Program-made: the position numbers and the translations under genes
Part shown: one piece after another, positions 1 through 64,000 of the stretch
How positions within the stretch are numbered: the stretch's first letter is position 1
Layout of the letters: every line of letters starts with the position of its first letter
Assembly (NCBI GenBank): GCA_041484665.1
Contig: JBGPIA010000001.1
Coordinates: forward strand, 736,001-800,000
Length of the DNA stretch: 64,000 bases
Source of the DNA: Candidatus Krumholzibacteriia bacterium
GTDB taxonomy: Bacteria > Krumholzibacteriota > Krumholzibacteriia > JAJRXK01
Direction of reading: 5' to 3'
The notes under the pieces: generated by a model
What the model saw: the letters and a program-made list of their open reading frames with translations, nothing else
Told to the model about the DNA's origin: nothing
Database searches by the model: none

Positions 1-60
1 GTAGCACGCCACGCAGCCTGGAGTCGAACACCCCCGCACGCCGACAACGGAGTCTACGTC

Positions 61-942
61 ATGCGCATCTTCGACCCGCATATCCACATGACCAGCCGCA
101 TCACCGACGACTACCAGAGCATGGCCCTGGCCGGCGTGCGCGTGGTGCTGGAGCCAGCCTTCTGGATCGGGCAGCCGCGCACCCAGGTCGGGACGTTCAT
201 CGACTACTTCGACATGTTGCTGGGGTGGGAGCGTCACCGGGCGGCCGGCTTCGGGATCCACCACGTGTGCACCATGGCGCTCAATCCCCGCGAAGCCAAT
301 GAAGACCGCGTCAATGCTGGGGTGATGGAGGTCCTGCCGCGCTATTTGGAGAAGAACGGCGTGGTGGGCGTGGGTGAGATCGGTCTCGACGACCAGACTC
401 CGCGCGAGGAGAAGTTCTTCCAGGCCCAGATCCAGCTGGCCGTCGAGCACGACCTGCCCATCCTGGTGCACACGCCCCACCGCGACAAGAAGAGGGGCTT
501 CGAGCGCTCGATTGCTATCATCAAGGAGTCCGGCATCCCGATGGAACGCGTGCTGCTCGACCACGGAAACGAGGAGACGATCAAGCTTACCTGCGACCTG
601 GGTTGCATGTCTGGCTTCTCGCTGTATCCGAACACGAAGATGAGCCCCCAGCGCATGGTGGCGATCCTCAAGGAATACGGCGTCGAGCGCATGATCGTGA
701 ACAGCGCCGCCGATTGGGGGGTGAGCGACCCCCTCATGGTGCCGCGCTGCGCGACGCTCATGCAGCAGGCCGGCTTCACCGCCGAGCAGGTCGATCAGGT
801 CGTCTGGCGCAACCCCGTGGGCTTTTTCGCCCAGTCCGGGCGGCTCGATGTCGCGCAGCTCGAGCAACCCACCAGCGTGCACAAGCGCGACCTGTTCCTG
901 GGAAACAGCTTCTTGCGCGGACAAGACCCCGAAGCACTCTGA
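61..942 (+). CDS. eboB: TatD-family metal-dependent hydrolase, EboB-like
   Basis: DPHIH metal motif; SRITDDY..EPAFWIGQPRT N-terminus; GEIG, HTPH, DH and SAADWG motifs; C-terminal GNSFLRGQ, all typical of the EboB subfamily. Confidence 0.75.
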   Translation: MRIFDPHIHMTSRITDDYQSMALAGVRVVLEPAFWIGQPRTQVGTFIDYFDMLLGWERHRAAGFGIHHVCTMALNPREANEDRVNAGVMEVLPRYLEKNGVVGVGEIGLDDQTPREEKFFQAQIQLAVEHDLPILVHTPHRDKKRGFERSIAIIKESGIPMERVLLDHGNEETIKLTCDLGCMSGFSLYPNTKMSPQRMVAILKEYGVERMIVNSAADWGVSDPLMVPRCATLMQQAGFTAEQVDQVVWRNPVGFFAQSGRLDVAQLEQPTSVHKRDLFLGNSFLRGQDPEAL

Positions 943-1287
943 GCCGCGGGCGGGCCCCGCTGCGCTTGGACCCCCGGGAACCTTCGCACCGCCCGCACCG
1001 TTGTTTCCAGCCACTGGCGCTGCGTTGCAAGCGGCGCAGGCGACGGCGCGGCGGACACGCACTCGGGACACCGTGGGTGACTTGCGCGGCAGCGGAGTCT
1101 TGACGTGATTGCCGACTCCGCGCGCGCGGAGCACGGCGGTGTGCCAGCGTTACGGGATAGCGCAACTCGTGCGTCCACGCGTCGGACGTGGCCCGAAGGT
1201 TGCTGCACCGGAAGATCGGTCCAAGGCAAGGGGCGCCGGAGCCGCCTTCGCACCAGCCACGCCAACGACCAGAGTGAGGTCGGCGTC

Positions 1288-1653
1288 TTGATCCCCCGCA
1301 ATCCAGTCACGACCGCACAGAGAGCCCGTAGCGGGCGCCGCGACCTCTGGCTCTCGGTGGTGAGGGTCCAGGCCATGGTCGCGTTGATCGTCGGTGGCGT
1401 CGCGGCCTTGATGCTCTCGTTCACCCACACATTCAAATGGGTGCCATCGTCGGTGCTGCTGCTGACGTACGGGCTGCTGACGCTAGCCTGGAGCACGCGC
1501 GGACGGAAGTCGGACAGGCATGCAGTGGTCGAACCGGCGCGCTCGGAACGCTCGAACGCATCGACCGTGGGAGACCTGTCCCCCAAGGGCGGCGGTATGG
1601 GAAACCGGCACGCCGACCACGACCGCGGTCTCGATCCCATCTCCAGCCGGTAG
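1288..1653 (+). CDS. Possible small membrane protein (two hydrophobic segments)
   Basis: TTG at 1288 preceded by GAGG; hydrophobic stretches MVALIVGGVAALMLSF and VLLLTYGLLTLAW; no family recognised. Confidence 0.3.
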   Translation: MIPRNPVTTAQRARSGRRDLWLSVVRVQAMVALIVGGVAALMLSFTHTFKWVPSSVLLLTYGLLTLAWSTRGRKSDRHAVVEPARSERSNASTVGDLSPKGGGMGNRHADHDRGLDPISSR

Positions 1654-1785
1654 GAATCGCGCTCGGCGCTGGTGCATGCCACGCGAGCGCAGCGGCCGCG
1701 CGCGCCGACCGCGGTGCCGGGGATGCGCTCGCGCGTGGTCGCCACCGGCGCCGGCTGCGCGCTGGTCCGACGGACAGCCCGTCCC

Positions 1786-4700
1786 CTATTTCACGAGCAA
1801 CGCCTTCTTGACGTCGCGGAAATTGCTGGCCGCCAGCTCGTAGAGGTAGACTCCGCTGGCGACGAATCCTCCGCGATCGTCATGCCCATCCCACTCCACT
1901 GCGTGGTAACCCGCCGGCAGGTCCTGGGCGAGCAGGTTGCGCACGAGGCGCCCCGCCACATCGAACACGCGCAGCCGCACGAAGCCCTGCACCGGGGTCT
2001 CGAAGCGCAGCGTCGTGCGTGGGTTGAAGGGATTGGGGATGGCCGCGAGCAGGCGGAAGGCGCTGGGCGGCGTTACCACCGACGCGCGCGCCAGCTGCGC
2101 GATCTCAATTGCCAGCGTCTGACCGTCGACGCCGAGCGCTTGCACCTCGCGCGGCTGCAGGGCCCCGCCCAACTCGCCGAGCACCTCCAGCTGCAGGGTG
2201 AGCAGCGTGCCGTCGCCGCGCAGCGTGGCGCCCTGCCCGAGCACCGCCAGGTCGAGCACGACCGTCCCCGCTGCGGCGGACTGCCCGGCCGCGTCGGAGA
2301 CGAACACGGGAGCACCGGCAACGTCGAGCACGTCCGCGCGGCGGAAGCCCAGGTAACGCAGGCGCTGCCGGTCGTACTCCAGGGCGACGTGCAGCGCCTT
2401 GAGGGCGCCACCGTTGCCGCGGATCTGCAGTGGAAGGTCCACCTGCGCTGGCGCCCCAGACGCAGGCGTGCCGCCCAACGATCCGTTCGCGGGCTGCGCC
2501 CCGCCCGCAGGGGCGGTGAACGCCGGCTCGCCCAGGGCGATCCGCAACGGGCCGGAGTCGGGTTCCTGCGGCAGCACCGCCAGCGGCATCGCACCCAGCT
2601 TTGCCGGCGCCAAACCGAAATTCAGGGCGAAGACGACCAGGTCGCTGAAGTCGACCTTGCCGTCGGTCAACGGCAGTCCCGTGCCAGTGGCGTCGGAGGT
2701 GGGACCGATGTCGGCGCCGCCGAGGTAGGCGGCGTTCCCCCGCTGCAGTCCGTAGGTGAGGGACAGGACCGGGAGATCGTGGGCTCCGTCCACGCGTCCG
2801 TCGAAGGCGGGCACCGGCTGCCCGCCCGCGCCGAGGTCGCCCAAATCGCCCAGACGATAGTTGGTCGCACGCTTGCGTGGCGCGCTGGCCAGATCGGACA
2901 GATTCCCGGCCGCGTCGCGGCTGAGCGCGATCAGCGAGACGATCGTCCGCTGCGGCAGCGGCACCGTGTACGGCAAGGTGAGCGGCGCGTCGAGCTGCAG
3001 CTCGGTCCAGCCGTTGGCCGGAGCGCGCGCTTCGGTCAGGGTCGCAGGCCAGGCCGGGGCGGGCACCGCATCGTCGAAGTCCGGATATCCCGCATCGGCC
3101 GTGAGGCTCCAGGGACGGTAGAACAGTGTGAGCCCGGCAAAGTCGGCGGCGGGGGGCGTGATCCCCAGACGCACGCCCTGGTGAAGCGGCAGAAGCGTCA
3201 GCGCCGTCGGCGCGCCCGGCGGGGTCAGGTCGATGGCGCGCGCTGCGCCCACGGCCTGCGCAGAAAGCGACTGCGGCGGGTCGGCGACGTCCACCAGCCC
3301 CATCACGGTCAGCGGCAGCGCCGAGGCGCCCTCCGGCGCGCCCGGCTGGACCCGGAGCGTCACCGTCGCCAGCACTCCAAAGCCGTGCGCGCCCGGGGTG
3401 GCGCCGAGCAGGCTCTGGTCGATGCGGATGGTCCCAGGCGCGGACGTGTTGGCGGCGAAGAAGCTGGTCGCGCCGCCCGTCGTCTCCAGGAACGGCCCCT
3501 TGACCGCAGAGACCACGCTGAAGACCGCTGGGTCGTAGCCGATCTCGGCGCTCACCCCGCGCAGTGGATTGCCGCCGCCGAGATCGTCGTAGCGCAGGTC
3601 CAGGCTGGACTGCGCGGCGGCGGCGAGGGCGCCTGCGGCCGGGCTGAGGCTGAGCACGGGAGTGGGCGGCGGTGGCCCGAAGGTCGAGAAGCCCGTCGCG
3701 TAGCTCGCGGCCACCGCTAGGCCGTCGAGGGCGACGCGATAGATGCGCACCTGCCCTAGATCGCCGTCGAAGAAGTTGCCGTAGATGCCCGCGCCGCCCG
3801 AGGTGCCGCCGCCCAGCACGAGCTCGGAGACCTGGCTGCCCAAGCCCGTGGTGGCGCTACTGTAGCGCAGCGCGCCGTCCACGTAGGCACGTACGCCCGC
3901 TGCGTCGTAGGAGAGTGCGACGTGGTGGAACGTTCCCGCGGTCACCGGCGCGAGGGCGACCCAGCGAACTAGGCGCGCGCGCAGGGAGTCGTTCTGGACG
4001 GCGATCGCGCACCCCGGCCACGGACTCGCGTAGGACTGCACCCACTCCAACGCAATCTGGCGCGCGGCGAGATTGCTGCCAGCGGCGAGCCACAGCTCGA
4101 CGGTCGCCGTAGTGGGTGACTGGAGCGCGGCCAACCCCCCGGCCGAAAGCGTCGCGCGGTCGTCGATGCCGTCGAAGCGCAGCCGGTACGGATCGCCGCG
4201 CACGCCTTGGCCTCGCCAGCCGCTCGCGGCTCCCGGGGACGTAAACCCGGAGAGCCCCACCGCGCGGCCGGCGACAAGATCGACCCACGGCCCGGCGGCG
4301 CCGGGCACCGCGGGCGGCGTGGAGCCGTTGGCGCGATCGGCGCGCAGCTCGAACGCGAGGAGCGGCGGCGGCGAGAGCGTGAACCCGCCGGCCAGCACGC
4401 CGCTCTGGCCATTGGGGTTGGTAACCACCACGTCCCACGCACCCGGAGCTGCGCCCGTGAGGGGCAGATTGCAGGTAAGCTGCGTGGCACCGGCCACCGC
4501 CACGCTGGTCGCGACGATGTCGGGCTGGCCGGCGCGTCGCAGCCTCACGGTCGCGCCGGCCACGAACGCGTCGCCGGTGAGCTGGACGCCGGTGAGATTG
4601 CTCTCGTTGGTGGCCGCCGCGGGCAGGATCGTGGTGAGCAGCGGAGCGTTCGCGTAGAGCGCGGCGCTCTGGGCGAGGCGCACGGCGACCTGGCCCGCCG

Positions 4701-7700
4701 TCAGCGCGAAACCGTAGGCGCGCACCTCGCCGAGGGCCCCGTTGAACTCGTCGCTGTAGTGCCCAGCGCCGCCATAGGTGCCGCTGCCCAGCAGCAGCTC
4801 GCTGGCCTGACCGCCCAGATTCGCGGGCGTCGCGGTCAGCGTGCGCGCGCCATTGACGTAGGCGCACACCTGGCTGGCCGACTTCGTCACGGCCAGGTGC
4901 ACCCAGCGCTGGGGCGCCACGTTGGCGATCGATTGCCAGCTACCGTTGTAAACCTGCAGTTGCCCGTTCTGCAGCGCCACGCTCATGCCTGCAAACGGCG
5001 CGCCGTAGCTCGACAGCCACTCCAGCACGTACGAGCGCGTGAGCACGTCGGTGGGCGTCTTCAGCCACAGCTCCACGGTGGCTGCCGCGGGGTTCTGCAG
5101 TTGCGGGATGCTCCCGGCGGCGACGCGCGCCAGGTCGTCGACCCCGTCGAAGGCCAGCCGGTAGGGATCGCCCACCACTCCGCCGCCGTTCCAACCGCTG
5201 GCGGCGCCCGGGGTCGTGAAGCCCGAAAGCGCGGCGTTGTGCCCAGCAGCGAGGTCAACCCACGGCGATGCCGCGCCTGGCACCGCCGGCGCCGAGCTCC
5301 CGTTGGCCTGGGCCGCGCGCAGCTCCAGGGCCGCTGCGGGCGGCAGCGAGTGGTCGTAGACGAGCGCGGTGTCGCGCGCGCTCGCTCCCTGGCTGTCGGT
5401 GACGGTCAGGATGATCTCGAGATAGAGGTTTGCGCCCCCCGCAGTCCCCGGCACGATCGACGTCGTGGCGACGCCCGGCGGGTGGAGGTAGTTGGGGGTG
5501 GTACTGGCGCCGTTGTGCAGGTTGACCGTCCACATGTAGTGCAGCGCGCTCGGGGGATCCTCCACGTCGGTGGCGCTGGCGACGAGCGGCAGCGATGCCT
5601 GCGGATTGGTGTACTCACCGCCGTCGGCTGGCGCTGTGATGCTCGCTTGTGGGGGAAAGTTGCCCACCACCTGGATCGGGAAGGGCGCCGTGCCGAGCAA
5701 ACCGCTGCCGTCGGTCACCGTGAGAGTGGCGGTATAGCTGCCCGGATTCTGGTACACGTGCGCCGGGCTCGCCGTGGTCGAGGTTGCGCCGTCCCCGAAC
5801 GCCCACGCGTCGGTCAGGACGTCGCCGTCTGGATCGTAGGAGCTGTCGGTGAACTGCACCGTCAGCGGCGCGGACCCCGCGGCCGGCACTGCGGTGGCCG
5901 CAGCCACGGGAGGTACCTCGTTGAACGCCAGCCGTTGCAGGCGGGCGGTCACCGGCACGTCAAAATCCCAGGTCTTGGTGATGTACCCGACGCGCTGCAC
6001 GGGCGCGCCCACGGTCTGGGTTCCGGCGACGGTCCAGGGACTGGCATCGGCGGCGCGGTATTCGAACGAGTACGTGGAGCCCGTCTTCACCACGCGCAGG
6101 CTCAGCGTCGTCGCCGCACTCATAACGTTGAGCAGATTACTGGCGCCCGTGCGCTCCAGGCGCAGGTTGGTGCCGCGGTAGAAACCCCAGTAGAAAAGAT
6201 CGTAGGGGCCGAAGCCCACCATCAGACCGGAGTGGAACAGCTGCGCCGAGACGAAGCTGCTGAGCGTGACCCGCGTCTCCAGCGTCCAGTTCCCCGCGCC
6301 CATGTCGGTGCGGCGCAGCTGGGGCGCGCGGTCGATGGTGGGCGAGTGGTTGTAGGGGACCGACAGCGCGTTGGGAACCGCGAGGTCGAGGGGGAAGTGG
6401 GCCGGCGCGAAGGGCAGCGCCAGGCTCGGCCCCGGCAGCGGCGCGTACCATTCCCAAGCCTTGCTGGAGGGAATCACTGGCGCCGGCGCCGAGCGGGGGC
6501 TCACCTTCGGGGGCGCCTCGTTGTCCACCGCCTCGATCGTGTACGTGTAGGTGAGGCCATTGGCGATCGCCGAGACCGATCCGTCGTCGACGAACGAGTT
6601 CGCGACGACCGGAACCGGTGTGAGCTTCACCTCGGGCCCACCGAGCGCGCTCGTGCGGTAGACGTTGTAGCCGACCAGGTCGGACTCGGGGTTGTAGCCC
6701 CAGTTCAGCAGCACCTTGGCCTGCTGCGGAATCGCCCGCAGGCCGGTGGGCTGCACAGGCGCCACGCCGGCGCCGGTGGGTCCAGTGTAGTGGATGCGCA
6801 GGATCCGCTTGCTCGCCCACGAGCAATACATGAAGTCGCCACTCACCGGGTCGAGGCGGATCTCCACCGGATTGCCCAGATTGCTCCCGAAGTCCTGCAC
6901 GTCGACGACGTGGTCGCTGGCGTCGAGCACGGCCATGTTCAGCCAGCTCGATGGGTAGTCGCAGAAGAACAGCCGCTTGCGGTACTGGATGGGGTAGCCC
7001 GTTCCCTGGTAATAGGCGCCGCCGGCAGCGGCGTTGCCATAGATTCCGCCGATCGGCGCCGAGTCGGCGGTGAGGCCGTTGTGGGGCCATTCGATGCTTG
7101 GCGCGGTCAGCCCGGCGCCGCCGGGCGGGCACGCACCGCGGGGGGGAACGCCGGCGTACGGGTAGTCCGTCTGCTCGCCTGAGCCCTCGTTGCAGGGCCA
7201 GCCGAAGTTCTCGCCGCCCCTGCAGACGTTGATCTCCTCCCAGCGGTTCCAGCCCACGTCGCCGACGAACAGCGTGCCGGGGCGCGCGTCGGCGGGGTTG
7301 GTCGAGCCGCTGCCACGCCGGATGGTCATGCGGTATGGATTGCGCAGGCCACGGGCCCAGATGCGCGAGATGCTGCTGCGCGGATGGGCGGCGTCGTAGA
7401 AGGGATTGCTCGGGATGCCGTCGCCATTGGCGGGGTTCAGGCGCAGGATCTTGCCCGACAGGCTCCCCGTCCACTGCGAGCGATAGGCGCCGATGTCCTC
7501 GAGGGGATCGCTGCGCCCGGGCAGGAACTGATTGGGCTCGAGCCCGCCGGCGTCGGCGCGGTCGTAGTGAGCACCATCCCCGCAGGAGAACAGCAGCGTG
7601 CCGTCGTCGCCGAACAGCAGCGTTCCGGTGCTGTGCGAGTAGTATGCGGATGTGACGCCCAGCGGCCAGGTCTCTCCCACCAGCACGAGCCGGCTCGCCG

Positions 7701-8214
7701 GGTCGGCGATGTAGGGATTCGCGGTGCTCCGGGTATAGCGAACGATGCGCAAGAAGCCGAGCTGGTCCAGGTCCGGGGTGCCGGGATCGGTTTCGACGCT
7801 GTAGGCGAGGTAGAGGTAGCCGTTCGTGGCGTAATACGGGTCGAGCGCGATGCCCAGCATCCCGCGGTCCGCGTTGTCGAGCACCTCGGCCCCGAGGTCC
7901 AGGAATGGCATCGCGCGCCGGGTGTAGGTCGGGGGGCTGCCCCCAGCGGACTCGAGGATCTGCACCTGCCCGCGCTTCTCCGCCACGAAGATGCGTCCGT
8001 CGGGGGCGAAGGCGAGGCCCACGGGATCGACGAACGTGGCCGTTGGCGCGATGTCCATGGCCTGGAAGTTGTTTGGGAAGAGCTGGGCGCGCGCCGGCGC
8101 CGCGGGACCGAGGGCCAGCGCGGCGGTCGCGAGCAACCCCGCCATCGTCCGCCCGAGGGCGGCCCGGCCGGCCTTGCCGCACGGCCGGCGAGCATCACGA
8201 TGCGTGCGATCCAC
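1786..8214 (-). CDS. Secreted multidomain protein, 2142 aa: PQQ-dependent glucose/sorbosone dehydrogenase-family propeller, FN3, beta-sandwich, PKD, 2x LamG-like, IPT/TIG, cohesin-like, FN3-like, dockerin-like, cohesin-like, FlgD-Ig CTD
   Basis: GTG start at 8214 after GGAGGA; signal peptide ending ARA|QLF; PVGLAFAPDGRIFVAEK, SHSTGTLLFGDDG and GLRNPYR (GSDH family); WAFGDG (PKD); paired FDGVDD/FDGIDD LamG repeats; C-terminal PNPFNPRT..WDG..SGVY. Confidence 0.85.
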   Translation of the reverse strand: MDRTHRDARRPCGKAGRAALGRTMAGLLATAALALGPAAPARAQLFPNNFQAMDIAPTATFVDPVGLAFAPDGRIFVAEKRGQVQILESAGGSPPTYTRRAMPFLDLGAEVLDNADRGMLGIALDPYYATNGYLYLAYSVETDPGTPDLDQLGFLRIVRYTRSTANPYIADPASRLVLVGETWPLGVTSAYYSHSTGTLLFGDDGTLLFSCGDGAHYDRADAGGLEPNQFLPGRSDPLEDIGAYRSQWTGSLSGKILRLNPANGDGIPSNPFYDAAHPRSSISRIWARGLRNPYRMTIRRGSGSTNPADARPGTLFVGDVGWNRWEEINVCRGGENFGWPCNEGSGEQTDYPYAGVPPRGACPPGGAGLTAPSIEWPHNGLTADSAPIGGIYGNAAAGGAYYQGTGYPIQYRKRLFFCDYPSSWLNMAVLDASDHVVDVQDFGSNLGNPVEIRLDPVSGDFMYCSWASKRILRIHYTGPTGAGVAPVQPTGLRAIPQQAKVLLNWGYNPESDLVGYNVYRTSALGGPEVKLTPVPVVANSFVDDGSVSAIANGLTYTYTIEAVDNEAPPKVSPRSAPAPVIPSSKAWEWYAPLPGPSLALPFAPAHFPLDLAVPNALSVPYNHSPTIDRAPQLRRTDMGAGNWTLETRVTLSSFVSAQLFHSGLMVGFGPYDLFYWGFYRGTNLRLERTGASNLLNVMSAATTLSLRVVKTGSTYSFEYRAADASPWTVAGTQTVGAPVQRVGYITKTWDFDVPVTARLQRLAFNEVPPVAAATAVPAAGSAPLTVQFTDSSYDPDGDVLTDAWAFGDGATSTTASPAHVYQNPGSYTATLTVTDGSGLLGTAPFPIQVVGNFPPQASITAPADGGEYTNPQASLPLVASATDVEDPPSALHYMWTVNLHNGASTTPNYLHPPGVATTSIVPGTAGGANLYLEIILTVTDSQGASARDTALVYDHSLPPAAALELRAAQANGSSAPAVPGAASPWVDLAAGHNAALSGFTTPGAASGWNGGGVVGDPYRLAFDGVDDLARVAAGSIPQLQNPAAATVELWLKTPTDVLTRSYVLEWLSSYGAPFAGMSVALQNGQLQVYNGSWQSIANVAPQRWVHLAVTKSASQVCAYVNGARTLTATPANLGGQASELLLGSGTYGGAGHYSDEFNGALGEVRAYGFALTAGQVAVRLAQSAALYANAPLLTTILPAAATNESNLTGVQLTGDAFVAGATVRLRRAGQPDIVATSVAVAGATQLTCNLPLTGAAPGAWDVVVTNPNGQSGVLAGGFTLSPPPLLAFELRADRANGSTPPAVPGAAGPWVDLVAGRAVGLSGFTSPGAASGWRGQGVRGDPYRLRFDGIDDRATLSAGGLAALQSPTTATVELWLAAGSNLAARQIALEWVQSYASPWPGCAIAVQNDSLRARLVRWVALAPVTAGTFHHVALSYDAAGVRAYVDGALRYSSATTGLGSQVSELVLGGGTSGGAGIYGNFFDGDLGQVRIYRVALDGLAVAASYATGFSTFGPPPPTPVLSLSPAAGALAAAAQSSLDLRYDDLGGGNPLRGVSAEIGYDPAVFSVVSAVKGPFLETTGGATSFFAANTSAPGTIRIDQSLLGATPGAHGFGVLATVTLRVQPGAPEGASALPLTVMGLVDVADPPQSLSAQAVGAARAIDLTPPGAPTALTLLPLHQGVRLGITPPAADFAGLTLFYRPWSLTADAGYPDFDDAVPAPAWPATLTEARAPANGWTELQLDAPLTLPYTVPLPQRTIVSLIALSRDAAGNLSDLASAPRKRATNYRLGDLGDLGAGGQPVPAFDGRVDGAHDLPVLSLTYGLQRGNAAYLGGADIGPTSDATGTGLPLTDGKVDFSDLVVFALNFGLAPAKLGAMPLAVLPQEPDSGPLRIALGEPAFTAPAGGAQPANGSLGGTPASGAPAQVDLPLQIRGNGGALKALHVALEYDRQRLRYLGFRRADVLDVAGAPVFVSDAAGQSAAAGTVVLDLAVLGQGATLRGDGTLLTLQLEVLGELGGALQPREVQALGVDGQTLAIEIAQLARASVVTPPSAFRLLAAIPNPFNPRTTLRFETPVQGFVRLRVFDVAGRLVRNLLAQDLPAGYHAVEWDGHDDRGGFVASGVYLYELAASNFRDVKKALLVK
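3690..5335 (-). repeat. Internal duplication of a LamG-like domain (about 3690-4360 and 4660-5335) flanking an IPT/TIG domain
   Basis: ELRAAQANGSSAPAVPGAASPWVDL..SGFTTPGAASGW..GDPYRLAFDGVDD versus ELRADRANGSTPPAVPGAAGPWVDL..SGFTSPGAASGW..GDPYRLRFDGIDD. Confidence 0.85.
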
Positions 8215-8237
8215 GTTTCCTCCTGCGCCCAGCCGCG

Positions 8238-9146
8238 TCAGTCTACCCGGACGAGCTTGGCGGATGCGCGCCGTCCATCGGGCAGGGCCGCCACGGCGTA
8301 GTAGACGCCGCGTCCGACGAGCTGGCCCGCGGCATCGCGGCCATCCCACTGCACGACCCCCGGCTCCGCGCGCGCCGTGAAGGCGCGCACCCGGCGGCCA
8401 GCCACGTCGTGGATCACGATCAGCACCAAGTCTTGCTGGCCGCCTGCGGTGGCCAGGGGAGGACCTCCGCCCGGGGCGGCGCCGTTGACCGTGGCCGGTG
8501 CACCGGCCAAGGCGACCCCACCGAGGATCAGGAGCACGGGACCGCGCGACGGATTCGGCTCCGCGCGCAGGCGCAGCGCTGCCGGGCGCAGCGCCACAGG
8601 CGCATCGACCGTTCCGATGACGACCGTGGCCGTCCGCAGCGTGACGCCCGCGATGACGGCGCGGTCCACGTCGCGCAGAACGGCGTCGGTTAGCTGCACC
8701 GTGATCACTCCGTCGGCCAGGCCACGGAACGTCACCATGGCGAGCGTACCCGTAGCCGCGACGCTCGATCCGAAGCCGAGCACGCAGTCCGTGAGCACGT
8801 CGCGCCCCTGGGCGTCGCTCTCGAGGCTGAAGAACGTCGGCTGAGCAGCGCCGGAGAAGAGCGAGCCTTCCGCCGCAGAGACCAGTTCCAGCAGGTTGCG
8901 GTCGTACTGCAGGGTGAGGGCGTAGCACGATAGCCGCGACAGTCTGAGATCCGCCTCGATCGATAGGGTGAATTGCGTAGCGGGCGTCTGCCACATGTTG
9001 AACGGCTCGAAGTGGACGTCCTTGTTCTGGGCGTGCGATGCGGCTGCCGGCAGCGCAAGCGCCCCGGCCAGCAGTCCGATCCGCAGCGCATGCCGAACGC
9101 GCCCGCCGCCGCGTGCGAGCGCCGTTGGCTGATGGAGTGGACGCAT
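8238..9146 (-). CDS. Secreted cohesin-like domain protein with FlgD-Ig CTD
   Basis: ATG at 9146 after GAAGGAG; signal peptide SHA|QNK; LTLQYDRNLLELVSAAEGSLF...ATGTLAMVTF cohesin pattern; EPNPS..WDGRD..GVYY C-terminus. Confidence 0.75.
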   Translation of the reverse strand: MRPLHQPTALARGGGRVRHALRIGLLAGALALPAAASHAQNKDVHFEPFNMWQTPATQFTLSIEADLRLSRLSCYALTLQYDRNLLELVSAAEGSLFSGAAQPTFFSLESDAQGRDVLTDCVLGFGSSVAATGTLAMVTFRGLADGVITVQLTDAVLRDVDRAVIAGVTLRTATVVIGTVDAPVALRPAALRLRAEPNPSRGPVLLILGGVALAGAPATVNGAAPGGGPPLATAGGQQDLVLIVIHDVAGRRVRAFTARAEPGVVQWDGRDAAGQLVGRGVYYAVAALPDGRRASAKLVRVD

Positions 9147-9182
9147 CGAGCAACTGCTCCTTCCCATTGGGGACCGCGCCGG

Positions 9183-12176
9183 CTAGCGCACCAGGGCCAT
9201 GCGCCGCAGGGCCGTCCGCCCTGCCGCCTCGGCGCGGGCCACGTACACGCCGCTGGCGACCGCTCTGCCGAGCTCGTCGGTGCCGTCCCAGACCAGCGCG
9301 TGTACGCCGGCCTCGTGGTGACCGCGCAGCAGCGTCTTGATCCGGCGGCCCGCCAGGTCGTACACGGCCACGTCGACGTCCGAGGGCGCCGCCAGCGTCA
9401 GCTCGAGCGTAGTGCGGGGATTGAACGGGTTGGGGATGTTGGGCGACACGGTGATCGCCGCGCGCGACGGCGGCGGCCGATCGCCACCGCGCAGCGTGAG
9501 CTGCGCGGGCAGCGGCGCGCCGGCGGCGTCGCGCACGTCGATCGCCGCGGTCGCAGCTGCCAGGTCGAACCCAGCTGAGGAACTCAGGATCAGCGTCGCC
9601 GCCAGGCCGTCGCGGCCCAGCCGCGTCCCCGGGCCCAGCAGGGCGATGTCCGCCGCGAGCTCGCCGTCGCGCGCGTACGCCTGCGCGAACGGCCGGCCCG
9701 GACCCTCCGTCAGGGCCGGGCCCGGCACCAGCCCCGGCGTGGGGACGGCGCGCGGTCCCGCGGTCAGGCCCACGTGCAGCGCCTTCACCCGGCCGGCGGC
9801 ACCCTCGACCTCGATCGGGATGCGCAGCTCGCCGTCGGCACCGAGCTGCGGCGGGCCGAGCGTGACGTACACGGGGCTCTCCGCCGCGGCCGAGGCGCCC
9901 GCCGCGAGCTTCTCGACCGTGGTGGGCACCGTCTCCAACAGCGGTCCGCCTGGATCGCTCGTCCCGAACGCCAGCGCGAAGGTCACCAGATCGCCGAAGT
10001 CGATCGCGTCGTCGGTGAGCGGGACCCCGCGGCTGGTGCCGTTGTCGGTGGGACCGATGTCGCACTCGGGGTTGAAGCCCGGCTGTCCGTCGTGGGTCCC
10101 GTAGGCGAGGGAAAAGACCGGTAGGTCGTGCACCCCGTTGACCACTCCGTCGTAGGTCTGTGGCACGCCGACTTCGCCCAAGTCGCCCAGCAGGTATGTG
10201 GTTGCCCGCGCGCGGGCAGCGGCGGTGCCGAAGGCGGGGATGCCGGCCGCGCTGTAGGTGTACGCCGCGTAGTAGGCCACGGCACGCGTGGCATTGGTGA
10301 AGCTCGCGTCGACGAAGCTGGTCCCCGTGCCGTCGTAGACCTGGACCCAGCCGTTCGCCAGCGCGTGATCCAACTGGACCTGGTCGGCGGGCGGCGGCAC
10401 CGCGGCCGGGGGATCGCCGAATTCGGGATAGTCGTTGTAGAGCTTGCGCAGCACCTTCACGCCCGCGACCGGCGGTCCGGGAATCCACGAGAGCACGACC
10501 CGATTGTGGCCGGGGACGGCCTGCAGCGCCGCCACGTTGGCCGGCGCCTGGGCCACCGGGATGCTGGCGCTGCCGCTGGTCATGTCCACCGGCGCGCTCT
10601 GCCCGTAACTCGACCAGTAGCTGTAGATCTTGTCGCCGCGGCTTTGGGCGTTGGGGTAACCACGGTCCTTGGGGTCGGGGCCGCTGTGGTTCTCGTCGCG
10701 CAGGAACTCCACGTACTCCCGCGAGGTGGTCTGGTAGCGCAGCATGGCGGTGACCCGCATCGGCCCCGCGATGCCCGCGGGCACCGGGATCGCGTACGTC
10801 ACGTCATCCCAGTGCGGGAGCTGGCCACCCGGCAACGGTACATAGTCGGCGCCGACGGGGGCGGTCTGCGCGTCGGGGACCATGCCGCGCGGCGGGATGC
10901 GGTTGTCCTTGACGATGCGGTTGTTCAGCACGAGGTGGAAGGTCGGCCCCTGCCCCTGCACGCCATGGCGCACTTCGTAGACCCGCAGCTGCGCATCGGC
11001 CACCAGCGTCGCGGTCGCACCGTCGTAGGCGCCCGACTCGAAGAACGGGACGCCGAAGACGTCCTTGGCCACGACGCTGAGCCACATGCGCCGCCCCTCG
11101 GGATAGCCGGTCGGGAGCTTGTGGCCCGTGTTGTTGGTCACGCGCACGGTGACTGCCACGCTGTCGCCAGCCACGGCCTGCGGCGGGACCGTGATCCCCA
11201 ACGTCGCGGCTTGCGTCTGCAGCATGGAGAGCGCCTGGTTGATCGTGTAGGTGTACGCGGCGGTGCGGTTGAGCAGCTGCCCATAGAGTCCGCGGAGGAT
11301 CGCCGGCACGAAGGTGTTCGCCCCGGTGAAGTCATGGCGCGAGATGTCGGACCGGAACGGATTGAAGGAGTTGCAGGCGTAGCCAGCCACCTCCGGCATG
11401 TGGCAGGTTTGGCACTGCTCCCCCTCGGCGGGAAACGCGCTCTGGAGCCACTCGCTGTAGGTCAGCTGCTCGGGGAACTGGAGCCCCGTGGGCTGGCCGT
11501 TGGCATCGAGCAGCTCCACCAGCGGGTTGCGCAGGTCGTGGCAGGCGGCGCAGAACTCGCTGCTCATGTGGTACGGCGAGGACGCGAAGGCGTGGGGGGC
11601 GAACGCGTCGGCGTACGGTCCACGGCGCGGCGGCTGCGCCGCCGGCGTGCCGTCGTCGACGTAGTACTGGCCGTTCTGCTTGAAGGGCGTGCCGCCAGGC
11701 CCCTCGTACGCCCGGTGGCAGAAGGCGCACGAGATCCCTTCGAAGTCGTTGTCCGGCTCGTCGGGATATCCGGTGAGCGCGCTGCCGTTGGGGACGCTGC
11801 TGCGCCCGCCCAGCCAGCCGGCCGGCGAATGGCAGCGGATGCAGAACTCGCCCACGCCGGCGTGGTCCTGGTTGGCCACGTCCAGCGCCGCCCAGAACAG
11901 CGGGTCGCGGGCTGAGTTGGCCATCATCGTGCCGGCCCACGTGTCGAACGGCTCGTAGTCGAGCCCCGCGATGTAGCCGCCGTGGCACGTCTTGCAGTCG
12001 CGCGGGAGCATGCCCCGCACGGCATTGCTGGGATCGGTGAACTCCAGCGGCCAGTTGACCAGCGTCCCCGGTTGGGTGCCCGGCAGCACGATCTGTGCGT
12101 GAGCTGGCGCACCACCCATCGCCAGCCGGGCGGTCAGCGCGAGCGCAAACGCGAGCCTAACCTGCAGGTGTTGCAT
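9183..12176 (-). CDS. Secreted pentaheme cytochrome c fused to FN3-like, dockerin-like, cohesin-like and FlgD-Ig CTD domains
   Basis: Signal peptide AHA|QIV; five CxxCH motifs (CKTCH, CIRCH, CAFCH, CAACH, CQTCH); GHKLPTGYPEGRR; C-terminal PNPFNPRT..WDGTD..SGVY. Confidence 0.85.
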   Translation of the reverse strand: MQHLQVRLAFALALTARLAMGGAPAHAQIVLPGTQPGTLVNWPLEFTDPSNAVRGMLPRDCKTCHGGYIAGLDYEPFDTWAGTMMANSARDPLFWAALDVANQDHAGVGEFCIRCHSPAGWLGGRSSVPNGSALTGYPDEPDNDFEGISCAFCHRAYEGPGGTPFKQNGQYYVDDGTPAAQPPRRGPYADAFAPHAFASSPYHMSSEFCAACHDLRNPLVELLDANGQPTGLQFPEQLTYSEWLQSAFPAEGEQCQTCHMPEVAGYACNSFNPFRSDISRHDFTGANTFVPAILRGLYGQLLNRTAAYTYTINQALSMLQTQAATLGITVPPQAVAGDSVAVTVRVTNNTGHKLPTGYPEGRRMWLSVVAKDVFGVPFFESGAYDGATATLVADAQLRVYEVRHGVQGQGPTFHLVLNNRIVKDNRIPPRGMVPDAQTAPVGADYVPLPGGQLPHWDDVTYAIPVPAGIAGPMRVTAMLRYQTTSREYVEFLRDENHSGPDPKDRGYPNAQSRGDKIYSYWSSYGQSAPVDMTSGSASIPVAQAPANVAALQAVPGHNRVVLSWIPGPPVAGVKVLRKLYNDYPEFGDPPAAVPPPADQVQLDHALANGWVQVYDGTGTSFVDASFTNATRAVAYYAAYTYSAAGIPAFGTAAARARATTYLLGDLGEVGVPQTYDGVVNGVHDLPVFSLAYGTHDGQPGFNPECDIGPTDNGTSRGVPLTDDAIDFGDLVTFALAFGTSDPGGPLLETVPTTVEKLAAGASAAAESPVYVTLGPPQLGADGELRIPIEVEGAAGRVKALHVGLTAGPRAVPTPGLVPGPALTEGPGRPFAQAYARDGELAADIALLGPGTRLGRDGLAATLILSSSAGFDLAAATAAIDVRDAAGAPLPAQLTLRGGDRPPPSRAAITVSPNIPNPFNPRTTLELTLAAPSDVDVAVYDLAGRRIKTLLRGHHEAGVHALVWDGTDELGRAVASGVYVARAEAAGRTALRRMALVR

Positions 12177-12353
12177 GCAGTTGGGGTACGACAGGGGCGC
12201 CGGGGAAACTGGGGTCGGATCCGGATGATGCAACCTCGAGCAATCCCGGGGCCTGTCTGCCCGCAACGCCCGGAAGCCGGCAGACGTGACCCGGACGATG
12301 CAGGAGCTTGAGGAAGCCCGGGGCCCCGAGCGCGGCCGACCAGCAGCGTCAGT

Positions 12354-13106
12354 CTAGCCGCGCTTCAAGGATACCACAGCGCGGCCGGTCGCGGGCGCGC
12401 CAGCCAGTGGTTTCGCAGGCGCGCCGCCAGACGCCGAGACCGCGCGCTGCGCCTCACCGCGGTGGGGGCCCAGGTTGGCCAGCAGTCCCAGGTTGTTCAG
12501 CAACTCCTGGATGCCGTCGTCGGTAGCGGCGTAGTAGCCCCGGATGCGTCCTTCCTGGTCCACGAGCACGAAGCGCTCCCCGTGGACGATGTCGAAGAAT
12601 CCGGTGTCCTCCACCGCGGTCCGCTGCATCGCGATCTTGAAGCCGTCGACAATCGTCGACTGCAGGACGTCCAGCGGCCCGGTCAGGAAGGTCCACATGT
12701 CGTGCCGTGCGTGGTAGCGGTCGGCGTAGGCGCGCAGCACCAGCGGCGTGTCGCGCTGTGGATCCACGCTGAACGAGACCAGGTGGGCGGCGTTGCCGAC
12801 GTTGCGCAGGTGGTACTGGAGGTCCGACATGCGCTGGCTGAGCCGCGGGCAGGCTTCCGCGCAGCTCGTGAAGATGAAATCGGCCACCCACACGTGGCCC
12901 CGCAGGTCAGCCAACCCGAACGGCTTGCCGTCCTGGTCTTGGAGCTGGAAGGCGGGCAGCTGTCCGTAGACGGGCGGCGGAGGCGGCAACTGGCGGCCCA
13001 CCGAGCGGGCGATGGGCAGGGCGAACGCCAGCCCTATGAGCCCCACCCAGAAGAAGCGGTTGCCCGTGAGCCGGAAGGCGAGGCGTTGCACCGTGGTCTT
13101 GAGCAT
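12354..13106 (-). CDS. SCO1/SenC family copper chaperone
   Basis: FIFTSCAEACP (CxxxCP), VDPQRDTP and the conserved His in IVHGERF; N-terminal membrane anchor. Confidence 0.9.
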   Translation of the reverse strand: MLKTTVQRLAFRLTGNRFFWVGLIGLAFALPIARSVGRQLPPPPPVYGQLPAFQLQDQDGKPFGLADLRGHVWVADFIFTSCAEACPRLSQRMSDLQYHLRNVGNAAHLVSFSVDPQRDTPLVLRAYADRYHARHDMWTFLTGPLDVLQSTIVDGFKIAMQRTAVEDTGFFDIVHGERFVLVDQEGRIRGYYAATDDGIQELLNNLGLLANLGPHRGEAQRAVSASGGAPAKPLAGAPATGRAVVSLKRG

Positions 13107-13168
13107 GGGCGTCATCCTCCTCGCGCCGATCCCGGGGGCGCCCGCCACGGGCGACCGCGGTCGGGCCG

Positions 13169-14116
13169 CTATCCCTTTGACTGGCCCTGCGCCGGGGGCG
13201 CCGTCCAGGGCGGCTGGTTGCGCAGCATCGCCTTCAGCTGGAGAGCCTCGGACGTCCCGCGCAGGCGCGCGAGCGAGCGCACGTAGTACGCCAGCGCCCA
13301 CAGCTGCTCGTCAGGAAGCGAGCCCTCCCAGGTCGGCATGGCCGTGCCGCCGATTCCCGCCGCGATCGTCCGGTACAGGTCGGCCAGGTCCGTGCCCGAG
13401 CGGATGCGGTGGAAGGTGAAGTCGGGCGGATAGATCTTTACGCCGTAGTCGCTGTCCTTCAGCTCGGGGGTGTAGATCTTCGCGTCGAGATCGGTGCGCC
13501 CGACTCCGGTGAGCTCCACGCCCGCCGTGTAGATCTCCGGATAGGTGGCGTAGGCCGGGTGGCAGGACAGGCACTGTGCCAGGCCGTGGTAGAGCTTCTT
13601 GCCCAGCGCCACGGCTGCTGCTTCGCGCGCGGGCCCGAAGGGATCCTCCGGAGCCACGATCGGCTTGCCCTTCTCCTCCTGCGGATCGGTCCAGCGCGGT
13701 GAGAACGTCTTGATGTACTGGACCACCGCCTCCAGCCGCCGGTCGGAGATGTCCCACGGCAGCATGGCCGTGCCGTCGAGACCGCGGCGGACGATGCGTT
13801 TGAAATCGTCGTCATTGGGCAGGGAGCCCGACTCCACGGCCACGAACTTGTAGGTGCCCTGCCGGAAGTCCCGCGGCGGAGGCCGCAGCCCTTTGGACGC
13901 CGGGCCCTTGCCGTCGCCATTCACGCCGTGGCAGGCGCGGCAGTACTGCAGGTAGGTGTCGCGGCCGAGGTTCAGCGTCGCCGCCTCGACCTTCACGCCG
14001 CCCAGGGTCACGGGCTCCTTGAAGTGCCGCTGGACGCAGCCGCCCAGCAGCGACGCGGCGGTGAGGGCCAGTGCCGCGCCGGCGGCCCCGAGCAGTGGCG
14101 TGCGCGAGGAGTGCAT
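13169..14116 (-). CDS. Di-heme cytochrome c lipoprotein
   Basis: Lipobox-like LLGGC; CRACH and CLSCH; two GTAM axial-Met motifs; PPPRDF. Confidence 0.85.
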   Translation of the reverse strand: MHSSRTPLLGAAGAALALTAASLLGGCVQRHFKEPVTLGGVKVEAATLNLGRDTYLQYCRACHGVNGDGKGPASKGLRPPPRDFRQGTYKFVAVESGSLPNDDDFKRIVRRGLDGTAMLPWDISDRRLEAVVQYIKTFSPRWTDPQEEKGKPIVAPEDPFGPAREAAAVALGKKLYHGLAQCLSCHPAYATYPEIYTAGVELTGVGRTDLDAKIYTPELKDSDYGVKIYPPDFTFHRIRSGTDLADLYRTIAAGIGGTAMPTWEGSLPDEQLWALAYYVRSLARLRGTSEALQLKAMLRNQPPWTAPPAQGQSKG

Positions 14117-14191
14117 CACGGAGACTGTCCTCTCCCCCCATGGCGGCGCAGTGCTCGGCCGCGACCTGCGGCCGGCCAGCGTGCCACGCGC

Positions 14192-14779
14192 CTAGAGCAC
14201 GAAGATCGCCACGAACATGATGATCCACACCAGGTCCACGAAGTGCCAGTACATCGAAACGGGCTGCACGGGAAGGCGCCCTGTGCCCGCACCGCCGGCC
14301 GCACCGGCGCGCGCCGCCAGCCAGGCCAGCGCCGCGAGCCCGCCCAGCACGTGCAGCGCGTGCAGAACCGTCAGCGCGTAGAAGACCGAGCCGAACACGC
14401 CCTGCGGCACGATCCCGCTGCGCAGCGTGCGCATCCACAGCAGCACCTGCAGCGCTACGAAGCAGGCACCCAGGCCGATCGCCGCCCATGCGCCGCGCGC
14501 CAGAGCGCCGCGCTTTCCGGCGCTCTGCTGCCGCGCGCCGTGCGCCAGCGCGAAGCTGCTCGCGCCCAGCACGAAGGTGTTGGCCAATGCCTGCGCGAGC
14601 GGCAGTGGCCCCGTCCCGGGCGGCGGCCAGACCGGCTGCTGGACGCGCAGCACGACGTAGGCCAAGAACAGGGTGGCAAAGAGCATCAGCCACGACGCCA
14701 GGGCGATCGTCATCCCCACGTAGGAGGTCGCCCGGTCGTCGTCCCGCGCTGGCGCAGGCATGATCGCCGTCATGTGCAT
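14192..14779 (-). CDS. ctaE: Cytochrome c oxidase subunit III
   Basis: FYALTVLHALHV and YWHFVDLVW motifs; five transmembrane segments. Confidence 0.9.
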   Translation of the reverse strand: MHMTAIMPAPARDDDRATSYVGMTIALASWLMLFATLFLAYVVLRVQQPVWPPPGTGPLPLAQALANTFVLGASSFALAHGARQQSAGKRGALARGAWAAIGLGACFVALQVLLWMRTLRSGIVPQGVFGSVFYALTVLHALHVLGGLAALAWLAARAGAAGGAGTGRLPVQPVSMYWHFVDLVWIIMFVAIFVL

Positions 14780-14797
14780 GGGCAGGCCGCTCCAGGA

Positions 14798-16576
14798 TCA
14801 GCTGTGGGCAGGCTGGCTCACCAGCTCCGTGCGCGCGATACGTTCGGCCGCCGGCGGATCGTCCGGCAGGCGTTCGGCCTGGCCGATCCAGTCCTTCGCC
14901 GTTTGCCGCGGATTGTTGAACTCGTGGGGGCCATGGTAGATGACGGGGATCTCCTTGAAGTTGTAATGGGGCACGGGCGTGGGCGTGGACCACTCCAGCG
15001 TCCCGACCTCCCACGGGTTGTCCGTGGCCTTCGCCCCCGCGAAGAAGCTCTTGAAGAAGTTGATGACGAAGAGCAGCTGCACCGCCCCCAGGATCAGAGC
15101 CGCGACGGTGATGAACTTGTTGAGCGGCTCGAGGTGTTGCAGATACGTGTAGACGGAGTGGTTGTAGATGCGCCGGTGCATCCCGGCCCACCCCCCGAAC
15201 AGCATCCCGCAGAACACGAAGTTGATGGGGAAGAAGGATAGCCAGAAGTGCAGCTTGCCGAGCCGCTCGTCCATCATCCGGCCGAACATCTTGGGGAACC
15301 AGTAGTAGATCGCCGCGAAGGAGCCCAGCAGCACCGCGGCTGCCATCGTCAGGTGGAAGTGCCCCACCACGAAGTAGGTATCGTGCAGGTAGAGATCGGT
15401 GCTGATGGAGGCGAGGTAGAGCCCCGTCAGGCCGCCCAGCCCGAACACGAACACCACACCGAGCGAGAACAGCATGGGCACGGTCAGGCGCAGCTTCCCC
15501 TTCCAGATGGTGTGGCACCAGTTGAGGAAGAGCAGCTCGGCGGGCACGCTGATGATCATGGTCAGCAGCATGAAGCTCTGCCCGAGCAATGGGCTCAGGC
15601 CCGTCGAGAACATGTGGTGCCCGTACACGACGGCCGACATGACCGTGATGGCGCCCATGGCGAACACGCTGAGCTTGTAGCCGTAGGCTGGCTTGCGCGC
15701 GAAGAACGCCAGCAGGTCGCCGATCACTCCCCAGGCCGGCAGGATGAGGATGTAGACCTCGGGGTGGCCGAAGATCCAGAACAGGTGCTGGAACAGGACG
15801 GGATCGCCGCCACCGTTGGTCACTGCGGCGCCGGCCGTGAAGAACTGCGTCCCGAACACGCGATCGAAGAACAGCAGCATCATCGCAGCGCCCAGCACGG
15901 GCACGAACAGCGCGTTCAGCACGGCCGTGTACCACATGCCCCACACGGTGAGCGGCATGTCCATGTAGCCCATGCCCGGCGCCCGCAGCCGGATCACGGT
16001 GGTAACGTAGTTCACGGCCCCCATGATCGTGCCCGTTCCGGTGAGGAACACCCCCACCACCCAGAACGTCTGCCCCAGCCCAGGCTGGCCGATCTTGGTA
16101 CTCAACGTGGGATAAGCGGTCCAGCCGCCGGCCGCGGCTCCCTGCGGCACGAACAGCGACACGAACATGACAACGCCCGCCGACAGCGCAAACCAGAACG
16201 AGAGCATGTTCAGCGTCGGGAAGGCCATGTCGCGGGCGCCGATCATGAGTGGGATGCAGAAGTTCCCGAAGCAGCCGATCAGGATCGGCGTGATAGCGAA
16301 GAAGATCATGATCGTGCCGTGCATGGTGAACAGGCTGGCGTAGGCGTCGGGAGGCACCGCTCCGTCGGTGTCCGGGTAGAAGATCTTCCCCACCAGCGGG
16401 ATGGCGTGGCCGGGGTGCGCCACGTTCCAGCGGATGAACATCGCCATCGTCCCGCCCACCAGCAGCCAGAAGAGGCCGAAGAAGAGGAACTGCTTGGCGA
16501 TGACTTTATGGTCCCGGGAGAAGACGTACTTTGCGACGAACGTCGTCGGAGCTGGATGGATGTGATCGTCGCTCAT
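14798..16576 (-). CDS. ctaD: Cytochrome c oxidase subunit I, A1 type
   Basis: DHKVI, TMHGT, GWTAYP, FGHPEVY, GHHMF and VVGHFHL motifs; ATG at 16576 overlaps the ctaC stop. Confidence 0.97.
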   Translation of the reverse strand: MSDDHIHPAPTTFVAKYVFSRDHKVIAKQFLFFGLFWLLVGGTMAMFIRWNVAHPGHAIPLVGKIFYPDTDGAVPPDAYASLFTMHGTIMIFFAITPILIGCFGNFCIPLMIGARDMAFPTLNMLSFWFALSAGVVMFVSLFVPQGAAAGGWTAYPTLSTKIGQPGLGQTFWVVGVFLTGTGTIMGAVNYVTTVIRLRAPGMGYMDMPLTVWGMWYTAVLNALFVPVLGAAMMLLFFDRVFGTQFFTAGAAVTNGGGDPVLFQHLFWIFGHPEVYILILPAWGVIGDLLAFFARKPAYGYKLSVFAMGAITVMSAVVYGHHMFSTGLSPLLGQSFMLLTMIISVPAELLFLNWCHTIWKGKLRLTVPMLFSLGVVFVFGLGGLTGLYLASISTDLYLHDTYFVVGHFHLTMAAAVLLGSFAAIYYWFPKMFGRMMDERLGKLHFWLSFFPINFVFCGMLFGGWAGMHRRIYNHSVYTYLQHLEPLNKFITVAALILGAVQLLFVINFFKSFFAGAKATDNPWEVGTLEWSTPTPVPHYNFKEIPVIYHGPHEFNNPRQTAKDWIGQAERLPDDPPAAERIARTELVSQPAHS

Positions 16577-17430
16577 CGCGTCTTCTCCCATTCCCAGCCC
16601 CAGAGGGCCTCGGCGTCCGTCGGATCGAAGCTCGCGACGGCGAAGCGGGCCGCCTCGGCGTACCAGCGCTCGAAGTCCTCCTGGGCCTCGATGGTCATCG
16701 TCCCCCTCATCTTGTAGTGCTCCAGCCCGCACATCTCGGCGCACACGATCTCGTAGCTGCCGGTCTTCACCGGCGTGAAGGTGTAGCGCGTCACGCGGCC
16801 GGGGTTGGCGTCTTGCTTGGTGCGGACGTTGGGCAAGAAGAAGCTGTGGATCACGTCCTTCGCCTTGAGCTGGACCAATACGCGGCGCCCCACCGGTAGG
16901 TGGAGGTCATTGAGCGTGATGATGTCGTCGCCCGTGTTGAACTGCCCGTCGGCGCCGGCGTAACGGATGTTCCATGCCCACTGCTGCGGCATGATCTCCA
17001 CGCGGAAGACTTCACTGCCATCCGTGAAATTCCAGAAGGCCTGCTTGAGGTCGTAGTAGCTGTGCACCAGCAGCGTCCCGTCCACCACAAAGAAGATCGC
17101 CGCCGAGATGGCGGCCGCGATGAGCAGGTCGCGGACGTGGCCGCCTTGGTGGTGGTAGTTCACCTGGTGCCTGCTCCCGGTGCGATGGGCGAGCATGGGC
17201 CAGAAGAGCAGGAAGCACAGGATCAGGAACAGCACAGCCAACATGATCGTGACCGTGTAGAAGAGCGAGTCGACGCGGTGCCCGTCCAGGGAGATGTCCG
17301 GCGCCGGCTTCATCCAATGGAACGGATCGCGCGCCCCGGTGCCATCGGCGAGCGCCAGCGCGGGCAGGGCGATGATGGGCAGCAGGACCAGGACACCGGC
17401 AAGGTACGCGCGCGCGCGGCCTGTCCTCAT
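16573..17430 (-). CDS. ctaC: Cytochrome c oxidase subunit II (CuA)
   Basis: QQWAW, DVIHSF and CAEMCGLEHYKM CuA motifs; no fused cytochrome c. Confidence 0.95.
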   Translation of the reverse strand: MRTGRARAYLAGVLVLLPIIALPALALADGTGARDPFHWMKPAPDISLDGHRVDSLFYTVTIMLAVLFLILCFLLFWPMLAHRTGSRHQVNYHHQGGHVRDLLIAAAISAAIFFVVDGTLLVHSYYDLKQAFWNFTDGSEVFRVEIMPQQWAWNIRYAGADGQFNTGDDIITLNDLHLPVGRRVLVQLKAKDVIHSFFLPNVRTKQDANPGRVTRYTFTPVKTGSYEIVCAEMCGLEHYKMRGTMTIEAQEDFERWYAEAARFAVASFDPTDAEALWGWEWEKTR

Positions 17431-17753
17431 GGGTGCCTTTCGTCGCGAGCAGCGGCGGAGAGCCCGGTGGGATAGACGAGACGGCCCGCAGCCACCGCCA
17501 CGGGGAGCCCGTCCTCGCTGCGCCTGGTCCGAGCGCGGGTGCGCCGGCGGATCATCAGCACGGCGCCGCCGAACACCCCGAACGGCACGCCGAGGAAGCT
17601 CATGACCACGGGCAGAGTGGTGCGCGCCTTCTGGTCCGACTGGATACACGCCGGACAGGCCAGCGCCAGGCCGGGGCAAAGCAGCAGGGTCAGCAGGCAG
17701 ACGAATAGGGCCGCGCGGCTGCGCGTCGCCACAGAGCATCTCGATGCCGGCAA
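17427..17753 (-). CDS. Small membrane protein with a CxxC motif at the predicted mature N-terminus
   Basis: Signal-like helix ending ALA|CPAC, then one TM helix; stop overlaps the ctaC start (ATGA); start uncertain (TTG 17753 or GTG 17732). Confidence 0.6.
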   Translation of the reverse strand: MPASRCSVATRSRAALFVCLLTLLLCPGLALACPACIQSDQKARTTLPVVMSFLGVPFGVFGGAVLMIRRRTRARTRRSEDGLPVAVAAGRLVYPTGLSAAARDERHP

Positions 17754-17799
17754 GCCTGGGTTCCTTTTTCGACAGCAGGGGGGTAGCTGAGGATGGGCG

Positions 17800-17829
17800 A
17801 ATCTAACCGGCGTCGCGCAGAACTGTCAA
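17800..17829 (-). promoter_or_regulatory. Putative sigma70 promoter of the ctaC-ctaD operon
   Basis: TTGACA-18 nt-TAGATT on the minus strand. Confidence 0.55.
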
Positions 17830-17941
17830 CTCCCGCAGGCCGGCGCGATCAAACCCGGCGAGTGCGGCCCGGGCGGGGCGGCCGGGCGCGGACGCGGCGC
17901 CGCGGGCGCACGGGAATCGTGCCGCTCTCGTGCCGCTGGCG

Positions 17942-17970
17942 TTGACACCGGCACGCTCCTCGCGTAACGA
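17942..17970 (+). promoter_or_regulatory. Putative sigma70 promoter of the divergent ctaE2-ctaF-DUF420 unit
   Basis: TTGACA-17 nt-TAACGA. Confidence 0.45.
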
Positions 17971-18047
17971 TTGCCCGCTGTTGTGGGTGCGCGCCCGCCG
18001 CCCCCGGCGGCTCCCCTAGGCGGAACACGCGCAGAAAGGTAGACGCG

Positions 18048-18683
18048 GTGAGTCAGGCAGAGGCGGCCGCCCCGGTGCGCCATGGTGCGCTCCATCGGCA
18101 GTCGTTCTCCATCGACCGCTACTTCGGGACCGCGACGCCGGGGAAGATCGGGATGTGGATCTTCCTCGTGGCGGACGCCATGGGTTTTGGGGGGCTGCTG
18201 ATCGCCTACGCCAATCTGCGGCGCTCCACGACGTGGCCGAACCCGGCCCACGTCCTGGGCATCCAGATCTCGGGTGTCGCCACCTTCATCCTGATCTGCA
18301 GCAGCGTCTCGATGGTCCTGGCGGTGGCCGCCGCGCAGGCCGCCAACCGCAAGGCGCTGATCCGTTATCTGGCGCTGACCATCCTGGGTGGCCTGGTCTT
18401 CCTGAGCATCCAGGCGACCGAGTACACCAAGCTCGTGCGCGAGGGCATGGGCTTCGCCCACTTCAGCCACGGCACGGGCCTTTTCGGCTCGACGTTCTAC
18501 TCGATCACGGGATTCCACGGGTGCCACGTGTTCTCCGGCGTGATCTACCTGACGGTGATCCTGCTCAAGTCGCTGCGCGGCCGGTACGACGGCGACGCCA
18601 GCCACGTAGAGCTCGTCGGGCTGTTCTGGCACTTCGTGGACCTGATCTGGATCCTCGTCTTCACCTTCGTCTACCTGCTCTAG
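18048..18683 (+). CDS. ctaE: Second cytochrome c oxidase subunit III-like protein
   Basis: KIGMWIFL, TFILICSS, FYSITGFHGCHV and FWHFVDLIW motifs. Confidence 0.9.
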   Translation: MSQAEAAAPVRHGALHRQSFSIDRYFGTATPGKIGMWIFLVADAMGFGGLLIAYANLRRSTTWPNPAHVLGIQISGVATFILICSSVSMVLAVAAAQAANRKALIRYLALTILGGLVFLSIQATEYTKLVREGMGFAHFSHGTGLFGSTFYSITGFHGCHVFSGVIYLTVILLKSLRGRYDGDASHVELVGLFWHFVDLIWILVFTFVYLL

Positions 18684-18694
18684 CGGGGGGCTCC

Positions 18695-18970
18695 ATGTCG
18701 TCGTCGCACAACAAGACGAAACAGTACATCCTGATCTGGGCCGTGCTGGCCGTGCTCACCGTCCTGGAGATCTTGGTGGCGACCCAGCTCCCCCACACCA
18801 CCTCGCGTTGGATGTGCCTGGTGCTGCTGGCGGTCTCGAAGGCCGCGTGCGTGGCCCTCTGGTACATGCACCTCAAGCTGGAGCGCGGCTGGCTGAAGTT
18901 CATCGCGGTGCTGCCCGCCACCGCGGCCGTCTACGCCCTCGTGCTGATGCGCGAGGTCGTGGCGCGCTGA
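18695..18970 (+). CDS. ctaF: Cytochrome c oxidase subunit IV family protein
   Basis: Three TM helices; LTVLE and KA..VALWYMHLK motifs. Confidence 0.85.
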   Translation: MSSSHNKTKQYILIWAVLAVLTVLEILVATQLPHTTSRWMCLVLLAVSKAACVALWYMHLKLERGWLKFIAVLPATAAVYALVLMREVVAR

Positions 18971-19037
18971 GCGCCAGGGCCTGCGCGCGGCCCCACGGCG
19001 CTCGTGCGGGGCGGCCGGGCGGGCCGATGCCTACGCC

Positions 19038-19478
19038 ATGATCCTGTCCCTGCTGCCCACGCTGAATGCCTGCCTCAACGCGGCGGCGGCCGTGCTGTTG
19101 CTGCTGGGCTATCGCGCCATCAAGGCCGGCCGCACGCAGCAACACCACAAGATCATGATCGCGGCGTGCCTCACCGCCGCCGCCTTCCTCACCAGCTACG
19201 TGATCTACCACTCGCAGCATGGGTTGTCTCGCTTCCAGGGCAGAGGCCCCGTCCGCCCCATCTACTTCACCATCCTGACGACGCACACCACGCTGGCAGT
19301 TGTGCAGGTCCCCCTGATCATCACGACGCTCGTACTGGCCATGCGCGGTCGCATCGAGCGCCATCGCCGCTGGGCGAAGGTGACGTTCCCGATCTGGCTC
19401 TACGTGTCGGTGACGGGCGTGATCATCTACCTGATGCTGTACCACCTGTACCCGCAAGCGCCGGTGGCCGCGCGCTGA
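19038..19478 (+). CDS. DUF420 membrane protein (CtaM-like oxidase assembly factor)
   Basis: LPTLNACLN, FLTSYVIYH and HRRWAKVTFPIWLYVSVTG motifs. Confidence 0.9.
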   Translation: MILSLLPTLNACLNAAAAVLLLLGYRAIKAGRTQQHHKIMIAACLTAAAFLTSYVIYHSQHGLSRFQGRGPVRPIYFTILTTHTTLAVVQVPLIITTLVLAMRGRIERHRRWAKVTFPIWLYVSVTGVIIYLMLYHLYPQAPVAAR

Positions 19479-19503
19479 GCCGTGCACACGAGGGAGTAGG
19501 GTC

Positions 19504-19821
19504 GTGGAGGTCGGGCGCTGGGATAAGCAGGCGGACGGGCCGCTCAGCGAGAGCGCGCTGCGCCAGCGCCTCGAGGCGCTGGGCTACGAGGTCTCCTTCT
19601 ACGTCTACCCGCCCGGCACTGCGTTTCCGTCCCATACGCACGGCGTGGACAAGATCGACGCCGTGCTCTCCGGGCACTTCCGCCTGTCGATGAACGGTGA
19701 GAGCGTGGTCTTGGGGCCAGGTGAGTGGCTGGCCGTGCCGTCCGGCGTGGTGCACAGCGCTGAGGTCGTGGGGGATCGGACGGTGGTCTCGCTCGACGCG
19801 GTGCGCCCGCGGTCGCGGTAG
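19504..19821 (+). CDS. Cupin domain protein
   Basis: PSHTHGVDKID and VPSGVVHSAEV cupin motifs; GTG start. Confidence 0.8.
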   Translation: MEVGRWDKQADGPLSESALRQRLEALGYEVSFYVYPPGTAFPSHTHGVDKIDAVLSGHFRLSMNGESVVLGPGEWLAVPSGVVHSAEVVGDRTVVSLDAVRPRSR

Positions 19822-19937
19822 AGCGCCGAGGCGGCCGGCGGCGGGAGGCCCTGCGGCAGGGACGCCGGCAGCGGGAGCGTAACCGGCCACGTAGAAAGCA
19901 GGCGGTCGCTGGATGCGCGCCAGCACGGGCGCCGGCC

Positions 19938-19967
19938 TTGACCCTTCCCCGGTGGCGCTGGTAGATT
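19938..19967 (+). promoter_or_regulatory. Putative sigma70 promoter of ctaAB
   Basis: TTGACC-18 nt-TAGATT, the same architecture as the ctaC promoter. Confidence 0.5.
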
Positions 19968-20016
19968 CCCCGCCACTTCCCAGCGGGCGTCCTCTCGGTC
20001 CCCTCGTTTCCAACGC

Positions 20017-22005
20017 ATGGTCTCTGCTCGTCTCAGCCGCCTCTTGGTTGTCCTGACGCTCGGGCTCATCACGCTCGGCGGCGTCGTGCACAACACCGAG
20101 AGCAGCCTCGCCTGCCCGGACTGGCCACTCTGCTTCGGCCAGGTCTTCCCGAAGATGCAGGGCGGCGTGGCGATCGAGCACAGCCACCGCCTAGTGGCGG
20201 CGCTCGTGGGGTTGCTGAGCATCGTGCTGGCCGTCGCGCTGCACCGACGCCGCCGCGACGACCCCGCAGCAGCGCACCTGGGCTGGACTGCGCTGGCCCT
20301 GGTCGTCGCCCAAGGGTTGTTGGGCGGGATCACGGTGCTGCTGCGGCTGCCGACCTTGGTCTCGACGGCCCACCTGGGGACGGCTCTGTTGTACTTCTGT
20401 ACGATGGTTCGCCTCGCGCTGCATCTGGCCGGCAGCGCCGCCCGCGAGCCGGCGGCGACCGTCGGCGCGGACGGGCTCGAGTCGGTGGGTCCGCGCGAGC
20501 CGGCGGCGGTCACCGCCGCGGGGACGGCTGGCGTGCCCGCGGCGCTCGGCGAGGCTCGCCGCTGGATCACCGCAGCGCTGGTCTGCGTCTACGCCCAGAC
20601 GCTCCTGGGGGCCTTCGTGCGGCACACGGGCAGCGGTGCGGCGGCGGGCCTGGGGCCGGGCGCCGCGTGGCTGGCGCGCGACCTGGAGCGCGGCGTCTCG
20701 ACCCTCTGGCCGGCGGACGGACCTGGCCGCCTGAATATGCTGCACCGCCTCGCCGCGCTGCTGGTCTTGGCGGTGGTCCTGACGGGGGCTGGCCGCGTGG
20801 TGCGCGCGGCGCGCCCCGGCCGGCGCGAGCGCAGCCTCGCCATCGCGGCGGTCTTGCTGGTGGCGCTTCAGGCGTCGTTGGGCGTGGCGAGCATCTGGAC
20901 CTACCTGAGCGTGACCGCGGTCACGCTGCACCTGTCGGTGGCGACGTTGCTGCTGGGCGTGCTGCTCGCCCTGCGCCTCGAGCTGCCGGGAGTCGCGCAC
21001 GCTACGGTCGTGGCCGGCGGCGTACGAGCCCTGCGCCGCGCGGGGCCTGCGGCGACGGGTGCCACGACGGCAGGCGCCACGACCGCAGGTGCCGCCGCCG
21101 TGGGCGCGGGGGCTGCGGTCGCCGCCGCACGCCCGCTGCCGGCAACCGGGGCACTGCGCGTGCTGGCCGACCTGGTGGCCCTGACCAAGCCGAGGCTGCT
21201 GATGCTGGTGGTGTTCACCAGCGGGGCGGGGCTGGTGCTCGCGCCCGGCACGGTGACCCTGCGCAGCGGCGCGACGGCTATCGCGCTCACCGCCTTGATC
21301 GTGGCCGCTGGAACGACGCTCAACATGCACCTCGAGCGCGATCTCGATGCACTCATGGAGCGGACGCGCGAGCGACCGCTGCCTGCGGGCCGGCTGCGCC
21401 CGGCCGTGGCCCTGGCCATGGGGATCCTGCTGGCGTGCGTCTCGGTGCCCCTGCTCTTCCTGTTCGTGAACCCGCTGACCGCCGTGCTGGGGACGCTGGC
21501 GTTCGCGCTCTACGTCGGCGCCTACACGCCCATGAAGCGGCGCAGCGCGGCCTCGGTCTACATCGGCGCCATCCCCGGTGCGACCCCGATCGTGATGGGT
21601 TGGACTGCGGCGACCGGCCACCTCGACCCGGGCGCCCTGTCGCTGTTCGCCATCCTGTTCCTGTGGCAGCTGCCGCATTTCATGGCGATCTCGCTCTACC
21701 GCAAGAGCGAGTACGCCGCGGCGGGCATCCGGATCCTGCCGCTGGTCGTCGGCGAGCGAGCGACCCGCTGGCACGCCGTGGCGGCGGCCCTGCTGCTGAC
21801 CGTGGCCACGCTGGTCCCCGCGGCGCTGGGCCTGGCCAGCCGGCCGTACCTCGCCGTCGCGGCCCTGCTGGCCCTGGCCACGCTGATCGGCAGCGTGCAC
21901 GTCCTGCGCGAGCGCGCGGAGCTCTCGTGGGCGCGCCGCTACTTCCTCGGCAGCCTCGTCTACCTGCCCGTGCTGCTGGGAACGCTGGTCATCGGGGCCC
22001 TCTGA
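20017..22005 (+). CDS. ctaB: Fused heme A synthase (CtaA/COX15) and protoheme IX farnesyltransferase (CtaB/CyoE)
   Basis: N-half LACPDWPLC, EHSHR, AHL, LHR, LHL; Ala/Thr/Gly linker; C-half LTKPR, ERDLDALMERTRERPLP, YTPMKR and WQLPHF. Confidence 0.92.
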   Translation: MVSARLSRLLVVLTLGLITLGGVVHNTESSLACPDWPLCFGQVFPKMQGGVAIEHSHRLVAALVGLLSIVLAVALHRRRRDDPAAAHLGWTALALVVAQGLLGGITVLLRLPTLVSTAHLGTALLYFCTMVRLALHLAGSAAREPAATVGADGLESVGPREPAAVTAAGTAGVPAALGEARRWITAALVCVYAQTLLGAFVRHTGSGAAAGLGPGAAWLARDLERGVSTLWPADGPGRLNMLHRLAALLVLAVVLTGAGRVVRAARPGRRERSLAIAAVLLVALQASLGVASIWTYLSVTAVTLHLSVATLLLGVLLALRLELPGVAHATVVAGGVRALRRAGPAATGATTAGATTAGAAAVGAGAAVAAARPLPATGALRVLADLVALTKPRLLMLVVFTSGAGLVLAPGTVTLRSGATAIALTALIVAAGTTLNMHLERDLDALMERTRERPLPAGRLRPAVALAMGILLACVSVPLLFLFVNPLTAVLGTLAFALYVGAYTPMKRRSAASVYIGAIPGATPIVMGWTAATGHLDPGALSLFAILFLWQLPHFMAISLYRKSEYAAAGIRILPLVVGERATRWHAVAAALLLTVATLVPAALGLASRPYLAVAALLALATLIGSVHVLRERAELSWARRYFLGSLVYLPVLLGTLVIGAL

Positions 22006-22009
22006 CGCC

Positions 22010-24241
22010 ATGGCCCGCCCCCGCGTCGATGCCGGCGGCGGATTCCCCGCCATGCTCTACGTGCTGCGCAAAGGGCGCCAGGCTGGGGGTCTGCGCAAGC
22101 TGTACTCTCGCCTGCGCAGCCGCAACGTCTGCAAGACCTGCGCGCTGGGCATGGGCGGCCAGCGCGGTGGCATGGTGGACGAGAGCGGCCGCTTTCCGTC
22201 GGTGTGCAAGAAGTCGGTGCAGGCGCAGGCCAGTGACATGGCCGGAACGCTGCCGGAGGAGTTCTTCGGCGCCCACAGCCTCGCCGAGCTGGCCACCTTC
22301 ACCTCGGCGCAGTGGGAGCGCCAAGGGCGCCTGGCCTTCCCGGTGATCGCCGAGCCCGCGGCCACGCACTTCCGCCGCGTCGGCTGGCACGAGGCCCTCG
22401 ACCGCGCCGGCTACGCGCTGCGCGCGGCACCTCCCCGCGAGGTCTTCTTCTACACGTCGGGACGCAGCAGCAACGAGGCCGCCTTCCTGCTGCAGCTCGT
22501 CGCGCGCGCCTTCGGCACGCCCAACATCCACAACTGCTCGTTCTACTGCCACGCTGCCTCCGGTGTGGCGCTGGCTCGCGTCTACGGGTCGGGCACGGCC
22601 TCCGTGACGCTGGAGGACGTCCGAGCGGCCGACCTGGCGGTGGTCGCCGGAGCCAACCCCGCCAGCAATCACCCCCGCCTGATGACCCAGCTGGTGGAGC
22701 TGCGCCGCCGCGGCGGGAAGGTGCTGGTCATCAACCCAATGAAGGAGCTGGGTCTCACGCGCTTCCGGCTGCCGTCGGACTGGCGGAGCTTGCTGGGCGG
22801 CTCGCAGGTGAGCGATCTGTACCTGCAGCCCAACGTGGGCAGCGACGTCGCGCTGTTCAAGGCGTTGCTCAAGGGACTGCTCGAGGCGGGCGGCGCCGAC
22901 AGCGGGTTCATCGCGCAGCACACGGCCGGGTTCGACCTGGTGGAGGCCGACCTGCGCGGTAGCTCCTGGGACGAGCTGCTGGACGCCTGCGGCGTGCCCC
23001 GCGCCCAGGTCGACCAGGCGGTGGGGATGCTGCTGCAGGCGCGCCGGGGGATCTTTATGTGGGCGATGGGGCTCACGCACCACGTCCACGGCGTAGACAA
23101 CATCCTCGCCTTGTCCAACCTGGCGCTGGCGCGCGGGTGGCTGGGGCGGCCGGGCTGCGGGCTGCTGCCCATCCGCGGCCACTCCAACGTGCAGGGCGTG
23201 GGCTCGGTCGGCGTGACACCGGGCCTGAAGCGGGCCTTCGCCGCCAAGCTGGAGGAGCTTTACGGCATCAGCATCCCGGCCACGCCCGGGCAGGACACCT
23301 ACGCCTCGATGGTGGCCGCAGCCGCGGGGCGCGTGCGGGCGGCAGTGCTGCTGGGCGGCAATCTCTACGCCAGCAATCCCGACCTGCGATGGGCGGCCGC
23401 GGCGCTTTCGCGCATCGGCACGACGGTCTCCATCACCACCAAGCTCAACGAGGGGCACGTGCACGGCCGGGGGCAGACGGCGATCCTGTTACCCGTCCTC
23501 GCCCGCGACGAGGAGGCCCAGGCCACCACCCAGGAGTCGATGTTCAATTTCGTCCGCCTGTCCGATGGCGGCGAGCCCGCGGTCCAAGGTGAGATGCGCT
23601 CGGAGGTCGACGTCATCGCATCGCTCGCCGAGCGCGTGCTGCCGCCTTCGCGCTTCGACTGGACGGCCCTGCGCGACCACCACCACTTGCGCCAGCAGAT
23701 CAGCAAGGTCGTGCCGGGCTATCAGGAGATCGCTGCCATCGACGAGAGCCAGCACGAGTTCCAGATCGCCGGGCGCACGTTCCACGCGCCGCGGTTCGCG
23801 ACGGCGGACGGCCGCGCGCGCTTCCACGTGACACCCATCCCCGAATTCGCCACGCGGGCGCAGGACGGCGAGTTCCGCCTGATGACCCTGCGCAGCGAGG
23901 GGCAGTTCAACACGGTCGTCTACGAGGAGGAGGACGTCTACCGCGGCAACGCGCGGCGCGACGTGGTGATGATGAGCGAGCAGGACGCGCTGCGCCTGGG
24001 GCTGGCCGAGGGCAGCCGCGTGACCGTCGAGACCGAGGCGGGCTGGATGGCCGCGTCGGTGGCGGTCGTCGACCTGCCACCCGGCAACATCGCCATGTAC
24101 TACCCCGAGGCCAACGTGCTCGTGCCGCGGCGCATCGACCCGCAGAGCAAGACGCCCGCGTTCAAGAGCGTGAAGGCGAAGGTCAAGACGCTTGCCGCTT
24201 CCGCCAGCGCCGAAGCTGCAGTGCCGGCGACGCCACGCTGA
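22010..24241 (+). CDS. FdhF/YdeP family molybdopterin oxidoreductase
   Basis: CKTCALG, YTSGRSSNEA, NCSFYCH, PIRGHSNVQG, RSEGQFNT and SKTPAFKS motifs. Confidence 0.92.
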   Translation: MARPRVDAGGGFPAMLYVLRKGRQAGGLRKLYSRLRSRNVCKTCALGMGGQRGGMVDESGRFPSVCKKSVQAQASDMAGTLPEEFFGAHSLAELATFTSAQWERQGRLAFPVIAEPAATHFRRVGWHEALDRAGYALRAAPPREVFFYTSGRSSNEAAFLLQLVARAFGTPNIHNCSFYCHAASGVALARVYGSGTASVTLEDVRAADLAVVAGANPASNHPRLMTQLVELRRRGGKVLVINPMKELGLTRFRLPSDWRSLLGGSQVSDLYLQPNVGSDVALFKALLKGLLEAGGADSGFIAQHTAGFDLVEADLRGSSWDELLDACGVPRAQVDQAVGMLLQARRGIFMWAMGLTHHVHGVDNILALSNLALARGWLGRPGCGLLPIRGHSNVQGVGSVGVTPGLKRAFAAKLEELYGISIPATPGQDTYASMVAAAAGRVRAAVLLGGNLYASNPDLRWAAAALSRIGTTVSITTKLNEGHVHGRGQTAILLPVLARDEEAQATTQESMFNFVRLSDGGEPAVQGEMRSEVDVIASLAERVLPPSRFDWTALRDHHHLRQQISKVVPGYQEIAAIDESQHEFQIAGRTFHAPRFATADGRARFHVTPIPEFATRAQDGEFRLMTLRSEGQFNTVVYEEEDVYRGNARRDVVMMSEQDALRLGLAEGSRVTVETEAGWMAASVAVVDLPPGNIAMYYPEANVLVPRRIDPQSKTPAFKSVKAKVKTLAASASAEAAVPATPR

Positions 24242-24250
24242 CCCAGGCGC

Positions 24251-24814
24251 TCAGGGGAGGATGGCGACAAACAGCTGGGCTGGGCCGTGCGCAGGCACGA
24301 CCAGCGTCTTCTCGACGTCGGCCGTACGGCTGGGCCCCGTGATCATCGTGAAGTCGCCGGCGGGAAGTCGGCTCAGCGCGTCCGCCAGCCGCGGCACGAT
24401 GCGGCCCGCCTCGGTCACGACGAGATGCACGCGGGGCAGCAACGACAAGGCCCACGGCTCGTGCAAAGAGCGGGTCAGGATCAAGCTTGCGCTCTCGGCG
24501 ACCAACAGGTCGGCGCCGCCCAGACCGGCATCGAGCTCCGCCATCTGCTGGAGAGACGGCGGGGCGGACGGATCGATGACGGTCAGTGAATCCAGCTCGC
24601 GCCGCAGCAGTGCGACGACGGCCGCAAGCTCCGGCCGCGACGCGGCCAGCACCCGCTGCGCCTGCTGCTCGCGCAGGACCAGGGCGAGCCAGCCAGCGGC
24701 TTCCGCCGGCGTCGCGCACGCGCGCACGGCTCCATGCGTCACGCCACCACACTCCACCAGCGGCGCGAACGCCTCGGCGAACCGCCGCAGCTCCCCCGGC
24801 GCGACGACGCTCAT
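24251..24814 (-). CDS. lutC: Lactate utilization protein C (LUD domain)
   Basis: SLLPRVH and ITGPSRTADVE..AHGP; position after lutB. Confidence 0.85.
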   Translation of the reverse strand: MSVVAPGELRRFAEAFAPLVECGGVTHGAVRACATPAEAAGWLALVLREQQAQRVLAASRPELAAVVALLRRELDSLTVIDPSAPPSLQQMAELDAGLGGADLLVAESASLILTRSLHEPWALSLLPRVHLVVTEAGRIVPRLADALSRLPAGDFTMITGPSRTADVEKTLVVPAHGPAQLFVAILP

Positions 24815-26343
24815 GCTGCGGGCCTGCGGGTGCCCGCGGCGCGCTCGCGCCTCTCCCATTCCTTCAGGAAGCTGCGGCGCGCAGGCGTGGGCAGGCTGCG
24901 GCCTAACGTCCAGCCACCGACCAGCGCGGCCGCCAGGCGGGATCTAGGGCGAGCGTTGCCGGAGCCGCCCGCGGCGCGCGTGCCCCCGCCGGAGCCTGTG
25001 GCACGGCGCAGGATCGCGCGGCCAGCACCCGCCACGAAGTGGAACAGACGCGGGCGGCTCAGCACGAACGCCCACGCACTCCAGCCGAGCACCTCGAGAC
25101 GTCCGGCGCCGGCCGCCGGCGCCTGCGCGCCGCTCGTGTCGCGGCCGCCGACGCCGTCGCCGTCGGTGTGACCGCGAGCGACGCCACCCGAGCCACGCAC
25201 GTAGCGCTCCCGTCCCTCCCGCAGCAACTCTGGCAGGTCGATGCCCACCGGGCAGACGTCGCGACAGGCACCGCACAGAGACGACGCGAACGGCAGCGCG
25301 GCGCCGGCCGCCGCGTCGATACCGATCCCATGCGGCCCGAGCAACGACCCGATCGGCCCGGGGTACACCGAACCGTACGCATATCCGCCGATCCGCTCGT
25401 AGACGGGACAGGCGTTGAGACACGCGCCGCAGCGGATGCAGGCCAGGATCTCGCGGCGCACCGGATCGGCGTGGATGCGCCGGCGCCCGCCGTCGAGCAG
25501 CACGACGTGACGCTCGGGCGGGCCCGCCCCACCCACGACGGAGACGTAGGTCCCCATCTCCTGCCCCGTCGCGCTGCGCGGCAGCACGGCCAGCAGGGGG
25601 CCCAGGTCGGCCCGGCGCGCGATCACCTTCTCGATGCCTGCCACGGCCACGTGCAGCCGGGGCAGCGTGAGACACATGCGGATGTTGGCCTCGTTCTCCA
25701 GCAGTACGAGCTCTCCGGTCTCGGCGATGAGTAGGTTCGCGCCCGAGATACCGGCATCCGCGCCCAGGAACCGCTGGCGCAACGCGCGCCGGGCGATCGC
25801 CGTCAGCTCGACCGGATCGTCGGTGTAGGCGACGCCCAGCTTATCGGCGAACAGACGGCCGATCTGCTGGCGCGTGAGATGGATCGCCGGCGCCGTGATG
25901 TGGCTGGGAGTCTGCCCCGCCAGCTGGACGATGAACTCGCCCAGGTCGGTCTCGATCGCATCGATACCGCAGCGCTGCAGCGCAGCATTGAGATGGACCT
26001 CCTCGGTAGCCATGGACTTGGCCTTGATCGCGCTGCGGGCGCCATGCTCCTGGAGAATCGTGACCACAATGCGGCAGGCCTCCGTGGCGTCGGCCGCGTG
26101 CCAGGTGCACCCGCCGGCGGCGGCGAAGTTGCGCTCGAACGCCGCTCCCAGCTCGTCGAGGCGCTCGACCGCCTCGTGGCGGATCGCCGTGGCGCTCGCG
26201 CGCTGTTCTGCCCAGTCGGGCATACGCGCGATGGACTGCTCGCGGCGGGCGCGACCGCGCGCAGTGGCGTTCTCATAGGGGCGCGCGAGCGCCGGGTCGG
26301 CCACGGCGGCGCGGATGCGGGCGCGCAGCGCTGCGAGGCTCAT
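24811..26343 (-). CDS. lutB: Lactate utilization Fe-S protein B
   Basis: ETDLGEFIVQL, PSHITAPAIH, CIRCGACLNACP and SLCGACRDVCP motifs. Confidence 0.93.
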   Translation of the reverse strand: MSLAALRARIRAAVADPALARPYENATARGRARREQSIARMPDWAEQRASATAIRHEAVERLDELGAAFERNFAAAGGCTWHAADATEACRIVVTILQEHGARSAIKAKSMATEEVHLNAALQRCGIDAIETDLGEFIVQLAGQTPSHITAPAIHLTRQQIGRLFADKLGVAYTDDPVELTAIARRALRQRFLGADAGISGANLLIAETGELVLLENEANIRMCLTLPRLHVAVAGIEKVIARRADLGPLLAVLPRSATGQEMGTYVSVVGGAGPPERHVVLLDGGRRRIHADPVRREILACIRCGACLNACPVYERIGGYAYGSVYPGPIGSLLGPHGIGIDAAAGAALPFASSLCGACRDVCPVGIDLPELLREGRERYVRGSGGVARGHTDGDGVGGRDTSGAQAPAAGAGRLEVLGWSAWAFVLSRPRLFHFVAGAGRAILRRATGSGGGTRAAGGSGNARPRSRLAAALVGGWTLGRSLPTPARRSFLKEWERRERAAGTRRPAA

Positions 26344-27089
26344 GCCGGCCGCTCCCCGCCGTCGCCGGCCAGCACCTGGGCCAGGTGCAGTACGCGCAGA
26401 TGGCCGCGATCCAGCCCGTCGCCACGCCAGCGAACGCGCGCGTCGAGGTGCGTCAGGCACATCACCTCGCCGCTGATGAGCAGATCGGCCTGGGCGCCGC
26501 GGATTGTCTCGAGCTTCGCGTCGGCCATGGCCACGCTCAACTCCGGCAGCTTGACCGCGAACGTCCCGCCGAAACCGCAGCAGAGGTCGGCGCGCGGTAG
26601 CTCCACCAGTTGCAGGCCGCTCACGTTGGCGAGCAGCCGCCGCGGCTGATCGTGGATCCCCAGCTCGCGCAGCCCGTGGCAGCCGTCATGGAGACAGGCC
26701 ACCGCCTCGCAGCGCGCGCCCACGTCCTCGACCCTCAGCACGTCCACGAGCAGTTCGCTCAGCTCGAAGGTACGCGCCGCGAGGTCCGCCGCCGAAGCGG
26801 CCTGCGGCTGGTCGGCGAAGAAGGCCGGATAGTGCCGGCGCACCAGCCCGGCGCACGACCCGGACGGGACCACGACCGTCTCGGCGTCGGCGAAGGCGCG
26901 CAGCCACGCCCGCCCCACGGCGCGTCCTTGATCACAGAAGCCGCTGTTGAACGCGGGCTGGCCACAGCAGGTCTGGCCCCGCGGGACGACGACCGCATGG
27001 CCCAGGCGCTCCAGCACGCGCACGGTGGACCAAGCCACCTCGGGGGCGAGCTGGTCGACGAAGCAGGGAACGAACAGATGGATGCGCAC
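26340..27089 (-). CDS. lutA: Lactate utilization Fe-S oxidoreductase A (CCG domains)
   Basis: PCFVD, QTCCGQPAFNSG, PSGSC, HDGCH and CCGFGGTF motifs. Confidence 0.93.
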   Translation of the reverse strand: MRIHLFVPCFVDQLAPEVAWSTVRVLERLGHAVVVPRGQTCCGQPAFNSGFCDQGRAVGRAWLRAFADAETVVVPSGSCAGLVRRHYPAFFADQPQAASAADLAARTFELSELLVDVLRVEDVGARCEAVACLHDGCHGLRELGIHDQPRRLLANVSGLQLVELPRADLCCGFGGTFAVKLPELSVAMADAKLETIRGAQADLLISGEVMCLTHLDARVRWRGDGLDRGHLRVLHLAQVLAGDGGERPA

Positions 27090-27364
27090 GACATCCTGGC
27101 GGCTGCAATGGAGGCGCGAAGCCGCAGAGCCGGCGCAAATCTAGCAGCCGTCCGGCCCGATCCCAAGGCGTGAGCCCCCACCGCGGAATCCTAAGTATGG
27201 CGAACGGCGCGCCGGGGTGCGCGCCGGGACAGACTCCAGTCCCGGTCGCCACATGGTGCGACCAGCCGCATCACATTTCCAGACTTTTTCGGACACCGTG
27301 CATGCCGTATCGGTTGGTCGGCCCCAGCCAGAATGAACTCGCCCTCTGCCGGGAGCGTGAACGC

Positions 27365-28645
27365 GTGAACTCCTATCCCGACCATCGCGCCCTGTACCGC
27401 CTGCCGTGGAGCCTGCCCGACAACCCCATCGCCTGGCTCGAGTCGACCTCCTGCTGCAACATGTACTGCGAGGGTTGCTACCGGGCCAACGAGCGGGACA
27501 GCCACAAGTCGCTCGACTCGATCCGCGCCGAGCTGGAGGTCTTCGCGAAGTTCCGCAAGTTCGACGGGGTGTCGATTGCGGGTGGAGATCCCCTCACCCA
27601 CCCCGAGATCGTGGGGATCGTGGAGCTGGCGACCAGGATGGGCTACAAGCCCATCGTCAACACCAACGGCCAGGCCCTCAGCGACGACCTGCTGCGCGAC
27701 CTGCACGCCGCGGGCGCGCGAGGCTTCACTTTCCACATCGACAGCAAGCAGGCGCGGCCCGGCTGGCGCGGCAAGAACGAAGCGGAGCTCAACACCTTGC
27801 GCCAGGACTTCGCCGACCGTCTCGCGGAGTACGGCGACATCTCGTGCGCCTTCAATTCCACCGTCTACGAGGAGACTCTGCCCTACGCCCCCGAAATGAT
27901 CGAGTGGGCGGCGCAAAACATCGACAGGGTCCACGTGATGGTCTTCATCGCCTTCCGGCAGGCTTCGGGCGGCCTGGGGGACCGCGTGGACTTCTACGTG
28001 GGCGATCGCAAGATCCCCATGGAAGCCCTGGTGTACAGCCGTCCGGCGGGAAGCCAGCGCCTCGACATCTCGTCACGGGACGTGGTGGCGGAGATCCGCA
28101 AGCGGTTCCCGGACTTCGCGCCTTGCGCCTACCTCAACGGCAGCGAGAAGGCCGACTCGCTCAAGTGGCTGCTCACGACCCGGATCGGCACGAAGGACCG
28201 CATCCTGGGCCACGCGGGACCGCACTTCATGGAGCTGGCGCAGAACGTCCACCATCTCCGCCATGGACGCTTCCAGGCGTACGCCCCGCCGTCGACGTTG
28301 CGGCGCGGCCGGACGCTGGCTCTGGTGGGCTCGTTGTTCGACCAGGGGATGCGCGGCGTGCTGAGACGCTACCTGCGCGGCGTGCTGGCACGCCCCTGGA
28401 CGGTGGCGAATGGGGTGTACATGCAGTCGGTGATGATCATCCAGCCGATCGATATCCTGGAGAACGGGGCGATGAATATGTGCGACGCCTGCCCGGACAT
28501 CACGGTCCACGGGGACCAGCTGGTGTGGTCGTGCCGCCTGGAGGAGTGCCTCAAGTTCGGAGGCTTCGCCCGGGCGGTGCCGCGGCGTGTGCCCGAGTCT
28601 CGTCCGGAGCGTGAAACGATGAAGTCCGTGGCGCGCGGCCTGTAG
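27365..28645 (+). CDS. Radical SAM protein of unknown function
   Basis: CNMYCEGC (CxxxCxxC), AGGDPL, NTNG; C-terminal MCDACPD..WSC; GTG start chosen at 27365. Confidence 0.85.
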   Translation: MNSYPDHRALYRLPWSLPDNPIAWLESTSCCNMYCEGCYRANERDSHKSLDSIRAELEVFAKFRKFDGVSIAGGDPLTHPEIVGIVELATRMGYKPIVNTNGQALSDDLLRDLHAAGARGFTFHIDSKQARPGWRGKNEAELNTLRQDFADRLAEYGDISCAFNSTVYEETLPYAPEMIEWAAQNIDRVHVMVFIAFRQASGGLGDRVDFYVGDRKIPMEALVYSRPAGSQRLDISSRDVVAEIRKRFPDFAPCAYLNGSEKADSLKWLLTTRIGTKDRILGHAGPHFMELAQNVHHLRHGRFQAYAPPSTLRRGRTLALVGSLFDQGMRGVLRRYLRGVLARPWTVANGVYMQSVMIIQPIDILENGAMNMCDACPDITVHGDQLVWSCRLEECLKFGGFARAVPRRVPESRPERETMKSVARGL

Positions 28646-28655
28646 GGCCGCCCTC

Positions 28656-29582
28656 TCAGACGCGCGCGGCGCGGGAGCGGTCCCGGAACACGCCGGCCAC
28701 CGACAGCAGGATCATGGCGCTGCCCAGTAGCGTCCAGCCTGTGACGCGCTCGCGCAACACCAGCCAGCCCAACAGCACCGCTACCACGGGGTTGACGTAC
28801 GCGTAAGTCATCACCACCTGGGTGGGCAGCATGCGTACCGCGGTCACGAACGAGGTGAACGCCAAGAGCGATCCGAACACGAGTAGGTACGCCCATCCCA
28901 GCCAGGCGGCGGGCGTGGGCGTGGGCCGCGGCTCGCGCAACAGCAACGCCGCGAGCACGAAGCCGATCCCGCCGAACAGGGACTGATACCCGGCGCTGAC
29001 GCGGGGCGCGAGCTCGACGGGGCGGCGGCGCTGCAGGATGGTGCCGCAGCCCCAGGAGAGCCCGCCCAGCAGCAGCGCCAGCGCGGCCAGCGTGTCACCG
29101 CGCTCGCCGCGCCGCAGCACGGGCGCGCTGAGCACGGCGATGCCGAGCAGCCCCAGCAACAGCGAGCCCATCAAGAGCAGCGAAGGCTTGCGCCGGTCCA
29201 GCCGCGACTCGATCAGCGCCACCCACAATGGTGTCGTGCCGATGAGCAGCGCCGCGTAGCCCGATTCCGCGCGCTGCTCGGCCCACATCACCCCACCGTT
29301 GCCGCCCACCCACAAGAGGCAGCCCGCGGCGATCATGAGCGCGGCCTCGCGCCGTGCGATCGCCACGCGGCGCCCCTCGAGCTTGGCCCAGCCCAGAAGC
29401 AGCGCGCCGCCGATCAGCACCCGCATCGCGCCCAGCGTGAACGGCGGGAAGCCCGCTCCCGCCCGCACGGCGACGCGGATCGCCAGGTAGGTGCTCCCCC
29501 AGACCAGATACACGACGCACAGGTGCAGGAGGCCTTTGACCGGGAGCCCGCCGATCCGGCGCCCGGCAAGGGACCCGCTCAA
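28656..29582 (-). CDS. EamA/DMT family transporter
   Basis: VYLVWGSTYLAIR and YAYVNPVVA motifs; about ten TM helices. Confidence 0.92.
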   Translation of the reverse strand: MSGSLAGRRIGGLPVKGLLHLCVVYLVWGSTYLAIRVAVRAGAGFPPFTLGAMRVLIGGALLLGWAKLEGRRVAIARREAALMIAAGCLLWVGGNGGVMWAEQRAESGYAALLIGTTPLWVALIESRLDRRKPSLLLMGSLLLGLLGIAVLSAPVLRRGERGDTLAALALLLGGLSWGCGTILQRRRPVELAPRVSAGYQSLFGGIGFVLAALLLREPRPTPTPAAWLGWAYLLVFGSLLAFTSFVTAVRMLPTQVVMTYAYVNPVVAVLLGWLVLRERVTGWTLLGSAMILLSVAGVFRDRSRAARV

Positions 29583-30865
29583 CGCCTCCCCTCCCGCGCC
29601 GTGCCGCCCGCGCCGGGGGCCTCGCTGCTGCTGGGCTGCGGCGCGCCGGGGGCCGGCACCGGCGCGGCGGCTAGCGCACGCAGGTCGCTCGGCGAGACGC
29701 CCAAGAGCACGAGCAGCACCTGCAGGTTGTTGCGGTGGATGGCACCGTCGGCAACGCGGTGCGCGGCCTCCTTGGCGCGAAACGCCACGCCCAGGCCCGC
29801 CGCCTGGAGCATCGGGATGTCGTTGGCGCCGTCGCCCACGCCGACCACCTGCGAGAGGGGCACACCCTCAGCGCGGGCGATCTCGCGCAGCCGCTCCGCC
29901 TTGCCTTCCGCGTCCAGCAGCGGAGGCAGCAGGCGGCCCGTCAGTGCGCCATGCTGGATCTCCAGTATGTTGCCGAAGGCGTAGTCCAGCCCCAGGCGTT
30001 TGCGCAGCCGCTCGACGAAGAACGTGAAACCCCCGCTGATGACGCCCACCCGCAGCCCCAGCGCCTTGAGCGCGGCGATGGTCTCCTGCGCGCCCGGCGT
30101 CAGGGGCATGGCGGCTGCGGCCTCCTCCAGCTGCTCGACCTTGAGCCCGCGCAGCAACGCGACGCGCTGGGTCAGTGCGGTGGCGAAGTCGAGCTCGCCC
30201 TCCATGGCGCGCCGCGTGATGGCGGCCACCTGCTCGGCGACGCCCGCACGCCGCGCCAGCTCGTCGATCATCTCGCCCGCCACCAGCGTGGAGTCGGCGT
30301 CCATCAGCACGATGCGCTTGCTCTTGCGGTAGGCATTCTCGCGGGCCAGCGCGATGTCGGCGCCGGCCGCTTCCCCCTGGCGCAGCAGCTCGCGACGCAT
30401 CGCCTCCACGTCGGTCACGGCGCGGGCGTCCACGATCAGCTCGGCGGCGCGGATGTCTTCATCGGCCAGGCGGCGCACGCTCACGATGTTCGCCCCGTGG
30501 CGGCCGGTGACGGCCGCCACCGCAGCGACCATGGCCGCCGCGTCGCCCGAGCCCAGCACGGTGAGGGCCCACAGATCATGCTCGTTGAGCGTGAACAGCT
30601 CACCTTGGGAGATGGGCTTGGCCTGCACGCTGAGACCCAGGCGCTGCGCTGCGGGAAAGAACCGCGTCAGCACCGCCTGGGCGCGCTCGGGCTGGCCGCC
30701 CAGGTCCACCAGGAAGGAGAGGGCCAGAAAGCTCTGCAGCGTGGCCTGCTCGATGTCCACCAGCTCGATTCCCTCGGCAGCGAGCACCGCGGCCAGCTCG
30801 GCAAGGATCCCGGGCCGGTCGGGGCCCGTGACGGCAAGGATGACAGGCTCGCGCACCGGTCGCAT
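29579..30865 (-). CDS. serB: Phosphoserine phosphatase with N-terminal ACT domains
   Basis: VTGPDRPGI (ACT); DADST, SGGF and GDGANDIPM HAD motifs. Confidence 0.93.
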   Translation of the reverse strand: MRPVREPVILAVTGPDRPGILAELAAVLAAEGIELVDIEQATLQSFLALSFLVDLGGQPERAQAVLTRFFPAAQRLGLSVQAKPISQGELFTLNEHDLWALTVLGSGDAAAMVAAVAAVTGRHGANIVSVRRLADEDIRAAELIVDARAVTDVEAMRRELLRQGEAAGADIALARENAYRKSKRIVLMDADSTLVAGEMIDELARRAGVAEQVAAITRRAMEGELDFATALTQRVALLRGLKVEQLEEAAAAMPLTPGAQETIAALKALGLRVGVISGGFTFFVERLRKRLGLDYAFGNILEIQHGALTGRLLPPLLDAEGKAERLREIARAEGVPLSQVVGVGDGANDIPMLQAAGLGVAFRAKEAAHRVADGAIHRNNLQVLLVLLGVSPSDLRALAAAPVPAPGAPQPSSSEAPGAGGTAREGRR

Positions 30866-30931
30866 CGCTGGACTCTCCGCGGGGCTGCAAGCGGGGTCGC
30901 TTCGCAGGGGTCGCGCGCCCGCTTCTTTGGC

Positions 30932-30960
30932 TTGAACTCCCGCGCGCGCGCGCCTATCCT
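30932..30960 (+). promoter_or_regulatory. Putative sigma70 promoter of the cytochrome-porin gene
   Basis: TTGAAC-17 nt-TATCCT, about 45 nt upstream of ATG 31005. Confidence 0.5.
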
Positions 30961-31004
30961 TCTCACCTTCCTCCGCCCGCACAGCGCAAGTTCCAGGAGA
31001 AGCG

Positions 31005-32114
31005 ATGAGAAGGACCGCCGTCGCACGGGCGCTCATGATAGTCGCAGCCCTGCTGCTGCTGCTATCGCCGTTTCCGGCTGCCGCGGTGCCGCGCTACTCC
31101 GCGCGCTACCAGCAAGCGTGCCATCTCTGCCACACCAATCCGACCGGCGCCGGACAGCGCACGCTGTATGCGTCGCAGTTCCTCGTGCCCTCCGAGATGG
31201 TCCTGCACAAGCTGGGGTTCGACGATCTGGCGAAGATCAAGCCGCTGATCAACGACGACATCCTCGTCGGCGCCGACCTGCGCACCAATTACATGCTGTC
31301 CAACCACGGGCGGCCCGACGATGGCTTCTTCCAGATGGAGAGCAACCTGACGCTCAACTTCCAGCTCGACGGCCGCTGGTCGGCGTACATGAGCCGCGGT
31401 CAGAGCGGGACCTACGAGGTCTGGGGCAAGGCCCAGGTGCTCCCCGGCAACGGCTACCTCAAGCTGGGCCGCTTCCAGCCCGCGTTCGGATGGCGCTTCT
31501 CGGATCACACGATGTTCGTGCGGCAATACCTGGGCTTCATGCCGCCGACGCACACCGACGTGGGGCTGGAGGCCGGACTCTACCCCCATCACGCAGAGCT
31601 GCACGCGAGCCTGCTCAACGGCGCGCAGGGCAGCACCATGGACGTCGACAACACGCTGGCGGTCGCTGGACGGGCGCAGCAGTGGTGGAAGCTGGGGCCG
31701 ATCGCCGTGGCCACCGGCGGCTCCATCTACTGGAACAACCCATCCAAGGCGCGCGTGACCATGGGTGGGCCGCTGGGCTATCTCGCGTGGGGACGCTTGA
31801 TCTGGGTGGGCGAGGCCGACTGGCGGGCCGTCCGCCAGCCGGGCAGCAGCCGCGTCACGACGTTCGCCACCTCGCACGAGCTCTCCTTCCAGCTCGAGCG
31901 CGGGATCGACCTGCTGGCGACCTACGACTTCTACGACCCCGACATCGACCGCAAGGCGGGGGCGGTGGAGCGGTTTGGGATCGGTTTCGACTCCCTGGTG
32001 TACCGTTTCGTCCAGCTGCTGACCGCCGTGAATGTCTACGATGTCGTGTCGGGCCCGGACTTTCGCGATGAGGATCGCGTCGAGATCGTGGCGCAGATCC
32101 ATCTGCTGTATTGA
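31005..32114 (+). CDS. Outer-membrane beta-barrel with N-terminal monoheme cytochrome c (Cyc2-like architecture)
   Basis: Signal peptide AAA|VPRYSARYQQACHLCH; alternating amphipathic beta strands; C-terminal aromatic residue (AQIHLLY). Confidence 0.75.
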   Translation: MRRTAVARALMIVAALLLLLSPFPAAAVPRYSARYQQACHLCHTNPTGAGQRTLYASQFLVPSEMVLHKLGFDDLAKIKPLINDDILVGADLRTNYMLSNHGRPDDGFFQMESNLTLNFQLDGRWSAYMSRGQSGTYEVWGKAQVLPGNGYLKLGRFQPAFGWRFSDHTMFVRQYLGFMPPTHTDVGLEAGLYPHHAELHASLLNGAQGSTMDVDNTLAVAGRAQQWWKLGPIAVATGGSIYWNNPSKARVTMGGPLGYLAWGRLIWVGEADWRAVRQPGSSRVTTFATSHELSFQLERGIDLLATYDFYDPDIDRKAGAVERFGIGFDSLVYRFVQLLTAVNVYDVVSGPDFRDEDRVEIVAQIHLLY

Positions 32115-32162
32115 TGACCCTCTGATGATCCCCGGTGATCCATCATGCGCGGCCGCAACCCC

Positions 32163-32651
32163 ATGAACGAACGGACGACGAGACGCCGGGCAGCCCCGCG
32201 GCGCGATGCCCTCACGTGGCGCGCAGCAGCGAGCCTGCTGCTGTGCCTGGTAACCTCCGGCTGCACCGACCTCGGTCAGTTCATCGAGGAGACGCCGCCC
32301 ACAGTCTGCGGTGAAGGCGTCACCGGTGCCTCGTTCTGCAGGGACATCCAGCCGATCCTCACGGCCAACTGCGCCAAGTCGGGGTGTCATCTGGGAACGG
32401 CCGCGCTGGGCGCAGCCGACCTGGACCTCGAGGCCGGCCACGCCTACGCAAACATCGTGGGCGTGCGATCGGTCAGCGCTCGACCCATCAAGCGCGTGGT
32501 GCCGGCCTACCCGGATTCGTCACTCTTGTACCTCAAGCTGCTCCCGGGCACGCCGTACATCCCCAGGATGCCGCAGTCACTCCCTCCCCTGCTCCAGGCG
32601 GACATCAATCTGATCCGTCAGTGGATCACCGCGGGCGCGCTGAACAACTGA
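32163..32651 (+). CDS. Lipoprotein cytochrome c with atypical CX4CH motif
   Basis: Lipobox-like TSGC; SFCRDIQPILTANCAKSGCH, SSLLYLKL, RMP and IRQWITAGA resemble planctomycete-type cytochrome c domains. Confidence 0.7.
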   Translation: MNERTTRRRAAPRRDALTWRAAASLLLCLVTSGCTDLGQFIEETPPTVCGEGVTGASFCRDIQPILTANCAKSGCHLGTAALGAADLDLEAGHAYANIVGVRSVSARPIKRVVPAYPDSSLLYLKLLPGTPYIPRMPQSLPPLLQADINLIRQWITAGALNN

Positions 32652-32796
32652 ATCAGTGCGCCAGACCGGCCGCTGGCCGCCGGCTGCAACCCCCTTGACG
32701 GCGGCGGTTGCGCGGGCGGATGCTCGAGCGGTCCACACATCGCCCAGCCAAGCTCTTCACCTCCGGTGCCAACCGGTATTCCCAGGAGGTCACGCC

Positions 32797-35088
32797 ATGA
32801 AGAGCCATGGCGATTCCGCCCAGATACGCCGTCTCACCCCGCCGCGCGCGCCGTTCGCGCGTGTGTTCGCGGCTGCCTGGGCGGCGATCGCGCTCGCGGC
32901 CGGCGCGCTGGCGCCCCACACGGCCCGCGCCATCCAGGTCTACCTGTCCGACGACTCGGGGGTCCCGCGCAACTCGTCGATCTATGCCGCCAACGAGATC
33001 GTCTACGTGAGCGGGGAGTGGGATCAGTTCGACTTCCCGTGTCCGATCGGCAATCTCTACATGGTGCCCAACGACGGCCGGAGCTGGAGCGGGGGGCAGA
33101 TCACCCCCTTCGTCACGGTCAAGCCCATCCAGGGCTGCTATGGCGCCGGATCGTTCCTCGGCGAGATTCTCAAGCTGCCACCGCTGCCGCTGGGAGACTT
33201 CGACATCGTCATGGATGAGGCCCAGGATGGCGTCTACAACTCGGCCGACGACTACGTGCTGGGCGATGGCGGTACCTTTGCGTTCCGTGTGATCGACACG
33301 ACCCTCGACCAGGACGTCAGCGTCGCCGGCATCAAGGCCCAGGCGGCCACGCAGGCGCAGGGCTGGCGCAACTACGCTCTGTACACAAAGGTCTCGTTCG
33401 CTGCCGTTGGGCTGCTGGAGACTGGCCTGGAGGCGACCAACTTCGCGCTGTCCGCGGGCAGCACGGCGGCCGGCTTCGCGTACGCCGCGGTGGGCGTCGG
33501 GACCCAGGTGCTGGGGATCCCCACCTCGTACAACGGAGCGGTGATGCAGATCGGCGAGCAGCTCATCGACCAGGCCTGCAGCAATACGGCGTCGGTCTAC
33601 GAGGCCCTCGCAGCCGATCCAGCAGATCCGAACTACATCCCGCTGGCCGAAGTGGGCGCGATCGCCTACCAGGAAGAGGTCTCCTCCCTGTCAGCCCTCA
33701 ACGCCGGGATGCGGCTGCGCAACAACCTCCTCGAGCAGGCCGCCGTCGGCGCCGCCTTCCGCTCGTCCTACGAGAAGTTCCTCGGCGCCGAGGCCCAGAA
33801 CGACTATCCGAACAGCCTGCGCCAGACGCGCCAGGCGCGGGAGTACTGCAGCCTGCTCATCGATCTGCTCAACACCTCGGTGACCGACGCGCAGGCGCTG
33901 GAGTCGGCGATCGTCGCCGCCGGCTGGGCAGACCATGTCCTGGACGCGACGGCGGCGGCCGCCCTGCGCACCCGCGTGACTACGCTCGGATTCACCGGCG
34001 CCGAGCAGAGCCAGATGCTGGCAGCGGGCATGACGCAGGCGGAGATCGACGACGCGCGCGCGACCATCACCGCGTACGACCTGACGGGGCTGACCAGCAC
34101 CTCCTACCGCTCGCAGCTCGACGGTCTGCAGGCCCAGGCGCAAACCGCGGTCACGCAGCTGCAGTCGGTGGCTGCAAACCTCGACGGCGTGCTGGGCCGG
34201 CTGCAGTACGCCTTCACGCCGGCGCCCGTGGCCGTGATCACGGGCGGCGCGACCGTGGCGGAGGGCGCGACCCTGGCCCTCAGCGGCTCGACCTCGACCA
34301 ACCCGCAAGGCGGCGCCCTGACCATGACCTGGGATCTGAACGCCGACGGCGTCTTCGGCGAGGTCACCGGCGCCAGTGCCGGCTTCTCGCGCGGCTTCGC
34401 CGGAAGTTGCATCGTGGGGCTGAAGGTGCAGAACGCTGGCGGCCAAAACGACGTGGCCTACAAGCGGATCACCGTCACGAACGTCAACAGTATCCCGGCG
34501 TTCACCGCGATCAGCCCGACGGCGCTCTTCCTGAGCCTGCCGCAGGGCGGAAGCGCCCAGGGCTTCTCGGTAACCGTCACCGACCCCGACAGTGATCCGG
34601 TGACGGTGAGCTGGCTGTTGGACGGCGTGCCCGTGGCTCCGGGGACTTCGTACTCGTACACGCCCGCCGTTCTCGGGCTACACCACATCCAGGCGCGTGC
34701 CGGGGACACGAGCTCGCTCAGCCCGGACAACAACCAGACCTGGCGCGTGCTGGTGGCCGCGGGCACCGGGACCCAGCCGCAGATCCCGCCGGCGCGGATC
34801 GAGCTGGCGCAGAACCGCCCCAACCCATTCAACGGAGCGACCACCGTCGCCTTCGCCCTGCCGCAGGCGGCGCGCGTGCGCCTTGTCCTGCACGACGCGG
34901 CTGGCCGCAGGCTGGCGACACTGTTGGACGGCGAGCGCGGACCCGGCCGCCACGAGACCACCTGGAACGGGCGCGCAGCGTCGGGCGGGCTGCTACCTTC
35001 GGGGGTGTACTACTGCCGGCTGGAGGTGACGCCACTCGCGGGCGGCCCCCGCGAGCTGCGGACGGTCAAGATGGTCTACGTCCAGTAA
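32797..35088 (+). CDS. Secreted protein with helical central region, PKD/Ig-like domains and FlgD-Ig CTD
   Basis: ATG after AGGAGG; signal peptide ARA|IQV; WDLNADG (PKD-like); QNRPNPFN..WNGR..SGVY. Confidence 0.8.
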   Translation: MKSHGDSAQIRRLTPPRAPFARVFAAAWAAIALAAGALAPHTARAIQVYLSDDSGVPRNSSIYAANEIVYVSGEWDQFDFPCPIGNLYMVPNDGRSWSGGQITPFVTVKPIQGCYGAGSFLGEILKLPPLPLGDFDIVMDEAQDGVYNSADDYVLGDGGTFAFRVIDTTLDQDVSVAGIKAQAATQAQGWRNYALYTKVSFAAVGLLETGLEATNFALSAGSTAAGFAYAAVGVGTQVLGIPTSYNGAVMQIGEQLIDQACSNTASVYEALAADPADPNYIPLAEVGAIAYQEEVSSLSALNAGMRLRNNLLEQAAVGAAFRSSYEKFLGAEAQNDYPNSLRQTRQAREYCSLLIDLLNTSVTDAQALESAIVAAGWADHVLDATAAAALRTRVTTLGFTGAEQSQMLAAGMTQAEIDDARATITAYDLTGLTSTSYRSQLDGLQAQAQTAVTQLQSVAANLDGVLGRLQYAFTPAPVAVITGGATVAEGATLALSGSTSTNPQGGALTMTWDLNADGVFGEVTGASAGFSRGFAGSCIVGLKVQNAGGQNDVAYKRITVTNVNSIPAFTAISPTALFLSLPQGGSAQGFSVTVTDPDSDPVTVSWLLDGVPVAPGTSYSYTPAVLGLHHIQARAGDTSSLSPDNNQTWRVLVAAGTGTQPQIPPARIELAQNRPNPFNGATTVAFALPQAARVRLVLHDAAGRRLATLLDGERGPGRHETTWNGRAASGGLLPSGVYYCRLEVTPLAGGPRELRTVKMVYVQ

Positions 35089-35221
35089 CGCGCGGGGTGC
35101 CCATCTGGTGAGGCGATGCGGTGTACGGGCCCATGAAGTACTGCGTTCTCCGTGACGCGACGCGCCGCCGTCCACGTCCAGCGAGGCGGCGGGACGCAGC
35201 GCCCACCCGCCGTCCGCGCGG

Positions 35222-35971
35222 CTAGCCCTTGCGCTTGCCCTGCTCGGCGACGGCTCTCTCTGCGCGGGCGATCGCCTCGGGATCGCCCAAGTAGAAGCTG
35301 CGCAGCGGGCGCAGCTCATCGTCGAGCTCGTACACCAGCGGAACCCCCGTGGGAATGTTCAGGCCCACGATCTTCTCGTCGGACACGTTGTCGAGATACT
35401 TCACCAGCGCGCGGAGGCTGTTGCCGTGGGCGGCGATCAGCACGCGCCGGCCGGCCTTCACGTCCGGTGCGATCGCGCTGTGCCAGTAGGGCAGGAATCG
35501 CTCCACCGTATCCTTGAGGCACTCCGTCAACGGCAGCTCGCCGGGCGAGAGGCCCTTGTAGCGCGGATCGCGCCCCGGGTGCCGCGGGTCGTCCGGCGCG
35601 AGCGCCGGCGGCGGGATGGCGTAGCTGCGGCGCCACAGTTGCACCTGCTGCTCGCCGTGGAGGGCGGCCTGCTCGGCCTTGTTGAATCCCTGCAGCGCGC
35701 CGTAGTGGCGCTCGTTGAGTCGCCAGTGGTTGTGGACGGGAATCCACATGAGATCCAGCTCCTCCAGCGCGAGCCACAGCGTCTTGATGGCGCGCTTGAG
35801 CACCGAGGTGTAGGCCACATCGAAGACGTACCCGCCAGCCTTGAGCTGGCGGCCGGCCTCCTGGGCCTCGCCGATCCCCTTCTCGGAGAGGTCCACGTCG
35901 GTCCACCCCGTGAAGCGGTTCTCGCGGTTCCAGACGCTCTCTCCGTGGCGCAGCAGCACGAGCGTTCGCAT
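35222..35971 (-). CDS. gpmA: 2,3-bisphosphoglycerate-dependent phosphoglycerate mutase
   Basis: [29 protein letters not shown] and AHGNSLRAL motifs. Confidence 0.97.
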
Positions 35972-36267
35972 CGCAGCAGGACCTCCCCGAAGCAACCAAG
36001 TCCCCCCACGCAGTCGTTGTCCCCGATGAGGCGGGCGCCGCAGCCGGTGCGGTCGCCAGCCTCGGCGCGCCCCGCGGGGGGCGTCCGGCACGTGCTGGGG
36101 ACCATTGTAGGCGCGCGGGCGCCCGCGGGAAACCGCGCGGATCCACGCGCGGATCCGCGCCTTGCCCTGCGGGGCCCCAGATCCTAGGCTAGGCGGTCGC
36201 GAGCGGTCCGTGCCAGTTTGGGCCGCCCGCGCCGCGGACCTTCCCGCACCCACCCCCCGGAGCCGCC

Positions 36268-37800
36268 ATGACCGTCCGCATCACAGGATCAGGCCTCACC
36301 ATCGAAGACGTGGCGGCAGTCGCCCGCGCCGGCGCGCGCGTGGAGCTCGACGCGACCGCCCTGGCCCGTATCGAGCGCTGCCGCGGAATGCTCGAGCGCA
36401 AGATCGCCGCCAACGAGGTCATGTACGGGGTCAACACGGGGATCGGGGAGTTCTCCGAGGTGGCGCTCACCCCGGATCAGGTGCAGCAGTTCCAGCGCTA
36501 CCTGATCTACAACCACTCCGCGGGGATCGGCGAGCCTGCGCCCATCGAGCACGTGCGGGCGGCGATGGTCAGCCGCGTCAATGTCCACGCCAAGGGCCAT
36601 TCCGGGGGCCGGCCGGTCATCACGCAGACGCTGGTCGAGCTGCTCAACAAGGGCGTCACGCCGGTCGTCTGCGAGAAGGGCAGCGTGGGCGCCTGCGGGG
36701 ACCTGGCCCCGATGAGCCAGATCGCCCTGGCCATGATGGGTGAGGGGGAGGCCTTCCACCAGGGGCAACGCCTGCCCGCCCGCGAGGCGTTGGGCCGCGC
36801 CGGCGTCCCGCTGGTGACCCTGCAGGCCCGCGATGGCCTGGCGACGATCAATGGGAGCAATCTCACGGCCGGAATCGGCGCGCTGATCGTCCACGACGTG
36901 GAGGGCTGGATCAAACAGGCCGATATCGCCGCGGCCATGACGCTGGAGGCGCTGCAGGCGAACCTCAAGCCCTACGACGCCCGCCTGCACCGACTGCGCG
37001 GATTCGCCGGCGCTGTGACCTCGGCCGCGAATATCCTCAAGTGCATCGAGGGAAGTGACCTGCTTCGCCCGGGGTTCCTCAAGCAGCGCGTGCAGGACGC
37101 CTACAGCATGCGCTCCACCCCCCAGGTGATCGGCGCGGCGCGCGACCATCTGCGCTGGGCGCGCCAGCAGGTGGAGATCGAGCTCAACGGCGTGGGCGAC
37201 AATCCCATCTTCCTGCCTGACGACGACGAGGTGCTGACCGGCGCCAACTTCCAAGGGACGCCGGTGAGCCTGCCGCTGGACATGGTCGGCGCATCGGTGA
37301 CGATGCTCAGCGTGCTCTCGGAGCGGCGGCTCAACCGGCTGCTCAACCCGGCACTGTCGGTGGGGCTGCCCGCGTTCCTGACCAAGGGCGCCGGCATGTT
37401 CTCGGGACTGATGCTGAGCCAGTACACGGCCGACACGCTCATCGTCGAGCAGCGCATCCTGTCGATGCCCGCCTGCACGCAGTCCATCCCCGCGGCGGCC
37501 GATCAGGAGGACTTCGTGAGCATGGGGATGAACACGGCGCTCAAGACGCGCCAGATCGTGGACAACGCGTACGGCGTGCTGGGCATCGAGCTGATCGCCG
37601 CGGCGCAGGCGCTGGATTTCCGCGAGTTCACGCCCGGCCGCGGCACGCGCGCGGCCCGCACGGCCATCCGCCAGCACGTCGCCCACCTCGAGGAGGACCG
37701 CCCGCTGTTCCCGGACCACAACGCTATGCGCAAGGCGGTGCAGGCCGGCTCGGTGCTGGCCGCCGTCGAGGGTGCGGTTGGCGCCTTGGCGACCTACTGA
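36268..37800 (+). CDS. Aromatic amino acid ammonia-lyase (histidine ammonia-lyase-like) with an Ala-Cys-Gly MIO triad
   Basis: [33 protein letters not shown] and QEDFVSMG motifs. Confidence 0.88.
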
Positions 37801-37976
37801 GCGGGCGGTGCGGGCCAGGCGCTGGCGCCCGCCCCGCGAACCGCGGCGCGCAGGGCGTCGCCCCACGGGCATCGATTGCGTTAGGATAGATATGAGCGGG
37901 CGCGGGAGGAGCCGAGCGCCCTCCCACCCGCGTACACCCCCTGGACCGCCATAGCTCTACGCCCGGAGGTGGCACC

Positions 37977-40226
37977 ATGGAACGCGCCCGCAGGCCATCT
38001 TGGCTGGTGTTTCCCTTGCTCGCGGCCGCCCTGCTGCCTCGGCTCGGCCCGCTGTGGCTGCCCGGGGCGGCCGCCGCCCAAAGCCCCGATCCCCGCCGCG
38101 ACGTCGCGGCCTACGTCCTCACCCACGTGCTCGATGGCGACTACGGCGGACGCACGCTGTGGATGCACGACGTGGCGCTGGATGGGAGCCATGTCGGACT
38201 GGATGTCGACGGGCGCCTGCCGGCAGTGCAGTTCCCCTTCGCCTCGAACTGGCTGGTGATGATCGACGACACCCCGCAGGCCAACTGGGCGCACCCGGTG
38301 CGGTGGGTGTTCGTGGACGCCACTCTGCAGCAGCACACCACTCCAATCGTCCGCAGCTGGCCCCCCACGATCCGGTCGGGGTTCGGTCAGGGGCCAAGGG
38401 TCCACTTCGGCTGCACGCCGTACGCCCCGGCGGGCTGTCCCAGCGTGGGCCCACCCGCGCAGCTAGCACCTTTCACCGGCCCTCTGAAGGACAGTTGTCT
38501 CCACGCCGTGCTGATCTCGGGCGGCTGGGACGATGACCACAACTTCTCGCGCTACGCCGAGAATCTCACGAGCGTGTACCGGAAGCTGCGCGCCCTGGGC
38601 TTCCCGCAGTCGAACCTGTGGACGTACTACGCCGACGGGCGGCCGTTGGACCTGGACAACGCCGACGGCGACAACAACAACGCCACCGGCAGCGATGTGA
38701 CCGACTCGGCGAACGAGGCGGCGATCCGCGCCCGGATCCACGGCTTGTGCACGACCCTGAATGCCACGCGTGACGTGCTCCTGCTCTACACCAGCAACCA
38801 CGGAGCGAGCAACGGCGATCTCGTGCTGTGGGACTTCAACCAGAATGGTGCGCGGGAGAACGCCGAGGGCTACAGCCCAGCCGAGCTCGACGTCGACACG
38901 TCGGCCTGCCAGGTCTGCCGCCTGTTCATGCTGTTCGATCAGTGCTTCTCGGGCGCGTTCGTACCCCTGGTGACCGACGGCTCCCATGGCAACGCGGCGA
39001 TCTACACCGCGGCCACGGCCAGCGAGTACAGCTACGGCCGCGAGTACATGGACTGGTGGGAGGATCTCAATCCCGCCACCATGACCATGAAGCAGCTCCA
39101 CGCTTCGGTGGTGGCCTCGGGCACCATGACCTCCACGCCCATGACGGCGGAAGGGACGCCCGGCGACGGCAGCGTCTTCCTGAACTACTGCTGGGGCGAC
39201 AAACAGTGCGCGGTGCCCGCCATCACCGCGTACTGCTTGGGCATCCAGAACATCACCGTCGACCTGACCATCTGCAATGGATTCCCGACGGCGCGCAGCT
39301 TCGCCATCGATTGGCAGGGCGAGGCGGCGGGGGGCAGCTGCGACGTCGCCGGACCGGCCAGCGCGGTGCTGCCCAATCCTCCGATCATCGTGCCCGGCGC
39401 GGGCTGCGCAACCTTCCAGCTGCACGTCCCCATCCCCCCCGGCGTGCTCCTCCCGGGCCAGACGGCCTGCTACAGCGTTGGCGTGACGAACCTGCAGGAG
39501 AACATCAGCACGGTGTGCACCGGCAAACTGGTGTACACGCCTTTGGCCTGCTTCGACTGGAACCAGCTGGTCGCGCGGGCGGTGCTGCTGAGCCCGGGTG
39601 ATCCGGTCACGGTCGTGGGCACGCTGAGCAACAACGGTCTGACCGGCAGCGCGATCTCCTACCAGTTCGTCGTGCAGAACGCCGACCCGTTGGGGGCCAA
39701 CGATGCCATCACGCTCAACGGCCTGCCCCCGGGGATTCCGGTGACCGGCCGCGTTGTCGTGCCGCCGGGGCAGACCGCCACACTGCGCGTGGACGTGCTG
39801 TGGGCGGTACCGCCAAGCCCGTGCTTCCACAATCTGCTGTTTGAGGCCGATCTCAATGGCGACGGCCAGATGGTGCCGCTCAATGCCGTGACGCTGCACC
39901 TGGCTCCCGATGGCGCAACCACCTCGCCTCCGACCCCGCAGCCCCGGGGGCTGCGTCTGCGCATCGCGCCCAACCCATTCAACCCAACGGCGCGCATCTC
40001 GTTCGACCTGACCGGAGCCCGGCAACCGGTCTCAGTCGAGGTGCTGGACGCGCGCGGCCGCACCGTCCGCACCCTGCTGCAGGCCGTGCTTCTGGAGGCG
40101 GGACCTCACGAGCTGTCGTGGAACGGCGACGACGCGCTGGGCCGAGCTGTCGCCAGCGGGACCTATCTGGTGCAAGTCACCACTGCGCGCGGGATCGAGA
40201 CCGCACGCGCAACGCTGCTTAAGTGA
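37977..40226 (+). CDS. Secreted clan CD (C13/legumain-like) cysteine peptidase with FlgD-Ig CTD
   Basis: AVLISGG..NFSRY; His-Gly in TSNHG and Cys in FDQCFSG; C-terminal PNPFNP..WNGDD..SGTY. Confidence 0.75.
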   Translation: MERARRPSWLVFPLLAAALLPRLGPLWLPGAAAAQSPDPRRDVAAYVLTHVLDGDYGGRTLWMHDVALDGSHVGLDVDGRLPAVQFPFASNWLVMIDDTPQANWAHPVRWVFVDATLQQHTTPIVRSWPPTIRSGFGQGPRVHFGCTPYAPAGCPSVGPPAQLAPFTGPLKDSCLHAVLISGGWDDDHNFSRYAENLTSVYRKLRALGFPQSNLWTYYADGRPLDLDNADGDNNNATGSDVTDSANEAAIRARIHGLCTTLNATRDVLLLYTSNHGASNGDLVLWDFNQNGARENAEGYSPAELDVDTSACQVCRLFMLFDQCFSGAFVPLVTDGSHGNAAIYTAATASEYSYGREYMDWWEDLNPATMTMKQLHASVVASGTMTSTPMTAEGTPGDGSVFLNYCWGDKQCAVPAITAYCLGIQNITVDLTICNGFPTARSFAIDWQGEAAGGSCDVAGPASAVLPNPPIIVPGAGCATFQLHVPIPPGVLLPGQTACYSVGVTNLQENISTVCTGKLVYTPLACFDWNQLVARAVLLSPGDPVTVVGTLSNNGLTGSAISYQFVVQNADPLGANDAITLNGLPPGIPVTGRVVVPPGQTATLRVDVLWAVPPSPCFHNLLFEADLNGDGQMVPLNAVTLHLAPDGATTSPPTPQPRGLRLRIAPNPFNPTARISFDLTGARQPVSVEVLDARGRTVRTLLQAVLLEAGPHELSWNGDDALGRAVASGTYLVQVTTARGIETARATLLK

Positions 40227-40299
40227 GAAGCTCCCGTGACGAGCTCGCGGCCGGCCCAGGCTGCTGCGCACTCTGTGGCCGTCCGGCCAACGCCGGCCG

Positions 40300-41610
40300 T
40301 CAGGTGCTCGCCGCGGCACGCGCCCGCCGAAAGCCCGCGTAGCGCTCCCGGCCCGGATTGAAGTAGCCGTACTCCAGATGGGGGAAGCGCTCCCGCAAGC
40401 GGGCCATGAACACCGCCATCCCCATCCCCTCGCGCAGCGTGTCCTTCGGCAGGCAGGCCCGGTAGACGTCCGGATCGATGTTGAGGTTGCGCATCTGGAT
40501 CAGGTCCAGATCGGTCTCCTCCACGAAGGCGGTCATTGCGTCGAGCTCGTCGTGCGTGTCGGTCACGCCGGGGAAGACGAGATAGTTGATGGAGCGGAAG
40601 CGTCCGTGGCGCCGCATCACGCGCAGCGTCTCGGTGACGTCCGCTAGCCCATAGTGGTGCGGGTTGTAGTACGCGGAGTACACTGCAGAGCGCGGGCTGT
40701 TGAGGCTGACGCGGATCGCGTCCAGGCCGGCGCCGCACAGCGCGTCGACGACGCCGGGCAGGCTGCCGTTGGTGTTGAGATTGATCGTCCCCAAGTCGGT
40801 GCCGGCGCGGATCAGCCGGATACTCTCCGCCAGCAGCTCGCCGTTGAGCAGCGGCTCCCCCTCGCAGCCCTGGCCGAAGCTCACCACGCCATCCGGCACG
40901 CGCGCCAGGTGCGAAAGCGCAAGATCGGCGATCTCGCGCGCGGTCGGCGCGCGGCGCAGCCGCTCGTGGCTGGCGGGAAACGTCCCATCGGGCTGCAGCG
41001 AGATACAGCCGACGCACTGGGCGTTGCAGGCGATGCTGGTGGGGATGGGCGCCTCGTGGCGCCCGATGAAGAAGTTCTGCGCGGCGCGGCAATGGTACTC
41101 GAGCGCGCAGCGGCGCAGCTGCTCCACCACGAGGTTGCCAGCGCTCTGGGCAACGCGCCGGGCGACCTGGCCCTGCAGGCGCGCAAGGTCGAAGCGCCAG
41201 GGATCCTGGCGGATGCCCGGATCCACGCGCGCGCCGCACGCCCAGAATCGCCGGTCGGCGTAGCCCACGGCACCGTAGGCGAACAGCGGCAGAGCCGGCG
41301 CTCCCGGCTGCGTCTCGTACGCCGCGTGCAGGAAGATCGTGTGCGCGGGCGCCACGAACGCAGCCACAGCGCAAGCGGGCTGCCCATCGCCGTCCCAGGC
41401 GGTGGGCGCACCCGAGCCGGGCTCGATCCCCACGGGCAGCCTCTGCTGCAGCAGGAACAGGTCGCTGCCGCGCGGGAGTAGGATCAACTCGTCGTTGCGC
41501 GGACGCCGCGGCGGCCCGCCGTCCACGCCGGCCAGCAGCAACTGCGGATGGTCGAGGATCGACCCGTCGCGACGGGCGAACACCATGCGGACGGGCTCGC
41601 GGGGCTCCAT
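40300..41610 (-). CDS. Radical SAM protein of unknown function
   Basis: CNAQCVGC, SFGQGCEGEPL and NTNGS motifs; N-terminal extension with LPLFAYGAVG. Confidence 0.85.
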   Translation of the reverse strand: MEPREPVRMVFARRDGSILDHPQLLLAGVDGGPPRRPRNDELILLPRGSDLFLLQQRLPVGIEPGSGAPTAWDGDGQPACAVAAFVAPAHTIFLHAAYETQPGAPALPLFAYGAVGYADRRFWACGARVDPGIRQDPWRFDLARLQGQVARRVAQSAGNLVVEQLRRCALEYHCRAAQNFFIGRHEAPIPTSIACNAQCVGCISLQPDGTFPASHERLRRAPTAREIADLALSHLARVPDGVVSFGQGCEGEPLLNGELLAESIRLIRAGTDLGTINLNTNGSLPGVVDALCGAGLDAIRVSLNSPRSAVYSAYYNPHHYGLADVTETLRVMRRHGRFRSINYLVFPGVTDTHDELDAMTAFVEETDLDLIQMRNLNIDPDVYRACLPKDTLREGMGMAVFMARLRERFPHLEYGYFNPGRERYAGFRRARAAAST

Positions 41611-41702
41611 GGCGACATCCAGGGTAGCACGGACGCCCGGGCACGCCACGGCGGCGTCGCGTCAAGGCCACGCAGAGGTCGGGCGCTGGGAAGAACCCGG
41701 GC

Positions 41703-42743
41703 TCAGTACCCTTCGCCCGTGTCGGACACCTTGCCCGCGAACCGGCGGTAGACGTAGACGAAGTACAGGGTCGCCAGCGCCATGCCCGGGATCCACCACA
41801 TCAGACCGATGCGCAGGCCGTGCTGCGGCGCGGCAGCGCTGTGCACCGTGAGTCCGAAGGCCGGGTCGATCGCCGACGGGAGCACGTAGGGATAGAGCCC
41901 GTGGGCTGCGCTGGTCAGCATGCCCAGCAGGTAGGCGCACGAGCCGAGGAACGCCCCGCGGTCGTCACCGCGGCGCCCGAAGCGCGAAACGGCCACCAGG
42001 CCGCCCAGTGCGAGCGCGATGAAGATCGCTCCCCACGGCGCCTGCGCCAGCCGGTGTGGCACCTGGGGCTGGATTTGGAACGTGGCCAGCGTCACCAGGA
42101 CCGTCAGAGTCAGCACTGCCCACCACGACCGGCGGGCCAGGGCGCGCGCCCGTCGCTGCGTCGGGCCCTCGGTGCGGTAGGCGATCCACAACGCTCCGTG
42201 CATGGCCAACGCCGCCAGCGCCGCCAGGCCCACGCTCACCGTGAACCAGTCGAGGATTCCCGGGTCGGGTCCCGGCTGCCAGTTGGTCCACAGCGCCTCG
42301 AAGAAGCGGCCGTCCCGTCCCAGCGGCACCCCACGCACGACGTTGCCCAGGGCCGCGCCGAAGAAGATCGCCAAGAGCGCGCTCGCCACCGCGAACACAC
42401 CGTCGCACAACGGCCGCCAGATCACGCCTTGGAGGTGGGCGCGGAACTCCAGGGCGATCGCCCGCAGCATCAACAGCCACAGCACCATCATCAGCGGCAG
42501 GTAGAACCCGCTGAAGGCGGTGGCGTAGAGCGCGGGGAACGCGAAGAACAACGTGCCGGCGGCGGCGAGCAACCACACTTCATTACCGTCCCAGACCGGG
42601 CCGATCGAGCGCACCACCGCGCGCCGCTCCTGGTCGCAGCGCGCGACGATCAGGTGTGCGATGCCCGCGCCGAGATCGAAGCCGTCCAGCACGACGTAGA
42701 CCGCGAGCATCAAGGCGACGAGGCAGAACCACAGGGTCTCCAC
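41703..42743 (-). CDS. cydB: Cytochrome bd ubiquinol oxidase subunit II
   Basis: YVVLDGFDLG and GPVWDGNEVWL motifs. Confidence 0.96.
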   Translation of the reverse strand: METLWFCLVALMLAVYVVLDGFDLGAGIAHLIVARCDQERRAVVRSIGPVWDGNEVWLLAAAGTLFFAFPALYATAFSGFYLPLMMVLWLLMLRAIALEFRAHLQGVIWRPLCDGVFAVASALLAIFFGAALGNVVRGVPLGRDGRFFEALWTNWQPGPDPGILDWFTVSVGLAALAALAMHGALWIAYRTEGPTQRRARALARRSWWAVLTLTVLVTLATFQIQPQVPHRLAQAPWGAIFIALALGGLVAVSRFGRRGDDRGAFLGSCAYLLGMLTSAAHGLYPYVLPSAIDPAFGLTVHSAAAPQHGLRIGLMWWIPGMALATLYFVYVYRRFAGKVSDTGEGY

Positions 42744-42756
42744 GCGGGCCTCCCTC

Positions 42757-44142
42757 TCAGACGTTCGCGGCGCCGGCCGCGCTCCCCGGCGGCGCGCCGT
42801 TGGCCTGCGCGTGCCCGGCCGTAGGCCCGCGGTCGATCTCGCGCGTCACCAGGAACAGGAAGAGGATGCTCAGCAAGGTGTACATGCCCATGAACCCCAG
42901 CATGGTGAACAGGGTATTGCCCGTGGACACGTTCGCGGAGAACCCGTCGGCCGTGCGCAGCAGCCCGTAGATCAACCACGGCTGGCGCCCCAGCTCCGCG
43001 CTCATCCAGCCCGCCGTGTTGGCGATGTACGGGAAGGGGAACATGACCATCAGCAGCCACAACATGGGCCGGCTCTGGAACAGCCGCCGGCGCCATAGCA
43101 GCAGCGCCGCCAGCAGCATCACCCCGATGAAGATCGTGCCCAGCCCCACCATGATGTGATACGCGTAGTACAAGAGCGGGATGTTCTGCGGCCAGTCCTG
43201 CCGCGGGAACTCGTTGAGGCCGTGGACGGGTGCCTTCCACCGGTTGTAGGTGAGGAAGCTGAGCGCGCGCGGCACGATCAGGGGGTTGTCGAGCTCCTGT
43301 TGATCCATGTCGGGCTGCCCCAGGATCGCCAGCGGCGCGCCGTGCTCGGTGTGGAAGAGCCCTTCCATGGCGGCCAGCGTGGCGGGCTGGTGGCGCGCCA
43401 CGTTCTTGCCCTGCGCGTCGCCGGTGGGGAACGCGGCCAGGAGCGCCGCGGCGAGCCCCGCCGGTACGGCCACCCGCAGGTAGATGCGCCCGTGCTCCGG
43501 GTTTCGCCCGCTCAGCAGGTAGAACGCTCCGACCGCGGCCATGGCGAAGCTGCCGGTGAGGACCGCGCCCAGCATGGTGTGCACGTACTGCCACAAGGCC
43601 CACGGGTTGGTGAGCAGCGCGGTGAGGCTTTGCAGCTGGATCTGGCCGCCGGGGCCCAGCGTGTAGCCGACCGGATGCTGCATCCAGGCGTCGGTGGCCA
43701 CGATGAAGAAGCCGGAGATCCACGAGCCCACCCAGACCAGCACCGCGGCAGCCCAGTGGCCACGCGGTCCCAGACGTTTCTCCCCGTGCAGCAGCAGCCC
43801 AAGAAAGCTGGACTCCAGGAAGAACGCGAAGGTCCCTTCCATGGCCAGCGTCTGGCCGATGACGCCGCCAGCGGCCTGGGCGAAGCGCGACCAGTTCGTG
43901 CCGAACTGGAACTCCATGGGGATGCCCGTGACCACCCCCATCACGAAGTTGATCCCGAAGATGCGCGCCCAGAAACTTACGGCCTGATCGTAGTGCTGCG
44001 CCGCCTCGCCGGTGGAGCGCAGGGCCATCGTCTTGAGCACGACAATCAGCAGCGCCAGGCCCATGGTGAGCTGCGGGAAGAGGTAGTGGTAGGTGATGGT
44101 GAACGCGAAATGGAGCCGGTGGGCGGCCAGTGCGGTGTCCAT
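42757..44142 (-). CDS. cydA: Cytochrome bd ubiquinol oxidase subunit I (short Q-loop)
   Basis: YHYLFP, EFQFGTNW, EGTFAFFLES, WMQHP, HIMVG and ELGRQPW motifs. Confidence 0.96.
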   Translation of the reverse strand: MDTALAAHRLHFAFTITYHYLFPQLTMGLALLIVVLKTMALRSTGEAAQHYDQAVSFWARIFGINFVMGVVTGIPMEFQFGTNWSRFAQAAGGVIGQTLAMEGTFAFFLESSFLGLLLHGEKRLGPRGHWAAAVLVWVGSWISGFFIVATDAWMQHPVGYTLGPGGQIQLQSLTALLTNPWALWQYVHTMLGAVLTGSFAMAAVGAFYLLSGRNPEHGRIYLRVAVPAGLAAALLAAFPTGDAQGKNVARHQPATLAAMEGLFHTEHGAPLAILGQPDMDQQELDNPLIVPRALSFLTYNRWKAPVHGLNEFPRQDWPQNIPLLYYAYHIMVGLGTIFIGVMLLAALLLWRRRLFQSRPMLWLLMVMFPFPYIANTAGWMSAELGRQPWLIYGLLRTADGFSANVSTGNTLFTMLGFMGMYTLLSILFLFLVTREIDRGPTAGHAQANGAPPGSAAGAANV

Positions 44143-44287
44143 GGCGCGCACGCTAGGGCGCCGGCCGGGATCGCGCAAGGCCGGCAATCGCGGCGATGTC
44201 CGCCCCACCCTGGCAAGCGCGGCTTTGCCCCGGCGCAGCAAGCGCAAGCGCCACCCGCGCGCCACGTCGGGCAGGGACGCACTCGAC

Positions 44288-44316
44288 TTGCGGCGCTGCG
44301 GCCGCGTGGCTACTCT
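44288..44316 (+). promoter_or_regulatory. Putative sigma70 promoter of ahpC
   Basis: TTGCGG-17 nt-TACTCT. Confidence 0.35.
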
Positions 44317-44392
44317 AGCGGGCTAGCGCTCGAGACAGCGGACCCTCGATCCAGCAATCCATCCCACGTGTCACGTGGAGGAGGAAACCCCG

Positions 44393-44980
44393 ATGTCGTT
44401 GGTCGGCTCGAAAGCCCCCGAATTCAGCCTGGACGGCTACTACAAGGGCGATTTCAAGACCTTCAAGCTCTCCGACATGAAGGGCAAGTGGGTCTACCTG
44501 CTCTTCTATCCCCTCGACTTCACGTTCGTCTGCCCCACCGAAGTGCTCAGCTTCTCCCAGCACGCCGACGAGTTCCGCAAGCGCGGCTGCGAGGTCTTGG
44601 GGGTCTCCGTCGACTCTAAGTTCGTGCACAAGGCCTGGGTCGACAGCAAGACCGAGGAGGGCGGCCTGGGCGGAAGCCTGAGCTATCCGCTGCTGGCCGA
44701 CATCAACAAGACGGTCGCGCGCGACTACGACGTGCTGCTGCCCGACGGCGTCGCGCTACGCGGCCTGTTCCTCATCGACCAGGACGGCCTGATCCGGCAC
44801 GCGACGATCAACCACCTGCCGGTGGGCCGCTCGGCCACCGAGGCGCTCCGCACGCTCAAGGCCTTCCAGTACGTCACCTCCCACGAGGGCGAGGTCTGCC
44901 CCGCCGACTGGGACGAGGGGATGGACACGATGAAGGCCAGTCCCGAGGGGATGCGCAAGTACCTCTCGACGCACAAGTAG
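44393..44980 (+). CDS. ahpC: Typical 2-Cys peroxiredoxin (AhpC/TSA)
   Basis: FYPLDFTFVCPTE and GEVCPADW motifs; RBS GGAGGAGG. Confidence 0.95.
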   Translation: MSLVGSKAPEFSLDGYYKGDFKTFKLSDMKGKWVYLLFYPLDFTFVCPTEVLSFSQHADEFRKRGCEVLGVSVDSKFVHKAWVDSKTEEGGLGGSLSYPLLADINKTVARDYDVLLPDGVALRGLFLIDQDGLIRHATINHLPVGRSATEALRTLKAFQYVTSHEGEVCPADWDEGMDTMKASPEGMRKYLSTHK

Positions 44981-45244
44981 GCTTCAAGCCGCCCCCGCCG
45001 CGCTCCCACCCTCTGCTCGGGGGCCCCGGCCGCAGCGCCTAGAATCAGGCGGTGGCGTCAGGCCGCACGTGCGATCTGGCTGGGGGCTTTGGATGATGAG
45101 GGGTACGCGCGAGCGGCGCACCGGAGCTCCGGTGCGCCGCTTTGCAATTCCGTGCCGACGGTGTTGCCGGCCGCCAGGGCGCCGGGTCGCCGTCCGCGAG
45201 TGGTGTCGCGATCGACCCCCTGCGCGCCGCCGGGTGGGGCCGGC

Positions 45245-45520
45245 TCAGCCGGCCTCGGACAAACGTCGAACCGACGCCACCTCACTCATCGGGACCACCA
45301 CGCGGTCCAGCTTCTTCCACACGCCGACCATGGCCGCGCGCCGGACGTAGTCCGCCTTGCTGCGCCCCTGCTCTCCGTCCTCGTGGAGGTCGGCGTCCAG
45401 CAGGACGATGCGGTCGTCGTCCATGGTGTCGCAGCGGCCGACGTAGACGCGCGGGCCGGCCGTGTCGACCACGACCGTGATTCCGTGCAGATCGCCCTTG
45501 TCATGGTGGAAGGTGCCCAT
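45245..45520 (-). CDS. Small hypothetical protein
   Basis: ATG start; globular beta-rich sequence (HGITVVVDT..YVGRC); co-oriented behind brxA. Confidence 0.6.
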   Translation of the reverse strand: MGTFHHDKGDLHGITVVVDTAGPRVYVGRCDTMDDDRIVLLDADLHEDGEQGRSKADYVRRAAMVGVWKKLDRVVVPMSEVASVRRLSEAG

Positions 45521-45583
45521 CGTGGAGTCTCCCGCGGCGCGCGGCCGTCCAGACGGTCCGTGCGCGCCCGTACGGCCCGGCGG

Positions 45584-46021
45584 CTAGGCGGCGCGGGCCG
45601 GCGCGCAGTGCTTCTGGAACACCGTGGCGAGCTCCTGGGCGATGCCCATGGCGTCACGGGACTCGATGCGGTGGCGCGGCAGGAAATGCACGATCTCACC
45701 GTCCTTGAACAGCACCATCGACGGGCTGCTGGGCGGAAAGTCGGAGAAGTAGCCGCGGGCTCGCGCGGTGGCTTCGACATCCTGTCCGGCGAACACGGTC
45801 GCGATGCGGTCCGGGGCGTTGGTGGCCTGCTGCAGGGCCAGCGTCACGGCGGGACGGGCGTTGCCGGCGGCGCAGCCGCAGACGGAGTTCACGATGATCA
45901 TCGCCGTCCCGGACTGCTCGGCCATGAAGCTGTCGACCGCCTGGGGCGTGGTCAGCTCCTTAATCCCCAGCCGGGTGAGCTCTGCGCGCATGGGCTGGAC
46001 GAGCATGGGATCGTAGGGCAT
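45584..46021 (-). CDS. brxA: BrxA/BrxB family bacilliredoxin
   Basis: PMRAELT, NSVCGCAAGNARP, VFAGQD and PPSSPS motifs; RBS GGAGGA. Confidence 0.92.
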   Translation of the reverse strand: MPYDPMLVQPMRAELTRLGIKELTTPQAVDSFMAEQSGTAMIIVNSVCGCAAGNARPAVTLALQQATNAPDRIATVFAGQDVEATARARGYFSDFPPSSPSMVLFKDGEIVHFLPRHRIESRDAMGIAQELATVFQKHCAPARAA

Positions 46022-46085
46022 GGCTGTTCCTCCGCGAGCTTGGGCCGGCCGCGCCGGCGCCTCTTTCAGCTGGTTGCAGGGGACA

Positions 46086-46101
46086 TGTGAGGTTAGTCAC
46101 A
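46086..46101. promoter_or_regulatory. CRP/FNR-family binding box upstream of brxA
   Basis: TGTGA-GGTTAG-TCACA, a perfect TGTGA-N6-TCACA core in an intergenic gap. Confidence 0.6.
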
Positions 46102-46166
46102 GATCCAGACAGGGGCAAGTCGCGACCCGGACGCTCGGACACAGGGGCCCCCTCTGCGGCGGGCGC

Positions 46167-47768
46167 TCACCCCCCCTTGCGGTCCTTCCCGAACCAGGCG
46201 TGCTCCGGCCGGGCGAGGATCCCGCTGATCACCTGCTCGACGGCCGTGGCCGCCTTGGCCTTTCCGTGGGCTCTCGCCTGTGCCGCAATCGAGCGCGCTT
46301 GCGGGACGAGCTGGATGTAGAAGCGATCGGCCACCTCGAACATGCCGTGCCAGTGGGCGTAGTCGGGCGCCATCATCGAGGCGCCGTGGCGGGCCCGCCG
46401 CCCCTCATGGTGCCACAGGAAGTACCACGTCCACTCGATCTCCTCGTCAAAGTCGGCCTTCGTGCGCAGCCCGTTGGCCAGCAGCGCCTCCATGATCTCC
46501 TGGCCGGGCTTGGCGAACTTCTCGTCGTAGTTGATCACGAAGTCATCGTACTGCTTGTAGAACGCGTCGACGTAATTGGGGGTGTGGCAGTGCGAGCACA
46601 CCTCTTTCATGCGGCCCCGCTTCTGCTCCCACGTGTCGCTGACCAGCGCCTTACGCTTCTGCGGGTCGGTCTCCTTGACGACGTTGTGCTGCGCGTCGGT
46701 GTCCATCACCAGGCTCACCGGCGGCCGGTTGGTCCAGGAGATGCGCTCGCCAGGATCGTGGGTGACCTTGCCGCCGTTGCGCGTATTGCCCGACATGTGG
46801 CAGGTGGCGCAGGTGGGCGCCGCACTGTAGTCCTTCCCCAGCACCCAGGTCGCGGCATCGAGGTTCATCTCGTCACGCAGGTCACGGTACGCGACTCCGT
46901 GCTTGGACTCCTCGTAGATCTCCTTTTGCGGATGGTCGGGGCCGAGGTGGCACTTGCCGCAGTTCTCCGGCTGGCGCGCACGCCGGGCCGAGAAATCGTG
47001 GCGGCTGTGGCATGCGGTGCAGGAGCCCAGCGTCCCGTCGAGGTTCATGCGTCCGATCCCGGTGTTGGGCCAGCTGGAGGGCGCCAGCATCGGCTTGCCG
47101 CCGGCGTCGCGCGCGATGCGGGCGAGCGCCTGCTGGCTCGTGGGTTTGCCGTCGCCGTCGGGCTTCAGATCGTCGACCGTGACCAGGCCGCCATCCTTGG
47201 CGACGAGCGCGACCTTGCCGCCGTGGCACTGACGGCAGCCCGTCTGCACGCTGGCCATGCCGTTGACCTTGTCGCCGGTCTCCGCTGGATCCCGGCCCGG
47301 TGTGGGCGAGTGCGGGTCGAACGGCACGCGCGACCCCTCGATGGTCTCCGCCAGCAGGTTGTCCAGGGAGGCCAGAATATTGCCCGCCTTGGCGTGATGG
47401 CTGCGCTCGAACTCCTCGAACTCGGCGCTGTGACAGACGGCGCAGTCCGCAGGCGTGACGACCGTGGCGATGTGGGCGCCGTAGTGGTCGAACCCGTCGG
47501 CGTCCTGGGCGTCGGCGCCGTGGCACTCGGCGCAACCGACTCCTTCGCGTGCGTGGCGGCTGCCGCGCCAGTGGGCGACGATGCCGGGATTGTCCTTGCT
47601 GTGGCAGTCCACGCAGGCCCGCGAGCCGGGCGGCACGGCGGCGTCCGGCGTTGCGCTCGCGTTTTCTGCGGCCACGCCCGCGGTCTCTGCGGCCGAGGCC
47701 GGCGCCGGCGCGACGGCCAGCAGAGCCACCGCCAGCGCCGCGCACCGCGTCTTCACGTGCAACGTCAT
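46167..47768 (-). CDS. Octaheme cytochrome c, hydroxylamine oxidoreductase family (epsilon-Hao-like)
   Basis: Signal peptide; eight CxxCH motifs (CVDCH, CAECH, CAVCH, CRQCH, CTACH, CGKCH, CATCH, CSHCH); GPDHPQKEIYEESKHG; HHEGRRARHG..PDYAHWHG. Confidence 0.9.
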   Translation of the reverse strand: MTLHVKTRCAALAVALLAVAPAPASAAETAGVAAENASATPDAAVPPGSRACVDCHSKDNPGIVAHWRGSRHAREGVGCAECHGADAQDADGFDHYGAHIATVVTPADCAVCHSAEFEEFERSHHAKAGNILASLDNLLAETIEGSRVPFDPHSPTPGRDPAETGDKVNGMASVQTGCRQCHGGKVALVAKDGGLVTVDDLKPDGDGKPTSQQALARIARDAGGKPMLAPSSWPNTGIGRMNLDGTLGSCTACHSRHDFSARRARQPENCGKCHLGPDHPQKEIYEESKHGVAYRDLRDEMNLDAATWVLGKDYSAAPTCATCHMSGNTRNGGKVTHDPGERISWTNRPPVSLVMDTDAQHNVVKETDPQKRKALVSDTWEQKRGRMKEVCSHCHTPNYVDAFYKQYDDFVINYDEKFAKPGQEIMEALLANGLRTKADFDEEIEWTWYFLWHHEGRRARHGASMMAPDYAHWHGMFEVADRFYIQLVPQARSIAAQARAHGKAKAATAVEQVISGILARPEHAWFGKDRKGG

Positions 47769-47977
47769 GCACATCCTCCTGGGAGTGGTCGTGGCCGGGA
47801 GTCTGTGGGCCAGAGCACCCGGCGGCGATGGCGGCGGCCGCGAGAGACCGCAAGCGGACGGCACGGGGCAACGCAACCTGCGCGCGCGGGCGACTCTACG
47901 GCGCAAGGGTGGGGACATCCAACGAGAAGCTGCGGCCGCGCCCCAGGGCCAGCGCAGAGCGGGGAGCCGGCGGTGGC

Positions 47978-49261
47978 TCAGACCGCTGTGGAGACTGCGG
48001 CGGGCGTGCTCGCCATGCGCTGCAGCAGCTCGCGGCGCTTGCGCGCCATGCGCCGCGTCCAGCCCGCCGTGAAGGCCGTACGCATGGCGGCCAGCTTGAG
48101 CTCCTGCAGGCGATGGGCGTGGGGCCGGTCGCTGAGCCCCGCGCACTCCTCGGGCAGCATCACCAGGCTGACGTGGATGTTGGGCGCGATGCCGATGGGG
48201 AGCCCCTGCTCCATGCACGCGTCGTACAGGCGCGCGAACACCGGAATCATGTCCTCGGTCCGCGGCGGGGGCACGTCCGCGTAATCGGTGCCCTGCAGCG
48301 GCCGGAAGACGCACACCGTGGGGATCGCGCCGCGTTGCGTGATCCAGTCGATGGCTTCGATGCTGGATGCGGGTGCCTCCAGCCCCGCGATGATCTCGCC
48401 GTTGGTGACCCACGGCGAAAGCCGCAGCGCGCTGCCGCGCCCCAGGCCAGCGCAGTACTCCACCGCCTCGAGATAACGGGGCAGCCCGTACTGCGAGTGC
48501 TTGCCCGGACAGACCTCCTCGAAGCGCTGCGCGTCGAAGATCTCGAAACAGAAGCTGACGCGGTTGACGCCCAGACGCTTCAACGCGTCGTAGCGTTCCA
48601 GCTCGGCGTGGGGTGGGGTCTGTACGCCGATCAAAAGACCCGTCTCCTCCTTCACGGCGCGGATGTAGGGCTCCAGCAGGTCGAGGTACGTCTCGCCCAC
48701 GTAGTGGCCGGTGTTGAAGTCCACGTAGGTGATGGCGCTCTCGAGCATCGCCGCGCGCACCACCTCCATGACCTCCGCCACGTTCTTCTCGCTGGCGTCG
48801 TCATGGCCGAGGTTGAGGCCGACGCTGCAGAACCGGCAGTTCACCTTCTCGTCGCGCGTCCAGTATTCACAGACCTGCCCGGGGTAGATGCCCAGATACG
48901 TCCCCTGCAGGGTGCCGACCTGACGCATCTTCCGCCCGGTGCTGGTGGGCCGCTCGTACCAGCCCGGCTGCGGGGCGAGTTCCACATCGCAGACGAAGGT
49001 CCCGTCCAGCTCCAGGGACAGGTGCCCCTGATTCTGCCGCAACCGATACGGGGAGTCCGCCGTGAAGGCCTCGGTGACCGGGATATTCGTCCACATCCGC
49101 CCTGGCAGCACCACCTCCAGCCCGCTGCCCAACCCAGCGCGCGTGCGCAGGATCGGCCGGCCGGTCTTCAAAGGCTCGAAGCAGGAATCATCCAGCCGCA
49201 TCCCCTTGCAGTACAGGTCGAGTTTGAGCAGAGAGGGGTTCTTGCGGACGTCGCGCTCCAT
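47978..49261 (-). CDS. Radical SAM protein with extended CX10CX2C motif
   Basis: CEYWTRDEKVNCRFC; RTRAGLGSG N-terminal domain; IIAGLE and VFRPLQGT; ATG 49261 after GGAGG. Confidence 0.8.
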   Translation of the reverse strand: MERDVRKNPSLLKLDLYCKGMRLDDSCFEPLKTGRPILRTRAGLGSGLEVVLPGRMWTNIPVTEAFTADSPYRLRQNQGHLSLELDGTFVCDVELAPQPGWYERPTSTGRKMRQVGTLQGTYLGIYPGQVCEYWTRDEKVNCRFCSVGLNLGHDDASEKNVAEVMEVVRAAMLESAITYVDFNTGHYVGETYLDLLEPYIRAVKEETGLLIGVQTPPHAELERYDALKRLGVNRVSFCFEIFDAQRFEEVCPGKHSQYGLPRYLEAVEYCAGLGRGSALRLSPWVTNGEIIAGLEAPASSIEAIDWITQRGAIPTVCVFRPLQGTDYADVPPPRTEDMIPVFARLYDACMEQGLPIGIAPNIHVSLVMLPEECAGLSDRPHAHRLQELKLAAMRTAFTAGWTRRMARKRRELLQRMASTPAAVSTAV

Positions 49262-49423
49262 GGATGCCTCCAACCCGGGATGCAGAATCTGGTTCAAATA
49301 TTATGGGTTCCGTTGTCGGGAAACCACTGTGGAATTGCGATCTGCCACCCCACTACCCCCGGCTGGACACGGCGTCCCCCAGCGCCCGGCGCTGCACCCC
49401 CCGTCGCCGACCCCCCCGTCCGG

Positions 49424-49915
49424 TCAGTTGCTACCGGCGTGGTGCTCAAGCACCGCTCCCAGCAACGGGCATTGGAGCATGACGCACCGGGTGTGGACGG
49501 GGCGGTCGTCGTCGTGGGCCCGGTGCCAGAACTGGGTCGGTGTCAGTCCCGTCGAGTGCTTGAACACGGCGAAGGCGTGGGTCCGGCTGGAATACCCCAT
49601 GTTGTCGAGCGCCCTGCCCGCCTCCAGGCGATCCTGGTGGGTCAGACTCACCACCGCCATGGCCACGCGCGCCGCTTGGAGCAATGCGTGCGCATTGACC
49701 ACCGGCGAGAGGCTGCGCGTGAGGTGCTCGCGGGACACGCCCAGCTTCTCCGCCCACTGCCCCACCGAGAGGATGGTGCCGGGGCTCTCGCGCAGGAGCT
49801 CAATGGCCCGGACCAGCAGTGTCGAATGCAGCCTCTGTTCGAGGCTGAGGAAGAACGGAGGTAGACAGGTGCCCCCGCAATCGTTGAGCGGCGGGGGATT
49901 CAGTTCCTGCTCCAT
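49424..49915 (-). CDS. Stand-alone AraC-type HTH transcriptional regulator
   Basis: ATG after AGGAGG; WAEKLGVSREHLTR and MGYSSRTHAFAVFKHSTGLTP double-HTH pattern. Confidence 0.75.
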   Translation of the reverse strand: MEQELNPPPLNDCGGTCLPPFFLSLEQRLHSTLLVRAIELLRESPGTILSVGQWAEKLGVSREHLTRSLSPVVNAHALLQAARVAMAVVSLTHQDRLEAGRALDNMGYSSRTHAFAVFKHSTGLTPTQFWHRAHDDDRPVHTRCVMLQCPLLGAVLEHHAGSN

Positions 49916-50031
49916 GAGCCAGCCTCCTGTGCATGGAATTATGGAGGTTGTGGTGCACATATCAGCCAAGCCGCGAGACCGCGCGTGCGGTCGTACGCGA
50001 TCCAGCGAGTTCCCGAGTCCGTCCCGGCGGC

Positions 50032-52362
50032 TCACGCGGCCGCCTTCGCCGCGGCCACGTAGAGCTGGCCCAGTGCCAGCCCCCCGTCGCCCGCGGGCAC
50101 CAGTCGGTTGAGACACAGCGTCAAGCCGCCGCCGCGGGTCTGCCGGCGCAGCTCCGCCCGCAGCCAGGTGTTGACCAGGCAGCCGCCGCTGGCGACCACG
50201 GTGTCGAGCCGGTGTGCGCGGGCCACCTGCACCGCTGTGGCCGCAGTCCAGCGCGCCAGCGCCGCTTGCGCCCATGCCGCGCACGCCGCGCGCGACCGGC
50301 CCGGATCCAGCGGCTCGCGGCAGCACGCCAGTAGCTGCTCCAGCACGGCGCGCAGGTACTCCAGCCCGGGTAGTTGCGGGTCGGGAAGTCGGGGCTCGTC
50401 CAGCGGGCGCGGCGGGCCGGCTTCCCGCTCCAGGCGCATGGCTGCCTGAGCGTCGAAACGCGCCTCCGAGCAGATCCCCAGGATGGCCGCCACCGCGTCG
50501 TAGACGCGGCCCAGGCTGGTGGTGGGCACGCATCCGCCGTCGGTGCGCAGCACCGCAAGGGCTGCGTTGGCCTCCTTGAGGTCGCGCACGGACCGCTGCG
50601 CCCATTGTTGCGCGGCGTCGTCGCCCAGCAGGTCCCACAACAGCCCCAGCGCGGAGCGCCAGGGGTGCGGCACACGCTCGGTCGCCGGAATGCGGAAGGC
50701 TGGAAGACTGGCTGCGCGCGTGAAGGTCGCAGCATCTCCCACGAGGAACTCCCCGCCCCAGACCGAGCCGTCCACGCCGTAGCCGCCCCCGTCCAGGCAC
50801 ACGCCGACGACGGGCCCGCTCAGCCCGTGCTCGGCCATCACGCCGGCCATGTGGGCGTGATGGTGCTGCACGCCGACGGCGTGGCCGCCGAACTGCTCGC
50901 GCACCGCGTAGCCGTGGCTGTGCGGGTGGAGATCGTGGGCCACCAGCTCGGGCTCCACCGACCAGCTGCGCAGCATGTGCTCGACCGTGCGATGGAAATT
51001 CCCGACCGCGCTTGCGCTCGCCAGGTCACCGAGGTGCTGGCTGAGGTAGACGCCGCGCCCCTTTGCGACGCCGACGGCCGCCTTGAGCGCCCCGCCCAGG
51101 GCGAGCGTCGGGGGCAGTGGCCGCCGCAGCACGACCGGGCTCGGAGCGCTGCCGCGGGAGCGCCGCACGGGCACGGGGCCTTCCGACTCCAGGAGCACCA
51201 CCGAGTCATCGCAGCTCATATGGATGCGGCGGTCATGAAGCACCAAGGTGTCGGCGAGCTGCGCGAGCTGAGCGCGAGCGTCCTCGTTGTCGGTGAGAAT
51301 GGCCTCGCCGCCGACGTTGGCGCTGGTCACCACCAGCGGCTCGCCGATGGTGGCCATCAACAGATGATAGAACGGCGTGTACGGGAGCATGACCCCGTAC
51401 TCGGCGCTGTCGGGAGCGACCGAAGGTGCCAGCGACTCGGGCGGGCGCTTGCGGGCGACGACGATGGGGGCGGAGCGGTCCAGCAGCAGTGCCCGCCCCG
51501 CCAACGTGAGCTCCACGATCCGCTCGACCGCCGACGGGCTCCCCACCATGACCGCCATGGGCTTGGCCTCACGGTGCTTGCGGCGGCGCAGGCGGGCGAC
51601 CGCATCTTCGTCCTCCGCCAGGCATACCAGGTGGAAGCCGCCGATCCCCTTGATCGCGAGGATCTGCCCATCGCGCAGCAGCTGCGCGACGTCGTCGATC
51701 ACGTCGCCGGGCGCCAGCGGCGGCGGCGATGGCTCGATCCAGTACGCCGGACCGCACTCGGGGCAGGCATTGGTCGCACAGCGGTAGCGCCGGCTGGAAG
51801 GGTCCTCCGTTTCCGCACGGCAGTGCGCGCACATCTGGAACGGCGCCATGGTGGTGCGCGAGCGGTCGTAGGGCGCATCCAGCGCGATGGTGAAGCGCGG
51901 GCCGCAGTGGGCGCAGGTGGTGAACGGGTAGCGGAAGCGGCGATTGCGCGGCTCGAAGATCTCCTGCAGGCACTCCGGGCAGGTCGCGAGGTCGGGGGTG
52001 ATGGGGACGGAGATCTCGTCTCCGTCGCCGCCGGGCTCGATGCGGAACGGCTCGAGCGTTGGGTGCGGGGTTTGCTCCTGCTCCGTGACGCTCTCCACAT
52101 GGATCCTGGGCGGCAGCTCGCTGTGCAGCCGCTGCTGGAACGCTTCCACGGCACTCGGTGCCCCTTCGACCTCGATCAGGACGCCGGCGTCCGCGCAGCG
52201 CACCCACCCACCCAACCCGAGCTCGGTGGCCAAGCGGTACGTAAACGGACGGAATCCCTCCCCCGGCGCCGTACCACGCACGAGCAGTCTGCGGCAGATC
52301 CGGCTGCCCTGCGCAGCGACTGGCTTGACGTCCCCCCTGGGGTTACCGAAGCTGTCAGGCAT
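50032..52362 (-). CDS. hypF: Hydrogenase maturation carbamoyltransferase HypF (divergent)
   Basis: GFRPF acylphosphatase-like domain; four CxxC; PYDRSRTTM, KGIGGFHL, HDLHP, QHHHAH and DGGLALGQ motifs. Confidence 0.93.
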   Translation of the reverse strand: MPDSFGNPRGDVKPVAAQGSRICRRLLVRGTAPGEGFRPFTYRLATELGLGGWVRCADAGVLIEVEGAPSAVEAFQQRLHSELPPRIHVESVTEQEQTPHPTLEPFRIEPGGDGDEISVPITPDLATCPECLQEIFEPRNRRFRYPFTTCAHCGPRFTIALDAPYDRSRTTMAPFQMCAHCRAETEDPSSRRYRCATNACPECGPAYWIEPSPPPLAPGDVIDDVAQLLRDGQILAIKGIGGFHLVCLAEDEDAVARLRRRKHREAKPMAVMVGSPSAVERIVELTLAGRALLLDRSAPIVVARKRPPESLAPSVAPDSAEYGVMLPYTPFYHLLMATIGEPLVVTSANVGGEAILTDNEDARAQLAQLADTLVLHDRRIHMSCDDSVVLLESEGPVPVRRSRGSAPSPVVLRRPLPPTLALGGALKAAVGVAKGRGVYLSQHLGDLASASAVGNFHRTVEHMLRSWSVEPELVAHDLHPHSHGYAVREQFGGHAVGVQHHHAHMAGVMAEHGLSGPVVGVCLDGGGYGVDGSVWGGEFLVGDAATFTRAASLPAFRIPATERVPHPWRSALGLLWDLLGDDAAQQWAQRSVRDLKEANAALAVLRTDGGCVPTTSLGRVYDAVAAILGICSEARFDAQAAMRLEREAGPPRPLDEPRLPDPQLPGLEYLRAVLEQLLACCREPLDPGRSRAACAAWAQAALARWTAATAVQVARAHRLDTVVASGGCLVNTWLRAELRRQTRGGGLTLCLNRLVPAGDGGLALGQLYVAAAKAAA

Positions 52363-53851
52363 GGCAGACCTGCAGACCATCCGCCCGGCGCTCCCGCTGC
52401 TCGACTCGTTGCAGGCCGGGATCACCATCCTCGACGAGAACCTCGACCTCGTCTGGGCCAACCGCTACTTCAAGGAGCACCTGACCCACGTATCCGGCTT
52501 CTGCGACACGCACTGCTTCGCCGGGCTGCAGCCCGGGCAGCAGCGTTGCGAGGACTGTCTGCCGCCGCGCGTGCAGCGCAGCCAGCGGGTGGGCGAGGCG
52601 GTCCGCACCACCCGCGACGCGCAGGGCGTCCTCTCTTACTACCGCGTGGTCGTGAGCCCGCTGGCCGCGGATGGCTCGCTGCTTTGGACCATGATCCTGC
52701 CCCTGCCCCAGGACGAGATGGAGCGCGAGGACCGTTGGCGCGAGCGATTCCTGCTCAGCGCCATCCGCAGCAGCAACGATGGCATCTGCGCCGTGGACCG
52801 CATGGGGTTCGTGCGCTTCTGGAACCACGGCGCCGAGCAGATCTTCGGCTGGCGCGTCCACGAGATGATCGGACAGCCGGTGAGCCGGCTGATCATCAGC
52901 CCGCACGACGCCGTGGCGCGCGAGATCTTCGACCCGGGCAGCGGAAGCAGCCTGGTGACCAATCGCGAGCTGCTCGTGCGCTCCCGCGACCGCGGGGAGA
53001 TCTGGATCGAGGTCACGCGCTCGACGCTGTTGGACGGCAGCGGTGGCTTCAACGGCCACAGCTTCGTGGTGCGTGACGTCACCGAGCGCAAGCGCACCCT
53101 GGAGAAGATGGTCTTCACCGAGCGCATGAACGCCGTGGGAAACATGGCGGCCGCCCTGGCCCACGAGATCAACAACCCGCTGGGAGTGATCAGCAGCAAC
53201 GCCGAGGTGCTCATGCTCGACCTGGACGAGGGAGACCCCCGGCGGGAGGACCTCCAGGGCATCATCCGCGAGACCGACCGCATCAGCGATCTGGTGCGTG
53301 GGTTGCTGCGCTTCGCGCGCCCGGAGACGCCCGAGCTCGACGCCATCCACGCCGAGGAAGTGCTGCGCCGGGTGGAGCGCCTGATCCACCATGCCTCCCA
53401 CAAGCAGCACACGCGCATCGACCTCGAGATCGAGCTGGGCCTGCCCCCCATCCTGGGCGACGCCAACCAGCTCGAGCAAGTGGTGCTCAACCTCGCGATG
53501 AACGCGCTGCAAGCGGTCCAGTCCGGGGGAGTGATCCTGTTTTCCGCGCGAGCGCGCAGCCAGGTCGACGCTGGCGGCGGGGAGCGGGCGGGCGTGGAGC
53601 TTTCCGTGCTCGACACGGGCCCGGGACTTCCTCCCGGAGCCGGCGACCGGATCTTCGAGCCGTTCTACACAACCAAGGCGAATGGGACGGGCCTGGGCCT
53701 GGCCGTGTGCAAGACGCTGGTGGAGGAGCACGGTGGCGCGATCGTCGCCGCGGACCAACCGCAGGGCGGCGCCGCGTTCACCGTCTGGCTGCCTGCGCTC
53801 GACGGAGCGCGGCTGGGCGACGCGCCGGGCGTGACGCGCCACTTCGGCTAG
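52361..53851 (+). CDS. Cytoplasmic PAS-domain sensor histidine kinase
   Basis: Two PAS-like domains; AHEINNP (H box), NLAMNA, DTGPG, FEPFYTTK and GTGLGL; no TM helix. Confidence 0.92.
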   Translation: MADLQTIRPALPLLDSLQAGITILDENLDLVWANRYFKEHLTHVSGFCDTHCFAGLQPGQQRCEDCLPPRVQRSQRVGEAVRTTRDAQGVLSYYRVVVSPLAADGSLLWTMILPLPQDEMEREDRWRERFLLSAIRSSNDGICAVDRMGFVRFWNHGAEQIFGWRVHEMIGQPVSRLIISPHDAVAREIFDPGSGSSLVTNRELLVRSRDRGEIWIEVTRSTLLDGSGGFNGHSFVVRDVTERKRTLEKMVFTERMNAVGNMAAALAHEINNPLGVISSNAEVLMLDLDEGDPRREDLQGIIRETDRISDLVRGLLRFARPETPELDAIHAEEVLRRVERLIHHASHKQHTRIDLEIELGLPPILGDANQLEQVVLNLAMNALQAVQSGGVILFSARARSQVDAGGGERAGVELSVLDTGPGLPPGAGDRIFEPFYTTKANGTGLGLAVCKTLVEEHGGAIVAADQPQGGAAFTVWLPALDGARLGDAPGVTRHFG

Positions 53852-55311
53852 GAGGCGGCGCCACATTCCCGCTCCGCGGCCGCGATCCCTTCCTCGATCG
53901 CCTTGCGGTTCGCGGCCAGGATCTTCTCGTTCTTGCTGATGCCCGCGACGGCCTCCTCCAGGAGATCGCGGCGCGGGAATCCCAGGACGCGCAACATCGC
54001 GCCCATCATCACGACGTTGGCGACCCGCGACGCTCCCATGGCGTCGGCGACTTGCGTCGCCGGCACGGCGTGTCTGTGCACGTCGTTGCGATCGGGGGTC
54101 ACGTCGATCAGGCTGCTGTCGTAGAACACGTGTCCGCCGGGTGTCACCTCGCACAGGAAGCGGTCGAGGGACGGCCGGTTCATGGCGACCAGCACGTCGG
54201 GGCGGTCGACCATCGGGTTGCCGATCTCGCGCACCGAGGCGACCACCGCGCAGTTGGCCGTCCCGCCGCGCATCTCGGGGCCGTAGCTGGGCAGCCAGGT
54301 GACTTTGAGACCCTGGCGCATGCCCGCCTCCGCCAGCAGCTCGCCCAGAAGCAGGATCCCCTGTCCCCCGAAGCCGGCGGCCTTCAAGCGCAGGGTGTCG
54401 CGCTGCGCGTCGCTCCCAGCACCGCCGCGACTCCACGGCGCCTGGGCCAGCGGCGCCAGCGCAGCGCCCGCGCGATGCTCGATGCCCAGCGTCTGCTCGG
54501 CGCGCTGTGGATCGAAGATCGCCGGGTGGGGCGGCGCGAGGCGCTCCCGCGGCTGGTCCTTGAAGACCCCCAGCGGGTAGATCTTCTCCATGTTCTCCTC
54601 GATCCACTGGATCGAGTCGGTGGGATCCACCTTCCAGCCTGTGGGACACTGGGCCAAGATCTCCACGAAGCTGAACCCCTTGTTCTCCAGCTGGTATTGC
54701 AGCGCCTTCTTGATGGCGACGCGCGTCCGGTTGATCTTCGCGGGATTGGTGAGGGAGTGGCGGCAGCAGAAGCTCGGGCCATCCAGCTGGGACAACAGCT
54801 CGGCCATTCGCATGGGGCTGCCGTACTCCTCGAATGCGCGCCCTGACGGTGTGGTGGTGGTCTTCATGCCGATGGGCGACGTCGGCGCCAGCTGGCCGCC
54901 CGTCATTCCGTAGATGGCGTTGTTCACGAAGAACACGGTGATGTTCTCGCCACGGTTGGCGGCCTGCAGGATGTTGTTGCCGCCGATGGCCGCGAGGTCG
55001 CCGTCCCCCTGGTAGCTGATCACGATGCTATCGGGCCGCGCGCGCTTGATGCCCGTGGCGACGGCGGGGGCGCGGCCGTGGGCGACCTGCACGTTGCCCG
55101 TGTCGAAGTAGTAGTACGCAAACACCGAGCAGCCGACCGGACTGATGAAGATGACGCGATCCTGGATCTTTAGCTCGTCGATCGCCTCGGCGATGAGCTT
55201 GTGCACGATGCCATGGCCGCATCCGGGGCAATAGTGGGTGGCATCGGGCTCCGGTCCACCCTTGCGCTCGAAGATCTCGTAGAACGACTTGGGCTTCTCC
55301 AGGACTTTCAT
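53848..55311 (-). CDS. 2-oxoacid:ferredoxin oxidoreductase, fused beta+gamma subunit (Vor-like)
   Basis: [14 protein letters not shown] (TPP motif), YGMTGGQ; then AGFGGQG and SYGPEMRGG. Confidence 0.93.
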
Positions 55312-56528
55312 CGGCGCACCTCCGTGGCAGCGCTCGACAGCACCGCGCGCACCTCGGGCAGGATCTCCTGTACCGTGGGCAGGACTCCGCCGGCGCGGCC
55401 GTAGAAGTGCACGGGGACGAGGTCGCTCACCGCCAGGCGAACGTCCTCCACCATCTGGCCGGTGGAGAGCTCCACGACCAGCGCGGCGCGCGCTCGGGCA
55501 CAGGCCGCGCGCAGCGCCTCGCTGGGGAAGGGCCAGAGGGTGATGGGCCGCACCAGTCCCACCCGCAGCCCTTCGCGGCGAGCCTCGTCCACCACGCCCT
55601 GCAGGATGCGGCTCACCACCCCGTACCCCACGAGCACCAGGTCCGCATCCGCGACCGCGATCTCCTCCCAGCGCTGCTCGTGCCGCTCGATCTCCTTGTA
55701 CTTGCCGTGCAGGTGCCGGACGTGATCCTCGAGATCCTTCGGATCGAGATGGATGGAGCAGATGAGGTTCGCGCGCGTCTCGCGCGTGCCTTCCACCGCC
55801 CAGTCCTTGCGCGGCAGCTCACGCACCGCCTGCGGCAGGAACACCGGCTCCTTCATCTGCCCCACCAGCCCGTCGGCCAACAGCGCCACCGGGTTGCGGT
55901 AGCGGTCGGCGAGCTCGAAGCAGTCCATGGTCAGATCGCACATCTCCTGCACGCTGGAGGGCGCCAGCACGATCAGGTGGTAGCAGCCGTGCCCGCCGCC
56001 CTTGACCATCTGGAAGTAGTCCCCCTGCTCCGGCGCGATGTTCCCCAGACCCGGGCCGCCGCGCATGATGTCGACGACCACCAGCGGCAGCTCGCTGCCC
56101 GCGGCGTAGCTCAGGCCCTCCTGCTTGAGACTGATGCCGGGGCTGCTGCTGGCGGTCATGCAGCGCGTACCGGCGGACGCAGCGCCGTAGACCATCTGGA
56201 TCGCGGCGATCTCGCTCTCGGCCTGCAGGAAGACGCCCCCCACCTGCGGAAACAGCTCGGCCGCCGTGTGCGCGATCTCGCTAGCCGGTGTGATCGGGTA
56301 GCCGAAGTACAGGCGGCAACCGGCCAGGATGGCTCCATGCACGACCGCCTCGTTGCCCTTCATGAGCATCGGAGCGGCGGTCCGCTGCGGCGGAGCCGGG
56401 CGCTTGCGCCCAGCCGTGTCCAGCGCGGACACGTCCGGCCAGCGCGGTACGGCGTCGCGGAACGCCAGATCCCGCGGAGCTTCGACGGGCCGCGCCGTCG
56501 CCGCTTCAGGAGGGCTGCTGGTTGCCAT
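55308..56528 (-). CDS. 2-oxoacid:ferredoxin oxidoreductase alpha subunit (Vor-like)
   Basis: [33 protein letters not shown] and RGGPGLG motifs. Confidence 0.93.
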
Positions 56529-56598
56529 GACGTCCCCTCTCCTGCGCTGCGCGCGCGACCTCGGGCCAGGCCGACGATCGCGGCGCGTCCGATGGGTT

Positions 56599-56832
56599 TC
56601 AGAAGCGGATGACGCGGATCGCGCCGGGCTCGGGGCACGTGCGGTAACAGATGCCGCAGCCGGAGCACCCCTTTCCGACGTAGGCGATGGGCCGGAAGCC
56701 GCGCCGGTTCAAGCGTGTGGTGCGGACCAGGAGCTGGTCTGGGCACATCAGGACGCAGAGTCCGCAGCCCTTGCACAGGTCGGGTGCGATCTCCACGGTT
56801 CCACGATCGACGCGAGTCTGCTCGGCGAGCAT
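56599..56832 (-). CDS. 2x[4Fe-4S] ferredoxin (delta subunit)
   Basis: [12 protein letters not shown] and [15 protein letters not shown] after GGAGG. Confidence 0.9.
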
Positions 56833-56881
56833 GCTGCCACCTCCCAGGGGCCGGCGAACGCCCGATTTGTCTGCGGATCCG

Positions 56882-56897
56882 TGCACGAACCGCTCCG
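56882..56897 (-). promoter_or_regulatory. Weak sigma54 (-24/-12) promoter candidate for the oxoacid oxidoreductase operon
   Basis: CGGAGCGGTTCGTGCA on the minus strand, GG-N10-GC spacing. Confidence 0.3.
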
Positions 56898-57015
56898 ATT
56901 CCGTGAGCTGCGGACGGGGGGCGCAGTGCCGCCAAATCGCGGCTCAACTCTTTCGATTCCAATGAATTACGATCACGGCGACGAGTGGGGCGGCACGCTC
57001 CGCAGCGCCAGGCTG

Positions 57016-57068
57016 GACAATCTGTCAGCTGGGGTCCGATTGAGCGCCGTGAACGGCGACAAGATGTC
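57016..57068. promoter_or_regulatory. Pair of GACA-N3-TGTC palindromes 42 bp apart (putative enhancer)
   Basis: GACAATCTGTC at 57016 and GACAAGATGTC at 57058. Confidence 0.65.
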
Positions 57069-57130
57069 GGGCGGCCACTCGGCCGCGACCCGCGGTGGCG
57101 GGCGGCGAGCGGCGCGGGGTGGTGGCCCGC

Positions 57131-58693
<1,563 letters not shown>

Positions 58694-58850
58694 GGGGCCG
58701 GTATCCAATCGATCGGGGGTCTGGGCGCGCGGACGCCCTCCAGTGAACTGCCGGGCGGGCACCCAGCGCACCGCTCGAGCGTGCCGCACGTGGGTCATGC
58801 GGCAAGAGAGTAATGAGGCGAACCCCCGCGGACAAGCGATCGTGGACTGC

Positions 58851-58907
58851 GCGCGACATTTTGTCGCGCCCCCTGCGCGTCCAAATCGGCGTGCGGGACA
58901 GCTTGTC
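58851..58907. promoter_or_regulatory. Pair of GACA-N3-TGTC palindromes 42 bp apart (putative enhancer)
   Basis: GCGCGACA-TTT-TGTCGCGC (core at 58855) and GACAGCTTGTC at 58897. Confidence 0.65.
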
Positions 58908-59101
58908 ACAGCCGCGCCGGCCCGGCCCGTTGGCCAGTTCCCAGCGCGCCCGGCACGCGCCGCGGGACGGCGGGTGGGCCGCGACCGCGCCGCATCCAAC
59001 TCACGGCCGTCCATGCAGTTGCACGCAGTCGCGGGCGTGGCTGCTCGCCGCGCCGCAGCCGTGGCGCCGGCCGCCTGTGCCCGGCCACGCCGCGCCTTCG
59101 G

Positions 59102-59117
59102 GGGAACGTCCCATGCA
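59102..59117 (+). promoter_or_regulatory. Putative sigma54 (-24/-12) promoter of the hydrogenase operon
   Basis: GGGAACGTCCCATGCA versus consensus TGGCACG-N4-TTGCA. Confidence 0.5.
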
Positions 59118-59182
59118 CTCCCTACCGCGGGCCGGCTCGCGATCGCGAGCCGGGCAGGTGCACGAAGGGGGGTCGATGCAGA

Positions 59183-60226
59183 ATGCGGGAATGGATGCTT
59201 GCGCGGGCGCAGCTGCCGCGGCTGTTGGGCGTGATCGCCCAGGACTACCGGATCGTGGCGCCGCAAAGCCTTGGACCGCTGTTCGAGTTCCGGCCTCTGG
59301 TCGACGTCGCAAAGCTGTGCCTCGACTACCCGACGACGATGCTGCCTCCTTCCCGTGCATTCATCCCCGACGGGGAGGTGCTGTACCGCTTCGATCCCGC
59401 GGATCCCGCCAGCGGACGGGCCGTGGAGCCGGAGCCGCCGATGGCGCTGTTCGGCGTGCACACCTGTGATCTGGAGGGGATCTCGATCCTCGACGAAATC
59501 TACCTCAGCCCGCCCATCGACCGCACGTACGCCAACCGCCGGCGCAACGCGCTGATCGTCGGCATCGAGTGCGAGCGCCCCTGCCAGACCGAGTCCTTCT
59601 GCGCCGACAAGCGGACCTACTCCAGCGAGCGCACGTTCGACCTGCTGCTGATCCCGGTCGACCACGAGCGGTTCATGGTCCGCAGCCGTACCGGGCTTGG
59701 CATGGCGGTGGCCGAGCGCAGCGCCGTGATGGCCCCCGCCACCTACCGCGACCAGGTCGAGCTGGAGGAGTTCCGCGGGACGCAGCGAGCGCGCTTCCAC
59801 CGCAAGTTCGCCCTCGACGAGCAAGCGCTCAGCCCGCGCGTGCGGGCGAGTTGGGACGACCTGCTGTGGGGCGCCCGCTCGCGCCTCTGCCTGGACTGCG
59901 GGGCGTGCAACGTCGTCTGCCCCACCTGCCACTGCTTCACGATCGGCGACCGCTTGCCGGTAGCGGAAGGCGGGCTCGGCGAGCGCTGCCGCTATTGGAC
60001 CGGCTGCCAGCTGGAGACCTTCGCGCGGGTGGCCGGCGGCGAGAATTTCCGGAGCAAGAAGGCCAATCGGCTGCGCCACCGCATCTTCAAGAAGGAAGTC
60101 TACGGCTTCGACCGTTTCGGGCGCAGCGGCTGCGTCGGTTGCGGCCGCTGCGGGCACTTCTGCCCGGCCGGGATCAAGCTGGTGGACATCTACCGGCAGC
60201 TCTCCGAGGAGACCGTCCATGTCTGA
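59183..60226 (+). CDS. hydB: Group 3b [NiFe]-hydrogenase (sulfhydrogenase) beta subunit, Fe-S protein
   Basis: GVHTCD, CLDCGACNVVCPTCHCF and CVGCGRCGHFCP motifs. Confidence 0.92.
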   Translation: MREWMLARAQLPRLLGVIAQDYRIVAPQSLGPLFEFRPLVDVAKLCLDYPTTMLPPSRAFIPDGEVLYRFDPADPASGRAVEPEPPMALFGVHTCDLEGISILDEIYLSPPIDRTYANRRRNALIVGIECERPCQTESFCADKRTYSSERTFDLLLIPVDHERFMVRSRTGLGMAVAERSAVMAPATYRDQVELEEFRGTQRARFHRKFALDEQALSPRVRASWDDLLWGARSRLCLDCGACNVVCPTCHCFTIGDRLPVAEGGLGERCRYWTGCQLETFARVAGGENFRSKKANRLRHRIFKKEVYGFDRFGRSGCVGCGRCGHFCPAGIKLVDIYRQLSEETVHV

Positions 60227-61058
60227 GCTGCTCGAATGCACTCCGATGACCGACCTGCCGGTGGCCGCGGTGGTGCGCGGGGCCCGTCTGCTCACGGCGC
60301 GGGAGATCCTGCTGGATCTGGAGCTGGAGGGCGGACGGGAGCTGCGCCACCAGCCCGGACAGTTCGTCATGGTGAGCCTGATGGGGACCGGGGAGGCTCC
60401 CATCTCCATCAGCTCACCGCCGCGCCCCGGTGGTCGTTTCGAGCTGTGCGTACGCGATGCCGGGACCCTCACCCACTACCTGCACCGCCTGAAGGAGAGC
60501 GACCGCGTGGGCATCCGTGGACCGTTCGGCCACGGGTTCCCCCAGGACGAGATCGAGGGCTACGACGTGGTGCTGGTGGCGGGCGGGCTGGGGCTGGCGC
60601 CGCTGCGCTCGCTCATCAGCACGGTGGTGCAGCGGCGCGAGCGCTTCGGCAAGGTCACCATCATGTACGGCGCCCGCAGCCCCCGCGAGCGCCTGTTCGT
60701 GGACGAGCTGGAACGCTGGGCGCGCTCGCCGGGTGTCCGCGTGGCGCAGACCGTGGACGTCGCCGACGGCACGTGGCGGGGGCGCGTCGGCGTGATCACG
60801 ACGCTGTTCAGCGGTCTGGAGTTCGATCCCCATACCTCGGTCGCGGCCATCTGCGGTCCGCCGGTCATGTACAAGTTCGTCGTGATGGAGCTGCTCGCCC
60901 GGGGCTTCCTCGAGGGGCGGATCTACATGTCGCTGGAGCGGCGGATGTGTTGCGGCATGGGCAAGTGCGGGCAGTGCCAGATCAATGGCGAGTTCGTCTG
61001 CCGCAGCGGACCCGTGTACCGCTATCTCGATGCGAAACGGCTGCGCGAGGCGCTCTGA
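60219..61058 (+). CDS. hydG: Group 3b hydrogenase gamma subunit (FAD/NAD(P)-binding, 2Fe-2S)
   Basis: PGQF, GEAPISI, RGPFG, AGGLGLAPLR, CGPP and CGMGKCGQC..C motifs. Confidence 0.93.
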   Translation: MSELLECTPMTDLPVAAVVRGARLLTAREILLDLELEGGRELRHQPGQFVMVSLMGTGEAPISISSPPRPGGRFELCVRDAGTLTHYLHRLKESDRVGIRGPFGHGFPQDEIEGYDVVLVAGGLGLAPLRSLISTVVQRRERFGKVTIMYGARSPRERLFVDELERWARSPGVRVAQTVDVADGTWRGRVGVITTLFSGLEFDPHTSVAAICGPPVMYKFVVMELLARGFLEGRIYMSLERRMCCGMGKCGQCQINGEFVCRSGPVYRYLDAKRLREAL

Positions 61059-61083
61059 GCCGCAGGACGGGGAGGATTGGGAC

Positions 61084-61866
61084 ATGGCAGTGCCGAGGAT
61101 CGCCGTCTTCAGCTTCACGAGCTGCGAGGGCTGCCAGCTGCAGATCCTCAACCTGGAGGACGAGCTGCTGGCACTGCTGCGTCGCGTGGAGATCGTCAAC
61201 TTCCGCGAGGCGATGACCGAGCGCAGCGATGACTACCAGATCGCGCTGGTGGAAGGCTCGGTCTCGACGCAGGCCGACGAGGATGAGCTGCGCGAAGTCC
61301 GCGCGCGCGCCGCCGTGCTGGTGACCATCGGCGCGTGCGCCGTGACCACCGGCGTCAACGGGATGCGCAATGCCCTGCCGGCGGAGCAGGCCTGGGCCCG
61401 CGTCTACCCCGACCGCGGGTTCGACGCGGGCGTCCAGCCCAGGGTGCGCCGCGTGGCCGATGTAGTGAAGGTCGACGTCGAGGTCCCCGGCTGCCCCATC
61501 GACCGCGGTGAGCTGCTGCGCACGCTCACCGTACTGTTGCTCGGCCAGGTGCCCCGCCTCCCCTCCACTCCGGTGTGCGACGAATGCCGCCGTGCGGGGA
61601 ATCCCTGCCTGCTGGACCGCGGTGAGTTCTGCTTCGGGTCGGTCACGCGCAGCGGGTGCGGCGCGATCTGCCCCCGCTTCGGTGAGAGCTGCTGCGCGTG
61701 CCGCGGACTGCTCCCCGCGGCCCCGTTGGCGGAGCTGCTGGAGATCCTCGAGCTGCGCGGGATACCGCGGGCGGAGAGCCTGCTGCGCCTGACTCAGTTC
61801 GCCAGCCAGGATCCGCAGGTCCTGGCCCTCACTGCAGCGCCGGAGCCGGTGGGGGTGCCCATATGA
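61084..61866 (+). CDS. hydD: Group 3b hydrogenase small (delta) subunit
   Basis: SCEGCQ, VEGS, GACA, PGCP and C-terminal CxxC/GC..CP..CCACRG cluster motifs. Confidence 0.93.
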   Translation: MAVPRIAVFSFTSCEGCQLQILNLEDELLALLRRVEIVNFREAMTERSDDYQIALVEGSVSTQADEDELREVRARAAVLVTIGACAVTTGVNGMRNALPAEQAWARVYPDRGFDAGVQPRVRRVADVVKVDVEVPGCPIDRGELLRTLTVLLLGQVPRLPSTPVCDECRRAGNPCLLDRGEFCFGSVTRSGCGAICPRFGESCCACRGLLPAAPLAELLEILELRGIPRAESLLRLTQFASQDPQVLALTAAPEPVGVPI

Positions 61867-63155
61867 AGAAGCTGGAAATCGACGTCCACCACATCACGCG
61901 TGTGGAGGGTCATGGCAACCTCAAGGTACGGGCGAGCGACGGCCACATCGAGGAGCTGCAGCTGGAGATCGTGGAGTCGCCGCGGTTCTTCGAGTCGATG
62001 CTCATGGGGCGCTTCGCCGACGAGGCGCCCTCCATCACCTCCCGTATCTGCGGCATCTGCGCCGTGGGGCACGCATCGGCCGCCTGCCGTGCCGCGGAGA
62101 AGGCGCTGGGCTTCGCGCCGCCGCCGGAGGTCAGTGCGCTGCGCAAGGTGCTCCTGGACCTGGAGTTCCTGCAGAGCCACGTCCTGCACCTCTACTTCCT
62201 GGTGGCCCCCGATCTGTTCGGCCAGGGCAGCGTGATTCCCCTCGCCGAGTCCCATCCCGATGTGGTGCTGCGGGCCCTGCGCCTAAAGAAGTTGGCCAAC
62301 CGCGCCAGCGAGATCCTGGTCGGGCGCAAGGTCCACCCGGTCGCCATGGCGGTGGGCGGGTTCACCCGCTGGCCGGCCAAGGCGGAGCTGGCGCAGGTGC
62401 AGCAGATGCTCGAGGGGGGACGCGCGGACGTGGAAGCGACGCTCGACCTCTTCGCCGCGCTTCCGAGCCCCGACCTCATCCAGCCCGCCGAGGCCGTCGC
62501 GCTTCGCGGCGAGACAGGCTACGCCCTGCTCGAAGGACGCCTGACATCCAGTGCCGGAGTCGCCTACGACGAGGAGCATTACCCCCGTCTGATCCACGAG
62601 TACACCGTCGCCCATAGCTCGGCGCGCCACGTGCGCACCGACCGTGGCCCCTTGCGCGTGGGAGCGCTGGCGCGCGCGACGATCAACCGGGACCGGCTGC
62701 TGCCCGCCGCGGCGAAGGCGGCCGCGCGCCTTGGACTGCCGCTGCAATCGCAGAATCCCTTCCACAACAACACGGCGCAGGTGGTGGAGTGCGTGCAGTG
62801 CCTGGAAGAGGCTATCACGCTGCTGGACGGACTGCTGGACCTGCACAGCCCGCCCGTGTACGTGCGCCCCGCTCCCGCTGCCGGGGTCGGGATCGCCGCG
62901 GTGGAAGTGCCGCGCGGCACGCTCTACCACCACTACGAGACCGATGCCGCAGGACGCATCGTCAAGGCCAACTGCATCATCCCCACCGGACAGAACCAGG
63001 CGGCCATCGAGCAGGACCTGCGAACCTACGTGGGGACGCTGGTGACAGCGGGCCGGGTCCAGGACGAGATCCGCGCCCAGTGCGAGATGCTGGTGCGGGC
63101 CTACGACCCGTGCATCTCGTGCGCCGCGCACTTCCTGGAGGTGGAGCTTGTCTGA
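61863..63155 (+). CDS. hydA: Group 3b [NiFe]-hydrogenase large (alpha) subunit
   Basis: TRVEGHG; L1 RICGIC; EVPRG; L2 DPCISCAAH plus a short cleavable tail. Confidence 0.95.
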   Translation: MKKLEIDVHHITRVEGHGNLKVRASDGHIEELQLEIVESPRFFESMLMGRFADEAPSITSRICGICAVGHASAACRAAEKALGFAPPPEVSALRKVLLDLEFLQSHVLHLYFLVAPDLFGQGSVIPLAESHPDVVLRALRLKKLANRASEILVGRKVHPVAMAVGGFTRWPAKAELAQVQQMLEGGRADVEATLDLFAALPSPDLIQPAEAVALRGETGYALLEGRLTSSAGVAYDEEHYPRLIHEYTVAHSSARHVRTDRGPLRVGALARATINRDRLLPAAAKAAARLGLPLQSQNPFHNNTAQVVECVQCLEEAITLLDGLLDLHSPPVYVRPAPAAGVGIAAVEVPRGTLYHHYETDAAGRIVKANCIIPTGQNQAAIEQDLRTYVGTLVTAGRVQDEIRAQCEMLVRAYDPCISCAAHFLEVELV

Positions 63156-63645
63156 TCCGCGCGTCCTGGTCATGGGCTTCGGGAGCCCGCTGCGCGGCGA
63201 CGACGGCGCCGGCGCCGCGGCACTAGAGCGCCTGCGCGCCGCCTTGGCGCAGCAGCCGGGCGTCGACCTGGTGGATGGAGGCGTACGCGGGCTCGACCTG
63301 CTGGAGCGCGCGCCCGACTACGACCGGGTGATCCTGATCGACGCGGCGCGGGCCCACGCCACAGCGCCGGCGTGGCGCGCCGGCCAGATCGTGCACCTGC
63401 CGTCCACGAGCGTCCGGCCCCGCGCGGGCGCGCTCGTCTCCCTCCATGGGCTGGACCTGGGGGCCACGCTCGAGCTTGCCCGGGCGTTGCATTTGGTCCT
63501 TCCGCCCGTGGAGCTGGTGCTCATCTTTGTAGAGGACACGGGGGTCGGCCAGCCGCTCAGCCCGTCGGTGGCGGGGGCGCTCGACGCAGTGGTTTCCCTG
63601 GTCAAAGCCAGGATCGAGGAGATCGTGCAGGCGGTGGGCGCGTGA
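63148..63645 (+). CDS. Hydrogenase maturation protease
   Basis: GFGSPLRGDDGAG, VDGG, ILIDA and SLH motifs. Confidence 0.9.
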   Translation: MSDPRVLVMGFGSPLRGDDGAGAAALERLRAALAQQPGVDLVDGGVRGLDLLERAPDYDRVILIDAARAHATAPAWRAGQIVHLPSTSVRPRAGALVSLHGLDLGATLELARALHLVLPPVELVLIFVEDTGVGQPLSPSVAGALDAVVSLVKARIEEIVQAVGA

Positions 63646-63676
63646 GACGCCTGCTCCGCGCGAGAAAGGTGGGGTC

Positions 63677-64000
63677 ATGGTGACGAAGGAGTTGCTCGCG
63701 AGATTCGAGGTGTTCCGGTCGCTGACGACCCGGCAGCTCGAACAGCTCGAAGCGATCGCCCAGGTCCGGGACTACGCCGACGGCGAGGTCCTCTTTCGCG
63801 AGGGGGAGGTGGCCGGGTACCTCGATCTGCTCGAGAGCGGTCGGGTCGCCCTGCAGATGACCCTGCCCAACGATCGCCGGGTGCAGGTGTACACCGTGGA
63901 GGCCGGCGGTGGGCTGGGCTGGTCCGCGCTCGCGGAGAACACCCAGTACACGGCTTCGGCGCGCGCGGTGGGGCCCGTGCGCACGATTCGGATCCCGCGC
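63677..64000 (+). CDS. Cyclic nucleotide-binding domain protein (Crp/Fnr-like), truncated by the window end
   Basis: Manual translation: MVTKELLARFEVFRSL..GEVLFREGE..LLESGRV..GWSAL..YTASARA. Confidence 0.8.
   Translation, partial: MVTKELLARFEVFRSLTTRQLEQLEAIAQVRDYADGEVLFREGEVAGYLDLLESGRVALQMTLPNDRRVQVYTVEAGGGLGWSALAENTQYTASARAVGPVRTIRIPR

Follow-up and report, generated by a model that had tools for sequence, protein, structure and literature searches.

A candidate docked redox complex of a PQQ-type sugar dehydrogenase and a pentaheme cytochrome with cohesin and dockerin modules in Krumholzibacteriota

Cohesin-dockerin pairs outside cellulosomes are known, and the locus described here raises the question of whether such pairs can join a sugar-oxidising enzyme to a multiheme cytochrome outside the cell. 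The locus lies in a 64,000-nucleotide stretch of a Candidatus Krumholzibacteriia bacterium genome (GCA_041484665.1, contig JBGPIA010000001.1, positions 736,001 to 800,000), hereafter called the window. The original prediction, made from the sequence alone, proposed that three adjacent genes, here named A, B and C, encode an extracellular complex in which docking modules couple an oxidising enzyme to a heme relay.

The coordinates agreed with the predicted arrangement of three tightly spaced, co-oriented genes, with intergenic gaps of 36 bp (A-B) and 23 bp (B-C) (Table 1). The signal peptides claimed for all three proteins were judged by eye, each N-terminus having a hydrophobic stretch followed by AxA|Q. 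The FlgD-Ig/T9SS-like C-terminal domain that had been assigned to each protein was also found, since Pfam FlgD_ig closes A, B and C, with the score of B below the cut-off. Likewise, A proved to be the five-CxxCH cytochrome, B the protein consisting of a cohesin plus the C-terminal domain, and C the propeller with LamG and PKD modules, in which Pfam detected GSDH (E 9e-27), two LamG stretches, PKD and one cohesin over the cut-off. The C-terminal ~450 residues are common to A and C at 35% identity. Gene C has a GTG start with a strong AGGAGG ahead of it, and the database proteins P0048 and P0161 are likewise 2142 aa long; a 2900-aa ORF was rejected as gene C because the same frame is merely open upstream in GC-rich DNA. 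Scans for promoters and terminators gave no more matches than expected by chance (0 versus 0.5, and 3 versus 3.8).

Table 1. Features of the locus, with positions in the window
Feature	Positions	Strand	Description or basis
Gene A	9183..12176	minus	997 aa; pentaheme cytochrome, FN3, dockerin, cohesin, FlgD-Ig/T9SS-type tail (Pfam, motif counts, profile matches, structure models)
A five-CxxCH domain and Ig domain	10542..12095	minus	motifs, alignment, model versus 5ZE8
A FN3 before dockerin	10212..10550	minus	FN3 structural matches, Z about 8; FN3-dockerin covariation
A type II-like dockerin	9951..10211	minus	Gly-Pro-Thr insertion in second loop
A cohesin behind dockerin (coh2 type)	9477..9884	minus	structural matches; covariation V731-A799
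Gene B	8238..9146	minus	302 aa; single cohesin (coh1 type), sorting tail
Gene C	1786..8214	minus	2142 aa; GSDH-family propeller, FN3-like/PKD/2xLamG/IPT-like accessory modules, then docking tail: cohesin, FN3, dockerin, cohesin, sorting tail
C propeller (GSDH family)	6781..8082	minus	sGDH-site residues aligned
C cohesin before FN3 (coh1 type, B-like)	3235..3672	minus	Pfam 30.7 bits, cut-off 24.1
C FN3 and type II-like dockerin	2605..3231	minus	homology to A's counterpart
C cohesin behind dockerin (coh2 type)	2095..2562	minus	homology to A's cohesin
Cytochrome c oxidase cluster	12354..17739	minus	coxII, coxI, coxIII, diheme cytochrome c, SCO; upstream of A

The trio had been credited with four cohesin-like domains and two duplicated EF-hand dockerin-like domains, and all six were recovered. 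C-coh1 passed the Pfam cohesin cut-off; B scored 18 bits, below that cut-off, and was recognised by its family profile, which matches type II cohesins; A-coh2 was identified by its fold (Z 10-11) and C-coh2 by homology to A-coh2. A profile of 26 B-like domains retrieved type II cohesins first from the PDB (3L8Q_A, E 3.8e-9, then 4U3S_A), and the top 18 matches of a structural search with A-coh2 were all cohesins (Z 8.4-11), types I and II being tied. The dockerin-like domains of A and C are 52% identical to each other. Pfam dockerin was found in 0/48 domains of this kind, and the profile built from these 48 domains matched only dockerin-bearing cellulosome chains in the PDB, namely 4U3S_B (E 7.6e-7), 4WI0_B, 5K39_B, 2Y3N_B, 2B59_B, 3KCP_A and 5G5D_B, that is, type II X-dockerins among them. 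The dockerin and B-cohesin profiles together match both chains of the solved complex 4U3S. In addition, the dockerins have invariant Asp residues in a duplicated loop-helix, and the AlphaFold model of the A tail (pLDDT 86, pTM 0.87) consists of FN3, two dockerin helices and a cohesin. The FN3 fold precedes the dockerin, covaries with it (z 6.3-6.5) and occupies the place of the X module in X-dockerins. These results support the assignment of the domains as cohesins and type II-like dockerins. The genome (93.65% complete) yielded three matches in a Pfam cohesin search and showed neither a multi-cohesin scaffoldin nor the large set of dockerin-carrying glycoside hydrolases expected of a cellulosome; the tail dockerin is present in A and C only, and a classical dockerin motif occurs in one more ORF.

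To which cohesin the dockerin binds was examined by covariation. Across 183 tails, the top pair was dockerin V731 with coh2 A799 (z 7.2 by simple mutual information, kinship included), a signal of one pair; these positions are mostly Met/Gly across the tails and are Val/Ala in both A and C. When the 125 tails with an upstream cohesin were considered, z was 6.5 for FN3-dockerin, 5.4 for dockerin-coh2 and only 4.3 for coh1-dockerin. Furthermore, the pTM of 0.87, reached across a low-confidence linker, would imply that coh2 is fixed against FN3-dockerin in the model. Taken together, covariation and model suggest that the partner of each dockerin is the cohesin that directly follows it in the tail, either in cis or head-to-tail, for which covariation and single-chain models look alike. 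The dockerin-cohesin linker (13-51 residues, median 21) may permit self-capping; because the covarying positions are Val/Ala in A as well as in C, head-to-tail pairing between the two is also possible. The constant presence of B in related loci argues for some contact in trans.

The FN3-dockerin-cohesin tail extends far beyond this locus. It was found in 116/201 genomes of the window's phylum, in 1-8 copies each, and in 3/4 Eisenbacteria-labelled genomes tried, and it is carried by 628 clusters at 50% identity, with coh2 in 141 of the best 150. Among these best 150 clusters, two were A-like (one of them a fragment) and three C-like (one of them the window's own cluster). Cargo was scanned in 39/41 cargo regions from 20 loci (two short incomplete ones were dropped) and in 31/150 proteins, and consisted of beta-helix, FG-GAP, LamG, Ig, HYR, Kelch or GH5 domains or had no assignment; redox cargo occurred in this set only in G016, a genome of the same family as the window's. 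The docking tail is thus not redox-specific, its cargo elsewhere in the phylum being mostly non-redox. In 26 tail loci, picked non-randomly by score and copy number, a B-like gene for a small cohesin with a sorting tail was present in 22, mostly abutting the tail gene, and 13 had a cohesin gene without a sorting tail; the 13 such ORFs shown share an S/T-W-G-x-x-K-like C-terminal motif. Tail genes usually number two or three per locus, and in P0003 four tails follow one another in a single protein.

Three instances of the complete trio were recovered, in the window, in G016 and in locus L169, always in the same gene order, at identities to the window (G016/L169) of 54/54% for A, 44/34% for B and 44/47% for C. 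A phylum-wide trio was rejected on the grounds of these being the only instances. When the LamG region specific to C was used to search metagenomes, none of the 211 candidate stretches proved to be a relative; P0034 was the query of the second metagenome scan. It had been considered that the cassette might prove to be a generic tail on unrelated secreted proteins with no conserved trio. The first half of this describes other genomes well. The second does not hold: the trio is conserved, and a tail that is generic within its own genome was rejected, as FN3-dockerin is confined there to A and C though 204 ORFs have a sorting tail. The varied cargo and the frequent B-like neighbour point to the docking cluster as the conserved entity and to the redox cargo as a lineage-specific load.

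The nature of the redox cargo was then inferred from folds and conserved residues. The cytochrome domain of A, with its five CxxCH motifs and C-terminal Ig domain, was modelled at pLDDT 95 and matched the pentaheme c552 5ZE8 in Foldseek (E 1e-16), with Z 25.5 and rmsd 2.6 over 338 aligned residues. It matched MccSep (9WT8) by sequence; MccSep was not among the Foldseek matches listed, which is no sign of a different fold. According to the accessible part of its description (bioRxiv 10.1101/2025.11.18.688581), four of the MccSep hemes have bis-His ligation, and a His/Cys-ligated heme lies next to Sec325. In an alignment of 84 cytochrome rows, His195, His281 and His352 are invariant and His414 is present in 80. 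The position of MccSep Sec325 is Tyr358 in 83/84 rows, and that of MccSep Cys239, at residue 237 in a weak stretch of the alignment, is Glu in 75 and Gln in 9; Glu360 and Arg362 are found in 84/84. Based on the Tyr and Glu/Gln at these two positions, the second of them weakly aligned, A was rejected as an MccSep; NF040886 scored 29.8 bits against a cut-off of 250. One heme of A is probably open to a ligand or substrate, and A may accordingly act as a terminal catalyst as well as, or instead of, passing electrons on. The predicted heme relay is therefore doubtful, given a c552/MccSep fold that may be catalytic.

For the propeller of C, PF07995 scored 94.7 bits (cut-off 25), and His194, Asp213, Arg291, Asn292 and Glu327 align with His144, Asp163, Arg228, Asn229 and Glu253 of 1C9U (sGDH), middle-blade positions that we take to be the catalytic His and the PQQ/Ca residues. 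The His, Arg and Asn of this site are invariant in 37/37 rows of the propeller subfamily (node support 92 in a quick tree). The sGDH alignments to C end at residue 296, and the last blade of the family shows P-V-D/E; the C-terminal PQQ-binding arginines of sGDH, presumably Arg406 and Arg408, lie beyond the aligned part. In a single-sequence PDB search the non-enzymatic HHIP ranked first, and in a profile search the aldose dehydrogenases 2ISM, 3A9G and 1C9U ranked above HHIP. The propeller is far below the TIGR03606 cut-off, and its relatives usually bear lectin-like modules (PA14, LegB, F5/8). With its middle-blade residues kept, the propeller of C is predicted to be a PQQ-type sugar dehydrogenase.

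Whether propeller and cytochrome belong together can be judged from other genomes. The pentaheme domain is widespread (117/201 genomes of the window's phylum, 77/201 of the Eisenbacteria-labelled phylum and many other phyla), and among the loci examined it carries the docking tail only in G016 and in the window's own genome, G000. Among the best 80 cytochrome loci in genome contigs, the tail occurred in none; a C-type propeller with PKD was fused in front in five and was the preceding gene in two. These fused or adjacent propellers are 40-45% identical to C, versus 27-31% for the other propellers of G000. By a hand intersection of two match lists, with the frames confirmed at 9 loci, 14/110 propeller matches in the Eisenbacteria-labelled phylum (201 genomes) share an open frame with a cytochrome, in 11/57 propeller-bearing genomes. 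The metagenome loci L177 and L179 each hold a fusion of the propeller with a pentaheme that belongs to the same superfamily but is more distant. When 104 cytochrome domains were placed in a FastTree tree, copies from the trio, from fusions and from adjacent genes fell on three separate branches, A grouping with Gemmatimonadota-labelled stand-alone cytochromes, apart from the fused clade and the adjacent pair. This pattern suggests that propeller and cytochrome were associated repeatedly. Against coupling, 96/110 Eisenbacteria-labelled propeller matches are unfused, and the two domains co-occur in 24 genomes versus about 22 expected (57 x 77 / 201), that is, at chance. An A-type cytochrome was present in only 1/36 metagenome loci of the subfamily, many of them on short contigs, and in 0/8 other propeller loci of the window's phylum. 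Five of these eight adjoin other multiheme genes, four of the five being from one genus and beside a decaheme cluster. The propeller-pentaheme link is thus recurrent, not obligate.

The surroundings of the trio bear on export, cofactor supply and electron flow. The oxidase cluster ends 177 bp before A on the same strand, an arrangement also seen in L169; G016 has a heme o synthase homologue about 1 kb upstream of the trio, and coxI had no match in the 20 kb upstream there. The 5.45-Mb genome contains 204 ORFs with a sorting tail (at least 150 by Pfam), so a sorting tail alone is ordinary in it. Matches to the export machinery comprised eight PorV-family proteins over the cut-off and one SprA-like ORF with a weak SprA_N match; among the trio, TIGR04183 was over its cut-off for A only. 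A pqqC search gave no match, but neither did its control, which makes the absence uninformative, and the single PqqD-family match in the genome is no demonstration of PQQ synthesis. At least half of the words of the stretch were found in 12 of the 24 sediment metagenome runs listed, and two of these 12 may be the source of the sequence itself; none of the 24 runs listed was an RNA run holding the stretch.

We propose, as a tentative reading that falls a little short of an even call, that A, B and C are exported and clipped together through their tails, with C oxidising sugar and the hemes of A taking the electrons. Export would likely proceed via a type IX-like system, and the three proteins would likely be held together on the cell surface by the phylum-wide FN3-dockerin-cohesin tail, each dockerin binding a coh2-type cohesin and B and C-coh1 providing another type of cohesin through which the assembly could branch or be anchored. 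The propeller, with PQQ taken up from the environment, would oxidise sugar held by the PKD/LamG modules and pass electrons to the five hemes of A. Four bis-His hemes may carry them to the heme with the open Tyr/Glu-Gln site, from which they may go to an acceptor outside the cell or on towards the neighbouring oxidase. As to the predicted coupling of enzyme and heme by docking, the propeller-pentaheme fusions elsewhere favour coupling, but the cohesin downstream of each dockerin in its own tail is the more probable partner. A broader version, in which Krumholzibacteriota and Eisenbacteria build surface assemblies from a hitherto undescribed tail that chains secreted proteins head-to-tail without a scaffoldin, loaded in this lineage with a PQQ sugar dehydrogenase and a catalytic pentaheme, appears possible but doubtful.

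That downstream cohesin raises the alternative of a structural tail that closes on itself, in which case A and C would be undocked cargos of a generic secretion cluster that may still exchange electrons. A pTM of 0.87 for a single three-domain chain would fit this, as would the dockerin-coh2 top pair next to the low coh1-dockerin value (z 4.3), and 628 clusters with near-constant coh2 (141 of the best 150) and freely variable cargo. However, the free cohesin gene in 22/26 tail loci needs a dockerin partner, two or three tail genes per locus are usual and P0003 has four in tandem, and single-chain models come out the same for cis and head-to-tail contacts. We consider a self-closed tail rather unlikely.

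It is unlikely, in our estimate, that A is a stand-alone enzyme of the c552/MccSep superfamily and the propeller an HHIP-like one, non-catalytic or with another cofactor, any complex of the two then serving adhesion or display. The cytochrome is indeed widespread without propeller or tail, its near-invariant Tyr358, Glu360 and Arg362 suggest an active site, and the single-sequence rank of HHIP, the usual lectin-like modules and the pqqC search without a match, with its uninformative control, are in line with a non-catalytic propeller. Yet the sGDH-site His, Arg and Asn do not vary, the profile search places three aldose dehydrogenases above HHIP, and propellers are fused to two different pentaheme subfamilies. 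Finally, the pair might sit in the periplasm or outer membrane and feed sugar-derived electrons into the neighbouring cytochrome c oxidase, as could be indicated by the co-oriented oxidase cluster that immediately precedes the trio in the window and L169 and by the heme o synthase homologue near the G016 trio. The export-type tails on all three proteins and the lack of a coxI match upstream in G016 speak against this, and the synteny may only reflect kinship; we regard it as very unlikely.

The original prediction knew of no described system of this kind, and the titles and abstract openings returned by a full-text literature search, with subscription journals mostly outside its scope, contained neither a dockerin-linked dehydrogenase-cytochrome pair nor cohesin-dockerin clusters in Krumholzibacteriota/Eisenbacteria. 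Papers naming Krumholzibacteriota/Eisenbacteria found in one search lacked the terms cohesin and dockerin, and PMC4454575 lacks cohesin, dockerin and cellulosome. The accessible text of a genomic cellulosome survey (PMC11557425) does not name Krumholzibacteriota/Eisenbacteria. That of PMC7273686 cites Farag et al. 2017 for cellulosome production in Latescibacteria, and this work may anticipate part of the cohesin-dockerin observation.

The locus adds a dockerin family missed by Pfam, whose conserved cluster is found in over half of the sampled genomes of one phylum, and a lineage in which the cargo of this docking cluster is a dehydrogenase and a cytochrome that occur as fusions in other lineages. 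The system is small and testable (its domains have 90-520 residues, and the natural fusions can serve as controls), and it bears on the role of non-cellulosomal cohesins, on the outside-cell acceptor of GSDH-family propellers and on catalysis by the widespread Tyr-type c552/MccSep-like cytochromes. If the broader version with head-to-tail chains is true, no natural redox complex held by cohesin and dockerin would precede this one, which would also be the bacterial equivalent of the fungal dehydrogenase-cytochrome enzymes. Enzyme-electrode and designer-cellulosome work would have an interest in an orthogonal docking pair and in a self-wired quinohemoprotein.

Among known systems, the type II cohesin/X-dockerin pairs of cellulosomes (Acetivibrio, Clostridium; 4U3S, 4WI0, 5K39, 2B59) share with the locus the profile homology of both modules, the cohesin fold and an Ig-like module before the dockerin. 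Here, in contrast, FN3 replaces the X module, the second dockerin loop has an insertion, a cohesin lies directly behind each dockerin, the tails are of the export type, and the locus has neither a multi-cohesin scaffoldin nor cellulases. The cellulosome-like complex proposed for Ca. Stygibacter (Cloacimonadota), also uncultured and inferred from genomes, has cohesin/dockerin proteins with a T9SS-type CTD; as far as the accessible text of PMC8542988 describes it, it uses a tandem-cohesin scaffoldin with hydrolases and peptidases, whereas here each cargo has its own dockerin-cohesin tail and the cargo is redox. In ANME, according to the accessible part of PMC9012536, docking modules are likewise used for something other than cellulolysis, and the organisms have many multiheme cytochromes, but ABC-transporter binding proteins are the common cargo of these cohesin/dockerin proteins and that part describes no dehydrogenase-cytochrome pair. 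The soluble PQQ aldose dehydrogenases (1C9U, 2ISM, 3A9G, 2G8S) are of the same GSDH family as C with positions 144, 163, 228, 229 and 253 kept, whereas C is distant, unalignable in its C-terminal part and equipped with a long accessory array. Thermochromatium tepidum c552 (5ZE8) and MccSep/ExtKL (9WT8) share with A the five hemes, the C-terminal Ig domain and a GH-x-x-P-x-G loop; unlike the polysulfide reductase MccSep/ExtKL, A has Tyr at Sec325, Glu/Gln at the weakly aligned Cys239, and docking and export tails. The fungal enzymes CcSDH (AA12 + AA8) and cellobiose dehydrogenase (CDH) also join a secreted dehydrogenase, six-bladed and PQQ-type, to a cytochrome and a carbohydrate-binding module, in the accessible text of PMC4133262. 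There, one b-type heme is part of one chain and the propeller family differs from the GSDH family of C; here, five c-type hemes are on a separate chain or a fusion, and the function is a predicted one. By analogy, the locus would work like CcSDH/CDH and dock like a type II cellulosome pair, being itself neither a cellulosome nor an MccSep. We regard it as a non-cellulosomal cohesin-dockerin system, a kind previously known, in a redox-cargo version that is new.

In these phyla, the pentaheme cytochrome (gene A of the trio) most frequently occurred as a protein of ~900 aa with a sixth CxxCH (L020, L063, L092 and many more loci), the N-terminal part of which weakly matched GEGP diheme proteins. 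The fusion joining propeller and pentaheme cytochrome in one frame was also found duplicated in tandem within a single 2985-aa open frame (L154).

Features located in the window and in other loci
Feature	Location	Strand
Cytochrome c oxidase cluster: SCO, diheme cytochrome c, coxIII, coxI, coxII	window 12354-17739	-
Heme o synthase ORF and molybdoprotein gene	window 20017-24241	+
Eight-CxxCH protein	window 46167-48413	-
Large multiheme cluster, one protein with 42 CxxCH	G000 (genome of the window), C2:704650-737574	
C-type propeller protein with PA14 domains	L139 5981-13300	
Tandem duplication of the fusion	L154 4554-13511	

In G016, a genome of the same family, homologues of the large multiheme cluster of G000 are encoded 14-19 kb upstream of the trio; in L153, a 42-heme ORF lies close to a propeller gene. 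The eight-CxxCH protein matched the hydrazine dehydrogenase family weakly (E 3e-20), far under the cut-off. In the window, 177 bp separate the oxidase cluster from the downstream gene A, and locus L169 has this cluster in the same arrangement. A 662-aa ORF has heme o synthase as its C-terminal portion, and the gene after it encodes an FdhF/YdeP-family molybdoprotein.

Cohesin-only or double-cohesin genes carry an S/T-W-G-x-x-K-like C-terminal motif in L024, L025, L033, L035, L038-L041, L123, L125, L126, L128 and L130, and a regular expression found a similar terminal motif in 31 ORFs of G000. This end is possibly a second sorting or anchoring signal.

The L139 propeller protein, which adjoins a decaheme/hexaheme/cytochrome b cluster on the opposite strand, has, as judged by eye, apparent classical dockerin-cohesin pairs of a type differing from the A/C tail. 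P0003, a tail-carrying protein of 2234 aa, combines FG-GAP repeats with four FN3-dockerin-cohesin units in tandem and is the tail in scaffoldin-like form.
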